Shown here one piece after another: positions 1-32,000 of a stretch of DNA of 32,000 nucleotides. Each line of letters opens with the position of its first letter. Position 1 is the stretch's first letter. Source of the DNA: Candidatus Omnitrophota bacterium (GTDB lineage: Bacteria > Omnitrophota > Gorgyraeia > Tantalellales > Tantalellaceae); assembly GCA_015231405.1 (NCBI GenBank), contig JADGBR010000027.1, positions 5,062-37,061 on the forward strand. Reading direction: 5' to 3'. The position numbers and the translations under genes are program-made. Below the pieces are notes generated by a model. That model was not told the DNA's origin, did not search any database, and worked only from the letters and a program-made list of their open reading frames with translations.

Positions 1-882
1 GTTAATTATAGGCGGCCGTCGGGTGGCGGCGAGCATCATCGTAAGCGCGCCGAAAGAAGCAGCCGCGTTCAGGAGGCCCAGGCCTTTCGCTCCTACATGC
101 AGGATGTCGTTGGCGTATACCGGTAGGAGTATTATCGCGCCACCGAAGAATACGGCGAATAGGTCCAGGGCCATGGCGGCTACAAGCGGCTGGATTTTCC
201 AGAGCGCTTTCCAGCCGGTGAGTATGCTTTTAAAAACAGCCCGTTCTTCCTGAATAACTGAGGGATATTTTGGCCGGATGAAAACGGTTAAGATCCACGA
301 TATAAGAAAAAAGACGGCGATAGTGAGGTATGATCCCGCCGCGCCCCGGGCTTCAAAAATAAAACCGATCGCCGCGGGGCCCGCGACGGACGCGCATATC
401 CAGGTGCTCCCTATCCACGACGACGCGTTCACGGTTACGTGTTTCGGAACGACCTGGGCTTCGAAAGCGCTTGATGCCGGGTCGGCGAAACCGCGGGCCA
501 CGCCGGTAAGTAAGATCGCCGCGTAAAGACCCGGGAGCGCTTGGTGATGGGCTCTCGAAGATATATAAGCCAGGAATAGAGCGCATATTACCGAAACCGC
601 GCGTGTGATCAAAAGGACTTTACGGCGGTTAAAATGGTCTGCGATATACCCGCCGAACGGCGCTAGCGCTATGGCTGGTATGGCTTCGATCAAGCCAAGC
701 CACCCGAGCGCGAGAGCGCTGTGCGTTATCTGGTAGATCTGGAAAGCGATCACGACCGCGAGCGAACGGCTGGCCAGGGTAAAAGACCCGACCGCCCCGA
801 TAAAAAGTCGGATATCGGGTACACGCAAGGCTTCAGTGGAACGGTATGGGGTATCTTTGTTGTTCATGAACATGTTCATCAT
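1..882 (-). CDS. MFS transporter, N-terminal ~294 aa (3' end lies beyond window start)
   Basis: It is absent from the ORF track because it is open at the window edge. My minus-strand translation from the ATG at 867 (in-frame ATGs also at 873, 879, 882) reads MNNKDTPYRSTEALRVPDIRLFIGAVGSFTLASRSLAVVIAFQIYQITHSALALGWLGLIEAIPAIALAPFGGYIADHFNRRKVLLITRAVSV..., with no stop down to position 1. It shows TM-helix periodicity and the MFS loop 2-3 motif (G-x-x-x-A-D-x-x-x-R-R-K-V-L). The + strand ORFs 23..253, 278..526 and 721..927 are Ala/Arg/Pro-rich antisense artefacts. Confidence 0.8.
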   Translation of the reverse strand, partial: MMNMFMNNKDTPYRSTEALRVPDIRLFIGAVGSFTLASRSLAVVIAFQIYQITHSALALGWLGLIEAIPAIALAPFGGYIADHFNRRKVLLITRAVSVICALFLAYISSRAHHQALPGLYAAILLTGVARGFADPASSAFEAQVVPKHVTVNASSWIGSTWICASVAGPAAIGFIFEARGAAGSYLTIAVFFLISWILTVFIRPKYPSVIQEERAVFKSILTGWKALWKIQPLVAAMALDLFAVFFGGAIILLPVYANDILHVGAKGLGLLNAAASFGALTMMLAATRRPPIIN

Positions 883-930
883 ATACGTAACTGCTTGACT
901 GTCAACAAAGAAGAGCTCCTCTATTAAGTG

Positions 931-959
931 TTGGCAGTTTTACTTTGTTCTGATAGTAT
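931..959 (+). promoter_or_regulatory. Candidate sigma70-type promoter for corA operon
   Basis: TTGGCA (931-936), a 17-nt spacer, then TAGTAT (954-959), in the divergent intergenic region between the MFS gene and corA. Confidence 0.35.
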
Positions 960-986
960 ATAGCGAATGTAGCGTGCCGGAGGTAA

Positions 987-2099
987 TTGGCAGGATACAA
1001 GAAAGAGGGGGAATTAGTGCAGGGATTCGGTAAATTTTCGTCAAAAAAAGCCGGGCTTACGCCGGGAACGATGGTCTACGTAGGCGATAAAAAGCCGGAA
1101 AAGCCGCGGATAACGATAATCGATTATAGTCAGGATACTTTTACCGAGAAGATAGTCGAGAATATCGAGGATTGTTTTGGTTATAAGGACACCGGGACCG
1201 TGACGTGGATAAACGTCGACGGTCTCCACGACCTGAAGCTTATCGAGAAGCTCGGGCGTAAGTTCGATGTCCACCAGTTAATACTCGAGGACATAGTCGA
1301 TACCGGACAGCGCCCAAAAATAGAAGACGCTGAGACCTATCTCTTTATAATCCTTAGGATGATATATTTCGACGACGATGAGAACGAGATAAAATCAGAG
1401 CAGATAAGCCTTATACTTAACGGGACATGCGTTATTTCTTTTCAGGAGACGGTCGGCGATATATTCGATATCATAAGGGACAGGATAAGGACCGGAGCGG
1501 GTAAGGTGCGGAAAATGGGCGCGGATTATCTGGCGTATTCCCTTGTGGACGCGATAGTGGATAACTACTTTTCTATCATAGAGAAAACAGGCGAGAAGAT
1601 AGAGGACATGGAGGAAGGACTTCTCAATAATCCAACGTTCGAGAATTTAAAGACCATACACGAGCTGAAACGCGGCATAATACAGCTTAGGCGTTCCATC
1701 TGGCCTCTTCGCGAGGTCGTGAACAGCCTGGAAAAAGGAGAATCGCCGCTCATTCAAAAGACCACCAGAGTTTATCTCCGGGACGTCTATGACCACACGA
1801 TACAGGTAATGGATACGGTGGAATCCTTTAGGGATACGGTTTCGGGCCTTTTGGACGTGTATCTGTCAAGCATGAGCAACCGCATGAACGAGGTCATGAA
1901 GGTGCTGACCGTCATCTCCACGATATTCATGCCGCTGACATTTATAACGGGCCTTTACGGTATGAATTTCAATACGGAGGCGTCGCCGTTAAATATGCCG
2001 GAACTGAATTGGAAATACGGGTATGTTTTCATGTGGAGCGTGACCCTCATTATCACCGTCAGCATGGTGGCGTACTTCAAAAGAAAAAAGTGGTTCTAG
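987..2099 (+). CDS. corA: CorA-family magnesium/cobalt transporter
   Basis: The C-terminal signature YGMNF (GMN motif) sits between two TM helices (VLTVISTIFMPLTFITGLYGMNF ... YVFMWSVTLIITVSMVAYF). The length and cytoplasmic N-domain are typical. The track start at 987 is TTG. A GTG at 1017, preceded by AGAGGGGG, is a plausible true start. Confidence 0.9.
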   Translation: MAGYKKEGELVQGFGKFSSKKAGLTPGTMVYVGDKKPEKPRITIIDYSQDTFTEKIVENIEDCFGYKDTGTVTWINVDGLHDLKLIEKLGRKFDVHQLILEDIVDTGQRPKIEDAETYLFIILRMIYFDDDENEIKSEQISLILNGTCVISFQETVGDIFDIIRDRIRTGAGKVRKMGADYLAYSLVDAIVDNYFSIIEKTGEKIEDMEEGLLNNPTFENLKTIHELKRGIIQLRRSIWPLREVVNSLEKGESPLIQKTTRVYLRDVYDHTIQVMDTVESFRDTVSGLLDVYLSSMSNRMNEVMKVLTVISTIFMPLTFITGLYGMNFNTEASPLNMPELNWKYGYVFMWSVTLIITVSMVAYFKRKKWF

Positions 2100-2100
2100 T

Positions 2101-3153
2101 ATGGAAAACTCCAAGAGGCTTTTGAAGTTCCTTGAAAAGAACGCCCGGGAGCTGTCGCCCCTATTGATCCTCACGCACGATTACCCCGACCCGGACGCCA
2201 TAGCCAGCGCTTTTGCGCTGAAATATCTGGCCGAGCGGTATTACGGCATCGATTCCAGGATAGTTTACGGCGGGTTCATCAGCACCGTTCAGAACAGGCA
2301 AATGGTGCGCCTTCTCCACATACCTATTAATAAGGTCACGGGAGCGGACCTTCGGAAATATCAGAATATAGCTCTAGTGGATACCCAGCCGGGGTTCGGG
2401 AATAACTCTTTCCCGAGAGGAAAAAAAGCCGCGATCGTCCTCGATCAGCATTCTCCCGTCGATAGCCGTTCGTCGAAGTTCGCCATCGTCGATACAGGGC
2501 TCAGCGCGACCTGTGAGATACTGGCGGAAGCTCTATTGTCATTAGGTAAACCGATACCGCCATTATTGGCGACGGCTCTTGTCTTCGGGATAATCACCGA
2601 CACTTACGACCTTTACAGGGCCCGCAAAAAGAACGTGTTGAAATTATACCTCCTACTCCTGATGTTCTGCGACATGAAGCGCCTGATCCATCTTAAGAAC
2701 CCTCCCCGGACGAGGAACTTTTTCGCTATGATAAAGAAGGGCATGGAAAAAGCCGCCGTGCACGGTAAACTCATCCGCGCAGATCTCGGGCATGTGCAGG
2801 ACCCTGTCTATGTGGCCCATATCGCGGATTTTCTACTGACCTATGAGAAAGCTGTATGGGCGCTTTGCACCGGGAGGCACAAGGGTAAGCTTTATGTTTC
2901 TCTCAGGGCAGCGTCACTAAAAGGACAGGCTCAGAAGGTGCTGAAGGACGTCATCGAAGATAAGTCCAGGGCGGGAGGGCACGGCGCGATAGCGGGCGGG
3001 AGCGAGGAAGTCGGGGTTGGAGCCCCGGAAAACCTATGGGCGAAGCATGAACATGAACTCACCGCGCGGCTGTTAAGCCGGCTGAAAATAGAGAACTGTA
3101 AAAAAACTGCCCCGTTCCTGCCGGACGCTTGTATTATGCGGGGAAAATTGTAA
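2101..3153 (+). CDS. DHH/DHHA1-family phosphoesterase (NrnA-like nanoRNase/pAp phosphatase family)
   Basis: It has the N-terminal DHH motif I region (LILTHDYPDPDAIASAFAL), a VDTQP motif, a DQH variant of the DHH motif (IVLDQHSP) and the DHHA1 motif GGHGAIAGG. There is a 1-nt gap after the corA stop, so the two are probably co-transcribed. Confidence 0.75.
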   Translation: MENSKRLLKFLEKNARELSPLLILTHDYPDPDAIASAFALKYLAERYYGIDSRIVYGGFISTVQNRQMVRLLHIPINKVTGADLRKYQNIALVDTQPGFGNNSFPRGKKAAIVLDQHSPVDSRSSKFAIVDTGLSATCEILAEALLSLGKPIPPLLATALVFGIITDTYDLYRARKKNVLKLYLLLLMFCDMKRLIHLKNPPRTRNFFAMIKKGMEKAAVHGKLIRADLGHVQDPVYVAHIADFLLTYEKAVWALCTGRHKGKLYVSLRAASLKGQAQKVLKDVIEDKSRAGGHGAIAGGSEEVGVGAPENLWAKHEHELTARLLSRLKIENCKKTAPFLPDACIMRGKL

Positions 3154-3155
3154 TT

Positions 3156-3205
3156 GTGATCCGTGGTTCGTGGATCGTCTATAAGTTAAACGAACCACGA
3201 ATCAC
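3156..3205. repeat. Inverted repeat (15-nt arms, 1 mismatch, 20-nt loop) between the DHH gene and pfkA
   Basis: GTGATCCGTGGTTCG (3156-3170) pairs with CGAACCACGAATCAC (3191-3205). There is no T-tract, so it is not a classical terminator. The core TCGTGGTTCG recurs at 5783-5792 (reverse strand), and GTGATCCGT recurs at about 14634. Confidence 0.5.
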
Positions 3206-3248
3206 GAGTCACGGTTGGTTAATTGAAGTTAAAATAAGAGGAGAATAA

Positions 3249-4343
3249 ATGGGAAAAAAAGTCATGAAAATAGCCATTCTGACCGGCGGCGGGGATTGTC
3301 CCGGCCTTAACGCGGTCATCCGCGCGGTCACGAAAACGCTCATACTGGAAAACAACGCCGAAATCACGGGGATACTTGACGGGTACGACGGTCTTGTTCT
3401 CGAAGAATACCGTAAGCTCGGTTATAGCGATGTTTCCGGTATCCTGGCCATGGGCGGCACGATCCTGGGAACGTCCAATGTGGCCAACCCATATAAATAT
3501 CCCGTTAAAGACTGCGATAAGATAGTGTTCAAGGACCTTTCCAAAACCGTGATAAGGAACCTTAAAAAGCTCGGCGCCGAGTGCCTGGTATGCGTTGGCG
3601 GGGACGGTACTTTGAATATAGCTAATAGCCTCTTTAGGGACGGGGTGCCGGTAGTCGGGATACCTAAGACCATAGATAACGATATTTACGGTACTGACGT
3701 CTCTTTCGGTTTCGACACCGCGATGTCGATAGCCGCGGAAGGGATAGACAGGCTGGAGACCACGGGGCAGTCGCATCACAGGATAATGATACTTGAAGTG
3801 ATGGGTAGAAGGTCGGGGTGGCTGGCTCTTTATGCCGGAGTCGCCGGCGGGGCGGATATTGTCCTACTGCCAGAGATCCCATACGATATGGACGTGGTCG
3901 CTAAAGTCGTTAAAGCCAGGAACGGCATGGGAAAAAGGTTCAGCATGGTAGTAGTATCAGAAGGCGCGAAGCCTAAGGGCGGTGACGTCGTGGGCCGAAA
4001 AGTCCTGAATGACGGTTCTGACCCTATCAGGTTAGGCGGAATAGGGTTCGTCCTCGCCGACGACATAAGCAGGATGACGGGGCTTGAGACAAGGACCGTG
4101 GTTCTCGGGCATCTCATGCGGGGCGGCTCGCCAACCCCATTCGACAGGGTGCTGGGAACAAGGCTCGGCGTAAAAGCCGCCGGCCTCATCCAGAAGAAGA
4201 AATACGGTTACATGGTCGGGGTGAATGGCTCCGACCTGGTCGATGTGCCCCTTACGGTGGTAGCCAAGGGTTCGCGCCTCGTCCCGCCGGACCACGAACT
4301 CATAAAACAGGCCAAAAGCGTAGGGACCTCTTTCGGAGTGTAA
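3249..4343 (+). CDS. pfkA: ATP-dependent 6-phosphofructokinase
   Basis: The N-terminus MKIAILTGGGDCPGLNAVIRAV and the motifs GGDGT (a Gly here favours the ATP-dependent type), PKTIDNDI and MGRRSGWLA are all present. The RBS AGAGGAG lies 7 nt upstream of the ATG at 3249. Confidence 0.9.
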   Translation: MGKKVMKIAILTGGGDCPGLNAVIRAVTKTLILENNAEITGILDGYDGLVLEEYRKLGYSDVSGILAMGGTILGTSNVANPYKYPVKDCDKIVFKDLSKTVIRNLKKLGAECLVCVGGDGTLNIANSLFRDGVPVVGIPKTIDNDIYGTDVSFGFDTAMSIAAEGIDRLETTGQSHHRIMILEVMGRRSGWLALYAGVAGGADIVLLPEIPYDMDVVAKVVKARNGMGKRFSMVVVSEGAKPKGGDVVGRKVLNDGSDPIRLGGIGFVLADDISRMTGLETRTVVLGHLMRGGSPTPFDRVLGTRLGVKAAGLIQKKKYGYMVGVNGSDLVDVPLTVVAKGSRLVPPDHELIKQAKSVGTSFGV

Positions 4344-4406
4344 CAGTGTCAGGCCTCCCCATTGGACAAATTTTTGTCCAATGGGGAGGCCTGACACTGG
4401 TTTTTG
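4344..4406 (+). terminator. Rho-independent terminator formed by a family-A palindromic element
   Basis: A perfect ~27-nt-arm hairpin, CAGTGTCAGGCCTCCCCATTGGACAAA / TTTGTCCAATGGGGAGGCCTGACACTG (4344-4399), starts 1 nt after the pfkA stop and is followed by GTTTTTGTT. Confidence 0.7.
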
Positions 4407-4422
4407 TTGGTGGGTGTAACAA

Positions 4423-4488
4423 TTTCGATAATCGAAAAATTCTATACGATTATCGTTGACAAATAATTCGATATTGGGTAAAATCGAT
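4423..4488. promoter_or_regulatory. Array of TCGAT-centred palindromes overlapping the hspR-like promoter (candidate operator)
   Basis: The palindromes are TTTCGAT-A-ATCGAAA (4423-4437), ACGAT-T-ATCGT (4446-4456, touching the -35), TTCGATA (about 4467) and ATCGAT (4483-4488, just after the -10). Confidence 0.4.
4456..4484 (+). promoter_or_regulatory. Strong sigma70 consensus-like promoter
   Basis: TTGACA (4456-4461), an exactly 17-nt spacer, then TAAAAT (4479-4484), about 20 nt upstream of the hspR-like start. Confidence 0.6.
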
Positions 4489-4504
4489 AGTGGAGGCTCG
4501 GGAT

Positions 4505-4798
4505 ATGAGAACCTTGAGGGAAATAGATAATATTGACGATTTTACGCTGGATCCAAGGGAGCCTGTTTTTACGACCGGCGTGGTTTCCAGGCTGCTCAGT
4601 ATCCCGGTCTGGGTGTTGAAGCAGCTGGATAACGAGGGGATAGTGAGACCTCCGAGAAAAAGCGAGAACGTTTCACGATTGTATACTGTGGTACAGGTAA
4701 AGAAAGTGAAGCGATGTTGGTATTACCTGTCGCAGAAAGGAGTAAAAGTGAAAGCGCTTAAGATAATTCTGGAGATGGAGAAGAAGATGGAGGGCTAA
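4505..4798 (+). CDS. MerR-family heat-shock regulator, HspR-like
   Basis: The MerR-type HTH and wing (FTTGVVSRLLSIPVWVLKQLDNEGIVRPPRKSENVSRLYTVVQVKKVKRCWYYLSQKGVKVKALKIILEME) follow the HspR pattern, and the gene sits directly upstream of two sHSP genes. The track ORF starts at GTG 4490. The ATG at 4505, with GGAGG 7 nt upstream, is preferred. Confidence 0.7.
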   Translation: MRTLREIDNIDDFTLDPREPVFTTGVVSRLLSIPVWVLKQLDNEGIVRPPRKSENVSRLYTVVQVKKVKRCWYYLSQKGVKVKALKIILEMEKKMEG

Positions 4799-4816
4799 AA
4801 AAAATTTGCCTGTGGT

Positions 4817-4843
4817 TTAGCACTCGGCATGTGCGAGTGCCAA
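4817..4843. promoter_or_regulatory. CIRCE element (HrcA operator)
   Basis: TTAGCACTC-GGCATGTGC-GAGTGCCAA matches the consensus TTAGCACTC-N9-GAGTGCTAA with one mismatch. It lies 38 nt upstream of the first hsp20 start. Confidence 0.75.
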
Positions 4844-4880
4844 TAATAAAAAATATAAGTTCAAAGAAGGAGGTTATGTC

Positions 4881-5354
4881 ATGAAACTTGTTCCGTGGAG
4901 AGAAACGAGAAGGGATGCGTGCGACCCGTTCAGGGAGCTCGAGAACATCCAGAGGGAAATGAATCAGCTCTTTAATTTCTCGCTGGACAGGTGGGACGAA
5001 AAACCGTACGGGATACTGGAAAGCGCGTGGAGTCCTGCCATCGATGTGTTCGATTCAAAGGACAACATCTTGGTCAAAGCCGATATCCCGGGGATGAAAA
5101 AAGAGGACATAGAGGTATCGGTGCATGGCGATACTCTTTCCATCAAGGGCGAGAAGAAAGAGGAAAAAGAAGTGAAGGAGAAGGATTTTGTTAAGACGGA
5201 GAGGTTCTACGGATCGTTCACGAGGAGCCTACGCCTTCCGTCGGAGGTCGATTCCGAGAAAGTCACCGCGACGTATAAAGACGGTGTTCTCGAACTCACG
5301 CTCGCGAAAAGGGAAGAAACGAAGCCGAAACAGATAAAAATCGAAATAAAATAA
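4881..5354 (+). CDS. Hsp20/alpha-crystallin small heat-shock protein
   Basis: The alpha-crystallin domain is present (PAIDVFDSKDNILVKADIPGMKKEDIEVSVHGDTLSIKGEKK ... ERFYGSFTRSLRLPSEVDSEKVTATYKDGVLELTLAK). The RBS is GAAGGAGG. Confidence 0.9.
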   Translation: MKLVPWRETRRDACDPFRELENIQREMNQLFNFSLDRWDEKPYGILESAWSPAIDVFDSKDNILVKADIPGMKKEDIEVSVHGDTLSIKGEKKEEKEVKEKDFVKTERFYGSFTRSLRLPSEVDSEKVTATYKDGVLELTLAKREETKPKQIKIEIK

Positions 5355-5366
5355 GGAGGAACGAAT

Positions 5367-5717
5367 ATGGAGAACAAAAAAGACGCTCTAAGAACAATAG
5401 TCCCAGCCGTGAGCGTCAAGGACTCGGGTAAGGAGATAATACTCGAAGCCGAGATGCCCGGGCTCAAGAGGGAGGATATCGCCATAGAGATCGAAGGCGA
5501 CGGCCTCAAGATACACGGAAAGAAAAACAACTGTGCCGCTCCGGAAGGATACAGGACCATCTGGTCCGAAAGATGCGGTTACGAGTACTCTAGGTCCTTT
5601 ATACTCACCGAGGAGGTAAACAGGGAAAAGGTCCAGGCGAAATACGCCGACGGACTCCTCACCCTGACCATCCCGAAGTCCGAACACGCGGCGCCGAGGA
5701 AGATAGCGATACAGTAA
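5367..5717 (+). CDS. Hsp20/alpha-crystallin small heat-shock protein (short paralogue)
   Basis: The alpha-crystallin core is present (IILEAEMPGLKREDIAIEIEGDGLKIHGKK ... YSRSFILTEEVNREKVQAKYADGLLTLTIPK). The RBS is AAGGAGG. A 12-nt gap after the first hsp20 suggests co-transcription. Confidence 0.85.
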   Translation: MENKKDALRTIVPAVSVKDSGKEIILEAEMPGLKREDIAIEIEGDGLKIHGKKNNCAAPEGYRTIWSERCGYEYSRSFILTEEVNREKVQAKYADGLLTLTIPKSEHAAPRKIAIQ

Positions 5718-5719
5718 CA

Positions 5720-5781
5720 AATAGGTGTCAGGCCTCCCCATTAGACATTTTTTTGTCTAATGGGGAGGCCTGACACCTATT
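5720..5781 (+). terminator. Second family-A palindromic hairpin (probable terminator of the sHSP operon)
   Basis: AATAGGTGTCAGGCCTCCCCATTAGACA-TTTTTT-TGTCTAATGGGGAGGCCTGACACCTATT begins 3 nt after the stop codon. It shares the core GTGTCAGGCCTCCCCATTrGACA with 4344-4399. Confidence 0.6.
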
Positions 5782-5793
5782 CGAACCACGAAA

Positions 5794-5822
5794 TTGAACA
5801 GGTGACGTCCCTATTATATTCT
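5794..5822 (+). promoter_or_regulatory. Candidate promoter for the RyR/AAA+ - TIR-STAND cassette
   Basis: TTGAAC (5794-5799) is followed by TATATT (15-nt spacer) or TATTCT (17-nt spacer). It lies between the hairpin terminator and the strong RBS AAGGGGGAG of the 5855 gene. Confidence 0.3.
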
Positions 5823-5854
5823 GCTAAAATAACCCCTAACAAAAGGGGGAGATC

Positions 5855-8476
5855 ATGCCAGCCAAGCCAGGGTCCGAACAGATCAACTCAGTTGTAATAA
5901 CCGGAGACGTCGCGAAGGATACTTACATCTATGAAGGGGAGAGGATGACTTCCCGGAAGGATGACTTGAGGGCGACTAAAGTCCATAAGGAGCTTGGCGG
6001 GGCGGAGCTGGTCTATAAGGTCCTGGACGCGCTCAATAGAAAAGCGGTGCTGGGATGGAATGTTACGAACGCCGTCGGATGCCCGGAAGGAAAAGGCGGA
6101 CAATGTATAAGCTCGTACTCTCATTGGGATCCGTTCGAGGATAAAAAAAATAAAAAACAGTCGATATGGCGCATGAGTAAAGCCCTGGGTTACGGATTTG
6201 AGGACTCAGCGCTCGATCCCGCCGTTAAACCGTTCGGCGGGTTGGATGAAGTCAAAAAGAAAGGAACGCCCAAGATCCTCGTAATACAGGACGCCGGATA
6301 CAAATTCAGGGCGCTCGGGAGGAACGATAAGTGGCTGTTGGAAAAAAGCCTGGACTGGGTGGTCATAAAACTTTCAAGGCCGCTTGCCGCGGGAGAACTC
6401 TGGGAAGAACTTATAGGGAATTACGCCGATAAGCTGGTCGTTATAGTTTCCGTAGATGAATTTCGTCTCGAAGATATCAAGATAGCGAAAGGGTTTTCAT
6501 GGGAACAGACGATAGAGGACCTGAGATATGCCCTGGGCACGGAGCCGCGGTACGCTGCGCTGGCTAAATGCGGGCACCTGATCGTCAGTTTTGGCGCGGA
6601 CGGGGCTTTATGGCTTGATAACGGTTCCAGTAATGACACCAAGGCGAAGTTCCTCGGCGATACATCACGCGCGGAGAACGAATGGGCGAACGGTTTGAAA
6701 GGCGAGTCCTTTGGTTATATGTCGACCCTCACGGCGGCGGTTACATACGCATTAATGGATCATTACGGCAAAAAAGGTTCCCCGGATCTCGCGAAAGGGA
6801 TCGAACGCGGGTTATCGGCGATGCGTGATCTTTTGGAGAACGGCCATGGCGGTCTTGTAAAAGACGGAATGCCGTCCGGATTCCCCGTGGAGCGCTTAGC
6901 GGAAAAAATATTAAAAGCTGAACGGTTCCTCTCAAGTATCATCGTGCCTTGGATCCATCCGGACAATATAAAAGATCAGGGCGATTGGATGATAGCCGAA
7001 ATGATGCAGCGGTCGCCTTCGTTCAAAGGGTACGTTTCGCTGCATGGGCTCGCTACGCAGGTGGTCATGTACGGTCAGGGGGTGCTGAAACATATACCTC
7101 ACGCGACTTTCGGGAAATTGACGACCGCGGACCGGAAAGAGATAGAAACGCTTCGCCGGTTAAAAAGGTTCATGACCGAGTATAAAAATGACCCGGACGA
7201 GAAAAAACCTAAAGCTTTCGGCGTTTTTGGCCCCCCCGGCGCCGGTAAATCGTTCGGCGTTAAACAGATAGCGAAAGAAGTGCTTGGCGATGGTAACTGG
7301 CTTGAGTTCAATCTTTCGCAGTTCGAGAGCCTATCCGAACTGTACGGGGCATTCCACCAGGTGCGTGACAGCGTGCTGGGCGGATCGATCCCGGTGGTTT
7401 TCATGGACGAGTTCGATTCCCAGAGATACAAGTGGCTGCAGTACCTAATATCGCCAATGCAGGACGGCATTTTTCAGGAAGGGCAGCTTACGCATACGGT
7501 CGGGAAATGCATTTTCATTTTCGCCGGCGCGACGAGCTATACTTACGAGTCGTTCGGGACTTTTAAGAAAACTCCGGATGGTATCGAAGCTGAGAAGGAT
7601 TTCATCCTGAAAAAAGGCCCTGATTTTAAAAGCCGGCTGGATACCTATTATAACGTGCTCGGCCCGAATAGGAGGATAATCGATCCCGAGACCGGTGTGC
7701 CGGATCCCGCGGATATCTCATGCCCGTTAAGGAGGGCCATTTTCATATCCTCGAAAATAAAATACAGCCCGGGTCTTCCCGCGCCGATAGATCCTGGGCT
7801 TGTGAACGCGCTCCTCAGGATATCGAAATATAAGCACGGCGCGCGCTCTTTGGATAAACTTCTTTGCATCCTCGGGTCGAAAGATAAAACTTCGCTTTTA
7901 AGGTCGTCCCTTCCGGCCGACGCGCAACTGGGGATGTATGTCGATCCAGCCGAATTTAACGCGCTTTTACTTGAGCCTCACAAGATCCTACGCGAACTTC
8001 CTATAGAGGACCTGGCCCGCGCGATCCATACGGGCTGGTCTTTGCTATGCGATAAAAAAGGCTTAAAAAAAGCCGCGCAATACGACAAAGAGTACAACGC
8101 GCTTGACGCTGACGGGAAGGAGGTCAATCGCGCAGCGGCCAGGAGGATACAGGAGATACTGGCTACGGTGAACCTGAAGATCGAAAAACCCGGAGCGCCA
8201 GGGAAAGCCGGCAAAGATCACGACGCGATCATAACCGGGCATCTTGAGCATCATTCGCCGCTTCTTGCGGAGCTTGAGCATAACGGGTGGATGAACCATA
8301 TGTTCAAGTCCGGGTGGAAATACGCGGATATCAGGAACGACGCGAAGAAAGAGCATGATCAGTTGAAACCTTATAACGAACTGCCGGAAGATCAAAAGGA
8401 CAAAGACAGGGATTCGATAAATAATTATCCCGCTGTGCTTAAAACATCCGGGTACAGCATAAACTGGATAAAATGA
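5855..8476 (+). CDS. Multidomain ATPase: N-terminal ribokinase/PfkB-like(?) domain, classical AAA+ ATPase, C-terminal RyR-domain region
   Basis: - AAA+ domain: Walker A FGVFGPPGAGKSFG, Walker B VVFMDEFDS, sensor-1-like IFIFAGATS.
- C-terminus: a clear RyR (PF02026-type) repeat, LAELEHNGWMNHMFKSGWKYADIRNDAKKEHDQLKPYNELPEDQKDKDRDSINNYPAVLKTSGYSI. It is preceded by a degenerate one, LARAIHTGWSLLCDKKG...YNALDADGKEVNRAAARRIQEILATVNLKI.
- N-terminal ~320 aa: a PfkB-like strand/helix pattern (VVITGDVAKDTYIY, GGAELVYKVLDAL, ILVIQDAGY, KLVVIVSVDEFRL, GHLIVSFGADGALWLDNG, KGESFGYMSTLTAAV). This part is a fold guess only. Confidence 0.75.
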   Translation: MPAKPGSEQINSVVITGDVAKDTYIYEGERMTSRKDDLRATKVHKELGGAELVYKVLDALNRKAVLGWNVTNAVGCPEGKGGQCISSYSHWDPFEDKKNKKQSIWRMSKALGYGFEDSALDPAVKPFGGLDEVKKKGTPKILVIQDAGYKFRALGRNDKWLLEKSLDWVVIKLSRPLAAGELWEELIGNYADKLVVIVSVDEFRLEDIKIAKGFSWEQTIEDLRYALGTEPRYAALAKCGHLIVSFGADGALWLDNGSSNDTKAKFLGDTSRAENEWANGLKGESFGYMSTLTAAVTYALMDHYGKKGSPDLAKGIERGLSAMRDLLENGHGGLVKDGMPSGFPVERLAEKILKAERFLSSIIVPWIHPDNIKDQGDWMIAEMMQRSPSFKGYVSLHGLATQVVMYGQGVLKHIPHATFGKLTTADRKEIETLRRLKRFMTEYKNDPDEKKPKAFGVFGPPGAGKSFGVKQIAKEVLGDGNWLEFNLSQFESLSELYGAFHQVRDSVLGGSIPVVFMDEFDSQRYKWLQYLISPMQDGIFQEGQLTHTVGKCIFIFAGATSYTYESFGTFKKTPDGIEAEKDFILKKGPDFKSRLDTYYNVLGPNRRIIDPETGVPDPADISCPLRRAIFISSKIKYSPGLPAPIDPGLVNALLRISKYKHGARSLDKLLCILGSKDKTSLLRSSLPADAQLGMYVDPAEFNALLLEPHKILRELPIEDLARAIHTGWSLLCDKKGLKKAAQYDKEYNALDADGKEVNRAAARRIQEILATVNLKIEKPGAPGKAGKDHDAIITGHLEHHSPLLAELEHNGWMNHMFKSGWKYADIRNDAKKEHDQLKPYNELPEDQKDKDRDSINNYPAVLKTSGYSINWIK

Positions 8477-9417
8477 CGTCCGCAGGCCGTCATTCCGGGC
8501 CCCTCCTAGCGAGGGCGAAGCGATCTATGAAGAGATATAAAACAAGCTCGGGGTTTCAGGGTATTCTATTCCTTTTATTTGGGGCATTGATCCTGAATGG
8601 ATATCCTGTATCCGCATCTGCAGCCGATAGCGTTTATTTTAAACCAAGTGGATCTCAGGTCATCGAAAGAGGCAAAGACGTCGAGTTTAGCTACACCCTT
8701 ACCGTCGACAATGCGGCCGTTGATCCTTCCGAGATCGGGGAAAGTCCCCTGCTATACACTCATGGCGCTAATGAGCTTATACCCGGTCTTGAGAAAGGGC
8801 TTCAGGGGATGAAGGTCGGAGAGAGGAAGAGGATAGTCGTCGGTCCGGAAGAAGGGTTCGGGGTTTTCGATCCCGGGCTTATCGTTGAGGTTCCCTTGAG
8901 AGAACTTCCGAAGGATATAATCCCGGAGATCGGCATCTCAGTTGACATGGAGGAGCCCAACGGCGACAGGGTCCCGGCAACTGTCCGCGAAGTGAAAGAA
9001 AAGACGGTGGTACTCGATCAGAACCACCCGTATGCCGGGAAGACCCTGGCATTCGATGTTACGGTCACTTCGATAAAGCAAGGCGACGTGAATAGAACAT
9101 ATCATATCCCCGGTATCTACTCCAGCCTGGATTATATTAATGAGTCCGGTGACCTTGTCGGCATGGAGGTCCTGATATTCCCGGGAGGTCCGGGTCGGGA
9201 TCATTCCGCGCTCGTCCAAATAGCCGAAGGAGAGGCCCCTTACGCGGCGCTTGTTCCCGTAAAGGTCCACGGTTCCCGCATAAGGTTCACAATGCCCAAG
9301 AACGGCCCGGTAGGCCCCGAACATTATGCCGGTACTATTAAAGATGACGCGCTGGTAATTGAGTATATAAAAGGCGGCGAGGAAATACTTAAACGCGGAA
9401 AAAGTTATTGGGAATGA
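8473..9417 (+). CDS. Exported FKBP-type peptidyl-prolyl cis-trans isomerase with an unrecognised ~110-aa C-terminal domain
   Basis: The FKBP core carries a flap insert (YTHGANELIPGLEKGLQGMKVGERKRIVVGPEEGFG ... LDQNHPYAGKTLAFDVTVTSIK). There is a signal-peptide-like segment, MKRYKTSSGFQGILFLLFGALILNGYPVSASA. The start is either the ATG at 8473 (an ATGA overlap with the upstream stop) or the ATG at 8527. Confidence 0.8.
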   Translation: MTSAGRHSGPLLARAKRSMKRYKTSSGFQGILFLLFGALILNGYPVSASAADSVYFKPSGSQVIERGKDVEFSYTLTVDNAAVDPSEIGESPLLYTHGANELIPGLEKGLQGMKVGERKRIVVGPEEGFGVFDPGLIVEVPLRELPKDIIPEIGISVDMEEPNGDRVPATVREVKEKTVVLDQNHPYAGKTLAFDVTVTSIKQGDVNRTYHIPGIYSSLDYINESGDLVGMEVLIFPGGPGRDHSALVQIAEGEAPYAALVPVKVHGSRIRFTMPKNGPVGPEHYAGTIKDDALVIEYIKGGEEILKRGKSYWE

Positions 9418-9443
9418 ACAAAACAACCTCCGGAGAATAATAA

Positions 9444-9728
9444 ATGGCTGATTTCACCGAAGAGATGCTTGAGGAACTATCTAACGCCGCCCATCAGGTC
9501 TGGATGGAGGGGAAGATCAGGGACGGTTGGAAGTATGGCCCTCTGATCGACAAAACTAATAAGATCCACAGCTGTCTCGTCCCTTACGATAAATTGAGCG
9601 AATCGGATAAGGAATCCGACCGCGACATGGTCCGCGGTATCCCGAGAATACTGGCCTTAGCCGGATACGAGATGATACCGAGAAGTGACCGTGGCGCAGA
9701 CCGTCATTGCGAGGAGCGAACGAAGTGA
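9444..9728 (+). CDS. Standalone RyR-domain protein (94 aa)
   Basis: LSNAAHQVWMEGKIRDGWKYGPLIDKTNKIHSCLVPYDKLSESDKESDRDMVRGIPRILALAGYEMI matches the bacterial RyR-domain pattern and the C-terminal repeat of the 873-aa protein. The RBS is GGAG. The last 8 codons and the stop lie inside a family-B repeat. Confidence 0.8.
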   Translation: MADFTEEMLEELSNAAHQVWMEGKIRDGWKYGPLIDKTNKIHSCLVPYDKLSESDKESDRDMVRGIPRILALAGYEMIPRSDRGADRHCEERTK

Positions 9729-9744
9729 GCGACGAAGCAATCCC
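9702..9744. repeat. Family-B repeat, solo half-element
   Basis: CGTCATTGCGAGGAGCGAACGAAGTGAGCGACGAAGCAATCCC shares the GTCATTGCGAG...GAAGCAATC blocks with 24593-24670 and 25750-25840. It lacks the complementary right arm. Confidence 0.7.
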
Positions 9745-9759
9745 GTAAAGGAACTTTAA

Positions 9760-12700
9760 ATGAACCGCTCGGTCAAGCTATTCCTCTCCTACGCCCGCGG
9801 CGATGATGAGCCGTTCGTCAAACGCCTGTATGGCGACTTGACGAGCGCGGGGTTCGAAGTCTGGTATGACCGCGTGTCTATGCCTTCCCGCCAGCTCACT
9901 TTTCATACAGAGATAAGAGAAGCGGTCAACTCGGCGGACAGGTTACTCCTGGTCGTTGGCCCCAAGGCGGTCGAATCGGATTACGTCGAACAGGAATGGC
10001 GCTGGGCGTTGTTGCAGGATAAATGTTTAAACCCGATCCTTAGGCTTAACGGGCGCGCCGCGGACAAGAGCGTAATAGACGGGTATAAGTTAATACCCGA
10101 AGAACTGGTTATCCTTCATTCGGAGGATTTTCGTGACGACACGAAGTATGACGCGGCGCTCGCGAACCTCAAGAGGCAGCTTTCCGAGCCGATCCCTCCG
10201 TTTGGAAAGCTCGTAGCCGTCCCCGAACTTCCGGCGCATTTCAAAGCCCAGCCTGAAAGGCTCAAGAAATTACGCGAACTATTGCTCATCGACCTGAATA
10301 ACCCAACGGTAGTGACCGGCGCGGCCGCGCGCGTGGGTCTTGAGGGAATGGGCGGCATAGGTAAAAGTGTTCTTGCGTCCGCTCTTGCCCGTAACCCTGA
10401 GATACGCAGGGTCTTTTCCGACGGCATATTTTGGATAGGTTTCGGGCAGAAACCCGATATAGTCTCTCTCCAGCGCAGGATAGTTACCGAACTATGCGGT
10501 GACGCTCTTTTTAACGAGATAGAGATAGGCAAACAGCGGATGACCGATCTACTCAAGAGCCGCGCCGCGCTCATTATTATCGACGACGTCTGGGACAGGA
10601 AACACGCCGACGCGTTCAATGTCCTGGGCCCCAGGTGTAAACTGCTCTTAACGAGCCGTGATTCGGGCCTTGTAACTTCATTCGCCGGCAACGGCTACCA
10701 GGTCCAGCTTCTGACCGAGGCCGAATCGCTTGAACTGTTGGCTACGACATCCGGTTTTACATCTCAAACCTTACCAAAGATAGCCTCCGACATCGTGAAA
10801 GAATGCCAGCGACTTCCCCTGGCCCTCGCCCTTTGCGGCGGCATGGCCCGTAAAGGCCACGCCTGGGAAAATATCCACAAAGCCTTAAAGAACGCCCGCC
10901 TCGAGGTCATAGCCGACAGGCACGAAGCCGAAGAACAGCACACGAGCCTCTGGCGAACGATGGAAGTCAGCGTTCAGGTATTATCAAAAGAAGAGAAAGA
11001 GAGATTTGTCGAGCTTGCCGTCTTCCGTGAAGACATCGAGATCCCTCTGGAGGCGTTGATAACTCTTTGGACGAGGACAGGCGATATGGATGAGTTCTCC
11101 GCGGCGGAGACTATCATTTCATTCAAGGAAAGGTCACTTATCCAGGTCAACACAAGAAAACTTCCCGATGGCACGACACAAAAGATAGCGACAATCCATG
11201 ATCTAATCCGCGATTACGCCGTCCGTCTCGCGAAACAGAAAGAAGGAGGAATAGCGGCTCTTCACGCCCAAATGCTGGACGCTTACAAAACCAAATGCCC
11301 GAAAGCTGAATGGCACACCGGCCCCAATGACGGTTACTATTTCGAGAATTTGAGGCATCATTTCATAGTTGCCGGGGAGATCGATAAATGCGTCGATCTC
11401 TTTACCGGGCTACGGTGGATAGAAGCCAAATGCAAATACGGTTTAACATTCGACCTGGAGAATGACTTTCGCGATCTTCTCCGGGCATTGCCTGAGGCGG
11501 CGGCACAAATAGAAGAAGAGCGAAAACGGGAAATGCCTATCGCCAGATGGGCGGATGAAATGGTCGCGTATTCAAAAGAGTGGAGCCTCCGGGGGGTAAA
11601 AGGGTCGACTGGCCAAAACCCTGAGCCAAAACTTCCCGAACCTGTCCCGGCATGCGGATTATCGACAGACGAAGAGATGAACGCTGAGATAGGCCGTCTC
11701 ATAGCGTCCCCGACGCGGGTTGACAGGGTAAAAGCATTCTCGAACTTTGTCGCTACCCAGCTATATCCTTTAAGTAAATACGCGAGCCACCCCGGTTTTG
11801 TCATCCAGCAGGCGTCCAATTCCGCTCCGGATGGCCCTGTTCATAGGACGGCGTCTGATCTTCTCACGGGGATCTGTATTCCATTTATCTTGCGAGTGTG
11901 GAAAAAACATGACCGTTACGAGCCTAAACAGGCGCTTTTAATGGCGCTCGAGGGGCATAACGATATCATTAGAAGCGTTTCTGTCACTCCGGACCATAGA
12001 AGAGCGGTCTCCGGAGGCAGCGATAAGACGCTCCGGGTCTGGGACCTGGAAAGCGGGGTATGTTTGCATTCTCTTCACGGCCACGACGATATTATAAGGA
12101 GTGCAGCTATCACTCCTGATGGTGTAAGGGCCGTCACGGGAAGTTGGGATAAGACTTTACGGGTATGGGATATCGAGAACGGCGTATGTTCGTATGTTCT
12201 CCGGGGGCATACTGACGATGTGAGGTGCGTCGCGATCACTCCTTGCGGGAAAAAAGCCGTTTCAGGGAGCCGTGACGGGACACTCAGGGTATGGGACCTG
12301 GAAAACGGTTCTTGTATTTCGGCGCTTAAAAAGATCGATGGCCATATTGAAAGCGTCGCCATCACCCCTTGCGGAAGAAAGGCGGTATCGGGAAGCAGCG
12401 ACAAGAAGCTACGGGTATGGGACCTTGAGACCGGAGCCTGTTCGAGCACATTCACGGGACATAACAATAATATAGTTAGCGTTGCCGTTACGCCTGACTG
12501 CAAAGTGGCGGTATCGGGGGATTGGAACGGGGAGATCCGGGTATGGGACATAGAGAAAGGGATATGTTCGCGTTCTCTCAAAGGGCATAGCGATATCGCG
12601 AGAAGCGTCGCCATAACCGCCGACGGTAAGCGGGCGGTTTCAGGAAGCCGCGACAAGACGTTACGGCTATGGGATCTGAGCAATGGCGGGCTTTTACGCG

Positions 12701-13689
12701 TTATCTCCGGTGATAGCGACGATATGAGGAGCATATCTATCGTTCCGGACGGGAGGATGGCCGTCACCGCGGGGAGCGATAAGAAACTTCGGTTATGGGA
12801 CATAGCAAGCGTCTCATTCCGGAAGGCTCCTGATACCCATCGCGATGACGTGAGGGGTGTTTCTATCACTCCTGACGGCAGAACAGCCGTTTCGGGGAGT
12901 AAGGATAAGACGATCAGGGTATGGGACATAGAGAGCGGAACATGCTTACGGACCCTCACCGGGCACAGCGATATAGTAAGATGCGTCGCCGTCGCTCCGG
13001 ATGGGAAGACCGCGTTCTCGGGAGGCGGCGATAGGGTATTACGCGTATGGGACATAGAGAAGGGAGTGTTTTTACGGGCTCTCCCGGGACATACAGGCAG
13101 CGTGAAATGTATTTCGTTCTCTCCCTGCGGGAAAAAGGCGATATCGGCATGCGGTGATTCCACTATAAGGATATGGGACATAGAGAACTGGGTGTGTTTA
13201 CGCGTGCTTGAAGGGCATAGCGATGATGTTAGAAGCGTTTCGATCACTACTTCCGGGAAACATGCCGTCTCGGGCAGTAAAGATAAGACTATCAGGGTCT
13301 GGGATATAGAGAGCGGGGCCTGTCTCCGCGTGATCGAAGCCCATACGGACATTGTAAGAAGCGTCGCCATTACTCCTGACGGTCGAAGAGCCGTTTCCGG
13401 GAGCAGTGACAAGACGCTCAGGGTATGGGACATAGAAAGCGGATCATGCATCCGCGTCATTGAAGGGCACAGCGATTATGTCATGAACGTCGCTGTTACA
13501 TCCGACGGAAGGAAGGCTGTCTCTATAGGCTGGGATGAAACGGTACGCCTGTGGGACATAGAGACCGGCAGGTGCCTGTCGATCTTCAGCTTCCCGGAAC
13601 CGGCGACCGCCCTGGCATTGAAGCCCGATGATAGCGGAGCCATCGTCGGGACACATAACGGACAACTTCTTTTTCTTGATTATAAATGA
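9760..13689 (+). CDS. TIR - NB-ARC (STAND NTPase) - 14x WD40 protein (Apaf-1/NLR-like)
   Basis: - TIR: KLFLSYARGDDEPFVKRLYGDLTSAGFEVWYDRVSM...LLLVVGPKAVESDYVEQEW.
- NB-ARC: P-loop GMGGIGKS, kinase-2 LIIIDDVWD, LLLTSRD, GLPL-like RLPLALALCGG, MHD-like TIHDLIRDYA.
- WD40: fourteen 42-aa repeats of the type GH-x-D-x-[VI]-R-S-V-A-I-T-P-D-G-x-x-A-V-S-G-S-x-D-K-T-L-R-V-W-D. Confidence 0.92.
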   Translation: MNRSVKLFLSYARGDDEPFVKRLYGDLTSAGFEVWYDRVSMPSRQLTFHTEIREAVNSADRLLLVVGPKAVESDYVEQEWRWALLQDKCLNPILRLNGRAADKSVIDGYKLIPEELVILHSEDFRDDTKYDAALANLKRQLSEPIPPFGKLVAVPELPAHFKAQPERLKKLRELLLIDLNNPTVVTGAAARVGLEGMGGIGKSVLASALARNPEIRRVFSDGIFWIGFGQKPDIVSLQRRIVTELCGDALFNEIEIGKQRMTDLLKSRAALIIIDDVWDRKHADAFNVLGPRCKLLLTSRDSGLVTSFAGNGYQVQLLTEAESLELLATTSGFTSQTLPKIASDIVKECQRLPLALALCGGMARKGHAWENIHKALKNARLEVIADRHEAEEQHTSLWRTMEVSVQVLSKEEKERFVELAVFREDIEIPLEALITLWTRTGDMDEFSAAETIISFKERSLIQVNTRKLPDGTTQKIATIHDLIRDYAVRLAKQKEGGIAALHAQMLDAYKTKCPKAEWHTGPNDGYYFENLRHHFIVAGEIDKCVDLFTGLRWIEAKCKYGLTFDLENDFRDLLRALPEAAAQIEEERKREMPIARWADEMVAYSKEWSLRGVKGSTGQNPEPKLPEPVPACGLSTDEEMNAEIGRLIASPTRVDRVKAFSNFVATQLYPLSKYASHPGFVIQQASNSAPDGPVHRTASDLLTGICIPFILRVWKKHDRYEPKQALLMALEGHNDIIRSVSVTPDHRRAVSGGSDKTLRVWDLESGVCLHSLHGHDDIIRSAAITPDGVRAVTGSWDKTLRVWDIENGVCSYVLRGHTDDVRCVAITPCGKKAVSGSRDGTLRVWDLENGSCISALKKIDGHIESVAITPCGRKAVSGSSDKKLRVWDLETGACSSTFTGHNNNIVSVAVTPDCKVAVSGDWNGEIRVWDIEKGICSRSLKGHSDIARSVAITADGKRAVSGSRDKTLRLWDLSNGGLLRVISGDSDDMRSISIVPDGRMAVTAGSDKKLRLWDIASVSFRKAPDTHRDDVRGVSITPDGRTAVSGSKDKTIRVWDIESGTCLRTLTGHSDIVRCVAVAPDGKTAFSGGGDRVLRVWDIEKGVFLRALPGHTGSVKCISFSPCGKKAISACGDSTIRIWDIENWVCLRVLEGHSDDVRSVSITTSGKHAVSGSKDKTIRVWDIESGACLRVIEAHTDIVRSVAITPDGRRAVSGSSDKTLRVWDIESGSCIRVIEGHSDYVMNVAVTSDGRKAVSIGWDETVRLWDIETGRCLSIFSFPEPATALALKPDDSGAIVGTHNGQLLFLDYK
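11947..13686 (+). repeat. Tandem 126-nt (42-codon) WD40 coding repeats, 14 units
   Basis: The period is visible at both DNA and protein level, for example GATAAGAC(G/T)(C/A)T(C/A)(C/A)GGGT(C/A)TGGGA recurs. Units 8, 11 and 12 are especially similar to one another. Confidence 0.9.
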
Positions 13690-13837
13690 AAAACCGGGAA
13701 AGACTATACTTATGCATCAGAATAGGCGTTTTATGGAGCCACCTTTAACAAGAAAAATTCCGTTGCATTGGTTTTAATGCTAATTGCCGTAAATATATAA
13801 GATTTAAACCGTCCATAGACATGAAAGAAGGAATAGG

Positions 13838-14617
13838 ATGAAGAACTCAAATGACGAGTCTTTCGCCATGAGCGGGGCCGTGGTATGCGACAAATGCGGA
13901 CGGGATCATCCCGTGGATCTCTGGGCAATAATAGACGCCGAGGCGAGGCCGGATCTTTTGGCTAAAATGGCCGTTAATACGCTGAACGTAGTAACATGCC
14001 CGCATTGTGAGGGAAGAGGTCATATCGGCGGGCCTTTATTCGTTATTTTCCCAAAAGTGGAACCGCCCAAACCATTCACCCGGACGGTCGGTGTGGAATG
14101 CGGGAAAGACAAGTATTGGATGACTGATGAGGATGCCGTGAACGCCTTGTTCGGGGCGCTTGTCGATGAACGCGGGGAAGAGTGGGTCGACAAGCATTTG
14201 AGCCCGCCTTTTTCCATGACGAGGCCCGATGTTTTAATAAAGACTCTGCTGGACGCATGGAAACCCGTAGCGTCTCCCGATAACGGCGCCGAGAAACTCC
14301 GGCAAAGCGCCTCGGACCGTATCGCCGGGATGAAAGCGAGAAGCGCCAATAACGCTCTCGACCCGTTTTATACCGACACTTTTACCGGATACAATATGGC
14401 CGCGTGGTCCGAGCATGGCTACGCCCTGGCCTTAAAACTCGTAGAACTCTCACCGTCCCGCGGCGATGAAACTGCGCGGAATTACGCTGACCGTATTATC
14501 GGGCATCTGAAAGCGATAAAGAAGGAATATTCCGACGACCCGGCCGACCAGGACGGCGGCGGCGCCGGAGCTTTTCAAAGCGCGATAATGGCCGTCGATG
14601 AACTGGCTGGGAAATGA
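13838..14617 (+). CDS. CpXC-type zinc-ribbon domain protein with a helical C-terminal region
   Basis: The N-terminus VVCDKCGRDHPVDLWAIIDAEARPDLLAKMAVNTLNVVTCPHCEGRGHIGGPLFVIF has two CxxC pairs (the second is CPHC) separated by about 35 aa, as in the CpXC family. The RBS is GAAGGAA. Confidence 0.6.
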   Translation: MKNSNDESFAMSGAVVCDKCGRDHPVDLWAIIDAEARPDLLAKMAVNTLNVVTCPHCEGRGHIGGPLFVIFPKVEPPKPFTRTVGVECGKDKYWMTDEDAVNALFGALVDERGEEWVDKHLSPPFSMTRPDVLIKTLLDAWKPVASPDNGAEKLRQSASDRIAGMKARSANNALDPFYTDTFTGYNMAAWSEHGYALALKLVELSPSRGDETARNYADRIIGHLKAIKKEYSDDPADQDGGGAGAFQSAIMAVDELAGK

Positions 14618-14686
14618 TGACCACGACATGAGTTCGTGATCCGTCGTTAGCGGTCAGTATGGAAATTGGTCTTATACCCGGACCCA

Positions 14687-17600
14687 TTAGCTCCAGGGTA
14701 TATCCACGGGAAGGGAAGGCTGGTCTTTCCAAATGGTCAATTGATCGAGTTCGGGTGTGTCTTCGCGGTTGTTCAGGGCCTTGTAGAGAAGCGTAACGAA
14801 GTTGAGGTCCCGAGCCGATATACGGGGACGAAGATGGTCGAGGAAGTCGCCGATATCCCAGAATTGAGTGATATTGGCTTTGTCTCCAGGAGGGTCTCCC
14901 TGTCTAAGAGCCCGGATCCGGCCTATGTATGGCTCCATGGGCTCGTTTTGGAGTAACGCCGCGGCGGATCTCACGAAGAGTATCCGTTGACTTGTGATAT
15001 CGTGTCCCGAAGCCAGTTTGATAGTCCAGGCGCGTGATAACAGCTCACGGGCTTCGGCGTATCCTTCCTTCATGACGAGCACTATCGAGAGGTTGTTCAT
15101 CCGGTGCGCTATTTTTGGGTCGGAGGGTTCACGGGAGGACTCGTCATGGCTCAATGCTTCGCGTAATAGCCTCTCGGCTTCGTCGAGCCGGCCGATTTTC
15201 CGGGCGCTTAAGGCTTCGTTATTCAGGGCTACCGCCCGGCCCCAGCTTGCTTCGGTCGTCGACATTTTTATGTCTCCGGGGACATCGGCACTATCAGATA
15301 TGCCGAGGATCGTGGAATTAAGCTGGGAAGGATCGCCGGTCTCGAGATATTTGGCAAGGTCAGGGTGAAATCTGTATTCCTGCTTGAACCATGTAGCAAG
15401 GGTCATACAGTAAATGATCTGGCGTAGCGGTCCGAAGAGCCGGGATCCCGTTAAGGACCTTTGGATGGTGGGGACGATGTGTTTTTGGAACGCGTTATTG
15501 AGGCGGTCTATCGATCCTTCCGGAGCGATTCGATGAGTGCGCGGTAAATGCCATTCCCAGAACACATCAAGAGGCGCCTTTGTGACGGACGCGTGATTCT
15601 CTCCGGGAGTGATGAGGTCGGATAATCTGCCTTCCGGAGTACCTGTGTATACCTGAGCACAGGCCGGAGAGATAAAAATATCGATCGGGAACTCATGTGG
15701 ATCCGTTCCGGCGAAGGTCGCAGCCGGGTTAACATCGCTCCTGAAGGCCTTTCCGGCGGGATTGTCCCCGGAAAGCGCGGCCGAGACGAATTCGCTTAAA
15801 ACCTGTCCCTGTTCGGCCAGCATTGACCCGAGTTTTGATCCGCGAAGCTGCGGAGGCATTTCCGAATCGGACGCCGCCCATTGATCTTCCTCGTTCACCG
15901 AGATAGCGGCCAGAAATATATCCACAAGTGACCGTGTGTCTTTTTGTCTATTACCGCTCCAGTCCTTATCCGATCCGGTATCAATGATAAAATTCCAGTT
16001 CAGTTTATCGCTGTCCTGTATCGATACGCCGGTTATCATAGGCGGATGCCAGGGTTCCGGGTCTTTCGCGGTCAGTTCATCGGAAATTTCCCGCGCGTGT
16101 GTGGGCGAAGAGAGTACGGCCGGGTGAGTATCGGAGAATTTAGCCCGGGCTTCGAGGATCCGGAGTTTTCTGCGGAGGCGCCGTTCGGGCTGTTTTTTTA
16201 GTTCGTCGGTACCCCACTGGGGCCTATTCACCAGGGTCAATTTCGCGTATTGGCGTTTAGCTTCGGTCAGTTTATGGACGCTAAGGAGGAATTCAGAGAA
16301 ACGTTCAAGCACCGTTTCCTTGAACGGATGCTCGTCAGGAAATACGGACAAACGTTTTATGGCGTCCTCAAAATAACGTTCGGCGCCGTTAAGGTCGCCT
16401 TTTTTAGTCAACAGTTCCGCTAATTGGGTGCGGCAGATGATGGCTAATTGAGGTTTGACGGTGTGTTTCCCGTCCTCGGTCGAAAGTTCCACGGCTTTCC
16501 GGAGCAGTTTTTCACCTTCAACAAGGTCTCCTGCCGATGTGACCAATATCGACAGATTGTTCAGCGGTTTAGCGAAATCGCTTCGCCTGACGGTGGCGTG
16601 ATGCGACTCATAGATGGCGATGGCGCGGCGGTAGCAGTTCTCCGCTTCGTTCTTTTCGCCCAGATCACTATGAGCCAGCCCGAGGTAGTTGAGCGCGCTT
16701 GCTGCGTTCGGGGTGTCTTTCCCGTCAGAGCTCTCGAATATCTCGAACGCGCGGCGGAAAGCCTCGAGGGCTTCTTTTGGCCGTTTGAGCGCGCGAAGCG
16801 ACTCTCCGCGGTTGATGTGCTTGTTGGCGGTATCGGTGGTCCCTTCAAAACCAGGTGAACGGGAGATAACATTTAGTGTTGACTCTTCCATGGCAAGAGA
16901 TAGAACGTGGAGGCCTTTGCCGAACAAAAGAGTGCCGATGGAGGTCATTAGCGCCGGGTTAGACGGCAGTTTGTCGTCGGAAACGAAGGATCCGATCAGG
17001 AACTCGGCGTGAGGGCGGAGCACATCCCAGACGGCCCATGTCCTGGGACTTTCCGATGTTTCCTCCGGGGCGTATTTCGAGACGAGCGCCTGTACGCGTC
17101 CGTGCCAGAGTGGCAGGAGCTCCGAACTCATATGGTTCCTCATTATACGTTGTTCCATCCGATGGATGCTGAAAAACCCGTCGCCGCGGGATATCAGCGA
17201 ATATCGTCCGAGTTCTGCCAGGGCGTCGGGAACGGTCTGGCCGGTCCTGGTCTCGCCGGACCCTTCGCACCATAATGTCACGAGCGCCAACGTTTCGTTA
17301 GGGCAGGCCTCGAACATCGCTATCGGGATCGGGTCGGGAGCGAGAAATGCCGATCCCCTTAGTATTGCCTTGGCTTCGGGGGAAAGCCTGTCAAAAGAGA
17401 GGAAAAAAGTTGTGGCAACGGTCTTGATCAGGGCTTTGCGGGCCGCTTTAGCCTCGGGCGTTGAGGGCCCTCTGTCATCCTTGTCAAGTTCGGTCTCGTA
17501 TTCGATAGCGGTGTGATCGTGATAGGCTAGCAGTCGTTCAAAATGACGTTCAAAATCGTCCAGATACGCCGCGAATCCCATATGATGATGTTGCATATAG

Positions 17601-18718
17601 GCCGTGGCGTGGGTTAGGGCGAGCGGAAGATTGCCGAGACGTTCTGCGAGCGTTCTTGCCTGTAGCTTATCTCCCTCTTTTGGCATCCGCCACGCGGCCG
17701 TGGATTCGACAAGGAGCGCTACGGCATTTTCAGTCGAAAGAACGTCAAGCGGCAGTGGGCGGACACCGCGGCCCCACTCCGTTACGCGCGATGTTATCAG
17801 TACATGCCCGCCGCGGAGTTTGGCGACCAGAGATTTAACCGCTCTCACGCTTTCGTCGGTATCCACATTATCAATGATGAGAAGCCAGCCTTTATTCTGC
17901 TGAAGCCACCGTATGACCGCGTCACGCTGCTCGTCCTGGTTTATAGACCTATATTCGGGAAGGTCCAGACAATCACCTGGCCGGCAGAGAGAGGCTAGAT
18001 TGGAATCAAGGTCTTCGGGCCTGTTGGCTGAGACAAATAGGCACGCGGTGAAGTCATTCTGATGTCTCCAGGCGTATTCTATAGCGAGACGGGTTTTGCC
18101 TATTCCGCAGAGGCCGTGGATAATATGCGGTTGGAGCAATGCGGCTGAGCCGTGTTTCCGGAGCTCACGGTCGATCTCCGCGAGCGTTTCTTCCCGGCCT
18201 TTGAATAACTCGGCCAGAGAGCTGAACGGGAGATTCCAAGGGATACGTCCGGGGTTTATGAGCTTATGTACCTGCCGGCAGACGTCGAGCAGCGTAGCGT
18301 TCAGCGACGGTTCTTGGAGTTTTTCGAGAGGCGTAGCCGTAGCGGCGGCGGCCTGTATATCTGTGATCGGTCGAAGTTCCGGGGGGGCGAGAGGTCCGTC
18401 AAAAGTCCCGGAAAGCGGTATCCATACGACGGTCAGGCCGTCCTTAGCCGCCTCGATAATGCGCGGCAGCTCCTCACGCATGATAAAATCTGACGCGAGG
18501 AAGTTGGGAGATATAAGGAGTAAAGCGACGCGGGCGTGCCTGACGGCTTCGTCTATCTCAATGCGCCAGCGGTCTCCGGTCTCGATCCGCCGGTCGTCCC
18601 AGTAATCAAGCCTTCCGTTTCGGATATCGGGCGCGAAATGTTCGCGCAGCTTGTCCAGCCACGCGGCGTCCTTGTGGCTGTAGCTTACGAACACTTGTGT
18701 GCGGTAGGAAATAGGCAT
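14687..18718 (-). CDS. TIR - NB-ARC (STAND NTPase) - TPR protein with an internal unrecognised ~250-aa domain
   Basis: - TIR: VFVSYSHKDAAWLDKLREHF...ALLLISPNFLASDFIMREEL.
- NB-ARC: P-loop GLCGIGKT, Walker B LLIIDNVD, VLITSR, LGNLPLAL, MHD-equivalent SIHRMEQ.
- TPR: TPR_12-like repeats (ALNYLGLAHSDLGEKNEAENCYRRAIAIYE and others), then an unknown domain, then further TPR-like repeats.
- Start: the track ORF extends to 19042, but that 108-aa extension overlaps the divergent gene. The ATG at 18718 (MPISYRTQVFVSYSHKD) is the likely start. Confidence 0.88.
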   Translation of the reverse strand: MPISYRTQVFVSYSHKDAAWLDKLREHFAPDIRNGRLDYWDDRRIETGDRWRIEIDEAVRHARVALLLISPNFLASDFIMREELPRIIEAAKDGLTVVWIPLSGTFDGPLAPPELRPITDIQAAAATATPLEKLQEPSLNATLLDVCRQVHKLINPGRIPWNLPFSSLAELFKGREETLAEIDRELRKHGSAALLQPHIIHGLCGIGKTRLAIEYAWRHQNDFTACLFVSANRPEDLDSNLASLCRPGDCLDLPEYRSINQDEQRDAVIRWLQQNKGWLLIIDNVDTDESVRAVKSLVAKLRGGHVLITSRVTEWGRGVRPLPLDVLSTENAVALLVESTAAWRMPKEGDKLQARTLAERLGNLPLALTHATAYMQHHHMGFAAYLDDFERHFERLLAYHDHTAIEYETELDKDDRGPSTPEAKAARKALIKTVATTFFLSFDRLSPEAKAILRGSAFLAPDPIPIAMFEACPNETLALVTLWCEGSGETRTGQTVPDALAELGRYSLISRGDGFFSIHRMEQRIMRNHMSSELLPLWHGRVQALVSKYAPEETSESPRTWAVWDVLRPHAEFLIGSFVSDDKLPSNPALMTSIGTLLFGKGLHVLSLAMEESTLNVISRSPGFEGTTDTANKHINRGESLRALKRPKEALEAFRRAFEIFESSDGKDTPNAASALNYLGLAHSDLGEKNEAENCYRRAIAIYESHHATVRRSDFAKPLNNLSILVTSAGDLVEGEKLLRKAVELSTEDGKHTVKPQLAIICRTQLAELLTKKGDLNGAERYFEDAIKRLSVFPDEHPFKETVLERFSEFLLSVHKLTEAKRQYAKLTLVNRPQWGTDELKKQPERRLRRKLRILEARAKFSDTHPAVLSSPTHAREISDELTAKDPEPWHPPMITGVSIQDSDKLNWNFIIDTGSDKDWSGNRQKDTRSLVDIFLAAISVNEEDQWAASDSEMPPQLRGSKLGSMLAEQGQVLSEFVSAALSGDNPAGKAFRSDVNPAATFAGTDPHEFPIDIFISPACAQVYTGTPEGRLSDLITPGENHASVTKAPLDVFWEWHLPRTHRIAPEGSIDRLNNAFQKHIVPTIQRSLTGSRLFGPLRQIIYCMTLATWFKQEYRFHPDLAKYLETGDPSQLNSTILGISDSADVPGDIKMSTTEASWGRAVALNNEALSARKIGRLDEAERLLREALSHDESSREPSDPKIAHRMNNLSIVLVMKEGYAEARELLSRAWTIKLASGHDITSQRILFVRSAAALLQNEPMEPYIGRIRALRQGDPPGDKANITQFWDIGDFLDHLRPRISARDLNFVTLLYKALNNREDTPELDQLTIWKDQPSLPVDIPWS

Positions 18719-18859
18719 ATATTGCGATAAATATACCACCGTAGGGAATGCGGGGTCAACAAGATACTCCTCTATCCTGTATATTATCGTTGATTCGTTC
18801 GGGAAATATGCTATTTTAGTGTTGTTGAGATGCTGCTTAAAGCCATCATAAGGAGTGAT

Positions 18860-20095
18860 ATGGGAATAAGGCCGAAACATATTGTTATAATTGCCGTGAT
18901 ATTGGTCTTCGCCGCCTTTGCCGGGTACGCTGGCATGGTGTGGAGCTATATGTACCGCGGGCACATGCTGGTCCAGAAGGGAGACTACGATGGGGTTGTG
19001 AAGGCGCTTTCCAAGGCTGTCAGGCTGGCGCCGAATAACCATTTAACGTACTGGGGCAGAGGTGACGCTTTACTTGCGCAAGGAATGTATATGGAGGCGG
19101 CCCGGGATTATGAAAAGGTCCTTGAGTTATATAGATCTTTCAGGCCATCGGTAAAAAAGAACTTTCTCGATAAAATAGCGCTTTCAAAAACCGGCGGTAA
19201 CGGTATCGTAAGGGAATATTATCCCGGTGGAGAGGTAAGAAGGGAGTTGACGTTCGTCAATGGCCGGCAGAACGGGATATCCAGGATGTATTTTCCGTCG
19301 GGAAAGGTCATGTCCGAGGTAGAGTTCAGGGATAATGCGATCGACGGTGCTTTCGAAAGATATTTTGAGGACGGCAAAACTGAAATGGAAGGTAGTTTTC
19401 TCGCCGGGAAAATGAACGGCGCGGCTAAAATGTACTATCCGGGAGGCGTATTGAAGTCCGAAGGGAATTTCGATGCCGGAGAGATGGAAGGGGTCTTCAA
19501 AGCTTATTACAGGAACGGTAACCTAAGAAGCGTATCGGATTATAAGGACGATCTCCCGAACGGCACACACAAGTCATATTATCAAAGCGGAGCTTTTAAG
19601 GGTGAAATGAGCGCCAGGAACGGCAACGCCGACGGCGTATCTTCCGAATATCACGAGAACGGCGAACTTGTTTATAAATGGAATTATTCGGACGGCGCGT
19701 GGGACCCGGCGAATATCGTCGTCTTCGATAAGAAGGAGAAGCTTGTAACGACTTATTTTAAAAGCGGCGGCATTGAATCGGAAATACCGTATATAGGCGG
19801 CAAGATCGAGGGTAAGGTCATGGGATACTACGAGGGTGGGGTGCTTAGAGACGAGTCTCTGTATAAGGAAGGCAGGCCCGACGGCGTCGGGATGACATAC
19901 GATGAGGACGGGAAGTTATACAGTAAGTCCTTCTATCGGGGCGGTGTTTGTGACGGTGAATGGTTTTATTATTCGGAAACCGGAACGGCCAAGTCAAAGG
20001 TATCGTTCAAGAACGGCAAATTCGTGAAACTTGAAACATTTGATCCTTCGGGCAGGATAACTAAGACAATTAAGCCTCCGGAGAATATTCAGTAA
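18860..20095 (+). CDS. Membrane-anchored TPR + MORN-variant (YwqK-like) repeat protein
   Basis: There is one N-terminal TM helix (IVIIAVILVFAAFAGYAGMVW) and a TPR (GDYDGVVKALSKAVRLAPNNHLTYWGRGDALLAQGMYMEAARDYEKVLEL). About ten repeats of the G-x-x-x-x-Y-Y-x-x-G type follow (REYYPGGEVRRELTFVNGRQNGISRMYFPSGKV...). The ATG at 18860 is preferred, with AAGGAG 4-5 nt upstream. The track start is 18830. Confidence 0.75.
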   Translation: MGIRPKHIVIIAVILVFAAFAGYAGMVWSYMYRGHMLVQKGDYDGVVKALSKAVRLAPNNHLTYWGRGDALLAQGMYMEAARDYEKVLELYRSFRPSVKKNFLDKIALSKTGGNGIVREYYPGGEVRRELTFVNGRQNGISRMYFPSGKVMSEVEFRDNAIDGAFERYFEDGKTEMEGSFLAGKMNGAAKMYYPGGVLKSEGNFDAGEMEGVFKAYYRNGNLRSVSDYKDDLPNGTHKSYYQSGAFKGEMSARNGNADGVSSEYHENGELVYKWNYSDGAWDPANIVVFDKKEKLVTTYFKSGGIESEIPYIGGKIEGKVMGYYEGGVLRDESLYKEGRPDGVGMTYDEDGKLYSKSFYRGGVCDGEWFYYSETGTAKSKVSFKNGKFVKLETFDPSGRITKTIKPPENIQ

Positions 20096-20097
20096 AA

Positions 20098-20817
20098 ATG
20101 AAAATAATGTTTAAGCCATTAGTTATGTTCGTGATGGTCGCTCTTTGGCCATCCATTTGCATTCCAGAGGAAGAACTTCCCGATAACCCGGAAGACATAG
20201 ACACGATCCTCGCCACGGCCCCCGATAAGATCTCCGAGGTGGAGTTCTACCGGTATGAGGACGAGATCATCCGGGGTTTCTCCGGTTCCGCGGGTTATCT
20301 TCTCGAGGAAGAGGAAATAGTATGGATCCTGAAAGCCGAAGCCGCACTCCGGTCAAAAGGGATCGAACTGAAAGAATCTAGGAACAGACACTTCGTCATC
20401 GCCCATTCATATCTTAACCTCCGGATGTTCGATAAAGCGCTCGCGGAATTTAAAGGCATAAAGGACCGTGAAGGTGAAGAACTCGCCGAATGGCTCATCG
20501 ATAATCACGGCATAAAGAACGGCCCCGTAAAGATCAGGGAATATCCCGGCGAGATCCCCTGTTCAGCCTCGGAGACCGCGAAAACCGAAGACGGCCGCTA
20601 CAAATACGCGGCGTATCTCAAAGGCCCTGTTTACAGGTATGATAAGGATCAAAACACCCACGCGCTGATCTATATGCCGGAAGACAAGTATAACTGGTGC
20701 GAGGGCCTGGCCGTTGCTGGAGGGGGCCTCGCTATGACGCTTAGAGAAAACGCAGACGAGTTAGTTTTCAATAATGAGAACTCTTCGATAGTTCAAGAGA
20801 GGGTATCGCAATACTAA
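20098..20817 (+). CDS. Hypothetical secreted protein
   Basis: It has a signal-peptide-like N-terminus (MKIMFKPLVMFVMVALWPSICIPEE) and no motif I recognise. A 2-nt gap after the upstream gene suggests co-transcription. Confidence 0.6.
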   Translation: MKIMFKPLVMFVMVALWPSICIPEEELPDNPEDIDTILATAPDKISEVEFYRYEDEIIRGFSGSAGYLLEEEEIVWILKAEAALRSKGIELKESRNRHFVIAHSYLNLRMFDKALAEFKGIKDREGEELAEWLIDNHGIKNGPVKIREYPGEIPCSASETAKTEDGRYKYAAYLKGPVYRYDKDQNTHALIYMPEDKYNWCEGLAVAGGGLAMTLRENADELVFNNENSSIVQERVSQY

Positions 20818-20980
20818 ACGAAAAAGTACTTGCGTTTAGTTGTAGAGTAGTAAGACGGCAGATCCAATTCCACTCAAATAAAGGACTTCCGAAACAAATG
20901 CTTATAGAGGATATCCACACCTTGACCTGTCACCGTCATGGATCCGCCAGGTATTTTTAGGTTATTGCGCGAGGGGTGAA

Positions 20981-21134
20981 GGCGTGAAGGAGATGGGGTT
21001 CTTCGTACGGCACTTTGCCGCCCCGGCATCCAAAGTAGCCTTGTGCGTGGACCTTGCAAATATTAGAATGAAGACCTCTTACCGAACTAGAAGTTTGCAA
21101 AGTGCCGGTAGAAGGTTCCCATCTCCTTCACGCC
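20981..21134. repeat. 154-nt long imperfect inverted repeat (MITE-like element or structured RNA)
   Basis: The left arm GGCGTGAAGGAGATGGG-GTTCTTCGTA-CGGCACTTTGC (20981-21018) pairs with the right arm GCAAAGTGCCG-GTAGAAGGTT-CCCATCTCCTTCACGCC (21097-21134). That gives 17 bp plus 11 bp of perfect pairing around a symmetric 10-nt bubble, with a 78-nt interior. Confidence 0.6.
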
Positions 21135-21272
21135 ATCGCGACGAGAAGCAAGGAACTCTTTGAAAGTCAGCAAGGTTCTTGACAGTATCAAACGATAAAT
21201 ATTAGTTTTGCGGCAAGGGGTAAACGTGTAAAATATATAAAACGTCTGGTTGAAACGTGAACAATCAAAGCG

Positions 21273-22205
21273 GTGGCACAAACTAAAGCTAATCAAAGGC
21301 AGGAAATAATGGAAAAGAAAAAAGTGCAGTTGAACAATAAGCTGGTGTGGCCGAGCGAACCTTACAAGCCTGATACGGGGATGATGCCTGAGTTCGTCGG
21401 GAGGGAGAGCGAGATGGAGCTTATCATGGCGGCGTGGATAGCGGGTAAGAGGACACTGCCGTTATCTCCGGTGCTTGTCGGTGAGCCCGGCGTCGGGAAG
21501 AATAGGATCGTATATGAGCTCGCGCGGTTTACCGGACGTGACATTTATCTTTTTCAGGGGCATGAAGATATTACCGCGGAGGATCTCGCCTGTACTGTCC
21601 GGTTCAGCGACGATAAGGCTAATATGATGGAATATGTCCTTTCGCCGCTTGTTTGCGCCATGCTTAACGGGGGGATATTCTTTTTGGATGAGATAGGGAA
21701 GATCCGTCCTCGGGCACTCGCGCTTCTCGTCAGTGTCCTCGACGAACGGCGTTATATCGATTCGACGCTTCTTGGCGAGAGGGTCTACGCCCAGCCGGGG
21801 TTCAGGTTCATAGCGGCGACTAATACAGGCGAAGTGAGCCTCCTTCCCGAGTTCATCAGGTCGCGCGTGAGGCCCGTTATCAAGATCGGGTATCCGCCGC
21901 GCGTGGAGATCGAGGAGATCATCAGCCGGCAGTTCAAGCCGAGGATGGACAACCTTGCGACTCTTATTGAAAAGTTCTGGGCGTTGTGGGATGAAAGGAT
22001 CAAGGATAAGATACCGCCGACGCCGAGGGACGCTATAGCGGTGTTCAGCCTGGCTTCCAGTATAAGCGATTTTGAGAGCCGCGGGGGTTCGGAAAAACTG
22101 AAGAGCGCGATAAAGGCCGACGCTTTTACGCTGGAAGCCGGCGACAAGCCGCAGGCTGTATCGTCAAAGCATCTCGAAAAGGCGTTAAGGAAATTATACG
22201 ATTAA
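21273..22205 (+). CDS. MoxR-like AAA+ ATPase (AAA_5 / CbbQ-NorQ-like)
   Basis: It has Walker A VLVGEPGVGKN (unusual Asn after the Lys), Walker B GGIFFLDEIG, sensor-1 FRFIAATN, and LPEFIRSRV. The track start at 21273 is GTG. The ATG at 21309 (MEKKKVQ) is an alternative. Confidence 0.8.
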   Translation: MAQTKANQRQEIMEKKKVQLNNKLVWPSEPYKPDTGMMPEFVGRESEMELIMAAWIAGKRTLPLSPVLVGEPGVGKNRIVYELARFTGRDIYLFQGHEDITAEDLACTVRFSDDKANMMEYVLSPLVCAMLNGGIFFLDEIGKIRPRALALLVSVLDERRYIDSTLLGERVYAQPGFRFIAATNTGEVSLLPEFIRSRVRPVIKIGYPPRVEIEEIISRQFKPRMDNLATLIEKFWALWDERIKDKIPPTPRDAIAVFSLASSISDFESRGGSEKLKSAIKADAFTLEAGDKPQAVSSKHLEKALRKLYD

Positions 22206-22206
22206 A

Positions 22207-24570
22207 ATGAACGAAGACACGAAACATCCTTGCTACGAGTATGTATATCGCGGGGCCAAATTGATGGCGGTGCCGGCAGTTCATCATCAGTCGGCTTTTG
22301 CCCACGCCGTCCACGAGATAGCTCGCGATCCGGTATCACGGCCTGACGCGATAGCAGTCGAGCTGGGTCAGGAAGCGCTTGAAGAGCTAGTGAAATTCCT
22401 CAAAGAGTTGGGGCAGGGAGGGGTGAAGAAGGTGATCCTGACCTGCATGCTTGGAATTATGCTGAGGAATAAATATATCCGCGTCGAAGATCGCGAAAAG
22501 GCGCTTCTACTGCAGGGGCTTTATCAAAAGACGCTCGCGGATCTCCCGGATGAAGTCCTGGCCAGGGGGCTTGATTTCAGCAAGTGGTCGACATTGTTCC
22601 TTGATCCGGCTGACTCCATTATTGAAGCGGTCCGTTCGGCCCTGGAGCTTGATGTCCCGGTTTACGGCGTGGATCTCGTTAATTTCGCGTCGGCGCATCG
22701 AAGCGGCATGAGCATAGAGGATCCCCAGTCGGCGCATGACGATCAGCGGCGTTACGCCGACCGCGTCATGGGATATTGCGGCGCGATGCGGGATCACCGT
22801 ATCGACCTTGCCCGGGAAACGTTCATGGCCAGAGGGCTAAAGGATTGTCTAACCAGGCATAAAAAGGTGCTCTTTACCTGCGGCATGGCCCATTGGAAAA
22901 GCATCGTGTCTTTATTGGAGGATGAAAATGTTACGCCGTTCCCATCTCATGAGATCAGGGAGGGCGTCCAGTTAAAACGGATAATAATCCATCCCTCGCT
23001 CGCGGCGCCGTCGATGGAAGTGCTGCCGCAGGTTACTATGGAATATGAAAAGGAGAGATATCCCGTTACGTCCCGTAAAAAGCGCGTTAGGGGGGTTAAC
23101 ACGGCTGGTGGGCTTATCAGGAAGACCCTCGATGGGGCATATCTGGAGTATACCCGGGATGAGGCTGACGCCGGAACGGATGAAGGCGGGGCCGACAGCT
23201 GGTCGGATATAGGCGTTTTCGAACAATATCTTTTCCAGCTGGCGGCGGTGAGCCAGAGAAAAGTCCCGGGATTTTCGACGATGCTCCGGTCATCCGAGGC
23301 TGTAATGGGCGTGGAATTTACGAGAACTCTGGTAAAACATATGATGCTTCTGGACCCGGATTGGGCTTCGGAAAAGGATTTTCCGGAGCTTCCCGTTATG
23401 GGGCCTAACCCGGGTGAAAGTGATGGATCCTCAGCGAACGTTTCGAGAAGAAAGGTCAGGCTGGAAAGAAAGGGTATGGAAGACGGACTGGGAACCGGAG
23501 ACGGGGCGTCTTTTTATGCCGAGATACCCTCAGGGGGCGACATAGATCCGTCGGCGTTAGAGAAGTACTGGAAATGGGACGATGAGGCCGAAGAAGGCGG
23601 AGGCTCGGGCGGAGGCAGCTCCTGGATGTGGCCGCCTTGTGAAACCCTTCTCTACGGGCTTGGGTTCAAAGCCGTTGATATCTCTGATTCGGAAAAAAAC
23701 ACCATGGCCCGGCCGATGCCTTTCGAAGGCTCGATGGAGAGCGGCATTAACGTGAAAGCGACGATGCGGTCCATGATCCGGGGGGAACGGAAAGTGTATG
23801 TCTCCCGGCTGGCATCGAGATCCGAAAGAAATACGAGCGACGGGATAGACCCCGAGCCCATGGTCTTCATATTTGAGAAGGGCAAGGACTGGCCCGGGGC
23901 TTACTGGCAGACGATGCAGGCCGGGTCGCGCCTGGGTGAGATCGTAAAAGATAAGAAGCTCTTTAGGGACATGGCGGTTAAGTATGGCACGACTTTTGTC
24001 CCTTGTGTGCACGCCATCAGGAATATGAAAACCCCGGAACATCTGAAGTCGCTTGTGTCGTCGATGGCTTTTCTTGTAGGCTCGGTCCTTTTCGGGAACC
24101 CGTGCGTTAACGCGAAACAGTCCGCTATCTGGATAGAAGCGACAAAATATAAGTGCTGCCCGATAGTAAATGATTGCAGCGTGAGCGGGGTGCGTAACTA
24201 TTATCTCAATGAGAAAAACATTAATCTGGATCTCGGCCTCTGGGCCGAATCGCTGATACTTATGGCTATCCCTTTTTCCAAAAAAAGCGTGACCGTGATA
24301 GCTCCGGACCTTTTCAGTATCCCTCCGAGGGCCCGCGTAGAGGCGGCGAGAAGGAAAGTAACTTTGAGCCATGTGCCTTTATCCCATTTCTCGGAAGAAC
24401 AGGTGAAAAAGGCGCGCGAGAGGATCATGATCAATACCCTGGACCAGGACGGACAGTGCTTTCCCCCTGAATCTGAGCGGGTTCTTTCCCAGAAAAAAGG
24501 GGCTTATGTCGAGCTTTTGCCCTACGAGATGAGGAAGCAATTGTCGCTTGATGAAGGAGTGAATGAATGA
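22207..24570 (+). CDS. Large uncharacterised protein (787 aa); N-terminal TraB/PrgY/TIKI-like domain (putative), remainder unknown
   Basis: There is a 1-nt gap after the AAA+ gene. The N-terminus LMAVPAVHHQSAFAHAVHEIARDPVSRPDAIAVELGQEAL, then DSIIEAVRSALELDVPVYGVDL and VLFTCGMAHWKSIVSLL, follow the TraB-family pattern (G-x-x-H...PD-x-V-x-V-E-L ... G-x-x-H). A Gly/Ser/acidic linker (EAEEGGGSGGGSS) splits the protein. The long antisense ORF 23557..24372 is rejected. Confidence 0.7.
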   Translation: MNEDTKHPCYEYVYRGAKLMAVPAVHHQSAFAHAVHEIARDPVSRPDAIAVELGQEALEELVKFLKELGQGGVKKVILTCMLGIMLRNKYIRVEDREKALLLQGLYQKTLADLPDEVLARGLDFSKWSTLFLDPADSIIEAVRSALELDVPVYGVDLVNFASAHRSGMSIEDPQSAHDDQRRYADRVMGYCGAMRDHRIDLARETFMARGLKDCLTRHKKVLFTCGMAHWKSIVSLLEDENVTPFPSHEIREGVQLKRIIIHPSLAAPSMEVLPQVTMEYEKERYPVTSRKKRVRGVNTAGGLIRKTLDGAYLEYTRDEADAGTDEGGADSWSDIGVFEQYLFQLAAVSQRKVPGFSTMLRSSEAVMGVEFTRTLVKHMMLLDPDWASEKDFPELPVMGPNPGESDGSSANVSRRKVRLERKGMEDGLGTGDGASFYAEIPSGGDIDPSALEKYWKWDDEAEEGGGSGGGSSWMWPPCETLLYGLGFKAVDISDSEKNTMARPMPFEGSMESGINVKATMRSMIRGERKVYVSRLASRSERNTSDGIDPEPMVFIFEKGKDWPGAYWQTMQAGSRLGEIVKDKKLFRDMAVKYGTTFVPCVHAIRNMKTPEHLKSLVSSMAFLVGSVLFGNPCVNAKQSAIWIEATKYKCCPIVNDCSVSGVRNYYLNEKNINLDLGLWAESLILMAIPFSKKSVTVIAPDLFSIPPRARVEAARRKVTLSHVPLSHFSEEQVKKARERIMINTLDQDGQCFPPESERVLSQKKGAYVELLPYEMRKQLSLDEGVNE

Positions 24571-24592
24571 ACGGTTCGGTTCAAAACGGAGC

Positions 24593-24670
24593 CGTCATTG
24601 CGAGCGAAGCGAAGCAATCTCTATAAGTAATGGGGATTGATTCGTTCGCTTTAGCGCCCCCGCAATGACG
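24593..24670. repeat. Family-B palindromic element (full copy)
   Basis: CGTCATTGCGAGCGAAGCGAAGCAATC...GGATTGATTCGTTCGCTTTAGCGCCCCCGCAATGACG has complementary termini (CGTCATTGCG / CGCAATGACG) and complementary inner blocks (GAAGCAATC / GATTGaTTC). Confidence 0.75.
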
Positions 24671-25732
24671 CCGGTGCGCATAAGGAGTGATCATTTGAAG
24701 GGACTGGGCGATGAGCTTTTGTTCGATGACAGGAATGCGGAAGGTCTGATCGCTTCCGAAAAATCCGCCATGCCTCTTTATGCCGACGTGGTCGAACGAT
24801 GGGCCGGGGACGATAAACTGACCATCCAGGAGGAACGCGTAGCCGCGTCAGTGCTTATTTTCTATCCCCGGTATATTTACAAAAGCATGAGGTACGGTGA
24901 GGCGGCTCTCTTATTCGAAAAAGCGCTTCTTGCCCCCGATGTCGAACGGGACAAGGACCTTCAGAAGGGGCTTTACCTGTACTGCCTTTTCTTTTGCCGG
25001 TTAAAAGCCGGTGAAAATGGAGAGATCTTGTCGATATATGACAGGCTGGTGAAGACAATCCACGACTATAATACGGGGATTCCCGAAAGCCTGAAGGCTG
25101 ACTATCAAGATATAGCCGCTATGGTATTGGGCTCGGATGAGTACCGGAACTTTATTAAAATTTACGGGGTGAGGGATCTTCCGATGGCGGCGCCTTTGGT
25201 CACGGAGAGCGAAGGGTCAGACCTGAGATATAAGGCGTATGATCTGTTCCTGAAAAAAAAATATGATGAAGCAATGGAGATATACCGTAAGTTAACCCTT
25301 TTTGGCTACGAACCGGCCGGAATATTCACGCATATGGCGCGTGTGGAACTGGCGAAGAACAATGTGCCGGAGGCTTCGCGGCAAGTGGTAAAAGCGTGGG
25401 GACTGCGCGGTTCGGCGAACACTTACGAGGTCCCGAGGATACTGTTCTTTATCATTTTCTTGAACATGCTAAAAAAAGACAGTTATGCTATATGGATCGG
25501 CTGTCTTAAGCAGGCGCTAAGCCGGAATGGCAGTACCAACTCGTGGGAGCTCTGCCATATCATCGGCCAATATAGCGATCGTCTCGGAGAAGAGAACTCC
25601 GCTTTCCTGGGAGATCTTCTTTCTGTCCTTTCGGGCTGGAAGTCTCCGGAATATTTGAATAAATATGAGATCTGGGACGAGGCTGACGCTTTGCCCGGCG
25701 ATAAATGGCCGGAATTCAGTGATGGTAAGTAA
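24665..25732 (+). CDS. Hypothetical protein with TPR-like helical repeats
   Basis: The ORF is open with coding-like composition and has a TPR-like segment (YKAYDLFLKKKYDEAMEIYRKLTLFGYEPAGIFTHMARVELAKNN). The track ATG at 24665 lies inside the repeat element. A TTG at 24695, 7 nt after the RBS AAGGAG (24682-24687), is the more likely start. Confidence 0.6.
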   Translation: MTPVRIRSDHLKGLGDELLFDDRNAEGLIASEKSAMPLYADVVERWAGDDKLTIQEERVAASVLIFYPRYIYKSMRYGEAALLFEKALLAPDVERDKDLQKGLYLYCLFFCRLKAGENGEILSIYDRLVKTIHDYNTGIPESLKADYQDIAAMVLGSDEYRNFIKIYGVRDLPMAAPLVTESEGSDLRYKAYDLFLKKKYDEAMEIYRKLTLFGYEPAGIFTHMARVELAKNNVPEASRQVVKAWGLRGSANTYEVPRILFFIIFLNMLKKDSYAIWIGCLKQALSRNGSTNSWELCHIIGQYSDRLGEENSAFLGDLLSVLSGWKSPEYLNKYEIWDEADALPGDKWPEFSDGK

Positions 25733-25749
25733 CAAGAAGCACAAACGCC

Positions 25750-25840
25750 CGTCATTGCGAACCCCGCGAAAGCGGGGTGAAGCAATCTATATGATTTCCA
25801 TAGGGATTGCTTCGGAAGCTAAAGCTCCCTCGCAATGACG
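25750..25840. repeat. Family-B/C hybrid palindromic element (full copy)
   Basis: CGTCATTGCGAACCCCGCGAAAGCGGGGTGAAGCAATC...GGGATTGCTTCGGAAGCTAAAGCTCCCTCGCAATGACG has the same termini as 24593-24670. It also contains the CCCCGCGAAAGCGGGG hairpin found beside the GIY-YIG gene. Confidence 0.75.
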
Positions 25841-25870
25841 CGACGTTGTTACAGGATGAGAAGGGGTGTT

Positions 25871-26569
25871 ATGGGCAAGTTTAAACTCACGCCTTTAATA
25901 GCGGCGGTAAGAGATGTTAAGAAAGACGAGGTTGAGCGGCTTTTGGCGGAAGGGGGGAATATCAATGAGCGGCTTCCAGGCGCGGGTAACGCCTTTAACG
26001 TGGCTATTATGAGAGGCGCCGTTGAGATAGCCGGGCTTCTCATGGATAAAGGGTCGGAAATAGATATCCCGTGGCCTTGCGGGACGACCCCGCTGATGTT
26101 CGCTGCCGAAAATGGTCTTCACGAACTGGTCCAAAGGATGATCTCTTCAGGCGCGGATGTTAATGCCCGGAATAACGACGGCTGGACAGCGCTAATGCTC
26201 GCTACTGATAAGGTTATGGTCGAACTTCTGATATCCGCCGGGGCGGTTTTCAAGAGCGGGCGTACATGGCATAAATTTTTGCGGACGATCTTACTCCGGC
26301 CGCGTCCCTGGCCCAAAACTGTTAAAGACGCGGCCTCGCGGGTTATCCGAAAACTCGATGCCTCGAGCGTCAAGGCCCTCAAAACCTGTGAAAAGGGAGA
26401 ATTAGCCCGATACCACCTCTCCTGGGGTATGGGTATCCGCAACGCCTACGGACTGCGAGCCGGTAATAGACGGCTCCTAGTTGATTGCGGCACCCGAGAC
26501 CCCGACAGCGCTTCGGGAATTATCATGGAAGCCGTCTGGGATAGGATCCATGATGGATACAGAAAATAG
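25871..26569 (+). CDS. Ankyrin-repeat protein with an unrecognised C-terminal domain
   Basis: The ankyrin repeats include TPLIAAVRDVKKDEVERLLAEGGNIN, NAFNVAIMRGAVEIAGLLMDKGSEID, TTPLMFAAENGLHELVQRMISSGADVNARNNDGWTALMLA. The start ATG at 25871 (RBS GAGAAGGGG) is preferred over the track start 25835, which lies inside the repeat. Confidence 0.8.
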   Translation: MGKFKLTPLIAAVRDVKKDEVERLLAEGGNINERLPGAGNAFNVAIMRGAVEIAGLLMDKGSEIDIPWPCGTTPLMFAAENGLHELVQRMISSGADVNARNNDGWTALMLATDKVMVELLISAGAVFKSGRTWHKFLRTILLRPRPWPKTVKDAASRVIRKLDASSVKALKTCEKGELARYHLSWGMGIRNAYGLRAGNRRLLVDCGTRDPDSASGIIMEAVWDRIHDGYRK

Positions 26570-26645
26570 GGACAGAGCCTTAACGCTTCTCAGGGGGAAT
26601 GTCACCAAGCCAATAGATTCACCGGGGAGGTTCAATATCCGCATC

Positions 26646-27770
26646 TTATATCTTTATCATTTTCGGGTCGTAAGGAAGTGTAAAGCGAAAGGTTGAGCCT
26701 GAACCAAGTTTACTTTCCACCGAAACTTTGCCTCCGTGAGCTTCCACGAATTTCTTAACGATGGCAAGTCCTAACCCCATCCCGCCTTTTTTGTTGGATG
26801 TTTCGAGTTTATCGAAGACTTGATCAATTCGTTCCGCACTGATTCCAACCCCTGTGTCGCTAACCCAACATTCGACAACGGACAATTCTTTTAAATCATT
26901 AGCTCCGGCAGTAACAGTTCCTTTTTCGGTATAATTGATCGCGTTTGAAATTAAATTTTGATAAGTTAATGTTAACAGATTAGCATCAGCATAGGCAGTT
27001 AGATCTTCAGGAACACGATTCACCAAGACCGTATTAGAAACTTCCGCCAATGGTTTTATGTCATTGAGGAGCCCTTGGACCAGGGGGTACAATTTTATTT
27101 CTTCCAGGACCAAGTTTCTCTCGGCCGTCTGATCAACTTCTTCTTGGACCACTTTTACGATAAGTGTATCTAAGCGGATAATGTTGCGCTTTAATAGTTC
27201 CAGATATCTATTGGAGGTGTCACTCTGAATATCTTTAGAAAGAGAATTTTTAAGCAGAGCCGTTGCCATTCCAATGGATGCCAGCGGCGTTCTAAGGTCA
27301 TGGGCAACGAAAGATAAATGCTCGGCTCGCTGGTTCTTTATGTCTAATGCTTTTCTATCCGAATAAGTTTTTACCGCAAGAGCGATCGATCTATCAATGA
27401 CACGGTTAATTGTATGTGTTTCTGGCCCATCAAGCTTGGCGATATTCTTTTGGGCAAGGTCAAGTATGACATAACGAAGAGCATTATATTCAGCTACCAG
27501 TTCCTCAACATCGAATCCGATGCGAAGACGATCTAAGCCGTGAGTCACAGGGCTCTTCTTTAACTCATTAACCAATGTTTTATCAGTGTCATAGATCGAA
27601 AGCTCATAGGATAACTCTTCAATTAGATCAGGAACATGATCGGTCAATGTAGGGGTATCTAGATCTTTGGCGATAGGTAGTTTTCTTACCATATCTCGCC
27701 ATGAAATGAGTAATGCGTTGCCTTCCCTTTTGATCAGCGATGAGAATTTATTGAGATTTTCATTGGTCAT
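26646..27770 (-). CDS. Cytoplasmic sensor histidine kinase (orphan; no response regulator in the window)
   Basis: It has the H-box HLSFVAHDLRTPL, N-box NLISNAINYT, G1 DTGVGI and G2 GGMGLGLAIVKKFVEAHGGKVSVESKLGSGSTFRFTLP. There is no TM segment. The helical N-terminal sensor region (HGLDRLRIGFDVEELVAEYNALRYVI) is reminiscent of RsbRD_N-type domains. The gene is visibly more AT-rich than its neighbours. Confidence 0.88.
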   Translation of the reverse strand: MTNENLNKFSSLIKREGNALLISWRDMVRKLPIAKDLDTPTLTDHVPDLIEELSYELSIYDTDKTLVNELKKSPVTHGLDRLRIGFDVEELVAEYNALRYVILDLAQKNIAKLDGPETHTINRVIDRSIALAVKTYSDRKALDIKNQRAEHLSFVAHDLRTPLASIGMATALLKNSLSKDIQSDTSNRYLELLKRNIIRLDTLIVKVVQEEVDQTAERNLVLEEIKLYPLVQGLLNDIKPLAEVSNTVLVNRVPEDLTAYADANLLTLTYQNLISNAINYTEKGTVTAGANDLKELSVVECWVSDTGVGISAERIDQVFDKLETSNKKGGMGLGLAIVKKFVEAHGGKVSVESKLGSGSTFRFTLPYDPKMIKI

Positions 27771-28013
27771 ATTCTTATGGTAGCATCAATGGAATTATCA
27801 ATCAATTATACCAAGGTACAATTAATTCAATTCCGTCTATCCCCAGAATATCCCTAATGAAGTTCCGAGGCTCCAAACCAGGAAACGGCCCATCCAAGGG
27901 AAAAAATTGGGGCAGAGCATATTCAGCAACTATTTATTAATTAACTAAACAGGCTCTGTCACTATTATTTGTGCTTGCGTTTGGGATTGTCTTGTAGGAA
28001 TATATAAGTCGTT

Positions 28014-29573
28014 ATGAAAAGGATCACCCGACAGCTTTTCCGGCTTAAAGACCTCAATCTTATTCTTTCGGAAAGCCATGACCCTCTGCGGAAGCTGAAA
28101 AAAGTTTTGGGGCCCCTGGAACTTATCCTTTTCGGTATCGGCGTCATCATCGGCGCCGGGATATTCGCTACCGTCGGGACAGCCGCGGCCGGGGACAATC
28201 TTCGCCCTGGGGCGGGACCCGCGCTTATCCTGTCATTTGCCATAACCGCCGTGGCCTGCGGGTTCGCGGCGCTTTGTTACGCCGAGTTCGCGTCACTCGT
28301 TCCTATATCGGGAAGCGCTTACACATATTCATACGCCACGTTCGGGGAACTTGTGGCCTGGATAATAGGCTGGGACCTTATGCTGGAGTATTCAGTCGGC
28401 AGTATAGCGGTCTCTTTGAGCTGGTCCGGATATTTTACCTCCCTTTTGAGCGGGATAGGTATACACTTACCGCCGTGGCTGACGATAGATCTCCGTTCGG
28501 CGCTCCAAGGCTACGACAAGGCGGCGGCGCTTTTAAGCGGCGGCGCGGCCCTTGGGGACCTGACACCGGCGCTTCAAAAAGCGTGGAACGCCATTCACGG
28601 CGCGCCGCGTATTTTCGGGACGCCTGTCACTTTCAATTTTCCGGCCTCAGCGATCGTTCTTATTCTGACCGCTATTTTGGTCAGGGGTATCAAGGAAAGT
28701 TCGCGGTTCAATGTCGCTATAGTGATCATTAAACTCCTGGTCTTGGGGTTCTTTATCTCTCTTGGGGCATTTTTCATCAAGCCGGAGAACTGGGTCCCTT
28801 TCGCCCCGAACGGTTTCGCCGGTATAAAGGCCGGGGCGGCCATAGCTTTCTTCGCGTATATCGGGTTCGACTGCGTTTCTACCGTAGCCGAGGAGACCCG
28901 TGATCCCAAAAGGGACATGCCGATAGGGATCATCGGCTCGCTCATCGTCTGTACCGTCATTTATATGCTTGTCGCCGCGGTATTTACCGGGATCATCCCG
29001 GTCGGGCTTCTCAAAACGTCGCTCGCGCACGGGAAGGCGGAGCCGCTGGCTCTGGCCATGCAGCATATAGGCCTCGGCTGGGCGGCGGTCGTTATCGCTT
29101 TCGGTTCGATAGTCGCCCAGATCGCTGTGCTATTGGTCCTTCAGATGGGGCAATCGCGGATATTCTTTTCCATGGCGCGCGACGGGCTGCTGCCGAAAGT
29201 TTTTTCCAGCGTACACAAAACTTTTAGGACGCCCCATGTCACGACCATCGTGACAGGGCTGATCATAGCTGCTGTCGCGGGCTCGACGAATATCGACGAG
29301 ATGGTGGACTTAACGAATATTGGGACATTATTCGCTTTCGTCCTTGTCTGTTTCGGCATCGTGATACTCAGGGTCAAGGAGCCAAACCGGCCGAGAGGGT
29401 TCACCGTACCATGGAATCCGGTCATCCCCTTACTTGGCGTGGCCTCATGCATCTTCCTGATGACGGGCCTCCCGGGTATTACATGGATACGTTTCATCCT
29501 CTGGCTTGTGGCCGGGCTCATAGTGTATTTCTCCTACGGCATCCGGCACAGCCGTATACGGGCAATGAAGTAA
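28014..29573 (+). CDS. APC-superfamily amino-acid permease (cationic amino-acid transporter-like)
   Basis: It is a multi-TM protein with the characteristic segments GIGVIIGAGIFATVG and CYAEFASLVPISGSAYTYSYATFGELVAWIIGWDLMLEY. Confidence 0.88.
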   Translation: MKRITRQLFRLKDLNLILSESHDPLRKLKKVLGPLELILFGIGVIIGAGIFATVGTAAAGDNLRPGAGPALILSFAITAVACGFAALCYAEFASLVPISGSAYTYSYATFGELVAWIIGWDLMLEYSVGSIAVSLSWSGYFTSLLSGIGIHLPPWLTIDLRSALQGYDKAAALLSGGAALGDLTPALQKAWNAIHGAPRIFGTPVTFNFPASAIVLILTAILVRGIKESSRFNVAIVIIKLLVLGFFISLGAFFIKPENWVPFAPNGFAGIKAGAAIAFFAYIGFDCVSTVAEETRDPKRDMPIGIIGSLIVCTVIYMLVAAVFTGIIPVGLLKTSLAHGKAEPLALAMQHIGLGWAAVVIAFGSIVAQIAVLLVLQMGQSRIFFSMARDGLLPKVFSSVHKTFRTPHVTTIVTGLIIAAVAGSTNIDEMVDLTNIGTLFAFVLVCFGIVILRVKEPNRPRGFTVPWNPVIPLLGVASCIFLMTGLPGITWIRFILWLVAGLIVYFSYGIRHSRIRAMK

Positions 29574-29580
29574 CAAAAAG

Positions 29581-29656
29581 CTGTCATCCCCAGCAAACTG
29601 ATAACTGTCATCCCCGCTAACGGAATACGCTGTCATCCCCGCGAAAGCGGGGATCA
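29581..29656. repeat. Three direct CTGTCATCCCC repeats ending in a family-C hairpin
   Basis: CTGTCATCCCC occurs at 29581, 29605 and 29630 (24-25 nt spacing). The third continues as TGTCATCCCCGCGAAAGCGGGGATC, containing the hairpin ATCCCCGC-GAAA-GCGGGGAT. Confidence 0.8.
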
Positions 29657-29715
29657 CATGGAAATAATATCAAAATAAGGATCCTTCCACTCCGGATTCA
29701 TGCGTTCGATCAGTT

Positions 29716-29946
29716 CTATCTTCCACTGTCGGTACCGCTTTTGATGCACTTTTCGCGATGTATCGCATCTAGCGGATCATCAAATTGTTCATAATGGACA
29801 AGTTTATGTATGCCGTATTTCTTTGTGAACCCGGGTATGATCCCTTTCTTATGCTGAGAGATGCGTTCCGGTAAATATCCTGTGACGCCGGTATACAAGA
29901 CACCTCTGTATTTATTCGCAAGGATGTATACGTAATATGATCTCAT
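29716..29946 (-). CDS. GIY-YIG nuclease-superfamily small protein (COG2827-like)
   Basis: YYVYILANKYRGVLYTGVTGYLPERISQHKKG...FTKKYGIHKLVHYEQF...AIHREKCIK carries GIY-YIG motifs (YVYIL ... YTGVT ... R..QH ... E). At 76 aa it is typical of the standalone family. Confidence 0.85.
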   Translation of the reverse strand: MRSYYVYILANKYRGVLYTGVTGYLPERISQHKKGIIPGFTKKYGIHKLVHYEQFDDPLDAIHREKCIKSGTDSGR

Positions 29947-29953
29947 TTTTATT

Positions 29954-29980
29954 GGATCCCAGCTTTCGCGGGGATGACAT
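29954..29980. repeat. Family-C repeat, inverted copy
   Basis: GGATCCCAGCTTTCGCGGGGATGACAT is the reverse complement of the 29631-29655 unit. It generates the spurious peptide ending VIPAKAGIQ in track ORF 29949..30263. Confidence 0.75.
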
Positions 29981-30133
29981 ATTTGATTATTGTTCGCATG
30001 GTATTTAACCCGTCCAGCGTTAATAGAGACACTCTTTTATAGAGAAATGTTTCAAATAATATGACAATATTATTTCTCGGTGGTAAGATAAGACGAGTAT
30101 TGGAACAGACATGGATAAGGGGAGCGAATAGAT

Positions 30134-30619
30134 ATGATCTTAATCCCATACGAAAAATTCGAGATCCAGACCGCGAAGAGCGATACGGAAGTTCTCGGAA
30201 AGATAGCGCAACTGACGGATGGTCCTTCACTGAAGCTGTTGTTCTATCCTCCGGCGGACTCAAAGCCCTTCGTCGGGACGATCACCGGTTCGCGTTTTAA
30301 GATCCGGAGAATTATCCGCTACAGGAACTCATTTATGCCCATCATATGCGGCAGGGTAGAGAATTCGACGCTGTTCCTGACCGCCCGTTTACACGCGATC
30401 GTAGCGGTTTTTATGAGTTTATGGCTTAGCGGCGTCTTTTTCGCATTTATCGGTTCTTTTATCCCGGGAATAGACGAGAATTCCCCGACCGCCCCCGTAG
30501 TGCTCCGCATGGGGTCGGGAGCGATGTTCATCTTCGGGTACTTATTGTGCCTTTTGTCGTTTAGGTTCGAATTGAAAAAAGCGAAGAAGATCCTGGAAGG
30601 ATATTTTTACAAAGATTGA
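30134..30619 (+). CDS. Hypothetical small membrane protein
   Basis: It has the RBS AAGGGGAG and two clear hydrophobic helices (AIVAVFMSLWLSGVFFAFIGSFI, GSGAMFIFGYLLCLLSF). I recognise no family. Confidence 0.6.
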   Translation: MILIPYEKFEIQTAKSDTEVLGKIAQLTDGPSLKLLFYPPADSKPFVGTITGSRFKIRRIIRYRNSFMPIICGRVENSTLFLTARLHAIVAVFMSLWLSGVFFAFIGSFIPGIDENSPTAPVVLRMGSGAMFIFGYLLCLLSFRFELKKAKKILEGYFYKD

Positions 30620-30621
30620 GC

Positions 30622-31161
30622 ATGGACCATAGCACTTTCAATTACATAGTTCTCCCGCTCTTAATATTCGCGGCGAGGGTGGTGGATGTCAGCCTTGGGA
30701 CGATGAGGATAGTGTTCGTTTCGAGGGATTTCAGGGCACTTGCCGCTATTCTCGGTTTTTTCGAGGTTCTGATATGGCTTGTGGTCATCACGCAGATAAT
30801 GAGGAACATTTCGAGCCCGATCCATTATGTTGCCTACGCATCCGGCTACGCGATGGGTAATTATGCTGGGATATCCATAGAGAGGAAGCTGTCCATGGGG
30901 GTCAGGGCCGTCAGGATAGTCACGAGCAGGGACGCCTCCGACCTGGTCGCGGCGCTTAGGGATGAAGGGTTCGGGGTGACCAGCATAAACGGAGAGGGAC
31001 TGAACGGTCCGGTAAAGCTCATCTTTACGATAGTGAGAAGGAACCTTGTGCCGGAAGTCATTAAACTGATAGAGCGATTCAACCCGAAAGCGTTCTACAC
31101 GATAGAGGACGTAAAATTCGTACAGGAGGATCATGGAAAAGGCAAAGATAGCGTTCTTTGA
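30622..31161 (+). CDS. UPF0316-family membrane protein (DUF5698 + DUF2179)
   Basis: PLLIFAARVVDVSLGTMRIVFVSRDFRALAAILGFFEVLIWLVVITQIM ... GYAMGNYAGISIERKL is followed by a soluble C-terminal domain, VRIVTSRDASDLVAALRDEGFGVTSINGEGLNGPVKLIFTIVRR. The track start at 30616 is TTG. The ATG at 30622 is preferred. Confidence 0.75.
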   Translation: MDHSTFNYIVLPLLIFAARVVDVSLGTMRIVFVSRDFRALAAILGFFEVLIWLVVITQIMRNISSPIHYVAYASGYAMGNYAGISIERKLSMGVRAVRIVTSRDASDLVAALRDEGFGVTSINGEGLNGPVKLIFTIVRRNLVPEVIKLIERFNPKAFYTIEDVKFVQEDHGKGKDSVL

Positions 31162-32000
31162 CGCTAAACCCTATGATAAAAAGTCGTTCGACGAGGTCGT
31201 TCCCGGATACGGTTTTGAGATCGCCTATTTTGCCGATAAACTGAACGATAAGACCGTGGGGCTTACTAAAGGGTTCGACGCGGTATGCCTTTTTGTTAAC
31301 GATGTCGTCGATAAGGGAATGGTAGCGGCGCTTGCGGCCAACGGCGTCAAACTTATCGCGCTCAGGTGCGCGGGGTACAATAACATAGATCTCGAGGCGG
31401 TTTACGGTTGCATCCATGTCGTACGTGTCCCGGCGTACTCTCCGCACGCAGTCGCCGAACACGCCGTGGCGCTCATCCTTGGGTTGGACAGGAAGATACA
31501 CAAAGCTTATTACCGCGTCCGGGAAGGAAATTTCTCGATAGACGGCCTTATCGGGTTCGACCTTTTCGGGAAGACCATTGGAGTCGTCGGCACTGGGAAG
31601 ATAGGCGGAGTGCTGATATCGATAGCCAGGGGTTTCGGCATGAAGGTCCTGGCATACGATCCGAATCCGGACAGGGAATACGAGAAGGAAGGTGTAAGGT
31701 TCGTGGATCTTCCCGAACTTTACGGTGCTTCTGACATCATATCGCTGCATTGTCCCCTGACCAGGGAAACGCATCACCTCATAAACGGGCAAACGATCTC
31801 CGGGATGAAGGACGGCGTTTTGATCATCAATACGGGAAGGGGAGGGCTTATCGACACGAAAGCCCTTATTGGCGGTCTTAAATCGGGAAAGATAGGCGGG
31901 GCCGGTCTCGATGTATACGAAGAGGAAAGCGACTACTTTTTCGAGGACCTGTCATCTGAGGTCATAACCGACGACGTTCTCGCCAGGCTTCTAACTTTCC
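31133..32000 (+). CDS. ldhA: D-lactate dehydrogenase / D-isomer-specific 2-hydroxyacid dehydrogenase (5' ~289 codons; continues past window end)
   Basis: It is absent from the ORF track because it is open at the edge. My translation is MEKAKIAFFDAKPYDKKSFDEVVPGYGFEIAYFADKLNDKTVGLTKGFDAVCLFVNDVV...LIALRCAGYNNIDLEA...VVRVPAYSPHAVAEHAVALILGLDRKIHKAYYRVREGNFSIDGLIGFDLFGKTIGVVGTGKIGGV...SLHCPLTRETHHLIN...INTGRGGLIDTKAL...GLDVYEEESDYFFEDLS. It is collinear with E. coli LdhA, including the GxGxxG NAD motif. The RBS is AGGAGGA. The antisense ORF 31079..31792 is rejected. Confidence 0.9.
   Translation, partial: MEKAKIAFFDAKPYDKKSFDEVVPGYGFEIAYFADKLNDKTVGLTKGFDAVCLFVNDVVDKGMVAALAANGVKLIALRCAGYNNIDLEAVYGCIHVVRVPAYSPHAVAEHAVALILGLDRKIHKAYYRVREGNFSIDGLIGFDLFGKTIGVVGTGKIGGVLISIARGFGMKVLAYDPNPDREYEKEGVRFVDLPELYGASDIISLHCPLTRETHHLINGQTISGMKDGVLIINTGRGGLIDTKALIGGLKSGKIGGAGLDVYEEESDYFFEDLSSEVITDDVLARLLTF

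Follow-up and report, generated by a model that had tools for sequence, protein, structure and literature searches.

RyR-domain proteins beside TIR genes in an Omnitrophota genome and across bacterial phyla: a candidate Thoeris-like signalling module

Gene content of the locus

The window, i.e. the whole 32,000-nucleotide stretch of the Candidatus Omnitrophota contig analysed here, contains four consecutive same-strand genes, A to D, and a fifth gene, F, which is convergent with them:

5720-5781, no strand: palindrome with perfect 28-nt arms, upstream of A; second copy at 4344-4399
5855-8476, plus strand: gene A, 873 aa (ORF list), conserved core of the system
5855-7189, plus strand: A residues 1-445, PfkB/ribokinase-fold domain (AlphaFold2 model and Foldseek)
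7190-7954, plus strand: A residues ~446-700, AAA+ module (Pfam AAA and Walker motifs)
7973-8203, plus strand: A residues ~707-783, first RyR repeat, degenerate (alignment, HMM)
8204-8473, plus strand: A residues 784-873, second RyR repeat (Pfam RyR, RyDEP alignment)
8473-9417, plus strand: gene B, 314 aa, SlyD-like FKBP (Pfam FKBP_C)
9444-9728, plus strand: gene C, 94 aa, single-repeat RyR mini-protein
9760-13689, plus strand: gene D, 1309 aa, Apaf-1-like TIR-NB-ARC-APAF1_C-WD40 STAND protein
9781-10050, plus strand: TIR domain of D
10333-10977, plus strand: NB-ARC domain of D
11260-11499, plus strand: APAF1_C domain of D
~11923-13686, plus strand: WD40 region of D
14687-19042, minus strand: gene F, second TIR_2-NB-ARC-DUF7779-TPR STAND protein (Pfam)

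The first-pass annotation described A to D as a closely spaced unit, and this layout is real: the four ORFs, the ATGA overlap of A and B at 8473-8476, the gaps of 26 nt and 31 nt that follow, and the 148-nt gap 3' of D were all reproduced. The hairpin at 5720-5781, proposed to delimit the unit upstream, exists, but its 92%-identical copy at 4344-4399 identifies it as a repeated palindromic element that does not mark the cassette uniquely. At 5802-5830 the proposed promoter-like sequence fits 9 of 12 positions, and such sites are as common in shuffled sequence (9 found here vs 8.8 expected). Upstream of the cassette the window encodes Hsp20 and MerR; besides F, it also contains a MoxR-like trio.

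Gene D is, as had been predicted, an NLR/Apaf-1-like protein. Pfam identifies TIR_2 at residues 8-97 (E = 3e-18), NB-ARC at 192-406, APAF1_C at 501-580 and 13 WD40 matches, while a 126-nt period in the DNA fits 13-14 blades. The translation contains the P-loop GMGGIGKS and the motifs LIIIDDVWD, RLPLALAL and IHDLIRD, and the TIR domain retains a Glu at the catalytic position (E79), aligned with the conserved Glu of the bacterial TIR 7uxr. For the locus as a whole, the Pfam check recovered the predicted RyR, AAA, FKBP_C, TIR_2, NB-ARC and WD40 domains.

The inclusion of B in a functional four-gene cassette, by contrast, is not borne out. B matches NCBIfam PRK15095 under its cut-off. The ATGA overlap may not contain its functional start, since the ATG at 8527, with a GAGGG motif ~11 nt upstream, yields a classic Sec signal peptide; translation probably begins there, and the product appears to be exported. 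Among the 79 A-related loci described below, including the closest relative (L001), no FKBP homologue was found. Given this lack of recurrence and the apparent secretion, B is probably a local, lineage-specific passenger outside the conserved system.

Domain architecture of A and conservation of RyR ligand residues

A combines a PfkB-like domain, an AAA+ module and a tandem RyR Repeat12-like module. The ribokinase-like character that had been assigned to its N-terminus holds at the level of the fold: an AlphaFold2 model of this domain (m76e0ace294f0; pLDDT 78, pTM 0.82) retrieved PfkB-family kinases as all top 50 Foldseek matches in the PDB (E = 1e-10 to 1e-7, probability 1.0, target-normalised TM-score ~0.47-0.58), but neither Pfam nor PDB yields a match to the domain by sequence. 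It retains the PfkB GG motif (G48 G49), and the DTxGAGD motif is replaced by a divergent DTSRAENEW (A-family consensus: DAxGAEGEW), the divergence of this catalytic motif being strongest in the A protein of the window. The AAA+ module is recognised by Pfam (residues 457-522, 26.1 bits vs the cut-off of 21.2) and contains Walker A (GPPGAGKS, 460-466) and Walker B (VVFMDEFD, 514-521) motifs that are invariant in the A-family alignment; a bpMoxR match scores 24.7 bits, under its cut-off of 27. The model of full-length A (pLDDT 82, pTM 0.81) matches Clp/Hsp100 AAA+ proteins, PfkB kinases and RyR Repeat12 structures.

Pfam confirms the RyR domain both at the C-terminus of A (residues 793-870, 59.5 bits vs the cut-off of 27.4, E = 3.9e-16) and as the free 94-aa protein C (67.8 bits, E = 1e-18), as the first-pass annotation had it. 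A had been read as carrying a single such domain; alignment, HMM and Foldseek comparisons reveal two repeats. The first is degenerate, and its HMM match (E = 3e-17) was obtained with a model that had included A's own sequence; its equivalent in the A homologue L085:5338-7929 was detected independently with C as the query. The whole C-terminus of A superposes on entire two-repeat Repeat12 structures, those of RyR3 and Bt-hRyR, solved with ATP, ADP or dantrolene. C matches RyR structures in the PDB with E-values down to 1e-32 and is predicted to form a homodimer.

Phage proteins of the same family (PF02026) bind 2'/3'cADPR at nanomolar affinity or cleave it, and in the phage RyDEP protein the key residues are H75, W78, H100 and D117 (PMC13232231, 2026 preprint). 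The equivalents in the second repeat of A (H809, W812, H834 and D851) are invariant or near-invariant across the A family, and in C they are H17, W20, H42 and D59, the four positions aligning also in six other mini-RyRs; the first repeat of A keeps only H725 and W728. Homologues of RyDEP that solely sequester the signal keep the same four residues (PMC13232231), and hence their conservation does not predict catalysis.

Association of the A family with TIR genes

A has more than 600 full-length homologues at 38-67% identity, and its family, conserved at 35-67% identity across phyla, is distributed over at least 11 of them (e.g. Omnitrophota, Acidobacteriota, Planctomycetota, Verrucomicrobiota, Bacteroidota, Ignavibacteria, Actinomycetota, Alphaproteobacteria, Desulfobacterota, KSB1 and Eisenbacteria). 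A contains no recognisable toxic domain, and its conservation is unusually high for a defence gene.

The enrichment of TIR/STAND genes around A homologues that had been proposed as a test was seen across a set of 79 loci sampled solely by similarity to A: in 40 of them a gene for a TIR or TIR-like (DUF4062) protein lies within 3 kb of A. The 46 such neighbours of at least 300 aa were all validated by Pfam (32 TIR_2 and 14 DUF4062), and many carry in addition AAA_16, NACHT, nSTAND1, TPR or WD40 domains. Within 2 kb of A there are 0.146 TIR genes per kb, 3.9 times the density of 0.038 per kb seen at 2-9 kb (binomial p = 2e-8), and 30 of 41 nearby TIR genes are on the same strand as A, with a median gap of 274 nt (400 nt or less in 25 of 41). 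TIR density is raised at 2-9 kb as well, so part of the linkage signal reflects a defence-island effect. Mini-RyR genes adjoin A in 12/79 loci, and in several loci (L047, L021) 10-36 nt separate A from a gene for a small ThsB-like TIR protein. The second commonest neighbours of A are SLOG-SLATT genes (20/79 loci), a predicted nucleotide-sensing effector class; within the sequence available, 21 of the 79 loci have no recognisable partner.

Three kinds of fusion connect the same domains: A-HTH-TIR_2, with the TIR at the C-terminus of A (P0047); TIR_2 joined to an A-type AAA module, encoded directly after A and a mini-RyR (L077:4574-6097); and TIR_2-NB-ARC-APAF1_C-RyR (P0140), in which RyR takes the sensor position usually held by WD40 repeats. 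Together with the 3.9-fold proximity excess and the recurrence of mini-RyR genes, these fusions support the earlier suggestion that the RyR/AAA+ gene and the mini-RyR gene are functionally tied to TIR/STAND genes. Other proteins with a C-terminal RyR recur near A (RelA_SpoT-LSDAT-RyR and TM-TrkA_N-RyR); such addition to varied N-terminal modules is a pattern typical of sensor domains.

Viewed from the side of D, a RyR partner or fusion occurs in only two of seven sampled close homologues, most of which stand alone, and the partnership of A and C with TIR-STAND proteins is therefore facultative. One D homologue (P0127, 52% identical) adjoins a full A homologue, and close D-like genes adjoin A in L034 and L073. 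STAND genes resembling F lie beside A homologues in L002, L025, L026 and L050, which makes F a possible second partner of A.

Relation to known systems and proposed function

The first-pass view that A, B and C fall outside named defence systems agrees with our searches: PADLOC returned no significant match for them (for A only a sub-significant P-loop match to mad8, 15.8 bits, E = 0.0019; for B and C nothing), and we found no description in the literature of an A/C module with TIR. The closest comparison is Thoeris, in which a ThsB TIR protein acts with a sensor-effector, e.g. SIR2-SLOG or Macro-TM (types I-XI, Yirmiya et al. 2025 preprint). As in Thoeris, a TIR gene with the catalytic Glu adjoins a gene whose domain family binds 2'/3'cADPR, A is paired with a ThsB-like TIR protein in several loci, and SLATT, a predicted Thoeris effector class, recurs. 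Unlike in Thoeris, the candidate sensor here is RyR/Repeat12 instead of SLOG or Macro, the TIR partner of A is often a full STAND/NLR-like protein, there is an additional mini-RyR gene, and the TIR domain is all that the Thoeris models of PADLOC recognise; the PfkB-like plus AAA+ candidate effector is not among the effectors named in the available part of Yirmiya et al. 2025. TIR domains on STAND proteins are generally seen as NAD+-depleting effectors and not as signal generators, and were for this reason excluded from the Thoeris survey.

With the phage RyDEP/RyR sponges (PMC13232231) the locus shares PF02026 and the four ligand/catalytic residues, and C is likewise a small, single-repeat, expected dimer. 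The genes studied here, however, are host-encoded beside TIR genes, RyR occurs in A as a tandem repeat joined to AAA+ ATPase and PfkB-like domains, and the genes are expected to read or tune a signal of the host itself, not to serve immune evasion. D resembles Avs/AVAST, bacterial NLR-like STANDs and Apaf-1 in joining an effector to NB-ARC (with the APAF1_C helical domain) and WD40 repeats, but no PADLOC Avs model matched it at E <= 0.01; the bacterial TIR-STANDs known so far are regarded as systems of a single gene, whereas here the conserved pair A and C joins a subset of them. As in plant TIR-NLRs (with EDS1 and helper NLRs), the TIR of D could generate a small molecule for a separate receptor to sense. 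MoxR-vWA ternary conflict systems (Kaur et al. 2020, PMC7159879) also place an AAA+ ATPase alongside STAND- and repeat-rich conflict genes, but the bpMoxR match of A is weak and sub-cut-off, and there is no vWA partner; RyR, PfkB and FKBP are not mentioned in that paper. Animal ryanodine receptors are homologous in fold and sequence, down to the residues of the adenine-nucleotide pocket, but their domain sits inside a calcium channel of 5000 aa, and in this locus it is attached to a soluble ATPase or stands alone as a 94-aa protein. Since B looks secreted and is not conserved, the presence of an FKBP next to RyR proteins, reminiscent of animal RyR/FKBP, is probably a coincidence.

We tentatively favour, at a probability of roughly 45%, a Thoeris-like nucleotide-signalling immune module consisting of A, C and a TIR protein (D, possibly F), with RyR as the candidate signal receptor. 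The domain anatomy, the conserved linkage, the fusions and the kept ligand residues are observed; which ligand is bound, which way the signal runs and what A does in response are inferred as follows. The WD40 propellers of D would detect an invader cue, and NB-ARC oligomerisation would gather the TIR domains, which would produce from NAD+ a 2'/3'cADPR-type signal derived from ADP-ribose. Binding of this signal by the tandem RyR module of A would trigger AAA+ ring assembly and ATPase activity and thereby activate the PfkB-like domain as the output, either as a kinase that spends ATP on a ribose-containing metabolite or as a remodelling activity, resulting in growth arrest. C, homodimerising into the same two-fold pocket, would sequester or hydrolyse the signal, acting as a buffer or off-switch that sets the threshold or ends the response. 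The first-pass annotation had assigned the sensing to the ribokinase-like domain; RyR is the better candidate, because its family binds 2'/3'cADPR (PMC13232231) and the four residues are kept. Against the receptor role, RyR3 Repeat12 binds plain ATP and ADP (PDB titles), and the ligand could thus be an ordinary adenine nucleotide. The usual view of STAND TIRs as NAD+ depleters, the partnerless A loci, the low count on the D side, the TIR density raised even at 2-9 kb, the divergent PfkB motif, the high conservation of A and its lack of a toxic domain also count against this module.

Several of these observations would suit a role of A and C in recovery, in which RyR binds and cleaves cADPR isomers to linear ADPR and the PfkB-like kinase phosphorylates the ADPR/ribose product for NAD+ salvage or detoxification, which would terminate TIR signalling in a way comparable to the action of host ring nucleases on type III CRISPR signalling. 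The catalytic dyad of RyDEP (His, Asp) is kept in C and A, A joins RyR to a sugar-/nucleoside-kinase fold, its strong conservation is as expected for an enzyme with a fixed small-molecule substrate, and it co-occurs with seemingly complete effectors (SLOG-SLATT and TIR-STAND). The phage RyDEP gene, too, lies between genes for an ADPR-acting pyrophosphokinase-like protein and a nicotinamide/nicotinate phosphoribosyltransferase, with whose products it cooperates to rebuild NAD+ (PMC13232231). We nevertheless regard this role as unlikely: sequester-only RyDEP homologues keep the four residues too, it is not obvious why a simple hydrolase-kinase would require an AAA+ ring, and the catalytic motif of the PfkB-like domain is degenerate.

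TIR NADases are activated by induced proximity, and the fusions P0047 and L077 would put TIR domains on an AAA+ ring. A might accordingly act upstream, as a nucleotide-gated assembly platform or chaperone that activates the TIR as an NADase effector, with RyR or PfkB sensing the cellular adenine-nucleotide state or another cue; ATP and ADP binding by RyR3 Repeat12 and the weak bpMoxR match agree with this. It is rather improbable, given that STAND partners like D bring their own modules for sensing and oligomerisation, that the bpMoxR score is sub-cut-off with no vWA partner, and that RyR at the sensor position of P0140 fits signal reading and not chaperoning of the TIR by A. Mere clustering of A, with or without C, as an independent system or a stress/housekeeping ATPase in TIR-STAND-rich islands would account for the TIR density at 2-9 kb, the second TIR-STAND and MoxR-like trio of the window, its Hsp20 and MerR genes, the partnerless A loci and the mostly solitary D homologues. 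This is very improbable in view of the excess within 2 kb, the same-strand bias and short gaps, the three independent kinds of fusion, and the demonstrated affinity of the RyR family for TIR products (PMC13232231).

The occurrence of a RyR-domain protein beside a TIR receptor in about half of the related loci suggests a hitherto undescribed route by which TIR-made signals are read or switched off.

Gene order and flanking elements of the locus

The first-pass annotation described four co-oriented genes (here A to D) with operon-like spacing, and we recovered all four plus-strand ORFs, together with the ATGA overlap of A and B, the subsequent gaps of 26 nt and 31 nt, and the 148-nt gap 3' of D. 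These genes and the neighbors discussed below are the following.

Genes of the A-B-C-D locus and its surroundings
5855-8476, + strand, A: ORF of 873 aa, PfkB-like, AAA+ and RyR regions
8473-9417, + strand, B: ORF of 314 aa, FKBP
9444-9728, + strand, C: ORF of 94 aa, mini-RyR
9760-13689, + strand, D: ORF of 1309 aa, TIR-NB-ARC-APAF1_C-WD40 STAND protein
13838-14617, + strand: CpXC zinc-ribbon protein of 259 aa, between the two TIR-STAND genes
14687-19042, - strand, F: TIR_2-NB-ARC-DUF7779-TPR STAND protein of 1451 aa with a long C-terminal extension, convergent with A-B-C-D
21273-25732, + strand: MoxR-like AAA_5 ATPase (310 aa), followed by proteins of 787 aa and 355 aa, the latter two without a Pfam match

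The ATGA overlap, although present in the sequence, may not mark the true start of B, because an internal ATG at 8527, with GAGGG 5' of it, would provide the protein with a signal peptide of textbook Sec type (MKRYKTSSGFQGILFLLFGALILNGYPVSASA/AD). At 5720-5781 there is indeed the perfect palindrome that was initially regarded as a hairpin terminator upstream of A, but it has a copy at 4344-4399 (92% identical; ca. 55 nt, GTGTCAGGCCTCCCCATT.GACA...). Since the two copies bracket a group of MerR-Hsp20-Hsp20 heat-shock genes, the palindrome is a repeated element, and the pair resembles a repeated terminator or palindromic element of a REP-like kind. As for the promoter-like site proposed upstream of A, promoter-like and terminator-like matches in the window do not exceed the expectation from shuffled sequences. 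Elsewhere, a pair of 58-nt inverted repeats (29631-29688 and 29922-29979, 78% complementary), enclosing 233 nt, may be a remnant of a small mobile element.

Domain architecture and conserved residues

Among the Pfam families anticipated for the four proteins, RyR, AAA, FKBP_C, TIR_2, NB-ARC and WD40 were detected, and only PfkB (PF00294) was missing at the sequence level. In A, the AAA domain (PF00004) is located at residues 457-522 (26.1 bits, cut-off 21.2) and the RyR domain at residues 793-870 (59.5 bits, cut-off 27.4). The AAA match above the cut-off, together with the Walker A (GPPGAGKS) and Walker B (DEFD) motifs, which are invariant in the A family, identifies A as a predicted AAA+ ATPase. 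Residues 1-445 showed no sequence match in Pfam (including PF00294), NCBIfam or a profile search of the PDB. Nonetheless, when the AlphaFold2 model of this N-terminal domain (pLDDT 78, pTM 0.82) was compared with the PDB using Foldseek, the top 50 matches were all members of the PfkB/ribokinase family (E = 1e-10 to 1e-7, target-normalised TM-score ~0.47-0.58), so the original guess of a ribokinase-like domain was right at the level of fold, but not of sequence-based membership. The GG dipeptide (G48 G49 of A) is invariant in the A family, while the second PfkB catalytic motif, DTxGAGD with its Asp base, is replaced by DAxGAEGEW in the family and by DTSRAENEW in the A protein of the window. An ordinary phosphofructokinase (PFK) gene is also present in the window, at 3249-4343.

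The AlphaFold2 model of full-length A (pLDDT 82, pTM 0.81) matches Clp/Hsp100-type AAA+ modules and aligns over ~173-206 columns with two-repeat structures of the RyR Repeat12 (R12) domain (6uhi, 6uhh, 9l9b), including the R12 of RyR3 solved with ATP, ADP or dantrolene. Because these matches extend over whole two-repeat domains, A ends in a tandem R12-like module. C comprises a single RyR repeat (67.8 bits, cut-off 27.4, E = 1e-18), matches RyR structures in the PDB down to E = 1e-32, and presumably forms a dimer.

A May 2026 preprint (PMC13232231) reports that among phage PF02026 proteins, RyDEP of phage DyoEdafos cleaves 2'/3'cADPR, which are TIR/Thoeris signals, while others sequester them with nanomolar affinity; the ligand/catalytic residues of RyDEP (H75, W78, H100 and D117) are common to animal RyR Repeat12 (PMC13232231). 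According to a sequence alignment with RyDEP (gene 78 of DyoEdafos, MN234187.1), rather than to its structure (PDB 35TM), the equivalent residues are H17, W20, H42 and D59 in C, and H809, W812, H834 and D851 in the second repeat of A; the first repeat of A is degenerate and keeps only the His and the Trp. All four residues are also aligned in six other mini-RyRs, and they are invariant or nearly so across the A family. In the phage genome (our locus L081, region 3807-6557) the RyDEP gene is flanked by one gene annotated as phosphoribosyl pyrophosphate transferase and by another annotated as nicotinate ribosyltransferase, neighbors that fit the setting of NAD+ reconstitution reported in PMC13232231.

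D possesses a TIR_2 domain (residues 8-97, E = 3e-18), an NB-ARC domain (192-406, E = 2e-31), an APAF1_C domain (501-580) and 13-14 WD40 blades. This arrangement of an effector, NB-ARC, helical domain and C-terminal repeats bears out its earlier description as an NLR/Apaf-1-like protein and places D, as judged from sequence, among putative STAND/NLR-like proteins of the Apaf-1 type. E79 of D aligns with the conserved Glu of the bacterial TIR 7uxr, i.e. the catalytic position. F, the second TIR-STAND, probably begins more internally than annotated, because the annotated start overlaps a plus-strand TPR/MORN ORF (18830-20095) by 213 nt.

Genomic association of A homologues with TIR genes

Full-length homologues of A number more than 600, with entry P0001 of the homologue set being identical to A. 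When one genome was scanned for each GTDB species, 350 relatives were obtained; 80 loci with flanks were taken from these, chosen only by similarity to A, and their ORFs, called crudely in six frames, were searched with iterated TIR_2 and DUF4062 profiles. The loci cover at least 11 phyla, and in 40 of 79 a TIR_2 or DUF4062 gene is found no further than 3 kb from A. Pfam confirmed all 46 neighbors with a length of 300 aa or more (32 TIR_2 and 14 DUF4062), and about half of them contain STAND NTPase domains and TPR or WD40 repeats as well. TIR/DUF4062 genes reach a density of 0.146 per kb closer than 2 kb to A and of 0.038 per kb at 2-9 kb, a 3.9-fold difference (binomial p = 2e-8). The control by distance comes from the same loci, whose surroundings are TIR-rich islands, and the loci are not phylogenetically independent. 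Among the nearby TIR/DUF4062 genes, 30 of 41 are on the strand of A, with a median gap of 274 nt, and 25 have a gap of 400 nt or less. Of the 79 loci, 12 have a mini-RyR gene near A, 14 a larger protein that ends in a RyR domain, and 20 a SLOG-like + SLATT/DUF4231 membrane protein. The suggestion that the RyR/AAA+ protein and the mini-RyR are tied to TIR/STAND genes is borne out by these counts, as well as by gene fusions.

The TIR partners of A vary from small ThsB-like proteins (L047, L021) to large STANDs, the kind of shuffling that a modular partnership should produce; F-like STAND genes are located beside A homologues in four loci (L002, L025, L026, L050). In the locus of the closest relative (L001, 67% identity), A is followed directly by a mini-RyR, and the pair is flanked on either side by a DUF4062-STAND-TPR gene. 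In the cultured actinomycete Intrasporangium oryzae NRRL B-24470 (L047, 8651-14485), a TIR gene (8651-9901, 416 aa), a 10-nt gap, A (9911-12676) and a SLATT-like gene (from 12609) follow one another on the same strand, a compact arrangement that offers a practical experimental model.

Fusions connect the same domains. P0047 is a fusion of A with HTH and TIR_2, and a TIR_2 protein with an A-type AAA module (L077:4574-6097) directly follows A and a mini-RyR. In P0140, which is 50% identical to D, the order is TIR_2-NB-ARC-APAF1_C-RyR, with RyR in the usual sensor position of WD40. RyR is also found in a RelA_SpoT-LSDAT (SLOG)-RyR protein (L002:4972-7527) and in a TM-TrkA_N (RCK)-RyR protein (L007:8453-10213), reminiscent of a ligand-gated channel regulator. 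One to three genes 3' of A homologues in three loci we found fusions of TIR_2 with PFK (L046:12811-15021, L055:14473-16827, L061:8037-10256), an odd combination given that the fold of A is that of a sugar kinase (PfkB).

The reciprocal view was obtained from a small sample of seven D homologues for which longer contigs were used. The gene of P0127 has as neighbors a full A homologue and another TIR-NB-ARC-WD40 protein, P0140 contains the RyR fusion, and no RyR was found near the other five. Since only two of the seven have a RyR partner or fusion, the partnership, though real, is facultative from the side of the TIR-STAND. A metagenome scan with D as the single query returned one 2.3-kb locus.

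Several neighbors could be dismissed as components. B is a SlyD-like FKBP, and the proposed four-gene cassette does not hold, as no B homologue occurs in any of the 79 A loci and no FKBP separates A from the mini-RyR in L001; the probable Sec signal peptide of B also speaks against it, and we treat the likeness to the animal FKBP12-RyR association as a coincidence. The CpXC gene (13838-14617) has a homologue in one of 79 loci (L076) and was likewise rejected, as was a MoxR-vWA-beta-propeller ternary system, given that A scores 24.7 with bpMoxR, under the cut-off of 27, and the cassette contains no vWA partner. The MoxR-like trio (21273-25732) is possibly another conflict system of the same island; its homologues are found near A homologues in L078, those of the ATPase also in L057, and a region of the 355-aa protein is common to several TIR-STAND/STAND proteins (L026, L018, L002).

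A candidate TIR-signalling module

The view that the cassette falls outside named defence systems agrees with PADLOC, in which A, B and C found no significant match (none at all for B and C; for A only a sub-significant P-loop match to mad8 at residues 446-480, E = 0.0019, 15.8 bits). NCBIfam has no model for A or C. D resembles Thoeris in that its TIR domain (TIR_2 E = 3e-18) keeps the Glu at the catalytic position (E79), but no Thoeris effector model (ThsA and others) matches A, B or C, and D matches ThsB models over the TIR domain only. The 2025 TIR-signalling survey, in its text and part of its supplements, mentions neither RyR nor an AAA+ effector, and it deliberately left out TIRs on Avs-type STANDs. 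RyR in this context is absent from the Aravind-lab conflict-system papers examined, with a passing mention possible in Burroughs et al. 2015 (NAR). Considering these negative results, the locus would represent TIR-based nucleotide signalling in which both the receptor domain and the output protein are new, along with a candidate buffer encoded by the host.

A and C adjoin a TIR gene in a conserved linkage and carry RyR domains with the four RyDEP residues, which makes them putative receptors of the signal. RyR is a C-terminal add-on to varied N-terminal modules and fills the sensor slot of P0140, and therefore appears to behave, by analogy, as a sensor domain like SLOG, SAVED and CARF. The best-supported reading of A, C and the TIR protein is a Thoeris-like module, to which we assign a probability of about 0.45. 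The linkage of the genes, the fusions and the conserved residues are observed, and from them we infer what the ligand is, which way the signal runs and what activity forms the output. The TIR protein (D, perhaps F) would be the sensor of infection and would make the signal, the tandem RyR of A would receive it, the AAA+ and PfkB-like parts of A would provide the output, and C would buffer or terminate the signal.

By analogy with RyDEP, which is embedded in a phage NAD+ reconstitution operon, A and C could instead constitute a host off-switch and an NAD+-recovery enzyme, an explanation we regard as unlikely. It is more improbable still that A acts upstream, as an AAA+ platform by which TIR effectors are activated. 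Least probable of all, in our judgment, is that A and TIR genes merely share defence islands: the regions around the A loci are indeed TIR-rich, and within these same regions TIR/DUF4062 genes are concentrated next to A.

Returning to the Thoeris-like module, a broader picture can be drawn, which as a whole we consider doubtful. Bacterial TIR-NLRs such as D would be signal generators, like plant TIR-NLRs, and the receptor of their cADPR-type product would be a prokaryotic Repeat12 (RyR) domain, carried by the PfkB-AAA+ enzyme, by RCK-type membrane proteins and by RelA/SpoT-SLOG proteins. RyR on other TIR-STANDs would allow feed-forward signalling, and the free mini-RyR would be a host-encoded buffer. 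If this were true, the R12 of animal ryanodine receptors would descend from an immune receptor of cADPR isomers, and the action of cADPR on RyR channels, a matter of long debate, could be addressed with a concrete structural hypothesis.

A link between RyR-domain proteins and TIR immune signals was not made until 2026, and then for phage counter-defence alone. In contrast to the phage RyDEP, in the window locus and its relatives RyR domains are coupled to TIR genes by the hosts themselves, in no fewer than 11 phyla. These findings suggest that RyR is a new receptor domain of TIR signalling and that A (PfkB-like and AAA+) is a new output protein, and the hosts may encode a signal buffer comparable to the CRISPR ring nucleases. 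Some bacterial TIR-STANDs may make a signal, as plant TIR-NLRs do, and not only deplete NAD+.

Follow-up and report, generated by a model that had tools for sequence, protein, structure and literature searches.

A widespread PfkB-fold, AAA+ and RyR-domain protein family that may receive ADPR signals in bacterial TIR-based conflict systems

What would a bacterium do with one polypeptide that joins a sugar-kinase fold, an AAA+ ATPase and domains of the ryanodine receptor (RyR) type? The question is raised by an 873-aa open reading frame (ORF) with an ATG start, located at 5855..8476 on the + strand of the window, the 32,000-nucleotide stretch of Candidatus Omnitrophota DNA that was analysed here; a sequence-only reading had placed it at the same coordinates. 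The ORF is a genuine gene, not a reading frame open by chance: NCBI holds an identical protein under the title 'MAG: AAA family ATPase [Candidatus Omnitrophica bacterium]', and the searches yielded over 600 full-length homologs. The full-length AF2 model had a pLDDT of 88.1 and a pTM of 0.86, and the parts of the gene were delimited as follows.

5855..8476, + strand: complete gene, PfkB-like domain, AAA+ ATPase and two-repeat RyR module in 873 aa (ORF, homologs, full-length AF2 model)
5882..6925, + strand: ribokinase/PfkB-fold domain with beta-lid, aa ~10-357 (AF2/Foldseek, hhalign, column statistics)
6926..7129, + strand: helical linker from the PfkB-like domain to the AAA+ core, aa ~358-425 (secondary structure of the model)
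7130..7669, + strand: AAA+ alpha/beta core, aa ~426-605 (Pfam AAA, motif conservation, structural matches)
7229-7252, + strand: Walker A GPPGAGKS, aa 459-466, with K465 (motif)
7394-7417, + strand: Walker B VVFMDEFDS (DEFD), aa 514-522, with D518 and E519 (motif)
7670..7939, + strand: AAA+ helical lid, aa ~606-695, with sensor-2 R664 (model; R664 in 60/60)
7946..8185, + strand: RyR repeat 1, degenerate, aa ~698-777 (6uhi alignment over both repeats)
8213..8473, + strand: RyR repeat 2, canonical PF02026, aa ~787-873 (Pfam RyR, E 3.9e-16)

The presence of all three modules in the one ORF was confirmed. The sequence-only reading had not recognised this architecture, and the literature search found no paper on the PfkB-like, AAA+ and RyR combination, whose function is unassigned. 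The architecture is not rare, however, comprising ~1,170 clusters at 50% identity and occurring in at least 249 species genomes from at least 15 phyla (MAGs and genomes). An architecture both common and already annotated had been named as a refutation; what the survey found was one half of this, a common architecture without an annotated function. A search of 2.9 million viral contigs in IMG/VR returned one weak match, to the AAA core only, and the family was absent there; it is cellular, not viral.

The AAA+ assignment, made from the strings GPPGAGKS and VVFMDEFDS, held: both motifs are present and Pfam AAA (PF00004 type) matched above its cut-off (26.1 bits versus 21.2). The core also carries sensor-1 T560 and a putative Arg finger, R594, and K465, D518, E519, T560, R594 and R664 were each conserved in 60/60. 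Judged from these residues, the AAA+ motor is catalytically intact. A conserved helix and beta-hairpin are inserted in the core at aa 527-548, and at pore loop 1 the family has [D/E]-L-[IVMY]-G, with an invariant Leu where an aromatic residue is expected. Structural matches of this part in a Foldseek search with the full-length model were ClpC1, ClpB and FtsH, and the preceding helical linker has conserved W378, G407 and P415-H416. Membership in bpMoxR (PF20030) was considered and rejected (24.7 bits, below the cut-off of 27; no recurrent vWA neighbour among the neighbour clusters).

At the C-terminus, the RyR assignment was strong. Pfam RyR matched aa 793-870 with 59.5 bits against a cut-off of 27.4, and the family profile matched PDB entries of RyR R12 at E 1e-37. 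The description of the module as tandem holds for the structure, since Foldseek matched the full-length model to 6uhi, a crystal structure of R12 with both repeats, along 182/185 columns (TM 0.59), but repeat 2 alone is detectable by sequence, the signal of repeat 1 being faint (phmmer domain i-E 0.43). Repeat 1 keeps an H..W motif (H725 and an aromatic residue at 728), has an invariant Asn758 where repeat 2 has the catalytic/ligand Asp, and lacks the phosphate-binding His loop.

The pocket of repeat 2 is formed by H809, W812, R827, H834, K850 and D851. These residues correspond, in order, to H75, W78, (R94), H100, (K116) and D117 of the anti-Thoeris protein RyDEP, which is gp78 of mycobacteriophage DyoEdafos (PMC13232231), and to H129, W132, K147, H154, K170 and D171 of the anti-Thoeris protein RyR Tad, which is gp68 of Pectobacterium phage vB_PatP_CB1 (10.64898/2026.06.04.730250). 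BLASTP aligned repeat 2 with gp78 without gaps (E 1e-6). Close homologs conserve the pocket residues in 58-60/60 and diverse ones in 59-66/68; position 816, the equivalent of RyR1 Arg885, is Met in the window protein and Arg or Lys in the family. With these residues the two phage proteins bind or cleave 2'/3' cADPR. Through the equivalent positions, RyDEP binds 3'cADPR (PMC13232231), RyR Tad binds gcADPR with a K_D of 43 nM (10.64898/2026.06.04.730250) and animal RyR R12 binds adenine nucleotides (PMC12627627; PMC13642953). The earlier suggestion of ADPR or cADPR isomers as ligands was apt, given that work from 2026 demonstrated binding of these compounds by phage RyR domains (PMC13232231; 10.64898/2026.06.04.730250). 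Because most RyDEP homologs with the same pocket residues do not cleave (PMC13232231), pocket conservation cannot tell binding from hydrolysis.

Three further genes of the window encode RyR or TIR domains.

9444..9728, + strand: stand-alone 94-aa RyR-domain protein (Pfam RyR, E 1e-18)
9760..13689, + strand: TIR-NB-ARC-WD40 STAND protein, 1309 aa (NB-ARC, WD40 and TIR_2 matches)
14687..19042, - strand: TIR-NB-ARC-TPR STAND protein, up to 1451 aa (TIR_2 E 6e-14, NB-ARC, TPR)

The 94-aa RyR gene lies two genes downstream of the 873-aa gene on the same strand, and its product has the full tetrad (H17, W20, H42, D59). In tblastn this product matched phage RyR proteins, including one of vB_PatP_CB1, the RyR Tad phage; by its sequence it is a host-encoded look-alike of RyDEP and RyR Tad. 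The 1309-aa TIR-STAND gene begins 32 nt downstream of this small gene, and its TIR_2 domain (aa 8-97, nt 9781-10050, E 4.4e-18) has a conserved Glu at the catalytic position. In the 1451-aa protein the TIR domain covers aa ~114-206 (nt 18425-18703). Hsp20 and FKBP genes flank the 873-aa gene in the window, and they recurred in 0/80 related loci.

TIR domains were found near the family gene in 33 of 80 genome loci, and all ten neighbour TIRs sampled were Pfam TIR_2 above the cut-off. They peak directly downstream: the +1 gene encoded a TIR protein in 15/73 loci, in 14 of them on the same strand, and TIR frequency was 11% near the family gene versus 2.6% far from it (Fisher p 1.8e-5). The link is frequent and not obligatory, since 45/78 loci, some on short contigs, had no TIR within +/-8 kb and 24/78 had no close same-strand neighbour at all. 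The TIR partners bring modules of their own (NB-ARC, WD40, TPR, Laminin_G, FGE-sulfatase), and some match ThsB and SAVED_TIR models. Other recurrent neighbours were SLOG(-SLATT) genes (24/80 loci), additional RyR genes (18/80) and STAND NTPases; the neighbours are conflict-system genes, not genes of sugar or nucleoside catabolism. Partners vary from locus to locus, and no single partner gene is conserved across the loci. Fusions to TIR or STAND modules occur but are rare. P0047 carries the full architecture plus HTH and a C-terminal TIR_2, P0204 joins PfkB-like-AAA to NACHT-TPR, and one further member (L050) bears a SLOG motif at its C-terminal end. In four Planctomycetota loci an ORF of its own, overlapping the rest of the gene, encodes the RyR module. 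Among PADLOC defence-system models, none matched the 873-aa protein beyond P-loop noise.

The N-terminal domain required structural comparison. Its PfkB fold, proposed earlier from the letters only, was borne out by the AF2 model of the domain (pLDDT 87.9), by Foldseek and by hhalign, although no Pfam, NCBIfam or PDB sequence matched: Pfam and NCBIfam gave no match for aa 1-430 at E<=1, and the domain profile found no PDB sequence at E<=10. Foldseek returned 144 PDB matches at E<=1e-3, and the best 50 of these were all PfkB kinases (prob 1.0, TM(target) 0.45-0.61, E down to 6.3e-11). By hhalign, 290 columns were collinear with PfkB (P 3.2e-4, versus 0.1-0.49 for nine controls). Sequence-only annotation consequently overlooks ~40% of the protein, this domain being the part missed.

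Of the two PfkB signatures (PROSITE PS00583 and PS00584), the first is recognisable and the catalytic end of the second is not. The sugar-binding Asp is kept (D22 for RbsK Asp16; 56/60 and 26/27), as is the signature 1 GG dipeptide (G48-G49 for RbsK G41-G42; 60/60 and 26-27/27). The string KGES does occur at aa 282-285, where it had been taken as the GAGD equivalent with Asp replaced by Glu, but this equation failed. In the profile-profile alignment E284 lines up with RbsK D249, at which PfkB signature 2 begins, and the catalytic D255 lines up with S290 (Ser/Thr/Ala in the family); E284 is itself variable (K22 E19 T6 G3 of 60). An active variant using Glu is therefore unlikely. Alignment of the signature-2 segment is of moderate reliability, and none of three candidate registers yields a conserved Asp. 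The anion-hole Gly254 of RbsK falls on variable position 289; in the NxxE motif N187 falls on variable position 201 and Glu190 on invariant R204; and Lys43 falls on A50. An insertion of ~14 residues (269-282) bears invariant D269 and E274, which belong to an invariant polar set that also includes D18, D22, D146, R152, K172, R204, W216-E217, R324 and H331. No Pfam model covers the domain, which probably represents a pseudokinase lineage that has diverged far within the ribokinase fold. With catalytic Asp, NxxE Glu and Lys43 replaced, the results favour the other option raised earlier, a ligand-binding domain without kinase activity, and a ligand-binding pseudokinase is its most likely nature.

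Since RyR domains like its tail have been shown to bind immune signals elsewhere and TIR genes adjoin it, the family probably belongs to bacterial antiviral immunity, as a component not described before. More specifically, homology, gene neighbourhood and structural modelling suggest, with about an even chance of being right, that it supplies the ADPR-signal-receiving AAA+ ATPase of TIR-based nucleotide-signalling conflict systems. A co-encoded TIR protein, usually fused to its own sensor, would on being triggered convert NAD+ into an ADPR-derived product, as expected from TIR biochemistry. By homology to RyDEP, RyR Tad and R12, the two-repeat RyR module would bind this nucleotide in the pocket of repeat 2, where H809 and D851 would touch the terminal ribose, W812 would stack on the adenine, and R827, H834 and K850 would hold the phosphates. 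Closure of the RyR pair like a clamshell, as in R12, could then act through the AAA+ lid and switch oligomerisation or ATP hydrolysis. The N-terminal domain most likely binds the same or a second ribose-containing ligand and does not phosphorylate a sugar; its kinase residues are lost, while the ribose-binding Asp, the GG dipeptide and invariant Arg, Lys, Asp and Glu residues are kept. Because no single partner is conserved, the output is a guess: the AAA+ ring might remodel a target, or might control the co-encoded SLOG-SLATT pores or TIR NADases. As animal R12 binds plain ADP and ATP, the ligand could also be an ordinary adenine nucleotide and not an immune signal.

The same pocket could serve the opposite purpose. 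The RyR module might hydrolyse or sequester TIR-made cADPR isomers, thereby setting a threshold, ending signalling and preventing autoimmunity, while the ribokinase-like domain binds or phosphorylates the ribose that becomes free in linear ADPR and the small gene at 9444-9728 does the same job. We consider such an off-switch unlikely. The RyDEP catalytic dyad (His809/Asp851) and binding residues are conserved, in the window a stand-alone RyDEP-like gene immediately precedes one of the TIR-STAND genes, and the N-terminal domain has anomeric-OH kinases (HldA) among its best matches by fold. RyDEP, moreover, is a glycosidase whose gene lies between PRPP-synthetase-like and nicotinamide/nicotinate ribosyltransferase genes (PMC13232231); by analogy, phage RyDEP sits in the NARP1 NAD+-rebuilding operon beside an ADPR pyrophosphokinase, but no Namat-like gene recurs in the family loci. 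Most RyDEP homologs with these residues are non-enzymes, phosphorylation is doubtful when neither the catalytic Asp of PfkB kinases nor the Glu of NxxE nor Lys43 is conserved, and a sink would have no need of an AAA+ motor of 500 aa whose active site is conserved throughout.

The protein might instead stand upstream as a sensing NTPase, its pseudokinase domain monitoring a ribose-containing metabolite and its RyR pair monitoring ADP/ATP as in RyR1, so that a change caused by infection leads to AAA+ assembly and to recruitment or activation of neighbouring effectors (TIR NADase, SLOG-SLATT pore, STAND). RY12 of RyR1 selectively binds ADP and has been proposed as an ATP/ADP-ratio sensor (PMC13642953), and NTP-dependent conflict systems follow a series of sensor, NTPase and adaptor/effector with variable neighbouring effectors (PMC7159879); partners do differ between loci, and in P0047 TIR is part of the polypeptide itself, at the C-terminal effector position. 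This arrangement too is improbable, because the TIR partners usually bear their own sensor and NTPase modules, which would make a second upstream sensor redundant, and because all six pocket residues match the cADPR-binding phage proteins, including the contacts to the second ribose. Activity of the N-terminal domain as a PfkB-type kinase of sugars or nucleosides, with Glu for the catalytic Asp, in a metabolic kinase coupled to a chaperone-like AAA+, is very improbable: the genuine lidded fold, the retained sugar-binding Asp and GG, the acidic E274 in the loop preceding the GAGD-equivalent helix and the flanking Hsp20 and FKBP genes would suit it, but the catalytic positions are replaced or variable as described, those two genes do not recur, and the neighbours belong to conflict systems.

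Receipt of an ADPR-derived signal by an AAA+ ATPase is thus the reading that we carry forward. A bolder form of it, held tentatively and at less than even confidence, is that bacteria have in the RyR (R12) module a receptor of their own for cyclic ADP-ribose signals from TIR proteins, and that this family joins the receptor to an AAA+ motor and to a second ligand site of ribokinase origin. It would constitute a new Thoeris-like receptor/effector class, the host-side source of phage RyDEP and RyR Tad, and a prokaryotic precedent for the long-debated link between cADPR and the ryanodine receptor in animals. Nothing was known of what RyR domains do in microbes before 2025-2026, when R12 was found to bind adenine nucleotides and two phage RyR proteins to cleave or sequester Thoeris cADPR signals (PMC12627627; PMC13232231; 10.64898/2026.06.04.730250). 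The RyDEP and RyR Tad papers cover viral proteins, whereas cellular RyR-domain proteins are far more numerous, and the present family offers a concrete candidate role for the latter, having the same pocket, an intact AAA+ motor and adjoining producers of TIR signals. If true, TIR immunity would gain a new receptor domain and a new type of effector or regulator, and the origin of the phage RyR sponges would be explained. There would also be a simple bacterial model for how an R12 ligand signal passes to a neighbouring machine, of relevance to dantrolene and ADP on RyR1.

Compared with PfkB kinases (PF00294; RbsK 1RKD, Pfk-2 3CQD, LacC 2AWD, HldA 4E8W), the N-terminal domain shares the alpha/beta fold with a four-stranded lid over ~290 collinear residues and the conserved sugar-site Asp16 and GG equivalents. 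It differs in its 10-15% identity, its loss of GAGD, NxxE and Lys43, its insertion at 269-282 and its constant position N-terminal to an AAA+ module.

SLOG/SLATT conflict systems were reportedly described by Burroughs et al. in 2015. NTPase-centred conflict systems of the STAND/AAA+ kind with variable effectors (PMC7159879; Kaur, Burroughs, Iyer & Aravind 2020, which mentions neither RyR nor a ribokinase-like domain) resemble the family in having an NTPase core flanked by sensor or adaptor domains, neighbours drawn from TIR, SLOG, SLATT, DUF4062-STAND and RelA/SpoT modules, a rare domain (here RyR) in several adjacent proteins, and occasional Rosetta-stone fusions. The AAA+ module here, in contrast, resembles bpMoxR weakly, below the Pfam cut-off, and is without the vWA/beta-propeller partner pattern.

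In Thoeris, ThsA, with a SLOG or Macro sensor and a SIR2 or TM effector, is paired with the TIR protein ThsB. Similarly, a TIR gene stands beside a protein with a candidate ADPR-signal-binding domain in part of the loci, SLOG genes (the ThsA sensor fold) are frequent neighbours, and some neighbour TIRs match ThsB models. Unlike ThsA, the 873-aa protein has no SIR2, Macro or caspase domain and its body is PfkB-like and AAA+, so that RyR would be the receptor; most of the TIR partners are large proteins of the STAND or repeat type and not minimal ThsB, and PADLOC does not place the protein. A systematic survey of TIR systems mentions no ATPase, kinase or RyR component (10.64898/2025.12.03.692087).

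With animal RyR R12/RY12, the module shares the two-repeat horseshoe of 6uhi and the residues W812 (Trp881/995), R827 (Arg896) and, in the family, R/K816 (Arg885). Nucleotide in the R12 cleft closes the clamshell (PMC12627627; PMC13642953). In those receptors R12 controls a Ca2+ channel, and its ligands are ADP/ATP and dantrolene, whereas here it is attached to an AAA+ ATPase, with a degenerate repeat 1 and Met at the Arg885 position in the window protein. The phage proteins RyDEP and RyR Tad share PF02026 and a gap-free pocket in which all published binding and catalytic residues (H/W/H/D plus Lys/Arg) are kept, and the two-repeat unit of the 873-aa protein mimics their homodimer, although as an intramolecular pair with a complete pocket in one repeat only. 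Theirs are viral homodimers of 138-183 aa by which signals of the host are destroyed or sequestered; here the domain is the C-terminal module of an 873-aa cellular AAA+ protein, encoded near TIR genes on the host side.

The ORF at 5855..8476 (+) starts with ATG and encodes 873 aa, in exact agreement with the sequence-only reading. Since NCBI holds an identical protein ('MAG: AAA family ATPase [Candidatus Omnitrophica bacterium]') and more than 600 full-length homologs were retrieved (~860-980 aa, 38-67% identity), the gene is real and conserved. Pfam recognized AAA at aa 457-522, above the cut-off, and one RyR domain at aa 793-870 (E 3.9e-16). PADLOC, Pfam and NCBIfam scans left aa 1-430 without a match, and none of the PADLOC models of known defence systems matched the protein. 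The N-terminal domain as sole query gave 1,169 clusters at 50% identity (707 of them with E<=1e-10), nearly all consisting of 850-960 aa proteins with the domain at the N-terminus. Relatives are encoded in at least 249 species-representative genomes from Omnitrophota, Planctomycetota, Acidobacteriota, Chloroflexota, Bacteroidota, Verrucomicrobiota, Proteobacteria, Desulfobacterota, Myxococcota, Actinomycetota (including the cultured Intrasporangium oryzae), Chlorobi, Gemmatimonadota and others. We rejected viral and anti-defence origins for the family, as 2.9 million viral contigs yielded a single weak match, to the AAA core only. The cluster count, genome spread and near-absence from viruses show the PfkB-like-AAA+-RyR architecture to be common, stable and cellular in origin. 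Database names of its members are just 'AAA family ATPase', 'RyR domain' or 'hypothetical'.

From 60 homologs, AlphaFold2 modelled aa 1-420 confidently, with a pLDDT of 87.9 and a pTM of 0.88. Foldseek comparison of this model with the PDB gave 144 matches at E<=1e-3, and every one of the best 50 was a ribokinase/PfkB-family kinase (probability 1.0, E to 6.3e-11, identity 10-15%). Among the matches listed were Listeria tagatose-6-P kinase/Pfk (3q1y/3ie7), HldA, LacC, FruK, pseudouridine kinase, Pfk-2, M. jannaschii nucleoside kinase, ribokinase and ketohexokinase, and the full-length model (pLDDT 88.1, pTM 0.86) recovered the same PfkB matches. This kinship is nearly invisible to sequence searches: a profile of 27 diverse N-domains had zero matches to PDB sequences even at E<=10, and hhalign against four ribokinases produced a 43-column N-terminal match only (E 0.068). 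The four-ribokinase profile was replaced by a broader one covering eight PfkB kinases of solved structure; two of the sequences are 100% identical to 1GQT/1RKD and 3CQD, and six come from printed alignments. With this profile, hhalign aligned 290 collinear columns, residues 7-356 with 1-308 of E. coli ribokinase (RbsK), at a score of 37.6 (P = 3.2e-4), versus 14.3 for a reversed profile and 16.6-19.8 for eight block-shuffled ones (P 0.1-0.49). Foldseek and hhalign agree, and the PfkB fold proposed from sequence therefore rests on two independent lines.

Residues were mapped in the hhalign register, and their columns were scored across 60 close and 27 diverse homologs. G17 (RbsK G11) is kept, as is D22 (56/60 close, 26/27 diverse), the equivalent of RbsK Asp16, which is a ligand of ribose O2/O3. 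The PfkB GG dipeptide is invariant (G48-G49), and the RbsK Lys43 position is A50. In the NxxE motif, Asn187 corresponds to variable position 201 and Glu190 to invariant R204; the anion-hole Gly254 falls on variable position 289, and the catalytic Asp255 on S290 (Ser/Thr/Ala in the family). The string KGES had been equated with the GAGD motif, but E284 pairs with RbsK D249, the opening residue of PfkB signature 2, while D255 pairs with S290. Because the E284 position is also variable (K22 E19 T6 G3 ...), the idea of an active Asp-to-Glu variant fails. A register placing 'DTSRAENEW' on 'DTIAAGDTF', with E274 at the anion-hole Gly, was dropped in favor of G287-S290 on GAGD, which fits both the profile-profile alignment and the helix start in the model. 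The register across 269-290 is only moderately reliable, and a conserved Asp occurs in none of those considered. A different set of polar residues is near-invariant, namely D18, D22, D146, R152, K172, R204, W216-E217, D269, E274 (57/60 close, 27/27 diverse), R324 and H331. Together with the loss of the catalytic residues, this is the pattern expected for a conserved ligand pocket in which phosphotransfer chemistry would have been lost.

The AAA+ assignment of the sequence-only reading was borne out by Pfam and by the residues themselves: Walker A K465, Walker B D518/E519, sensor-1 T560, sensor-2 R664 and a putative Arg finger, R594 (within KGPDFxSRLD), are each present in 60/60 homologs. A strongly conserved helix and beta-hairpin (aa 527-548) precedes sensor-1, and pore-loop 1 shows [D/E]-L-[IVMY]-G, with no aromatic residue. 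The structural neighbors of this part of the model were ClpC1, ClpB and FtsH. Judged by its motifs, the motor looks catalytically competent. MoxR membership was rejected (score below cut-off, vWA partner absent).

Searched against the PDB, the family profile hit RyR repeat domains (E 1e-37), and the alignment of the full-length model with 6uhi, a two-repeat R12 structure, spans 182/185 columns. As this alignment extends across both repeats, the C-terminus is a tandem RyR pair, as had been proposed, though of the two only the second is canonical. H725 and an aromatic residue at 728 persist in repeat 1, the phosphate-His loop is missing, and an invariant Asn758 stands where repeat 2 has Asp; with repeat 1 thus degenerate, each chain has one complete pocket. 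In RyR R12, the inter-repeat cleft binds AMP-PCP/ADP, with Trp880/881 stacking and Lys884/Arg885, Arg895/896 and Arg1018/1019 holding the ligand (PMC12627627). The equivalent of RyR1 Arg885 is Met816 here versus Arg/Lys in the family. RyDEP (PF02026) is a phage glycosidase in which H75 and D117 open 2'/3' cADPR, with the adenine stacked on W78 and the phosphates held by H100; its homologs are mostly non-catalytic, nanomolar sponges (PMC13232231). The phage protein RyR Tad binds 1''-3' gcADPR with a K_D of 43 nM via H129/W132, K147/H154 and K170/D171 (10.64898/2026.06.04.730250). BLASTP aligned RyDEP (DyoEdafos gp78, MN234187.1) with repeat 2 gap-free (E 1e-6), matching H75, W78, H100 and D117 to H809, W812, H834 and D851, and equal spacing matches RyR Tad K147 to R827 and K170 to K850. 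At the level of these residues, repeat 2 thus matches experimentally defined cADPR-binding pockets.

Conservation of pocket residues in 60 close homologs and 68 diverse full-length genome homologs (the latter counts alignment-based).
H809: 60/60 close, 66/68 diverse
W812: 60/60 close, 64/68 diverse
H834: 58/60 close, 59/68 diverse (+6 Asn)
D851: 59/60 close, 62/68 diverse

On the same strand, the gene is followed in order by an FKBP-like ORF, a 94-aa RyR gene and a TIR-NB-ARC-WD40 gene.

Features of the window around the gene.
4490-5717 (+): MerR-family regulator, then two Hsp20/alpha-crystallin genes, immediately 5' of the 873-aa ORF
8473-9417 (+): FKBP-type PPIase ORF, 314 aa, signal-peptide-like N-terminus, ~150-aa C-terminal part without Pfam match
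9444-9728 (+): stand-alone RyR-domain protein, 94 aa, full RyDEP/RyR Tad tetrad H17/W20/H42/D59
14687-19042 (-): TIR-NB-ARC-TPR gene
18830-20095 (+): TPR/MORN ORF, overlapping the 5' end of the TIR-NB-ARC-TPR ORF (-) by ~213 nt
21273-24570 (+): MoxR-like AAA_5 ATPase (310 aa), then immediately a 787-aa ORF without Pfam match

The 94-aa RyR gene lies directly 5' of the TIR-STAND gene, whose product matched TIR_2 at E 4.4e-18, and tblastn with the 94-aa protein matched RyR proteins of 199 phage records, among them vB_PatP_CB1, the phage of RyR Tad. As a host gene product, the 94-aa protein might buffer or hydrolyze the signal on the host side. A Glu shared by 49/51 of the TIR sequences collected is retained in both window TIRs. 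The true start codon of the TIR-NB-ARC-TPR gene is probably further downstream, because its TIR domain begins only at aa ~107-114 of the ORF. The AAA_5 ATPase and the 787-aa ORF may be a MoxR-plus-partner pair, a further conflict or chaperone-type module of the island. GC content dips to 0.41 at 27001-28000 (~0.51 in the window), over a histidine-kinase gene at 26646-27770 (-).

The MerR-Hsp20-Hsp20 set looks like a heat-shock module and is not conserved beside family members. The start ATG of the FKBP-like ORF overlaps the stop TGA of the 873-aa ORF (ATGA), and FKBP12 partners RyR in animals. None of the Hsp20, Hsp20 and FKBP genes recurred in any of 80 related loci, so a chaperone or stress role was rejected and the FKBP adjacency taken as probably coincidental; an FKBP-RyR partnership was rejected also because the FKBP looks exported. 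These neighbors are probably incidental.

ORFs from the 80 genome loci (+/-8 kb flanks) were clustered, and TIR domains, sought with an HMM that was seeded by the TIR domain of the window and then iterated, were present in 33/80. All ten neighbor TIRs sampled (10/10) matched Pfam TIR_2 above the cut-off, with NB-ARC, TPR, Laminin_G_3, FGE-sulfatase or LVIVD as fusion partners. An SLOG-type Rossmannoid protein (TGHR...LAEGADR...WDG...GGTxE) occurred in 24/80 loci, often 2-8 nt 3' of the homolog or overlapping it, and its long forms carry C-terminal SLATT/DUF4231 2TM effector domains. Additional RyR-domain ORFs (stand-alone, TrkA_N-RyR or RelA/SpoT-SLOG-RyR) were found in 18/80 loci, and large DUF4062/NB-ARC-TPR STAND proteins in 27/78. 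The gene immediately 3' (n=73) was TIR in 15 cases (14 co-directional), SLOG in 10 and RyR in 6. In compact operons such as those of the related loci L032, L054 and L037, the TIR gene starts 25-77 nt after the homolog; L015 is the locus of the cultured Intrasporangium oryzae. TIR frequency was 11% at <=2 genes away versus 2.6% at >=4 genes away (Fisher p = 1.8e-5), a non-random association. A few operon partners match ThsB and SAVED_TIR models.

Neighbor ORFs by locus (L-numbers, the related loci).
Compact SLOG-like ORFs: L077:7037-7627, L047:5589-6149, L075:10406-10921, L078:3047-3595, 20 more
Multi-domain RyR neighbors: L007:1807-4359, L031:4837-7398, L018:3448-6021, L021:2829-4601, others
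Split RyR ORFs, Planctomycetota: L059:3487-4047, L068:10298-10855, L069:5806-6360, L074:1835-2446

The compact SLOG-like family (~180-200 aa) is often translationally coupled to the homolog and had only sub-threshold Pfam matches (Nuc_deoxyrib_tr, DprA, YAcAr, cpYpsA). The RelA/SpoT-SLOG(LSDAT)-RyR neighbors are ~850 aa and the TrkA_N-RyR neighbors ~590 aa. In most multi-domain RyR neighbors, Asn replaces the phosphate-binding His ('K.NP.LVPW'), suggesting that they form a RyR subfamily whose ligand differs.

The family is seldom fused to other domains, and the fusions that occur confirm the neighborhood link: protein P0047 (1322 aa) has the full architecture plus HTH and a C-terminal TIR_2, P0204 (1638 aa) joins PfkB-like-AAA+ to NACHT-TPR, and a member in L050 (7911-11234) ends in an SLOG motif. 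P0242 (1262 aa) carries an unassigned N-terminal extension of 460 aa. In the four Planctomycetota loci, the RyR module is its own ~185-200-aa ORF abutting or overlapping (<=4 nt) the end of the PfkB-like-AAA+ ORF. This looks like a natural gene split, and the RyR module is therefore a separable unit.

The best-supported reading, for which belief and doubt are about balanced, is that the protein serves TIR-based conflict systems as an AAA+ ATPase that responds to a signal. We infer its ligand, direction of information flow and output as follows. The RyR pair would receive an ADPR-derived nucleotide produced by the partner TIR, closure of the pair would control the active AAA+ motor, and the ribokinase-derived pseudokinase domain would be a second ribose-ligand site. 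As output, the protein might remodel a target, or control SLOG-SLATT or TIR effectors. The RyDEP-type dyad is intact, as a signal sink or off-switch acting through it would need, and we regard that role as unlikely. It is likewise doubtful that the protein is an upstream metabolic or ADP sensor activating neighboring effectors; R12 is an ADP sensor in RyR1 (PMC13642953). An active kinase in the N-domain, an option of the sequence-only reading, is highly improbable given the lost catalytic residues.

The architecture, which the sequence-only reading did not recognize, is not rare, but it was undescribed in a literature search of RyR+AAA+, RyR+SLOG/SLATT and Thoeris+ribokinase whose coverage did not extend to Burroughs et al. 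2015 (NAR). Kaur et al. 2020 (PMC7159879) mention neither RyR nor ribokinase, and a systematic TIR-system survey (10.64898/2025.12.03.692087) mentions no ATPase or kinase component. Both phage RyR preprints (PMC13232231; 10.64898/2026.06.04.730250) treat viral proteins only. Prokaryotic RY12 domains, occurring 'in a variety of domain architectures', have been noted as candidate nucleotide sensors, PfkB-like-AAA+-RyR not among them (PMC13642953). The protein genuinely belongs to both AAA+ and PF02026. Compared with PfkB kinases, it has the fold but fails the family catalytic-motif and sequence-model tests, and should therefore be named 'ribokinase-fold, PfkB-like', not PfkB kinase. It is not a member of Thoeris ThsA, having neither ThsA domains nor a model match. 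In its proposed way of working, as a signal-responsive ATPase, it is closest to the ThsA-type receptor-effector. Nucleotide-signalling immunity is already known; the proposed receptor/motor architecture is what would be new here.

Follow-up and report, generated by a model that had tools for sequence, protein, structure and literature searches.

Two genes in the window (the whole 32,000-nucleotide stretch of Candidatus Omnitrophota DNA analysed here) encode proteins that join a TIR domain to a STAND NTPase, and their proximity raises the question of whether they act independently or as a sensor/helper pair, as in plants. The original prediction had described the second of these as a TIR-NB-ARC protein with a TPR sensor. 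That observation is confirmed: the gene is real, Pfam identifies TIR_2, NB-ARC and TPR_12/TPR_10 in its product, and the NTPase motifs are intact (Table 1). Its interpretation is partly supported. Both genes sit in a stretch of approximately 20 kb of conflict-type genes with housekeeping genes on either side, in keeping with the defence-island-like cluster that had been proposed.

Table 1. Features of the locus, in window positions. Pfam gathering cut-offs are 28 bits for TIR_2, 23.5 bits for NB-ARC and 27.4 bits for RyR.
Feature	Position	Strand	Evidence and remarks
TPR-type TIR-STAND gene	14687..18718	(-)	TIR / NB-ARC (AP-ATPase) / WHD / TPR / alpha-beta domain / C-terminal helical module; 1343 aa
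TIR domain, aa 9-123	18350..18694	(-)	TIR_2 53.1 bits; ThsB1 model E 1e-17; putative catalytic Glu E83
NB-ARC NTPase and winged-helix module, aa 172-533	17120..18205	(-)	Pfam, homologue alignment, NCBIfam
TPR array, aa 626-790	16349..16843	(-)	TPR_12 120 bits; TPR_10 79 bits
Uncharacterised alpha/beta domain, aa ~844-1148	15275..16189	(-)	AlphaFold model; ~300 aa, after the TPR array
C-terminal TPR-like helical module, aa ~1157-1343	14690..15250	(-)	Structure model and profile search
Promoter-like site 5' of ATG 18718	18730..18759	(-)	TTGACC-18-TATATT, 10/12, TG extension; consensus match alone
WD40-type TIR-STAND gene	9760..13689	(+)	TIR / Apaf-1-like NB-ARC / 13x WD40; 1309 aa; Pfam
CpXC zinc-ribbon gene	13838..14617	(+)	Pfam CpXC; 259 aa; between the two STAND genes
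AAA+ ATPase with C-terminal RyR (R12-type) domain	5855..8476	(+)	Pfam RyR 59.5 bits, AAA; 873 aa
FKBP-type PPIase-like gene	8473..9417	(+)	FKBP_C E 2e-13; overlaps AAA+/RyR stop codon by 4 bp

Domain anatomy of the TPR-type protein

The TPR-type protein is a 100% match to P0001, a protein of a Candidatus Omnitrophica MAG. Its open frame spans 14687 to 19042 on the minus strand, and the ATG at 18718, the start chosen in the first reading, is the best supported, because, of the seven homologues in the alignment, four begin at the same column (P0002, P0004, P0005 and P0014), a sigma-70-like site is present at 18759-18730, and the longer NCBI start (P0001, 1397 aa) would run into a divergent gene starting at 18830. 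Within the TIR domain E83 is invariant in the homologues and aligns with the catalytic glutamate (WCLDEL) of the plant AtTIR. The TIR fold together with this glutamate would suggest a catalytic NADase, an activity predicted here from sequence.

The Pfam match to NB-ARC is marginal (aa 179-380, 25.1 bits), and is backed by an alignment to NRC2 (E 0.003) and by a match to FxSxx_TPR over aa 172-571 (267 bits); Pfam also places DUF7779 at aa 441-533. Motif invariance was judged over eight full-length homologues, in all of which we observed the same residues in Walker A (GLCGIGKT, 202-209; G202, G205, G207, K208 and T209), in Walker B (LLIIDNVD, 279-286; D283-N284 with D286, a DN variant), at sensor-1 R311, in LPLAL 364-368 at the GxP/GLPL position and at the winged-helix H519 in the MHD position. 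The alignment thus revealed no loss of NTPase motifs, and these motifs and the Pfam match place the protein in the NB-ARC/AP-ATPase clade of STAND NTPases, which makes it NLR-like.

The sensor arm had been read as a TPR array standing in place of WD40 repeats. The array itself holds, with a further weak TPR match at aa 1171-1230 (Pfam), but a C-terminal half made of TPRs alone was ruled out by the separate alpha/beta domain and the distinct helical module that follow it. The alpha/beta domain is modelled by AlphaFold with a pTM of 0.82 and a pLDDT of 79; a Pfam search returned zero matches, fold searches of the PDB and BFVD gave no match (best E 0.5 and 0.08, respectively), and the domain is rare, occurring in approximately 9 of 1.84 billion cluster representatives. 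The helical module is also the C-terminal part of many other proteins (profile positions 365-553) and is weakly common to the window protein at 24665-25732 (E 3e-5).

The same chassis of TIR, NB-ARC/AP-ATPase and TPR is found in the TIR-AP-ATPase-TPR conflict proteins (Kaur, Burroughs, Iyer, Aravind 2020, PMC7159879; NF040586). FxSxx_TPR (NF040586) is the best curated match, with a score over the NTPase region that falls below the family cut-off of 300; the TPR-type protein differs in carrying the additional alpha/beta domain and in its link to an AAA+/RyR gene. This resemblance raises the possibility of a non-immune NB-ARC-TPR regulator of the AfsR/FxSxx type, acting in stress, development or peptide modification, a role that the closest curated family being the FxSxx-COOH system TPR protein (AfsR matches much more weakly), the upstream Hsp20, MerR and FKBP genes, and the lack of mobile-element genes, tRNA or GC anomaly found in the window would all fit. 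We consider such a role hardly likely at all, given the sub-threshold score, the N-terminal TIR with its catalytic glutamate and a search that detected no DNA-binding domain. The peptide-processing/vWA and radical-SAM partners of FxSxx systems were not detected in the window, where an AAA_5 gene lies nearby, and it is the TIR, STAND and RyR genes, not Hsp20, MerR or FKBP, that are kept beside the homologues.

The WD40-type gene and the recurrence of the pair

The first TIR-STAND gene lies within 1 kb on the opposite strand, as had been noted; the two genes are convergent (tail-to-tail), with 998 bp between stop codons that hold the CpXC gene. We found no CpXC gene in any related locus compared, and it is probably outside the conserved unit. 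The NB-ARC domain of the WD40-type protein is recognised by Pfam at 109 bits and aligns to Apaf-1 with an E value of 3e-31, which fits the bacterial Apaf-1-like class (PMC13581612). The TIR domains of the two proteins share 27% identity across 79 aa (E 0.004) and no alignment was obtained between their NTPase modules, which belong to different lineages. The claim that the two genes are not recent duplicates therefore stands.

Orthologues of both partners occur together in three of nine informative loci, the window, L002 and L167, the latter two showing 43-47% identity to the WD40 partner and 58-64% to the TPR partner over its N-terminal 750-790 aa. Degraded remnants of a second TIR-STAND gene adjoin the homologue of the TPR-type gene in L001 and L003, and the pair is missing from four informative close-relative loci (L004, L005, L165 and L166). 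The synteny check proposed with the original prediction thus found the pair in two relatives and no pair in four. Gene order, orientation and the genes in between vary from locus to locus, the window pair being convergent and those of L002 and L167 co-directional. The pair is recurrent, not obligate.

These data bear on whether the TPR-type and WD40-type proteins form an obligate hetero-complex in the style of plant paired NLRs, in which one protein senses and the other executes. Their adjacency in three loci and the remnants in two more would agree with this, and the extra alpha/beta domain could be an integrated decoy, although it has no identifiable relative. Plant pairs, however, are head-to-head and co-inherited, unlike the arrangement seen here. 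Both proteins also retain the P-loop, Walker B, catalytic glutamate and a full sensor arm, which counts against such a complex. We regard an obligate pair as very unlikely, and the sensor/helper option raised with the original prediction is not supported.

Linkage of TIR sensors with AAA+/RyR genes

The first reading of the window missed the AAA+/RyR gene at 5855-8476 as the most conserved partner. The RyR domain of its product aligns to RyR repeat structures (E 5e-19) and to RyR R12 structures (E 3e-22). The 440-aa N-terminal domain gave no Pfam or PDB sequence match, no toxic domain was recognised in the protein and PADLOC models returned zero matches. The residues H809, W812, R827, H834, K850 and D851 have a spacing identical to that of the published ligand contacts in phage RyR proteins. 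[quoted passage not shown] Across 137 RyR domains of the family loci the contact positions hold His in 134, an aromatic residue in 134, His in 101 and Asp or Asn in 128. Its PF02026 score and these contact residues place the domain in the RyR/R12 family, and it may bind a related ligand. In animal R12 domains the same residues bind ATP/ADP, which makes an ordinary adenine nucleotide a possible ligand. The phage proteins, which share PF02026, the contact residues and their spacing with the window protein, are small sponges or glycosidases opposing TIR systems (anti-Thoeris), whereas the window protein is encoded by the host, combines its RyR domain with an AAA+ ATPase and the 440-aa domain, and has a gene linked to those for TIR proteins. 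The FKBP-type gene that follows was found in no related locus compared, and its membership of the unit is uncertain.

In L001, L002 and L003 the gene directly upstream of the TPR-type homologue is an AAA+/RyR homologue, and one is found close by in L005 and L027; the remaining 79 of the 84 NB-ARC-TPR loci have none. The AAA+/RyR genes thus adjoin only the closest relatives of the TPR-type gene. L165 instead has a protein with RelA_SpoT, SLOG and RyR domains, with a pair of NUDIX genes and a further two TIR-STAND/TPR genes at its flanks. Viewed from the AAA+/RyR family, a TIR gene is present in 21 of 76 distinct metagenomic loci and in 18 of the 31 whose flanks reach 8 kb or more. The flanks contain 4.9 TIR ORFs per 100 kb, compared with 0.13 in the control flanks, an approximately 40-fold enrichment (Poisson P 6e-33); the control value comes from a single TIR ORF across 762 kb from non-random loci. 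All 29 distinct TIR matches at AAA+/RyR loci were confirmed as Pfam TIR_2, and the equivalent of E83 is invariant in 29 TIR proteins of related loci. Their sensor arms vary, including WD40, TPR, NB-ARC-TPR, NPHP3_N-TPR and PQQ propeller, and four loci each contain two to four TIR sensors, among them a convergent pair in L141. The presence of one to four TIR sensors, interchangeable in type, at AAA+/RyR loci speaks against an obligate pair and points to modular sensors in parallel. Further neighbours of AAA+/RyR genes are DUF4062, NACHT/AAA_16, the SLATT-like DUF4231 and TrkA_N, the last of these paired with RyR in both L001 and L003. The AAA+/RyR gene is a more strongly conserved partner of the TPR-type gene than is the WD40-type gene.

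A proposed shared nucleotide-binding partner

With the AAA+/RyR gene as the most conserved partner, the likely logic is one of several TIR sensors and one nucleotide-binding partner, not of two NLRs pairing. We favour, with about even confidence, a model in which one shared RyR-domain protein would receive an ADPR-derived signal produced by several STAND-gated TIR sensors. The TPR-type protein would be a functional STAND/NLR-like sensor, its NB-ARC ATP switch keeping the N-terminal TIR NADase inactive and its sensor arm a composite of TPR, alpha/beta domain and helical cap. The window would then hold two structurally independent TIR-STAND sensors within a larger module, whose common element would be the AAA+/RyR protein. 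The repeat arm of each sensor may bind its own trigger, leading to ATP-dependent oligomerisation that would gather the TIR domains and switch on NAD+ cleavage. The product, an ADPR derivative such as an isomer or relative of cADPR, may then bind to the RyR domain; the AAA+ protein would in turn either execute the response or set its threshold, in the latter case by sequestering the signal or by hydrolysing it. The domain anatomy, intact motifs, recurrent synteny and conserved ligand-contact residues are observed; what triggers the sensors, which molecule is the signal and how the AAA+/RyR protein acts are inferred.

It is possible, if doubtful, that the two proteins are instead stand-alone, Avs-like abortive-infection sensors, each recognising its own phage protein and killing or arresting the cell through NAD+ depletion. 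They would be neighbours merely through the clustering of defence genes, with the AAA+/RyR protein unrelated or at most a safety valve for ADPR products. Both proteins combine effector, STAND switch and repeat sensor in one chain, as do the bacterial Apaf-1 orthologues and the characterised Avs/bNACHT proteins (Nature 2026, PMC13581612), the latter having the N-terminal domain as effector, and in characterised antiviral STANDs a fused TIR is taken to be an effector that depletes NAD+ and needs no receptor. The window AAA+/RyR gene is 6.2 kb from the TPR-type gene, on the opposite strand and with three genes between; L004 and L166 have homologues of the TPR-type gene and no RyR gene within the available flank, 13 of the 31 well-flanked AAA+/RyR loci have no TIR gene, and the ATPase homologue in L002 lacks the RyR domain. 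Stand-alone action does not readily account for the enrichment of TIR genes near AAA+/RyR genes or for the restriction of the latter to the closest relatives of the TPR-type gene. The joint presence of RyR, SLOG, NUDIX and SLATT-like genes in related loci is also hard to explain without a reader of the TIR product. The Avs/bNACHT search proposed with the original prediction found no matching Avs or bNACHT model in PADLOC-DB 2.0.0 (2023) at E <= 0.01, the matches being at the level of the TIR domain (ThsB1, SAVED_TIR and PDC-S66). In contrast to Avs/bNACHT proteins, the link to a nucleotide-binding partner suggests that the TIR is a signal generator and not the terminal effector.

Signalling from several sensors to one RyR-domain protein would resemble Thoeris, in which the TIR protein ThsB generates a cADPR-type signal bound by an effector (types I-XI; bioRxiv 10.64898/2025.12.03.692087). 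In Thoeris a TIR gene lies next to a gene whose domain binds ADPR-derived signals, as the RyR domain here may, and the TIRs here match ThsB models. The strong statistical linkage and the conserved cADPR-contact residues are consistent with a coupling of this kind, with the window genes 6 kb apart. In contrast to Thoeris, gating of the TIR falls to a fused STAND NTPase or large repeat arm, the role of reader would go to an AAA+/RyR protein, and there are several sensors per reader. The AAA+/RyR protein fits none of the effector types ThsA and ThsC-ThsL (no PADLOC match). The terms 'RyR' and 'AAA' are absent from the main text of the Thoeris survey, and the supplementary files consulted make no mention of 'RyR', 'ryanodine' or 'PF02026', the 'AAA' passages listed from them being strain names. 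In the plant TNL-EDS1-helper-NLR pathway a separate protein likewise reads the TIR product and several sensors converge on shared components, although the window has no EDS1-family or helper-NLR homologue and the likeness is one of logic only. No PADLOC model covers the arrangement of TIR sensors with an AAA+/RyR gene, and we found no publication describing such a pathway. The recurrent linkage of TIR-NLR and RyR-domain genes suggests an undescribed signalling pathway.

The TPR-type sensor and its WD40-type neighbour

The gene for the TPR-type protein (hereafter the target) lies in a minus-strand open reading frame spanning 14687..19042, within which the ATG at 18718 is the best-supported start. 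This prediction rests on the starts of homologues, a promoter-like site and the overlap that a longer call creates. The alignment column of ATG 18718 is the start in 4 of the 7 aligned homologues (P0002, P0004, P0005 and P0014), and upstream of it, at 18759-18730, is a promoter-like sequence, TTGACC-18-TATATT (10/12), extended by TG. The longer call is the 100% identical database entry P0001 (1397 aa, from a contig of 47.8 kb), named 'MAG: tetratricopeptide repeat protein [Candidatus Omnitrophica bacterium]', which begins 54 codons further upstream (18719-18880), overlaps the divergent gene starting at 18830 and is probably over-extended.

Features of the window discussed in the text, with nucleotide positions in the window or residue positions in the named protein
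Feature	Position	Strand	Remarks
MerR-family regulator, then two Hsp20 genes	4490-5717	+	directly upstream of the AAA+/RyR gene
AAA+/RyR protein	5855-8476	+	873 aa, three parts
AAA+/RyR protein, N-terminal domain		+	440 aa; without Pfam or PDB sequence match
AAA+/RyR protein, classical AAA+ module		+	GPPGAGKS 459-466, VVFMDEFD 514-521
AAA+/RyR protein, C-terminal RyR domain		+	R12-type, PF02026
FKBP-type PPIase-like gene	8473-9417	+	
WD40-type partner	9760-13689	+	TIR / NB-ARC / 13 WD40 repeats (Pfam)
CpXC gene	13838-14617	+	259 aa; zinc-ribbon protein
Target	14687-18718	-	1343 aa
Target, TIR_2	aa 9-123	-	Pfam
Target, NB-ARC	aa 179-380	-	Pfam, marginal (25.1 bits, cut-off 23.5)
Target, DUF7779 (winged-helix region)	aa 441-533	-	Pfam
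Target, TPR_12/TPR_10 array	aa 626-790	-	Pfam, strong
Target, TPR	aa 1171-1230	-	Pfam, weak
TPR + MORN-repeat gene	18830-20095	+	divergent from target
Three-gene operon	21273-25732	+	AAA_5 (MoxR-like) ATPase, 310 aa; 787-aa protein without family match; 355-aa protein
355-aa operon protein	24665-25732	+	
Ankyrin + DUF6794 gene	25835-26569	+	

In an alignment of the target with seven full-length homologues (29-56% identity), Walker A (GLCGIGKT, 202-209), Walker B (LLIIDNVD, 279-286), the sensor-1 arginine R311, LPLAL (364-368) and H519 at the MHD position are all invariant. The same holds for Glu83 of the TIR domain, which HMMER aligns with the catalytic Glu of plant AtTIR. The original prediction had named loss of the NTPase motifs as a point that would count against it; since the motifs are invariant across all of these proteins, this objection does not apply. 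Very probably, the target works as an NLR-like TIR sensor and belongs to a conflict locus. Its NTPase is nearest to the FxSxx_TPR/AfsR lineage, with a score of 267 bits that stays under the family cut-off of 300, and the reading suggested by that kinship, a non-immune regulator of the AfsR/FxSxx type, appears highly improbable.

A second TIR plus NB-ARC gene is indeed present less than 1 kb away in convergent orientation, the two stop codons being 998 bp apart. The CpXC gene that fills this gap has no copy in any related locus, and we rejected it as a system component because it does not recur. The NTPase of the WD40-type partner is close to Apaf-1 (E 3e-31 over aa 185-583), and the protein is a member of the Apaf-1-like class reported from bacteria in 2026 (PMC13581612). 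The two proteins align with 27% identity over only 79 aa of the TIR domain (E 0.004) and their NTPase modules give no BLASTP alignment. The claim that they are not recent duplicates is thus borne out, and the window holds two intact TIR-STAND sensors whose NTPases are of different lineages.

The conservation of the pair was judged from the gene contexts of the target's closest homologues. An orthologous WD40-type partner adjoins an orthologous TPR-type gene in locus L002 (43% identity over the full length of the partner, 52% in its N-terminal part), and a further orthologous pair is found in L167 (partner 47% identical over 700 aa). In contrast to the pair in the window, the two genes of each of these pairs point the same way, with different genes in between. 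Fragments are present in L001 (TIR and NPHP3_N pieces, plus a WD40 gene) and L003 (a 75-aa TIR, 56% identical), but the partner is absent from L004, L005, L165 and L166. The pair is therefore recurrent, but its arrangement is not fixed and it is not obligate. The observation behind the original prediction is confirmed and its interpretation supported in part: linkage recurs, as a sensor/helper pair of the plant kind would lead one to expect, but with the partner missing from four loci an obligate pair is very unlikely.

A RyR-domain ATPase beside TIR sensors

The stronger link of the target is to the AAA+/RyR gene. Homologues of this gene, 30-39% identical, sit immediately upstream of the target's counterpart in L001, L002 and L003 and are found near it in L005 (Terracidiphilus) and L027 (Bacteroidetes); the remaining 79 loci, which encode more distant NB-ARC-TPR relatives, have none. 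The RyR gene of L005 has a TIR-NB-ARC-TPR gene on either side, and L027 contains three TIR/DUF4062-STAND genes and one SLATT-like gene. Both L001 and L003 additionally hold TrkA_N-RyR proteins, and L001 also a SLOG (LSDAT_prok) protein. The place of the AAA+ protein is taken in L165 by an 873-aa RelA_SpoT, SLOG (LSDAT_prok) and RyR protein (4062-7855), which lies beside three TIR-STAND/TPR genes, two of them additional to the target homologue. Two NUDIX genes flank it, one of them encoding a winged helix of NrtR type. Here the RyR-domain partner is of a second type, and its context is ADPR metabolism.

We also observed that the AAA+/RyR homologue beside the closest target homologue (L002, 644-3472) is without the RyR domain. 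It has a different C-terminus of ~240 aa that matches nothing in Pfam or PDB sequence searches, and assignment of this region as a SLOG domain was unsupported by the same searches. A ribokinase- or sirtuin-like identity for the N-terminal domain of the window protein was likewise dropped, as Pfam was empty and an 11-sequence profile found nothing in the PDB.

In the reverse direction, metagenomes were scanned with an AAA+/RyR family alignment, which gave 80 loci (76 distinct). A local TIR profile detected TIR open reading frames in 21 of these 76 loci; of the 31 distinct loci with at least 8 kb of flank, 18 had one. The TIR gene starts no more than 1.5 kb from the ATPase stop codon in 13 of the 52 loci with enough downstream sequence. 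TIR density was 4.9 per 100 kb of AAA+/RyR flank against 0.13 in the control (Poisson P 6e-33). This control, the outer flanks of L006-L084, amounts to a single event, and its loci are not random. Pfam confirmed each of the 29 distinct TIR matches as TIR_2; a single Glu is invariant among them, and their C-terminal parts comprise WD40 propellers, TPR, NB-ARC-TPR, NPHP3_N-TPR and a PQQ propeller. Four loci contain two to four TIR genes each. The link between TIR and AAA+/RyR genes is recurrent. Adjacent non-TIR genes on the same strand are enriched for DUF4062, NACHT/AAA_16, WD40, TrkA_N and SLATT-like DUF4231. In L141 (28-10405) two large TIR-WD40 genes come straight after the AAA+/RyR gene and converge on each other, as in the arrangement of the window.

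According to two 2026 preprints (PMC13232231; bioRxiv 10.64898/2026.06.04.730250), phage proteins with a RyR domain can bind or hydrolyse the signals that TIR domains make. In RyDEP, binding or cleavage of 2'cADPR and 3'cADPR goes through H75/W78/H100/D117 (PMC13232231). Another anti-Thoeris protein, RyR Tad, binds 1''-3' gcADPR, 1''-2' gcADPR and cADPR through H129/W132, K147/H154 and K170/D171 (bioRxiv 10.64898/2026.06.04.730250). The window protein has H809, W812, R827, H834, K850 and D851 at exactly the RyR Tad spacings (+3, +18, +25, +41, +42), a correspondence we infer by spacing from the published residue numbers rather than from a structural alignment. The pocket is conserved across the distinct RyR domains of the family loci, with the first His and the aromatic residue each present in 134 of 137, the second His in 101 and Asp or Asn in 128. 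The same pocket in animal RyR binds ATP/ADP, so the ligand of the window protein could instead be an ordinary adenine nucleotide. The catalytic His/Asp dyad of the phage protein RyDEP (PMC13232231) is also present; since non-catalytic sponges carry it too, the dyad does not separate an effector from a threshold-setting sponge or a hydrolase.

The sensor arm and the remaining genes of the locus

The predicted TPR sensor stands as far as a strong TPR array goes, but the C-terminal 45% of the target is more than a simple array of this kind. An AlphaFold model of aa 797-1343 (pLDDT 80) shows an alpha/beta domain followed by a TPR-like helical module, and aa 844-1148 modelled alone (pTM 0.82) form a compact alpha/beta domain of ~300 aa. 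This domain matched nothing in Pfam, even at E 5, and its fold nothing in the PDB (best E 0.5) or BFVD (best E 0.08); a fold search with the entire C-terminal half returned generic TPR proteins only. When a profile was run against 1.84 billion cluster representatives, TPR matches swamped the result, yet the rarity of the domain was still visible: it occurs in only ~9 proteins, all apparently of the target's architecture. In L166 a 623-aa TIR protein (11270-13141) has a weak match to the domain (E 2e-9), and its gene lies directly downstream of a target homologue that lacks it, which hints at gene fusion or fission and suggests that a gene of its own can carry the domain, fused to a TIR. The ~300-aa domain is a candidate new ligand-recognition or decoy module. 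The last ~185 aa of the target form a module present at the C-termini of many other proteins in the profile search, and weakly common to the 355-aa operon protein of the window (E 3e-5).

Homologues of the AAA_5 and 787-aa genes of this operon, with 54% and 30% identity respectively, also adjoin the target's counterpart in L003. The 787-aa protein was considered as the vWA partner of a MoxR-type system and rejected for want of Pfam, NCBIfam, PADLOC or PDB support; by eye its N-terminus resembles the TraB/PrgY type. The TPR and MORN-repeat gene, with 111 bp between its start codon and that of the target, encodes a protein with a hydrophobic N-terminus and a weak match to the LIC20035 adhesin family, and is not conserved in related loci.

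A 4-bp overlap of the FKBP-type gene with the AAA+/RyR stop codon suggests that the two genes are translationally coupled. In animals FKBP12 partners RyR, a relationship echoed by this overlap. No related locus contains an FKBP homologue, so the echo may be coincidence, and we rejected FKBP as a system component because it does not recur. The MerR and Hsp20 genes look like housekeeping stress genes at the left edge of the conflict-gene stretch. For the region we observed no tRNA and no compositional anomaly of the kind that marks a recently acquired island.

A possible shared signal reader for NLR-like TIR sensors

By analogy with established STAND NTPases and TIR NADases, the repeat arm of each sensor would bind its own trigger, whereupon the sensor would exchange nucleotide and oligomerise and the clustered TIR domains would cleave NAD+. 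Synteny and the RyR literature suggest that an ADPR-derived product would be read by the RyR domain of the AAA+ protein, which would execute the response, or buffer or terminate the signal. The chances of this full model, RyR reader included, appear about even. Bacterial TIR-STAND proteins are usually viewed as one-protein suicide switches; set beside the recurrent AAA+/RyR link, stand-alone, Avs-like depletion of NAD+ appears rather unlikely. More broadly, it is possible, though tentative, that NLR-like TIR sensors with varied arms write one cADPR-type signal that a shared RyR-domain protein reads. With comparable caution, host RyR-domain proteins, here AAA+/RyR in the window, TrkA_N-RyR in L001 and L003 and RelA_SpoT-SLOG-RyR in L165, could serve a multi-sensor TIR immune pathway gated by STAND modules, as its receptors or its effectors.

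The proposed PADLOC check assigned no known defence system: searches of 13 window proteins against PADLOC and NCBIfam gave only TIR-level matches (ThsB-type models, PDC-S66) and that of the ankyrin and DUF6794 protein to the candidate defence model PDC-M72A (E 1e-18). The AAA+/RyR protein has no PADLOC model. The locus is best regarded as a new form of TIR-based immune signalling in which STAND modules gate the sensors. The target's chassis is already known, TIR-AP-ATPase-TPR proteins having been catalogued by Kaur et al. 2020 (PMC7159879), and Apaf-1-like WD40 STANDs have been known since 2026. The conserved host AAA+/RyR link and the alpha/beta domain are not described in the literature and libraries searched, which does not in itself prove novelty. 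Full-text searches for the link gave nothing relevant, and a survey of NAD-ADPr in viruses does not mention RyR. The main text of a Thoeris survey (bioRxiv 10.64898/2025.12.03.692087) contains neither 'RyR' nor 'AAA'; in those of its supplementary files that were searched 'RyR', 'ryanodine' and 'PF02026' are absent, and the 'AAA' passages among the matches listed are strain names.

The genes of the window are ordinary for the field, and it is the RyR link that is timely and specific. If the TIR domains write a diffusible ADPR-derived signal that is read by a shared RyR-domain ATPase, this would be a new effector class in TIR immune signalling and the host-side counterpart to the phage anti-Thoeris proteins with RyR domains that two studies discovered in 2026. 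Convergence of several sensors on a common downstream component would then exist in bacteria, a counterpart of the small-molecule signalling of plant TNLs to shared downstream components. It would also bear directly on a long-standing question, whether the RyR R12 domain is a site of cADPR action, and may point to an evolutionary source of both the phage RyR sponges and the animal cADPR-RyR connection.
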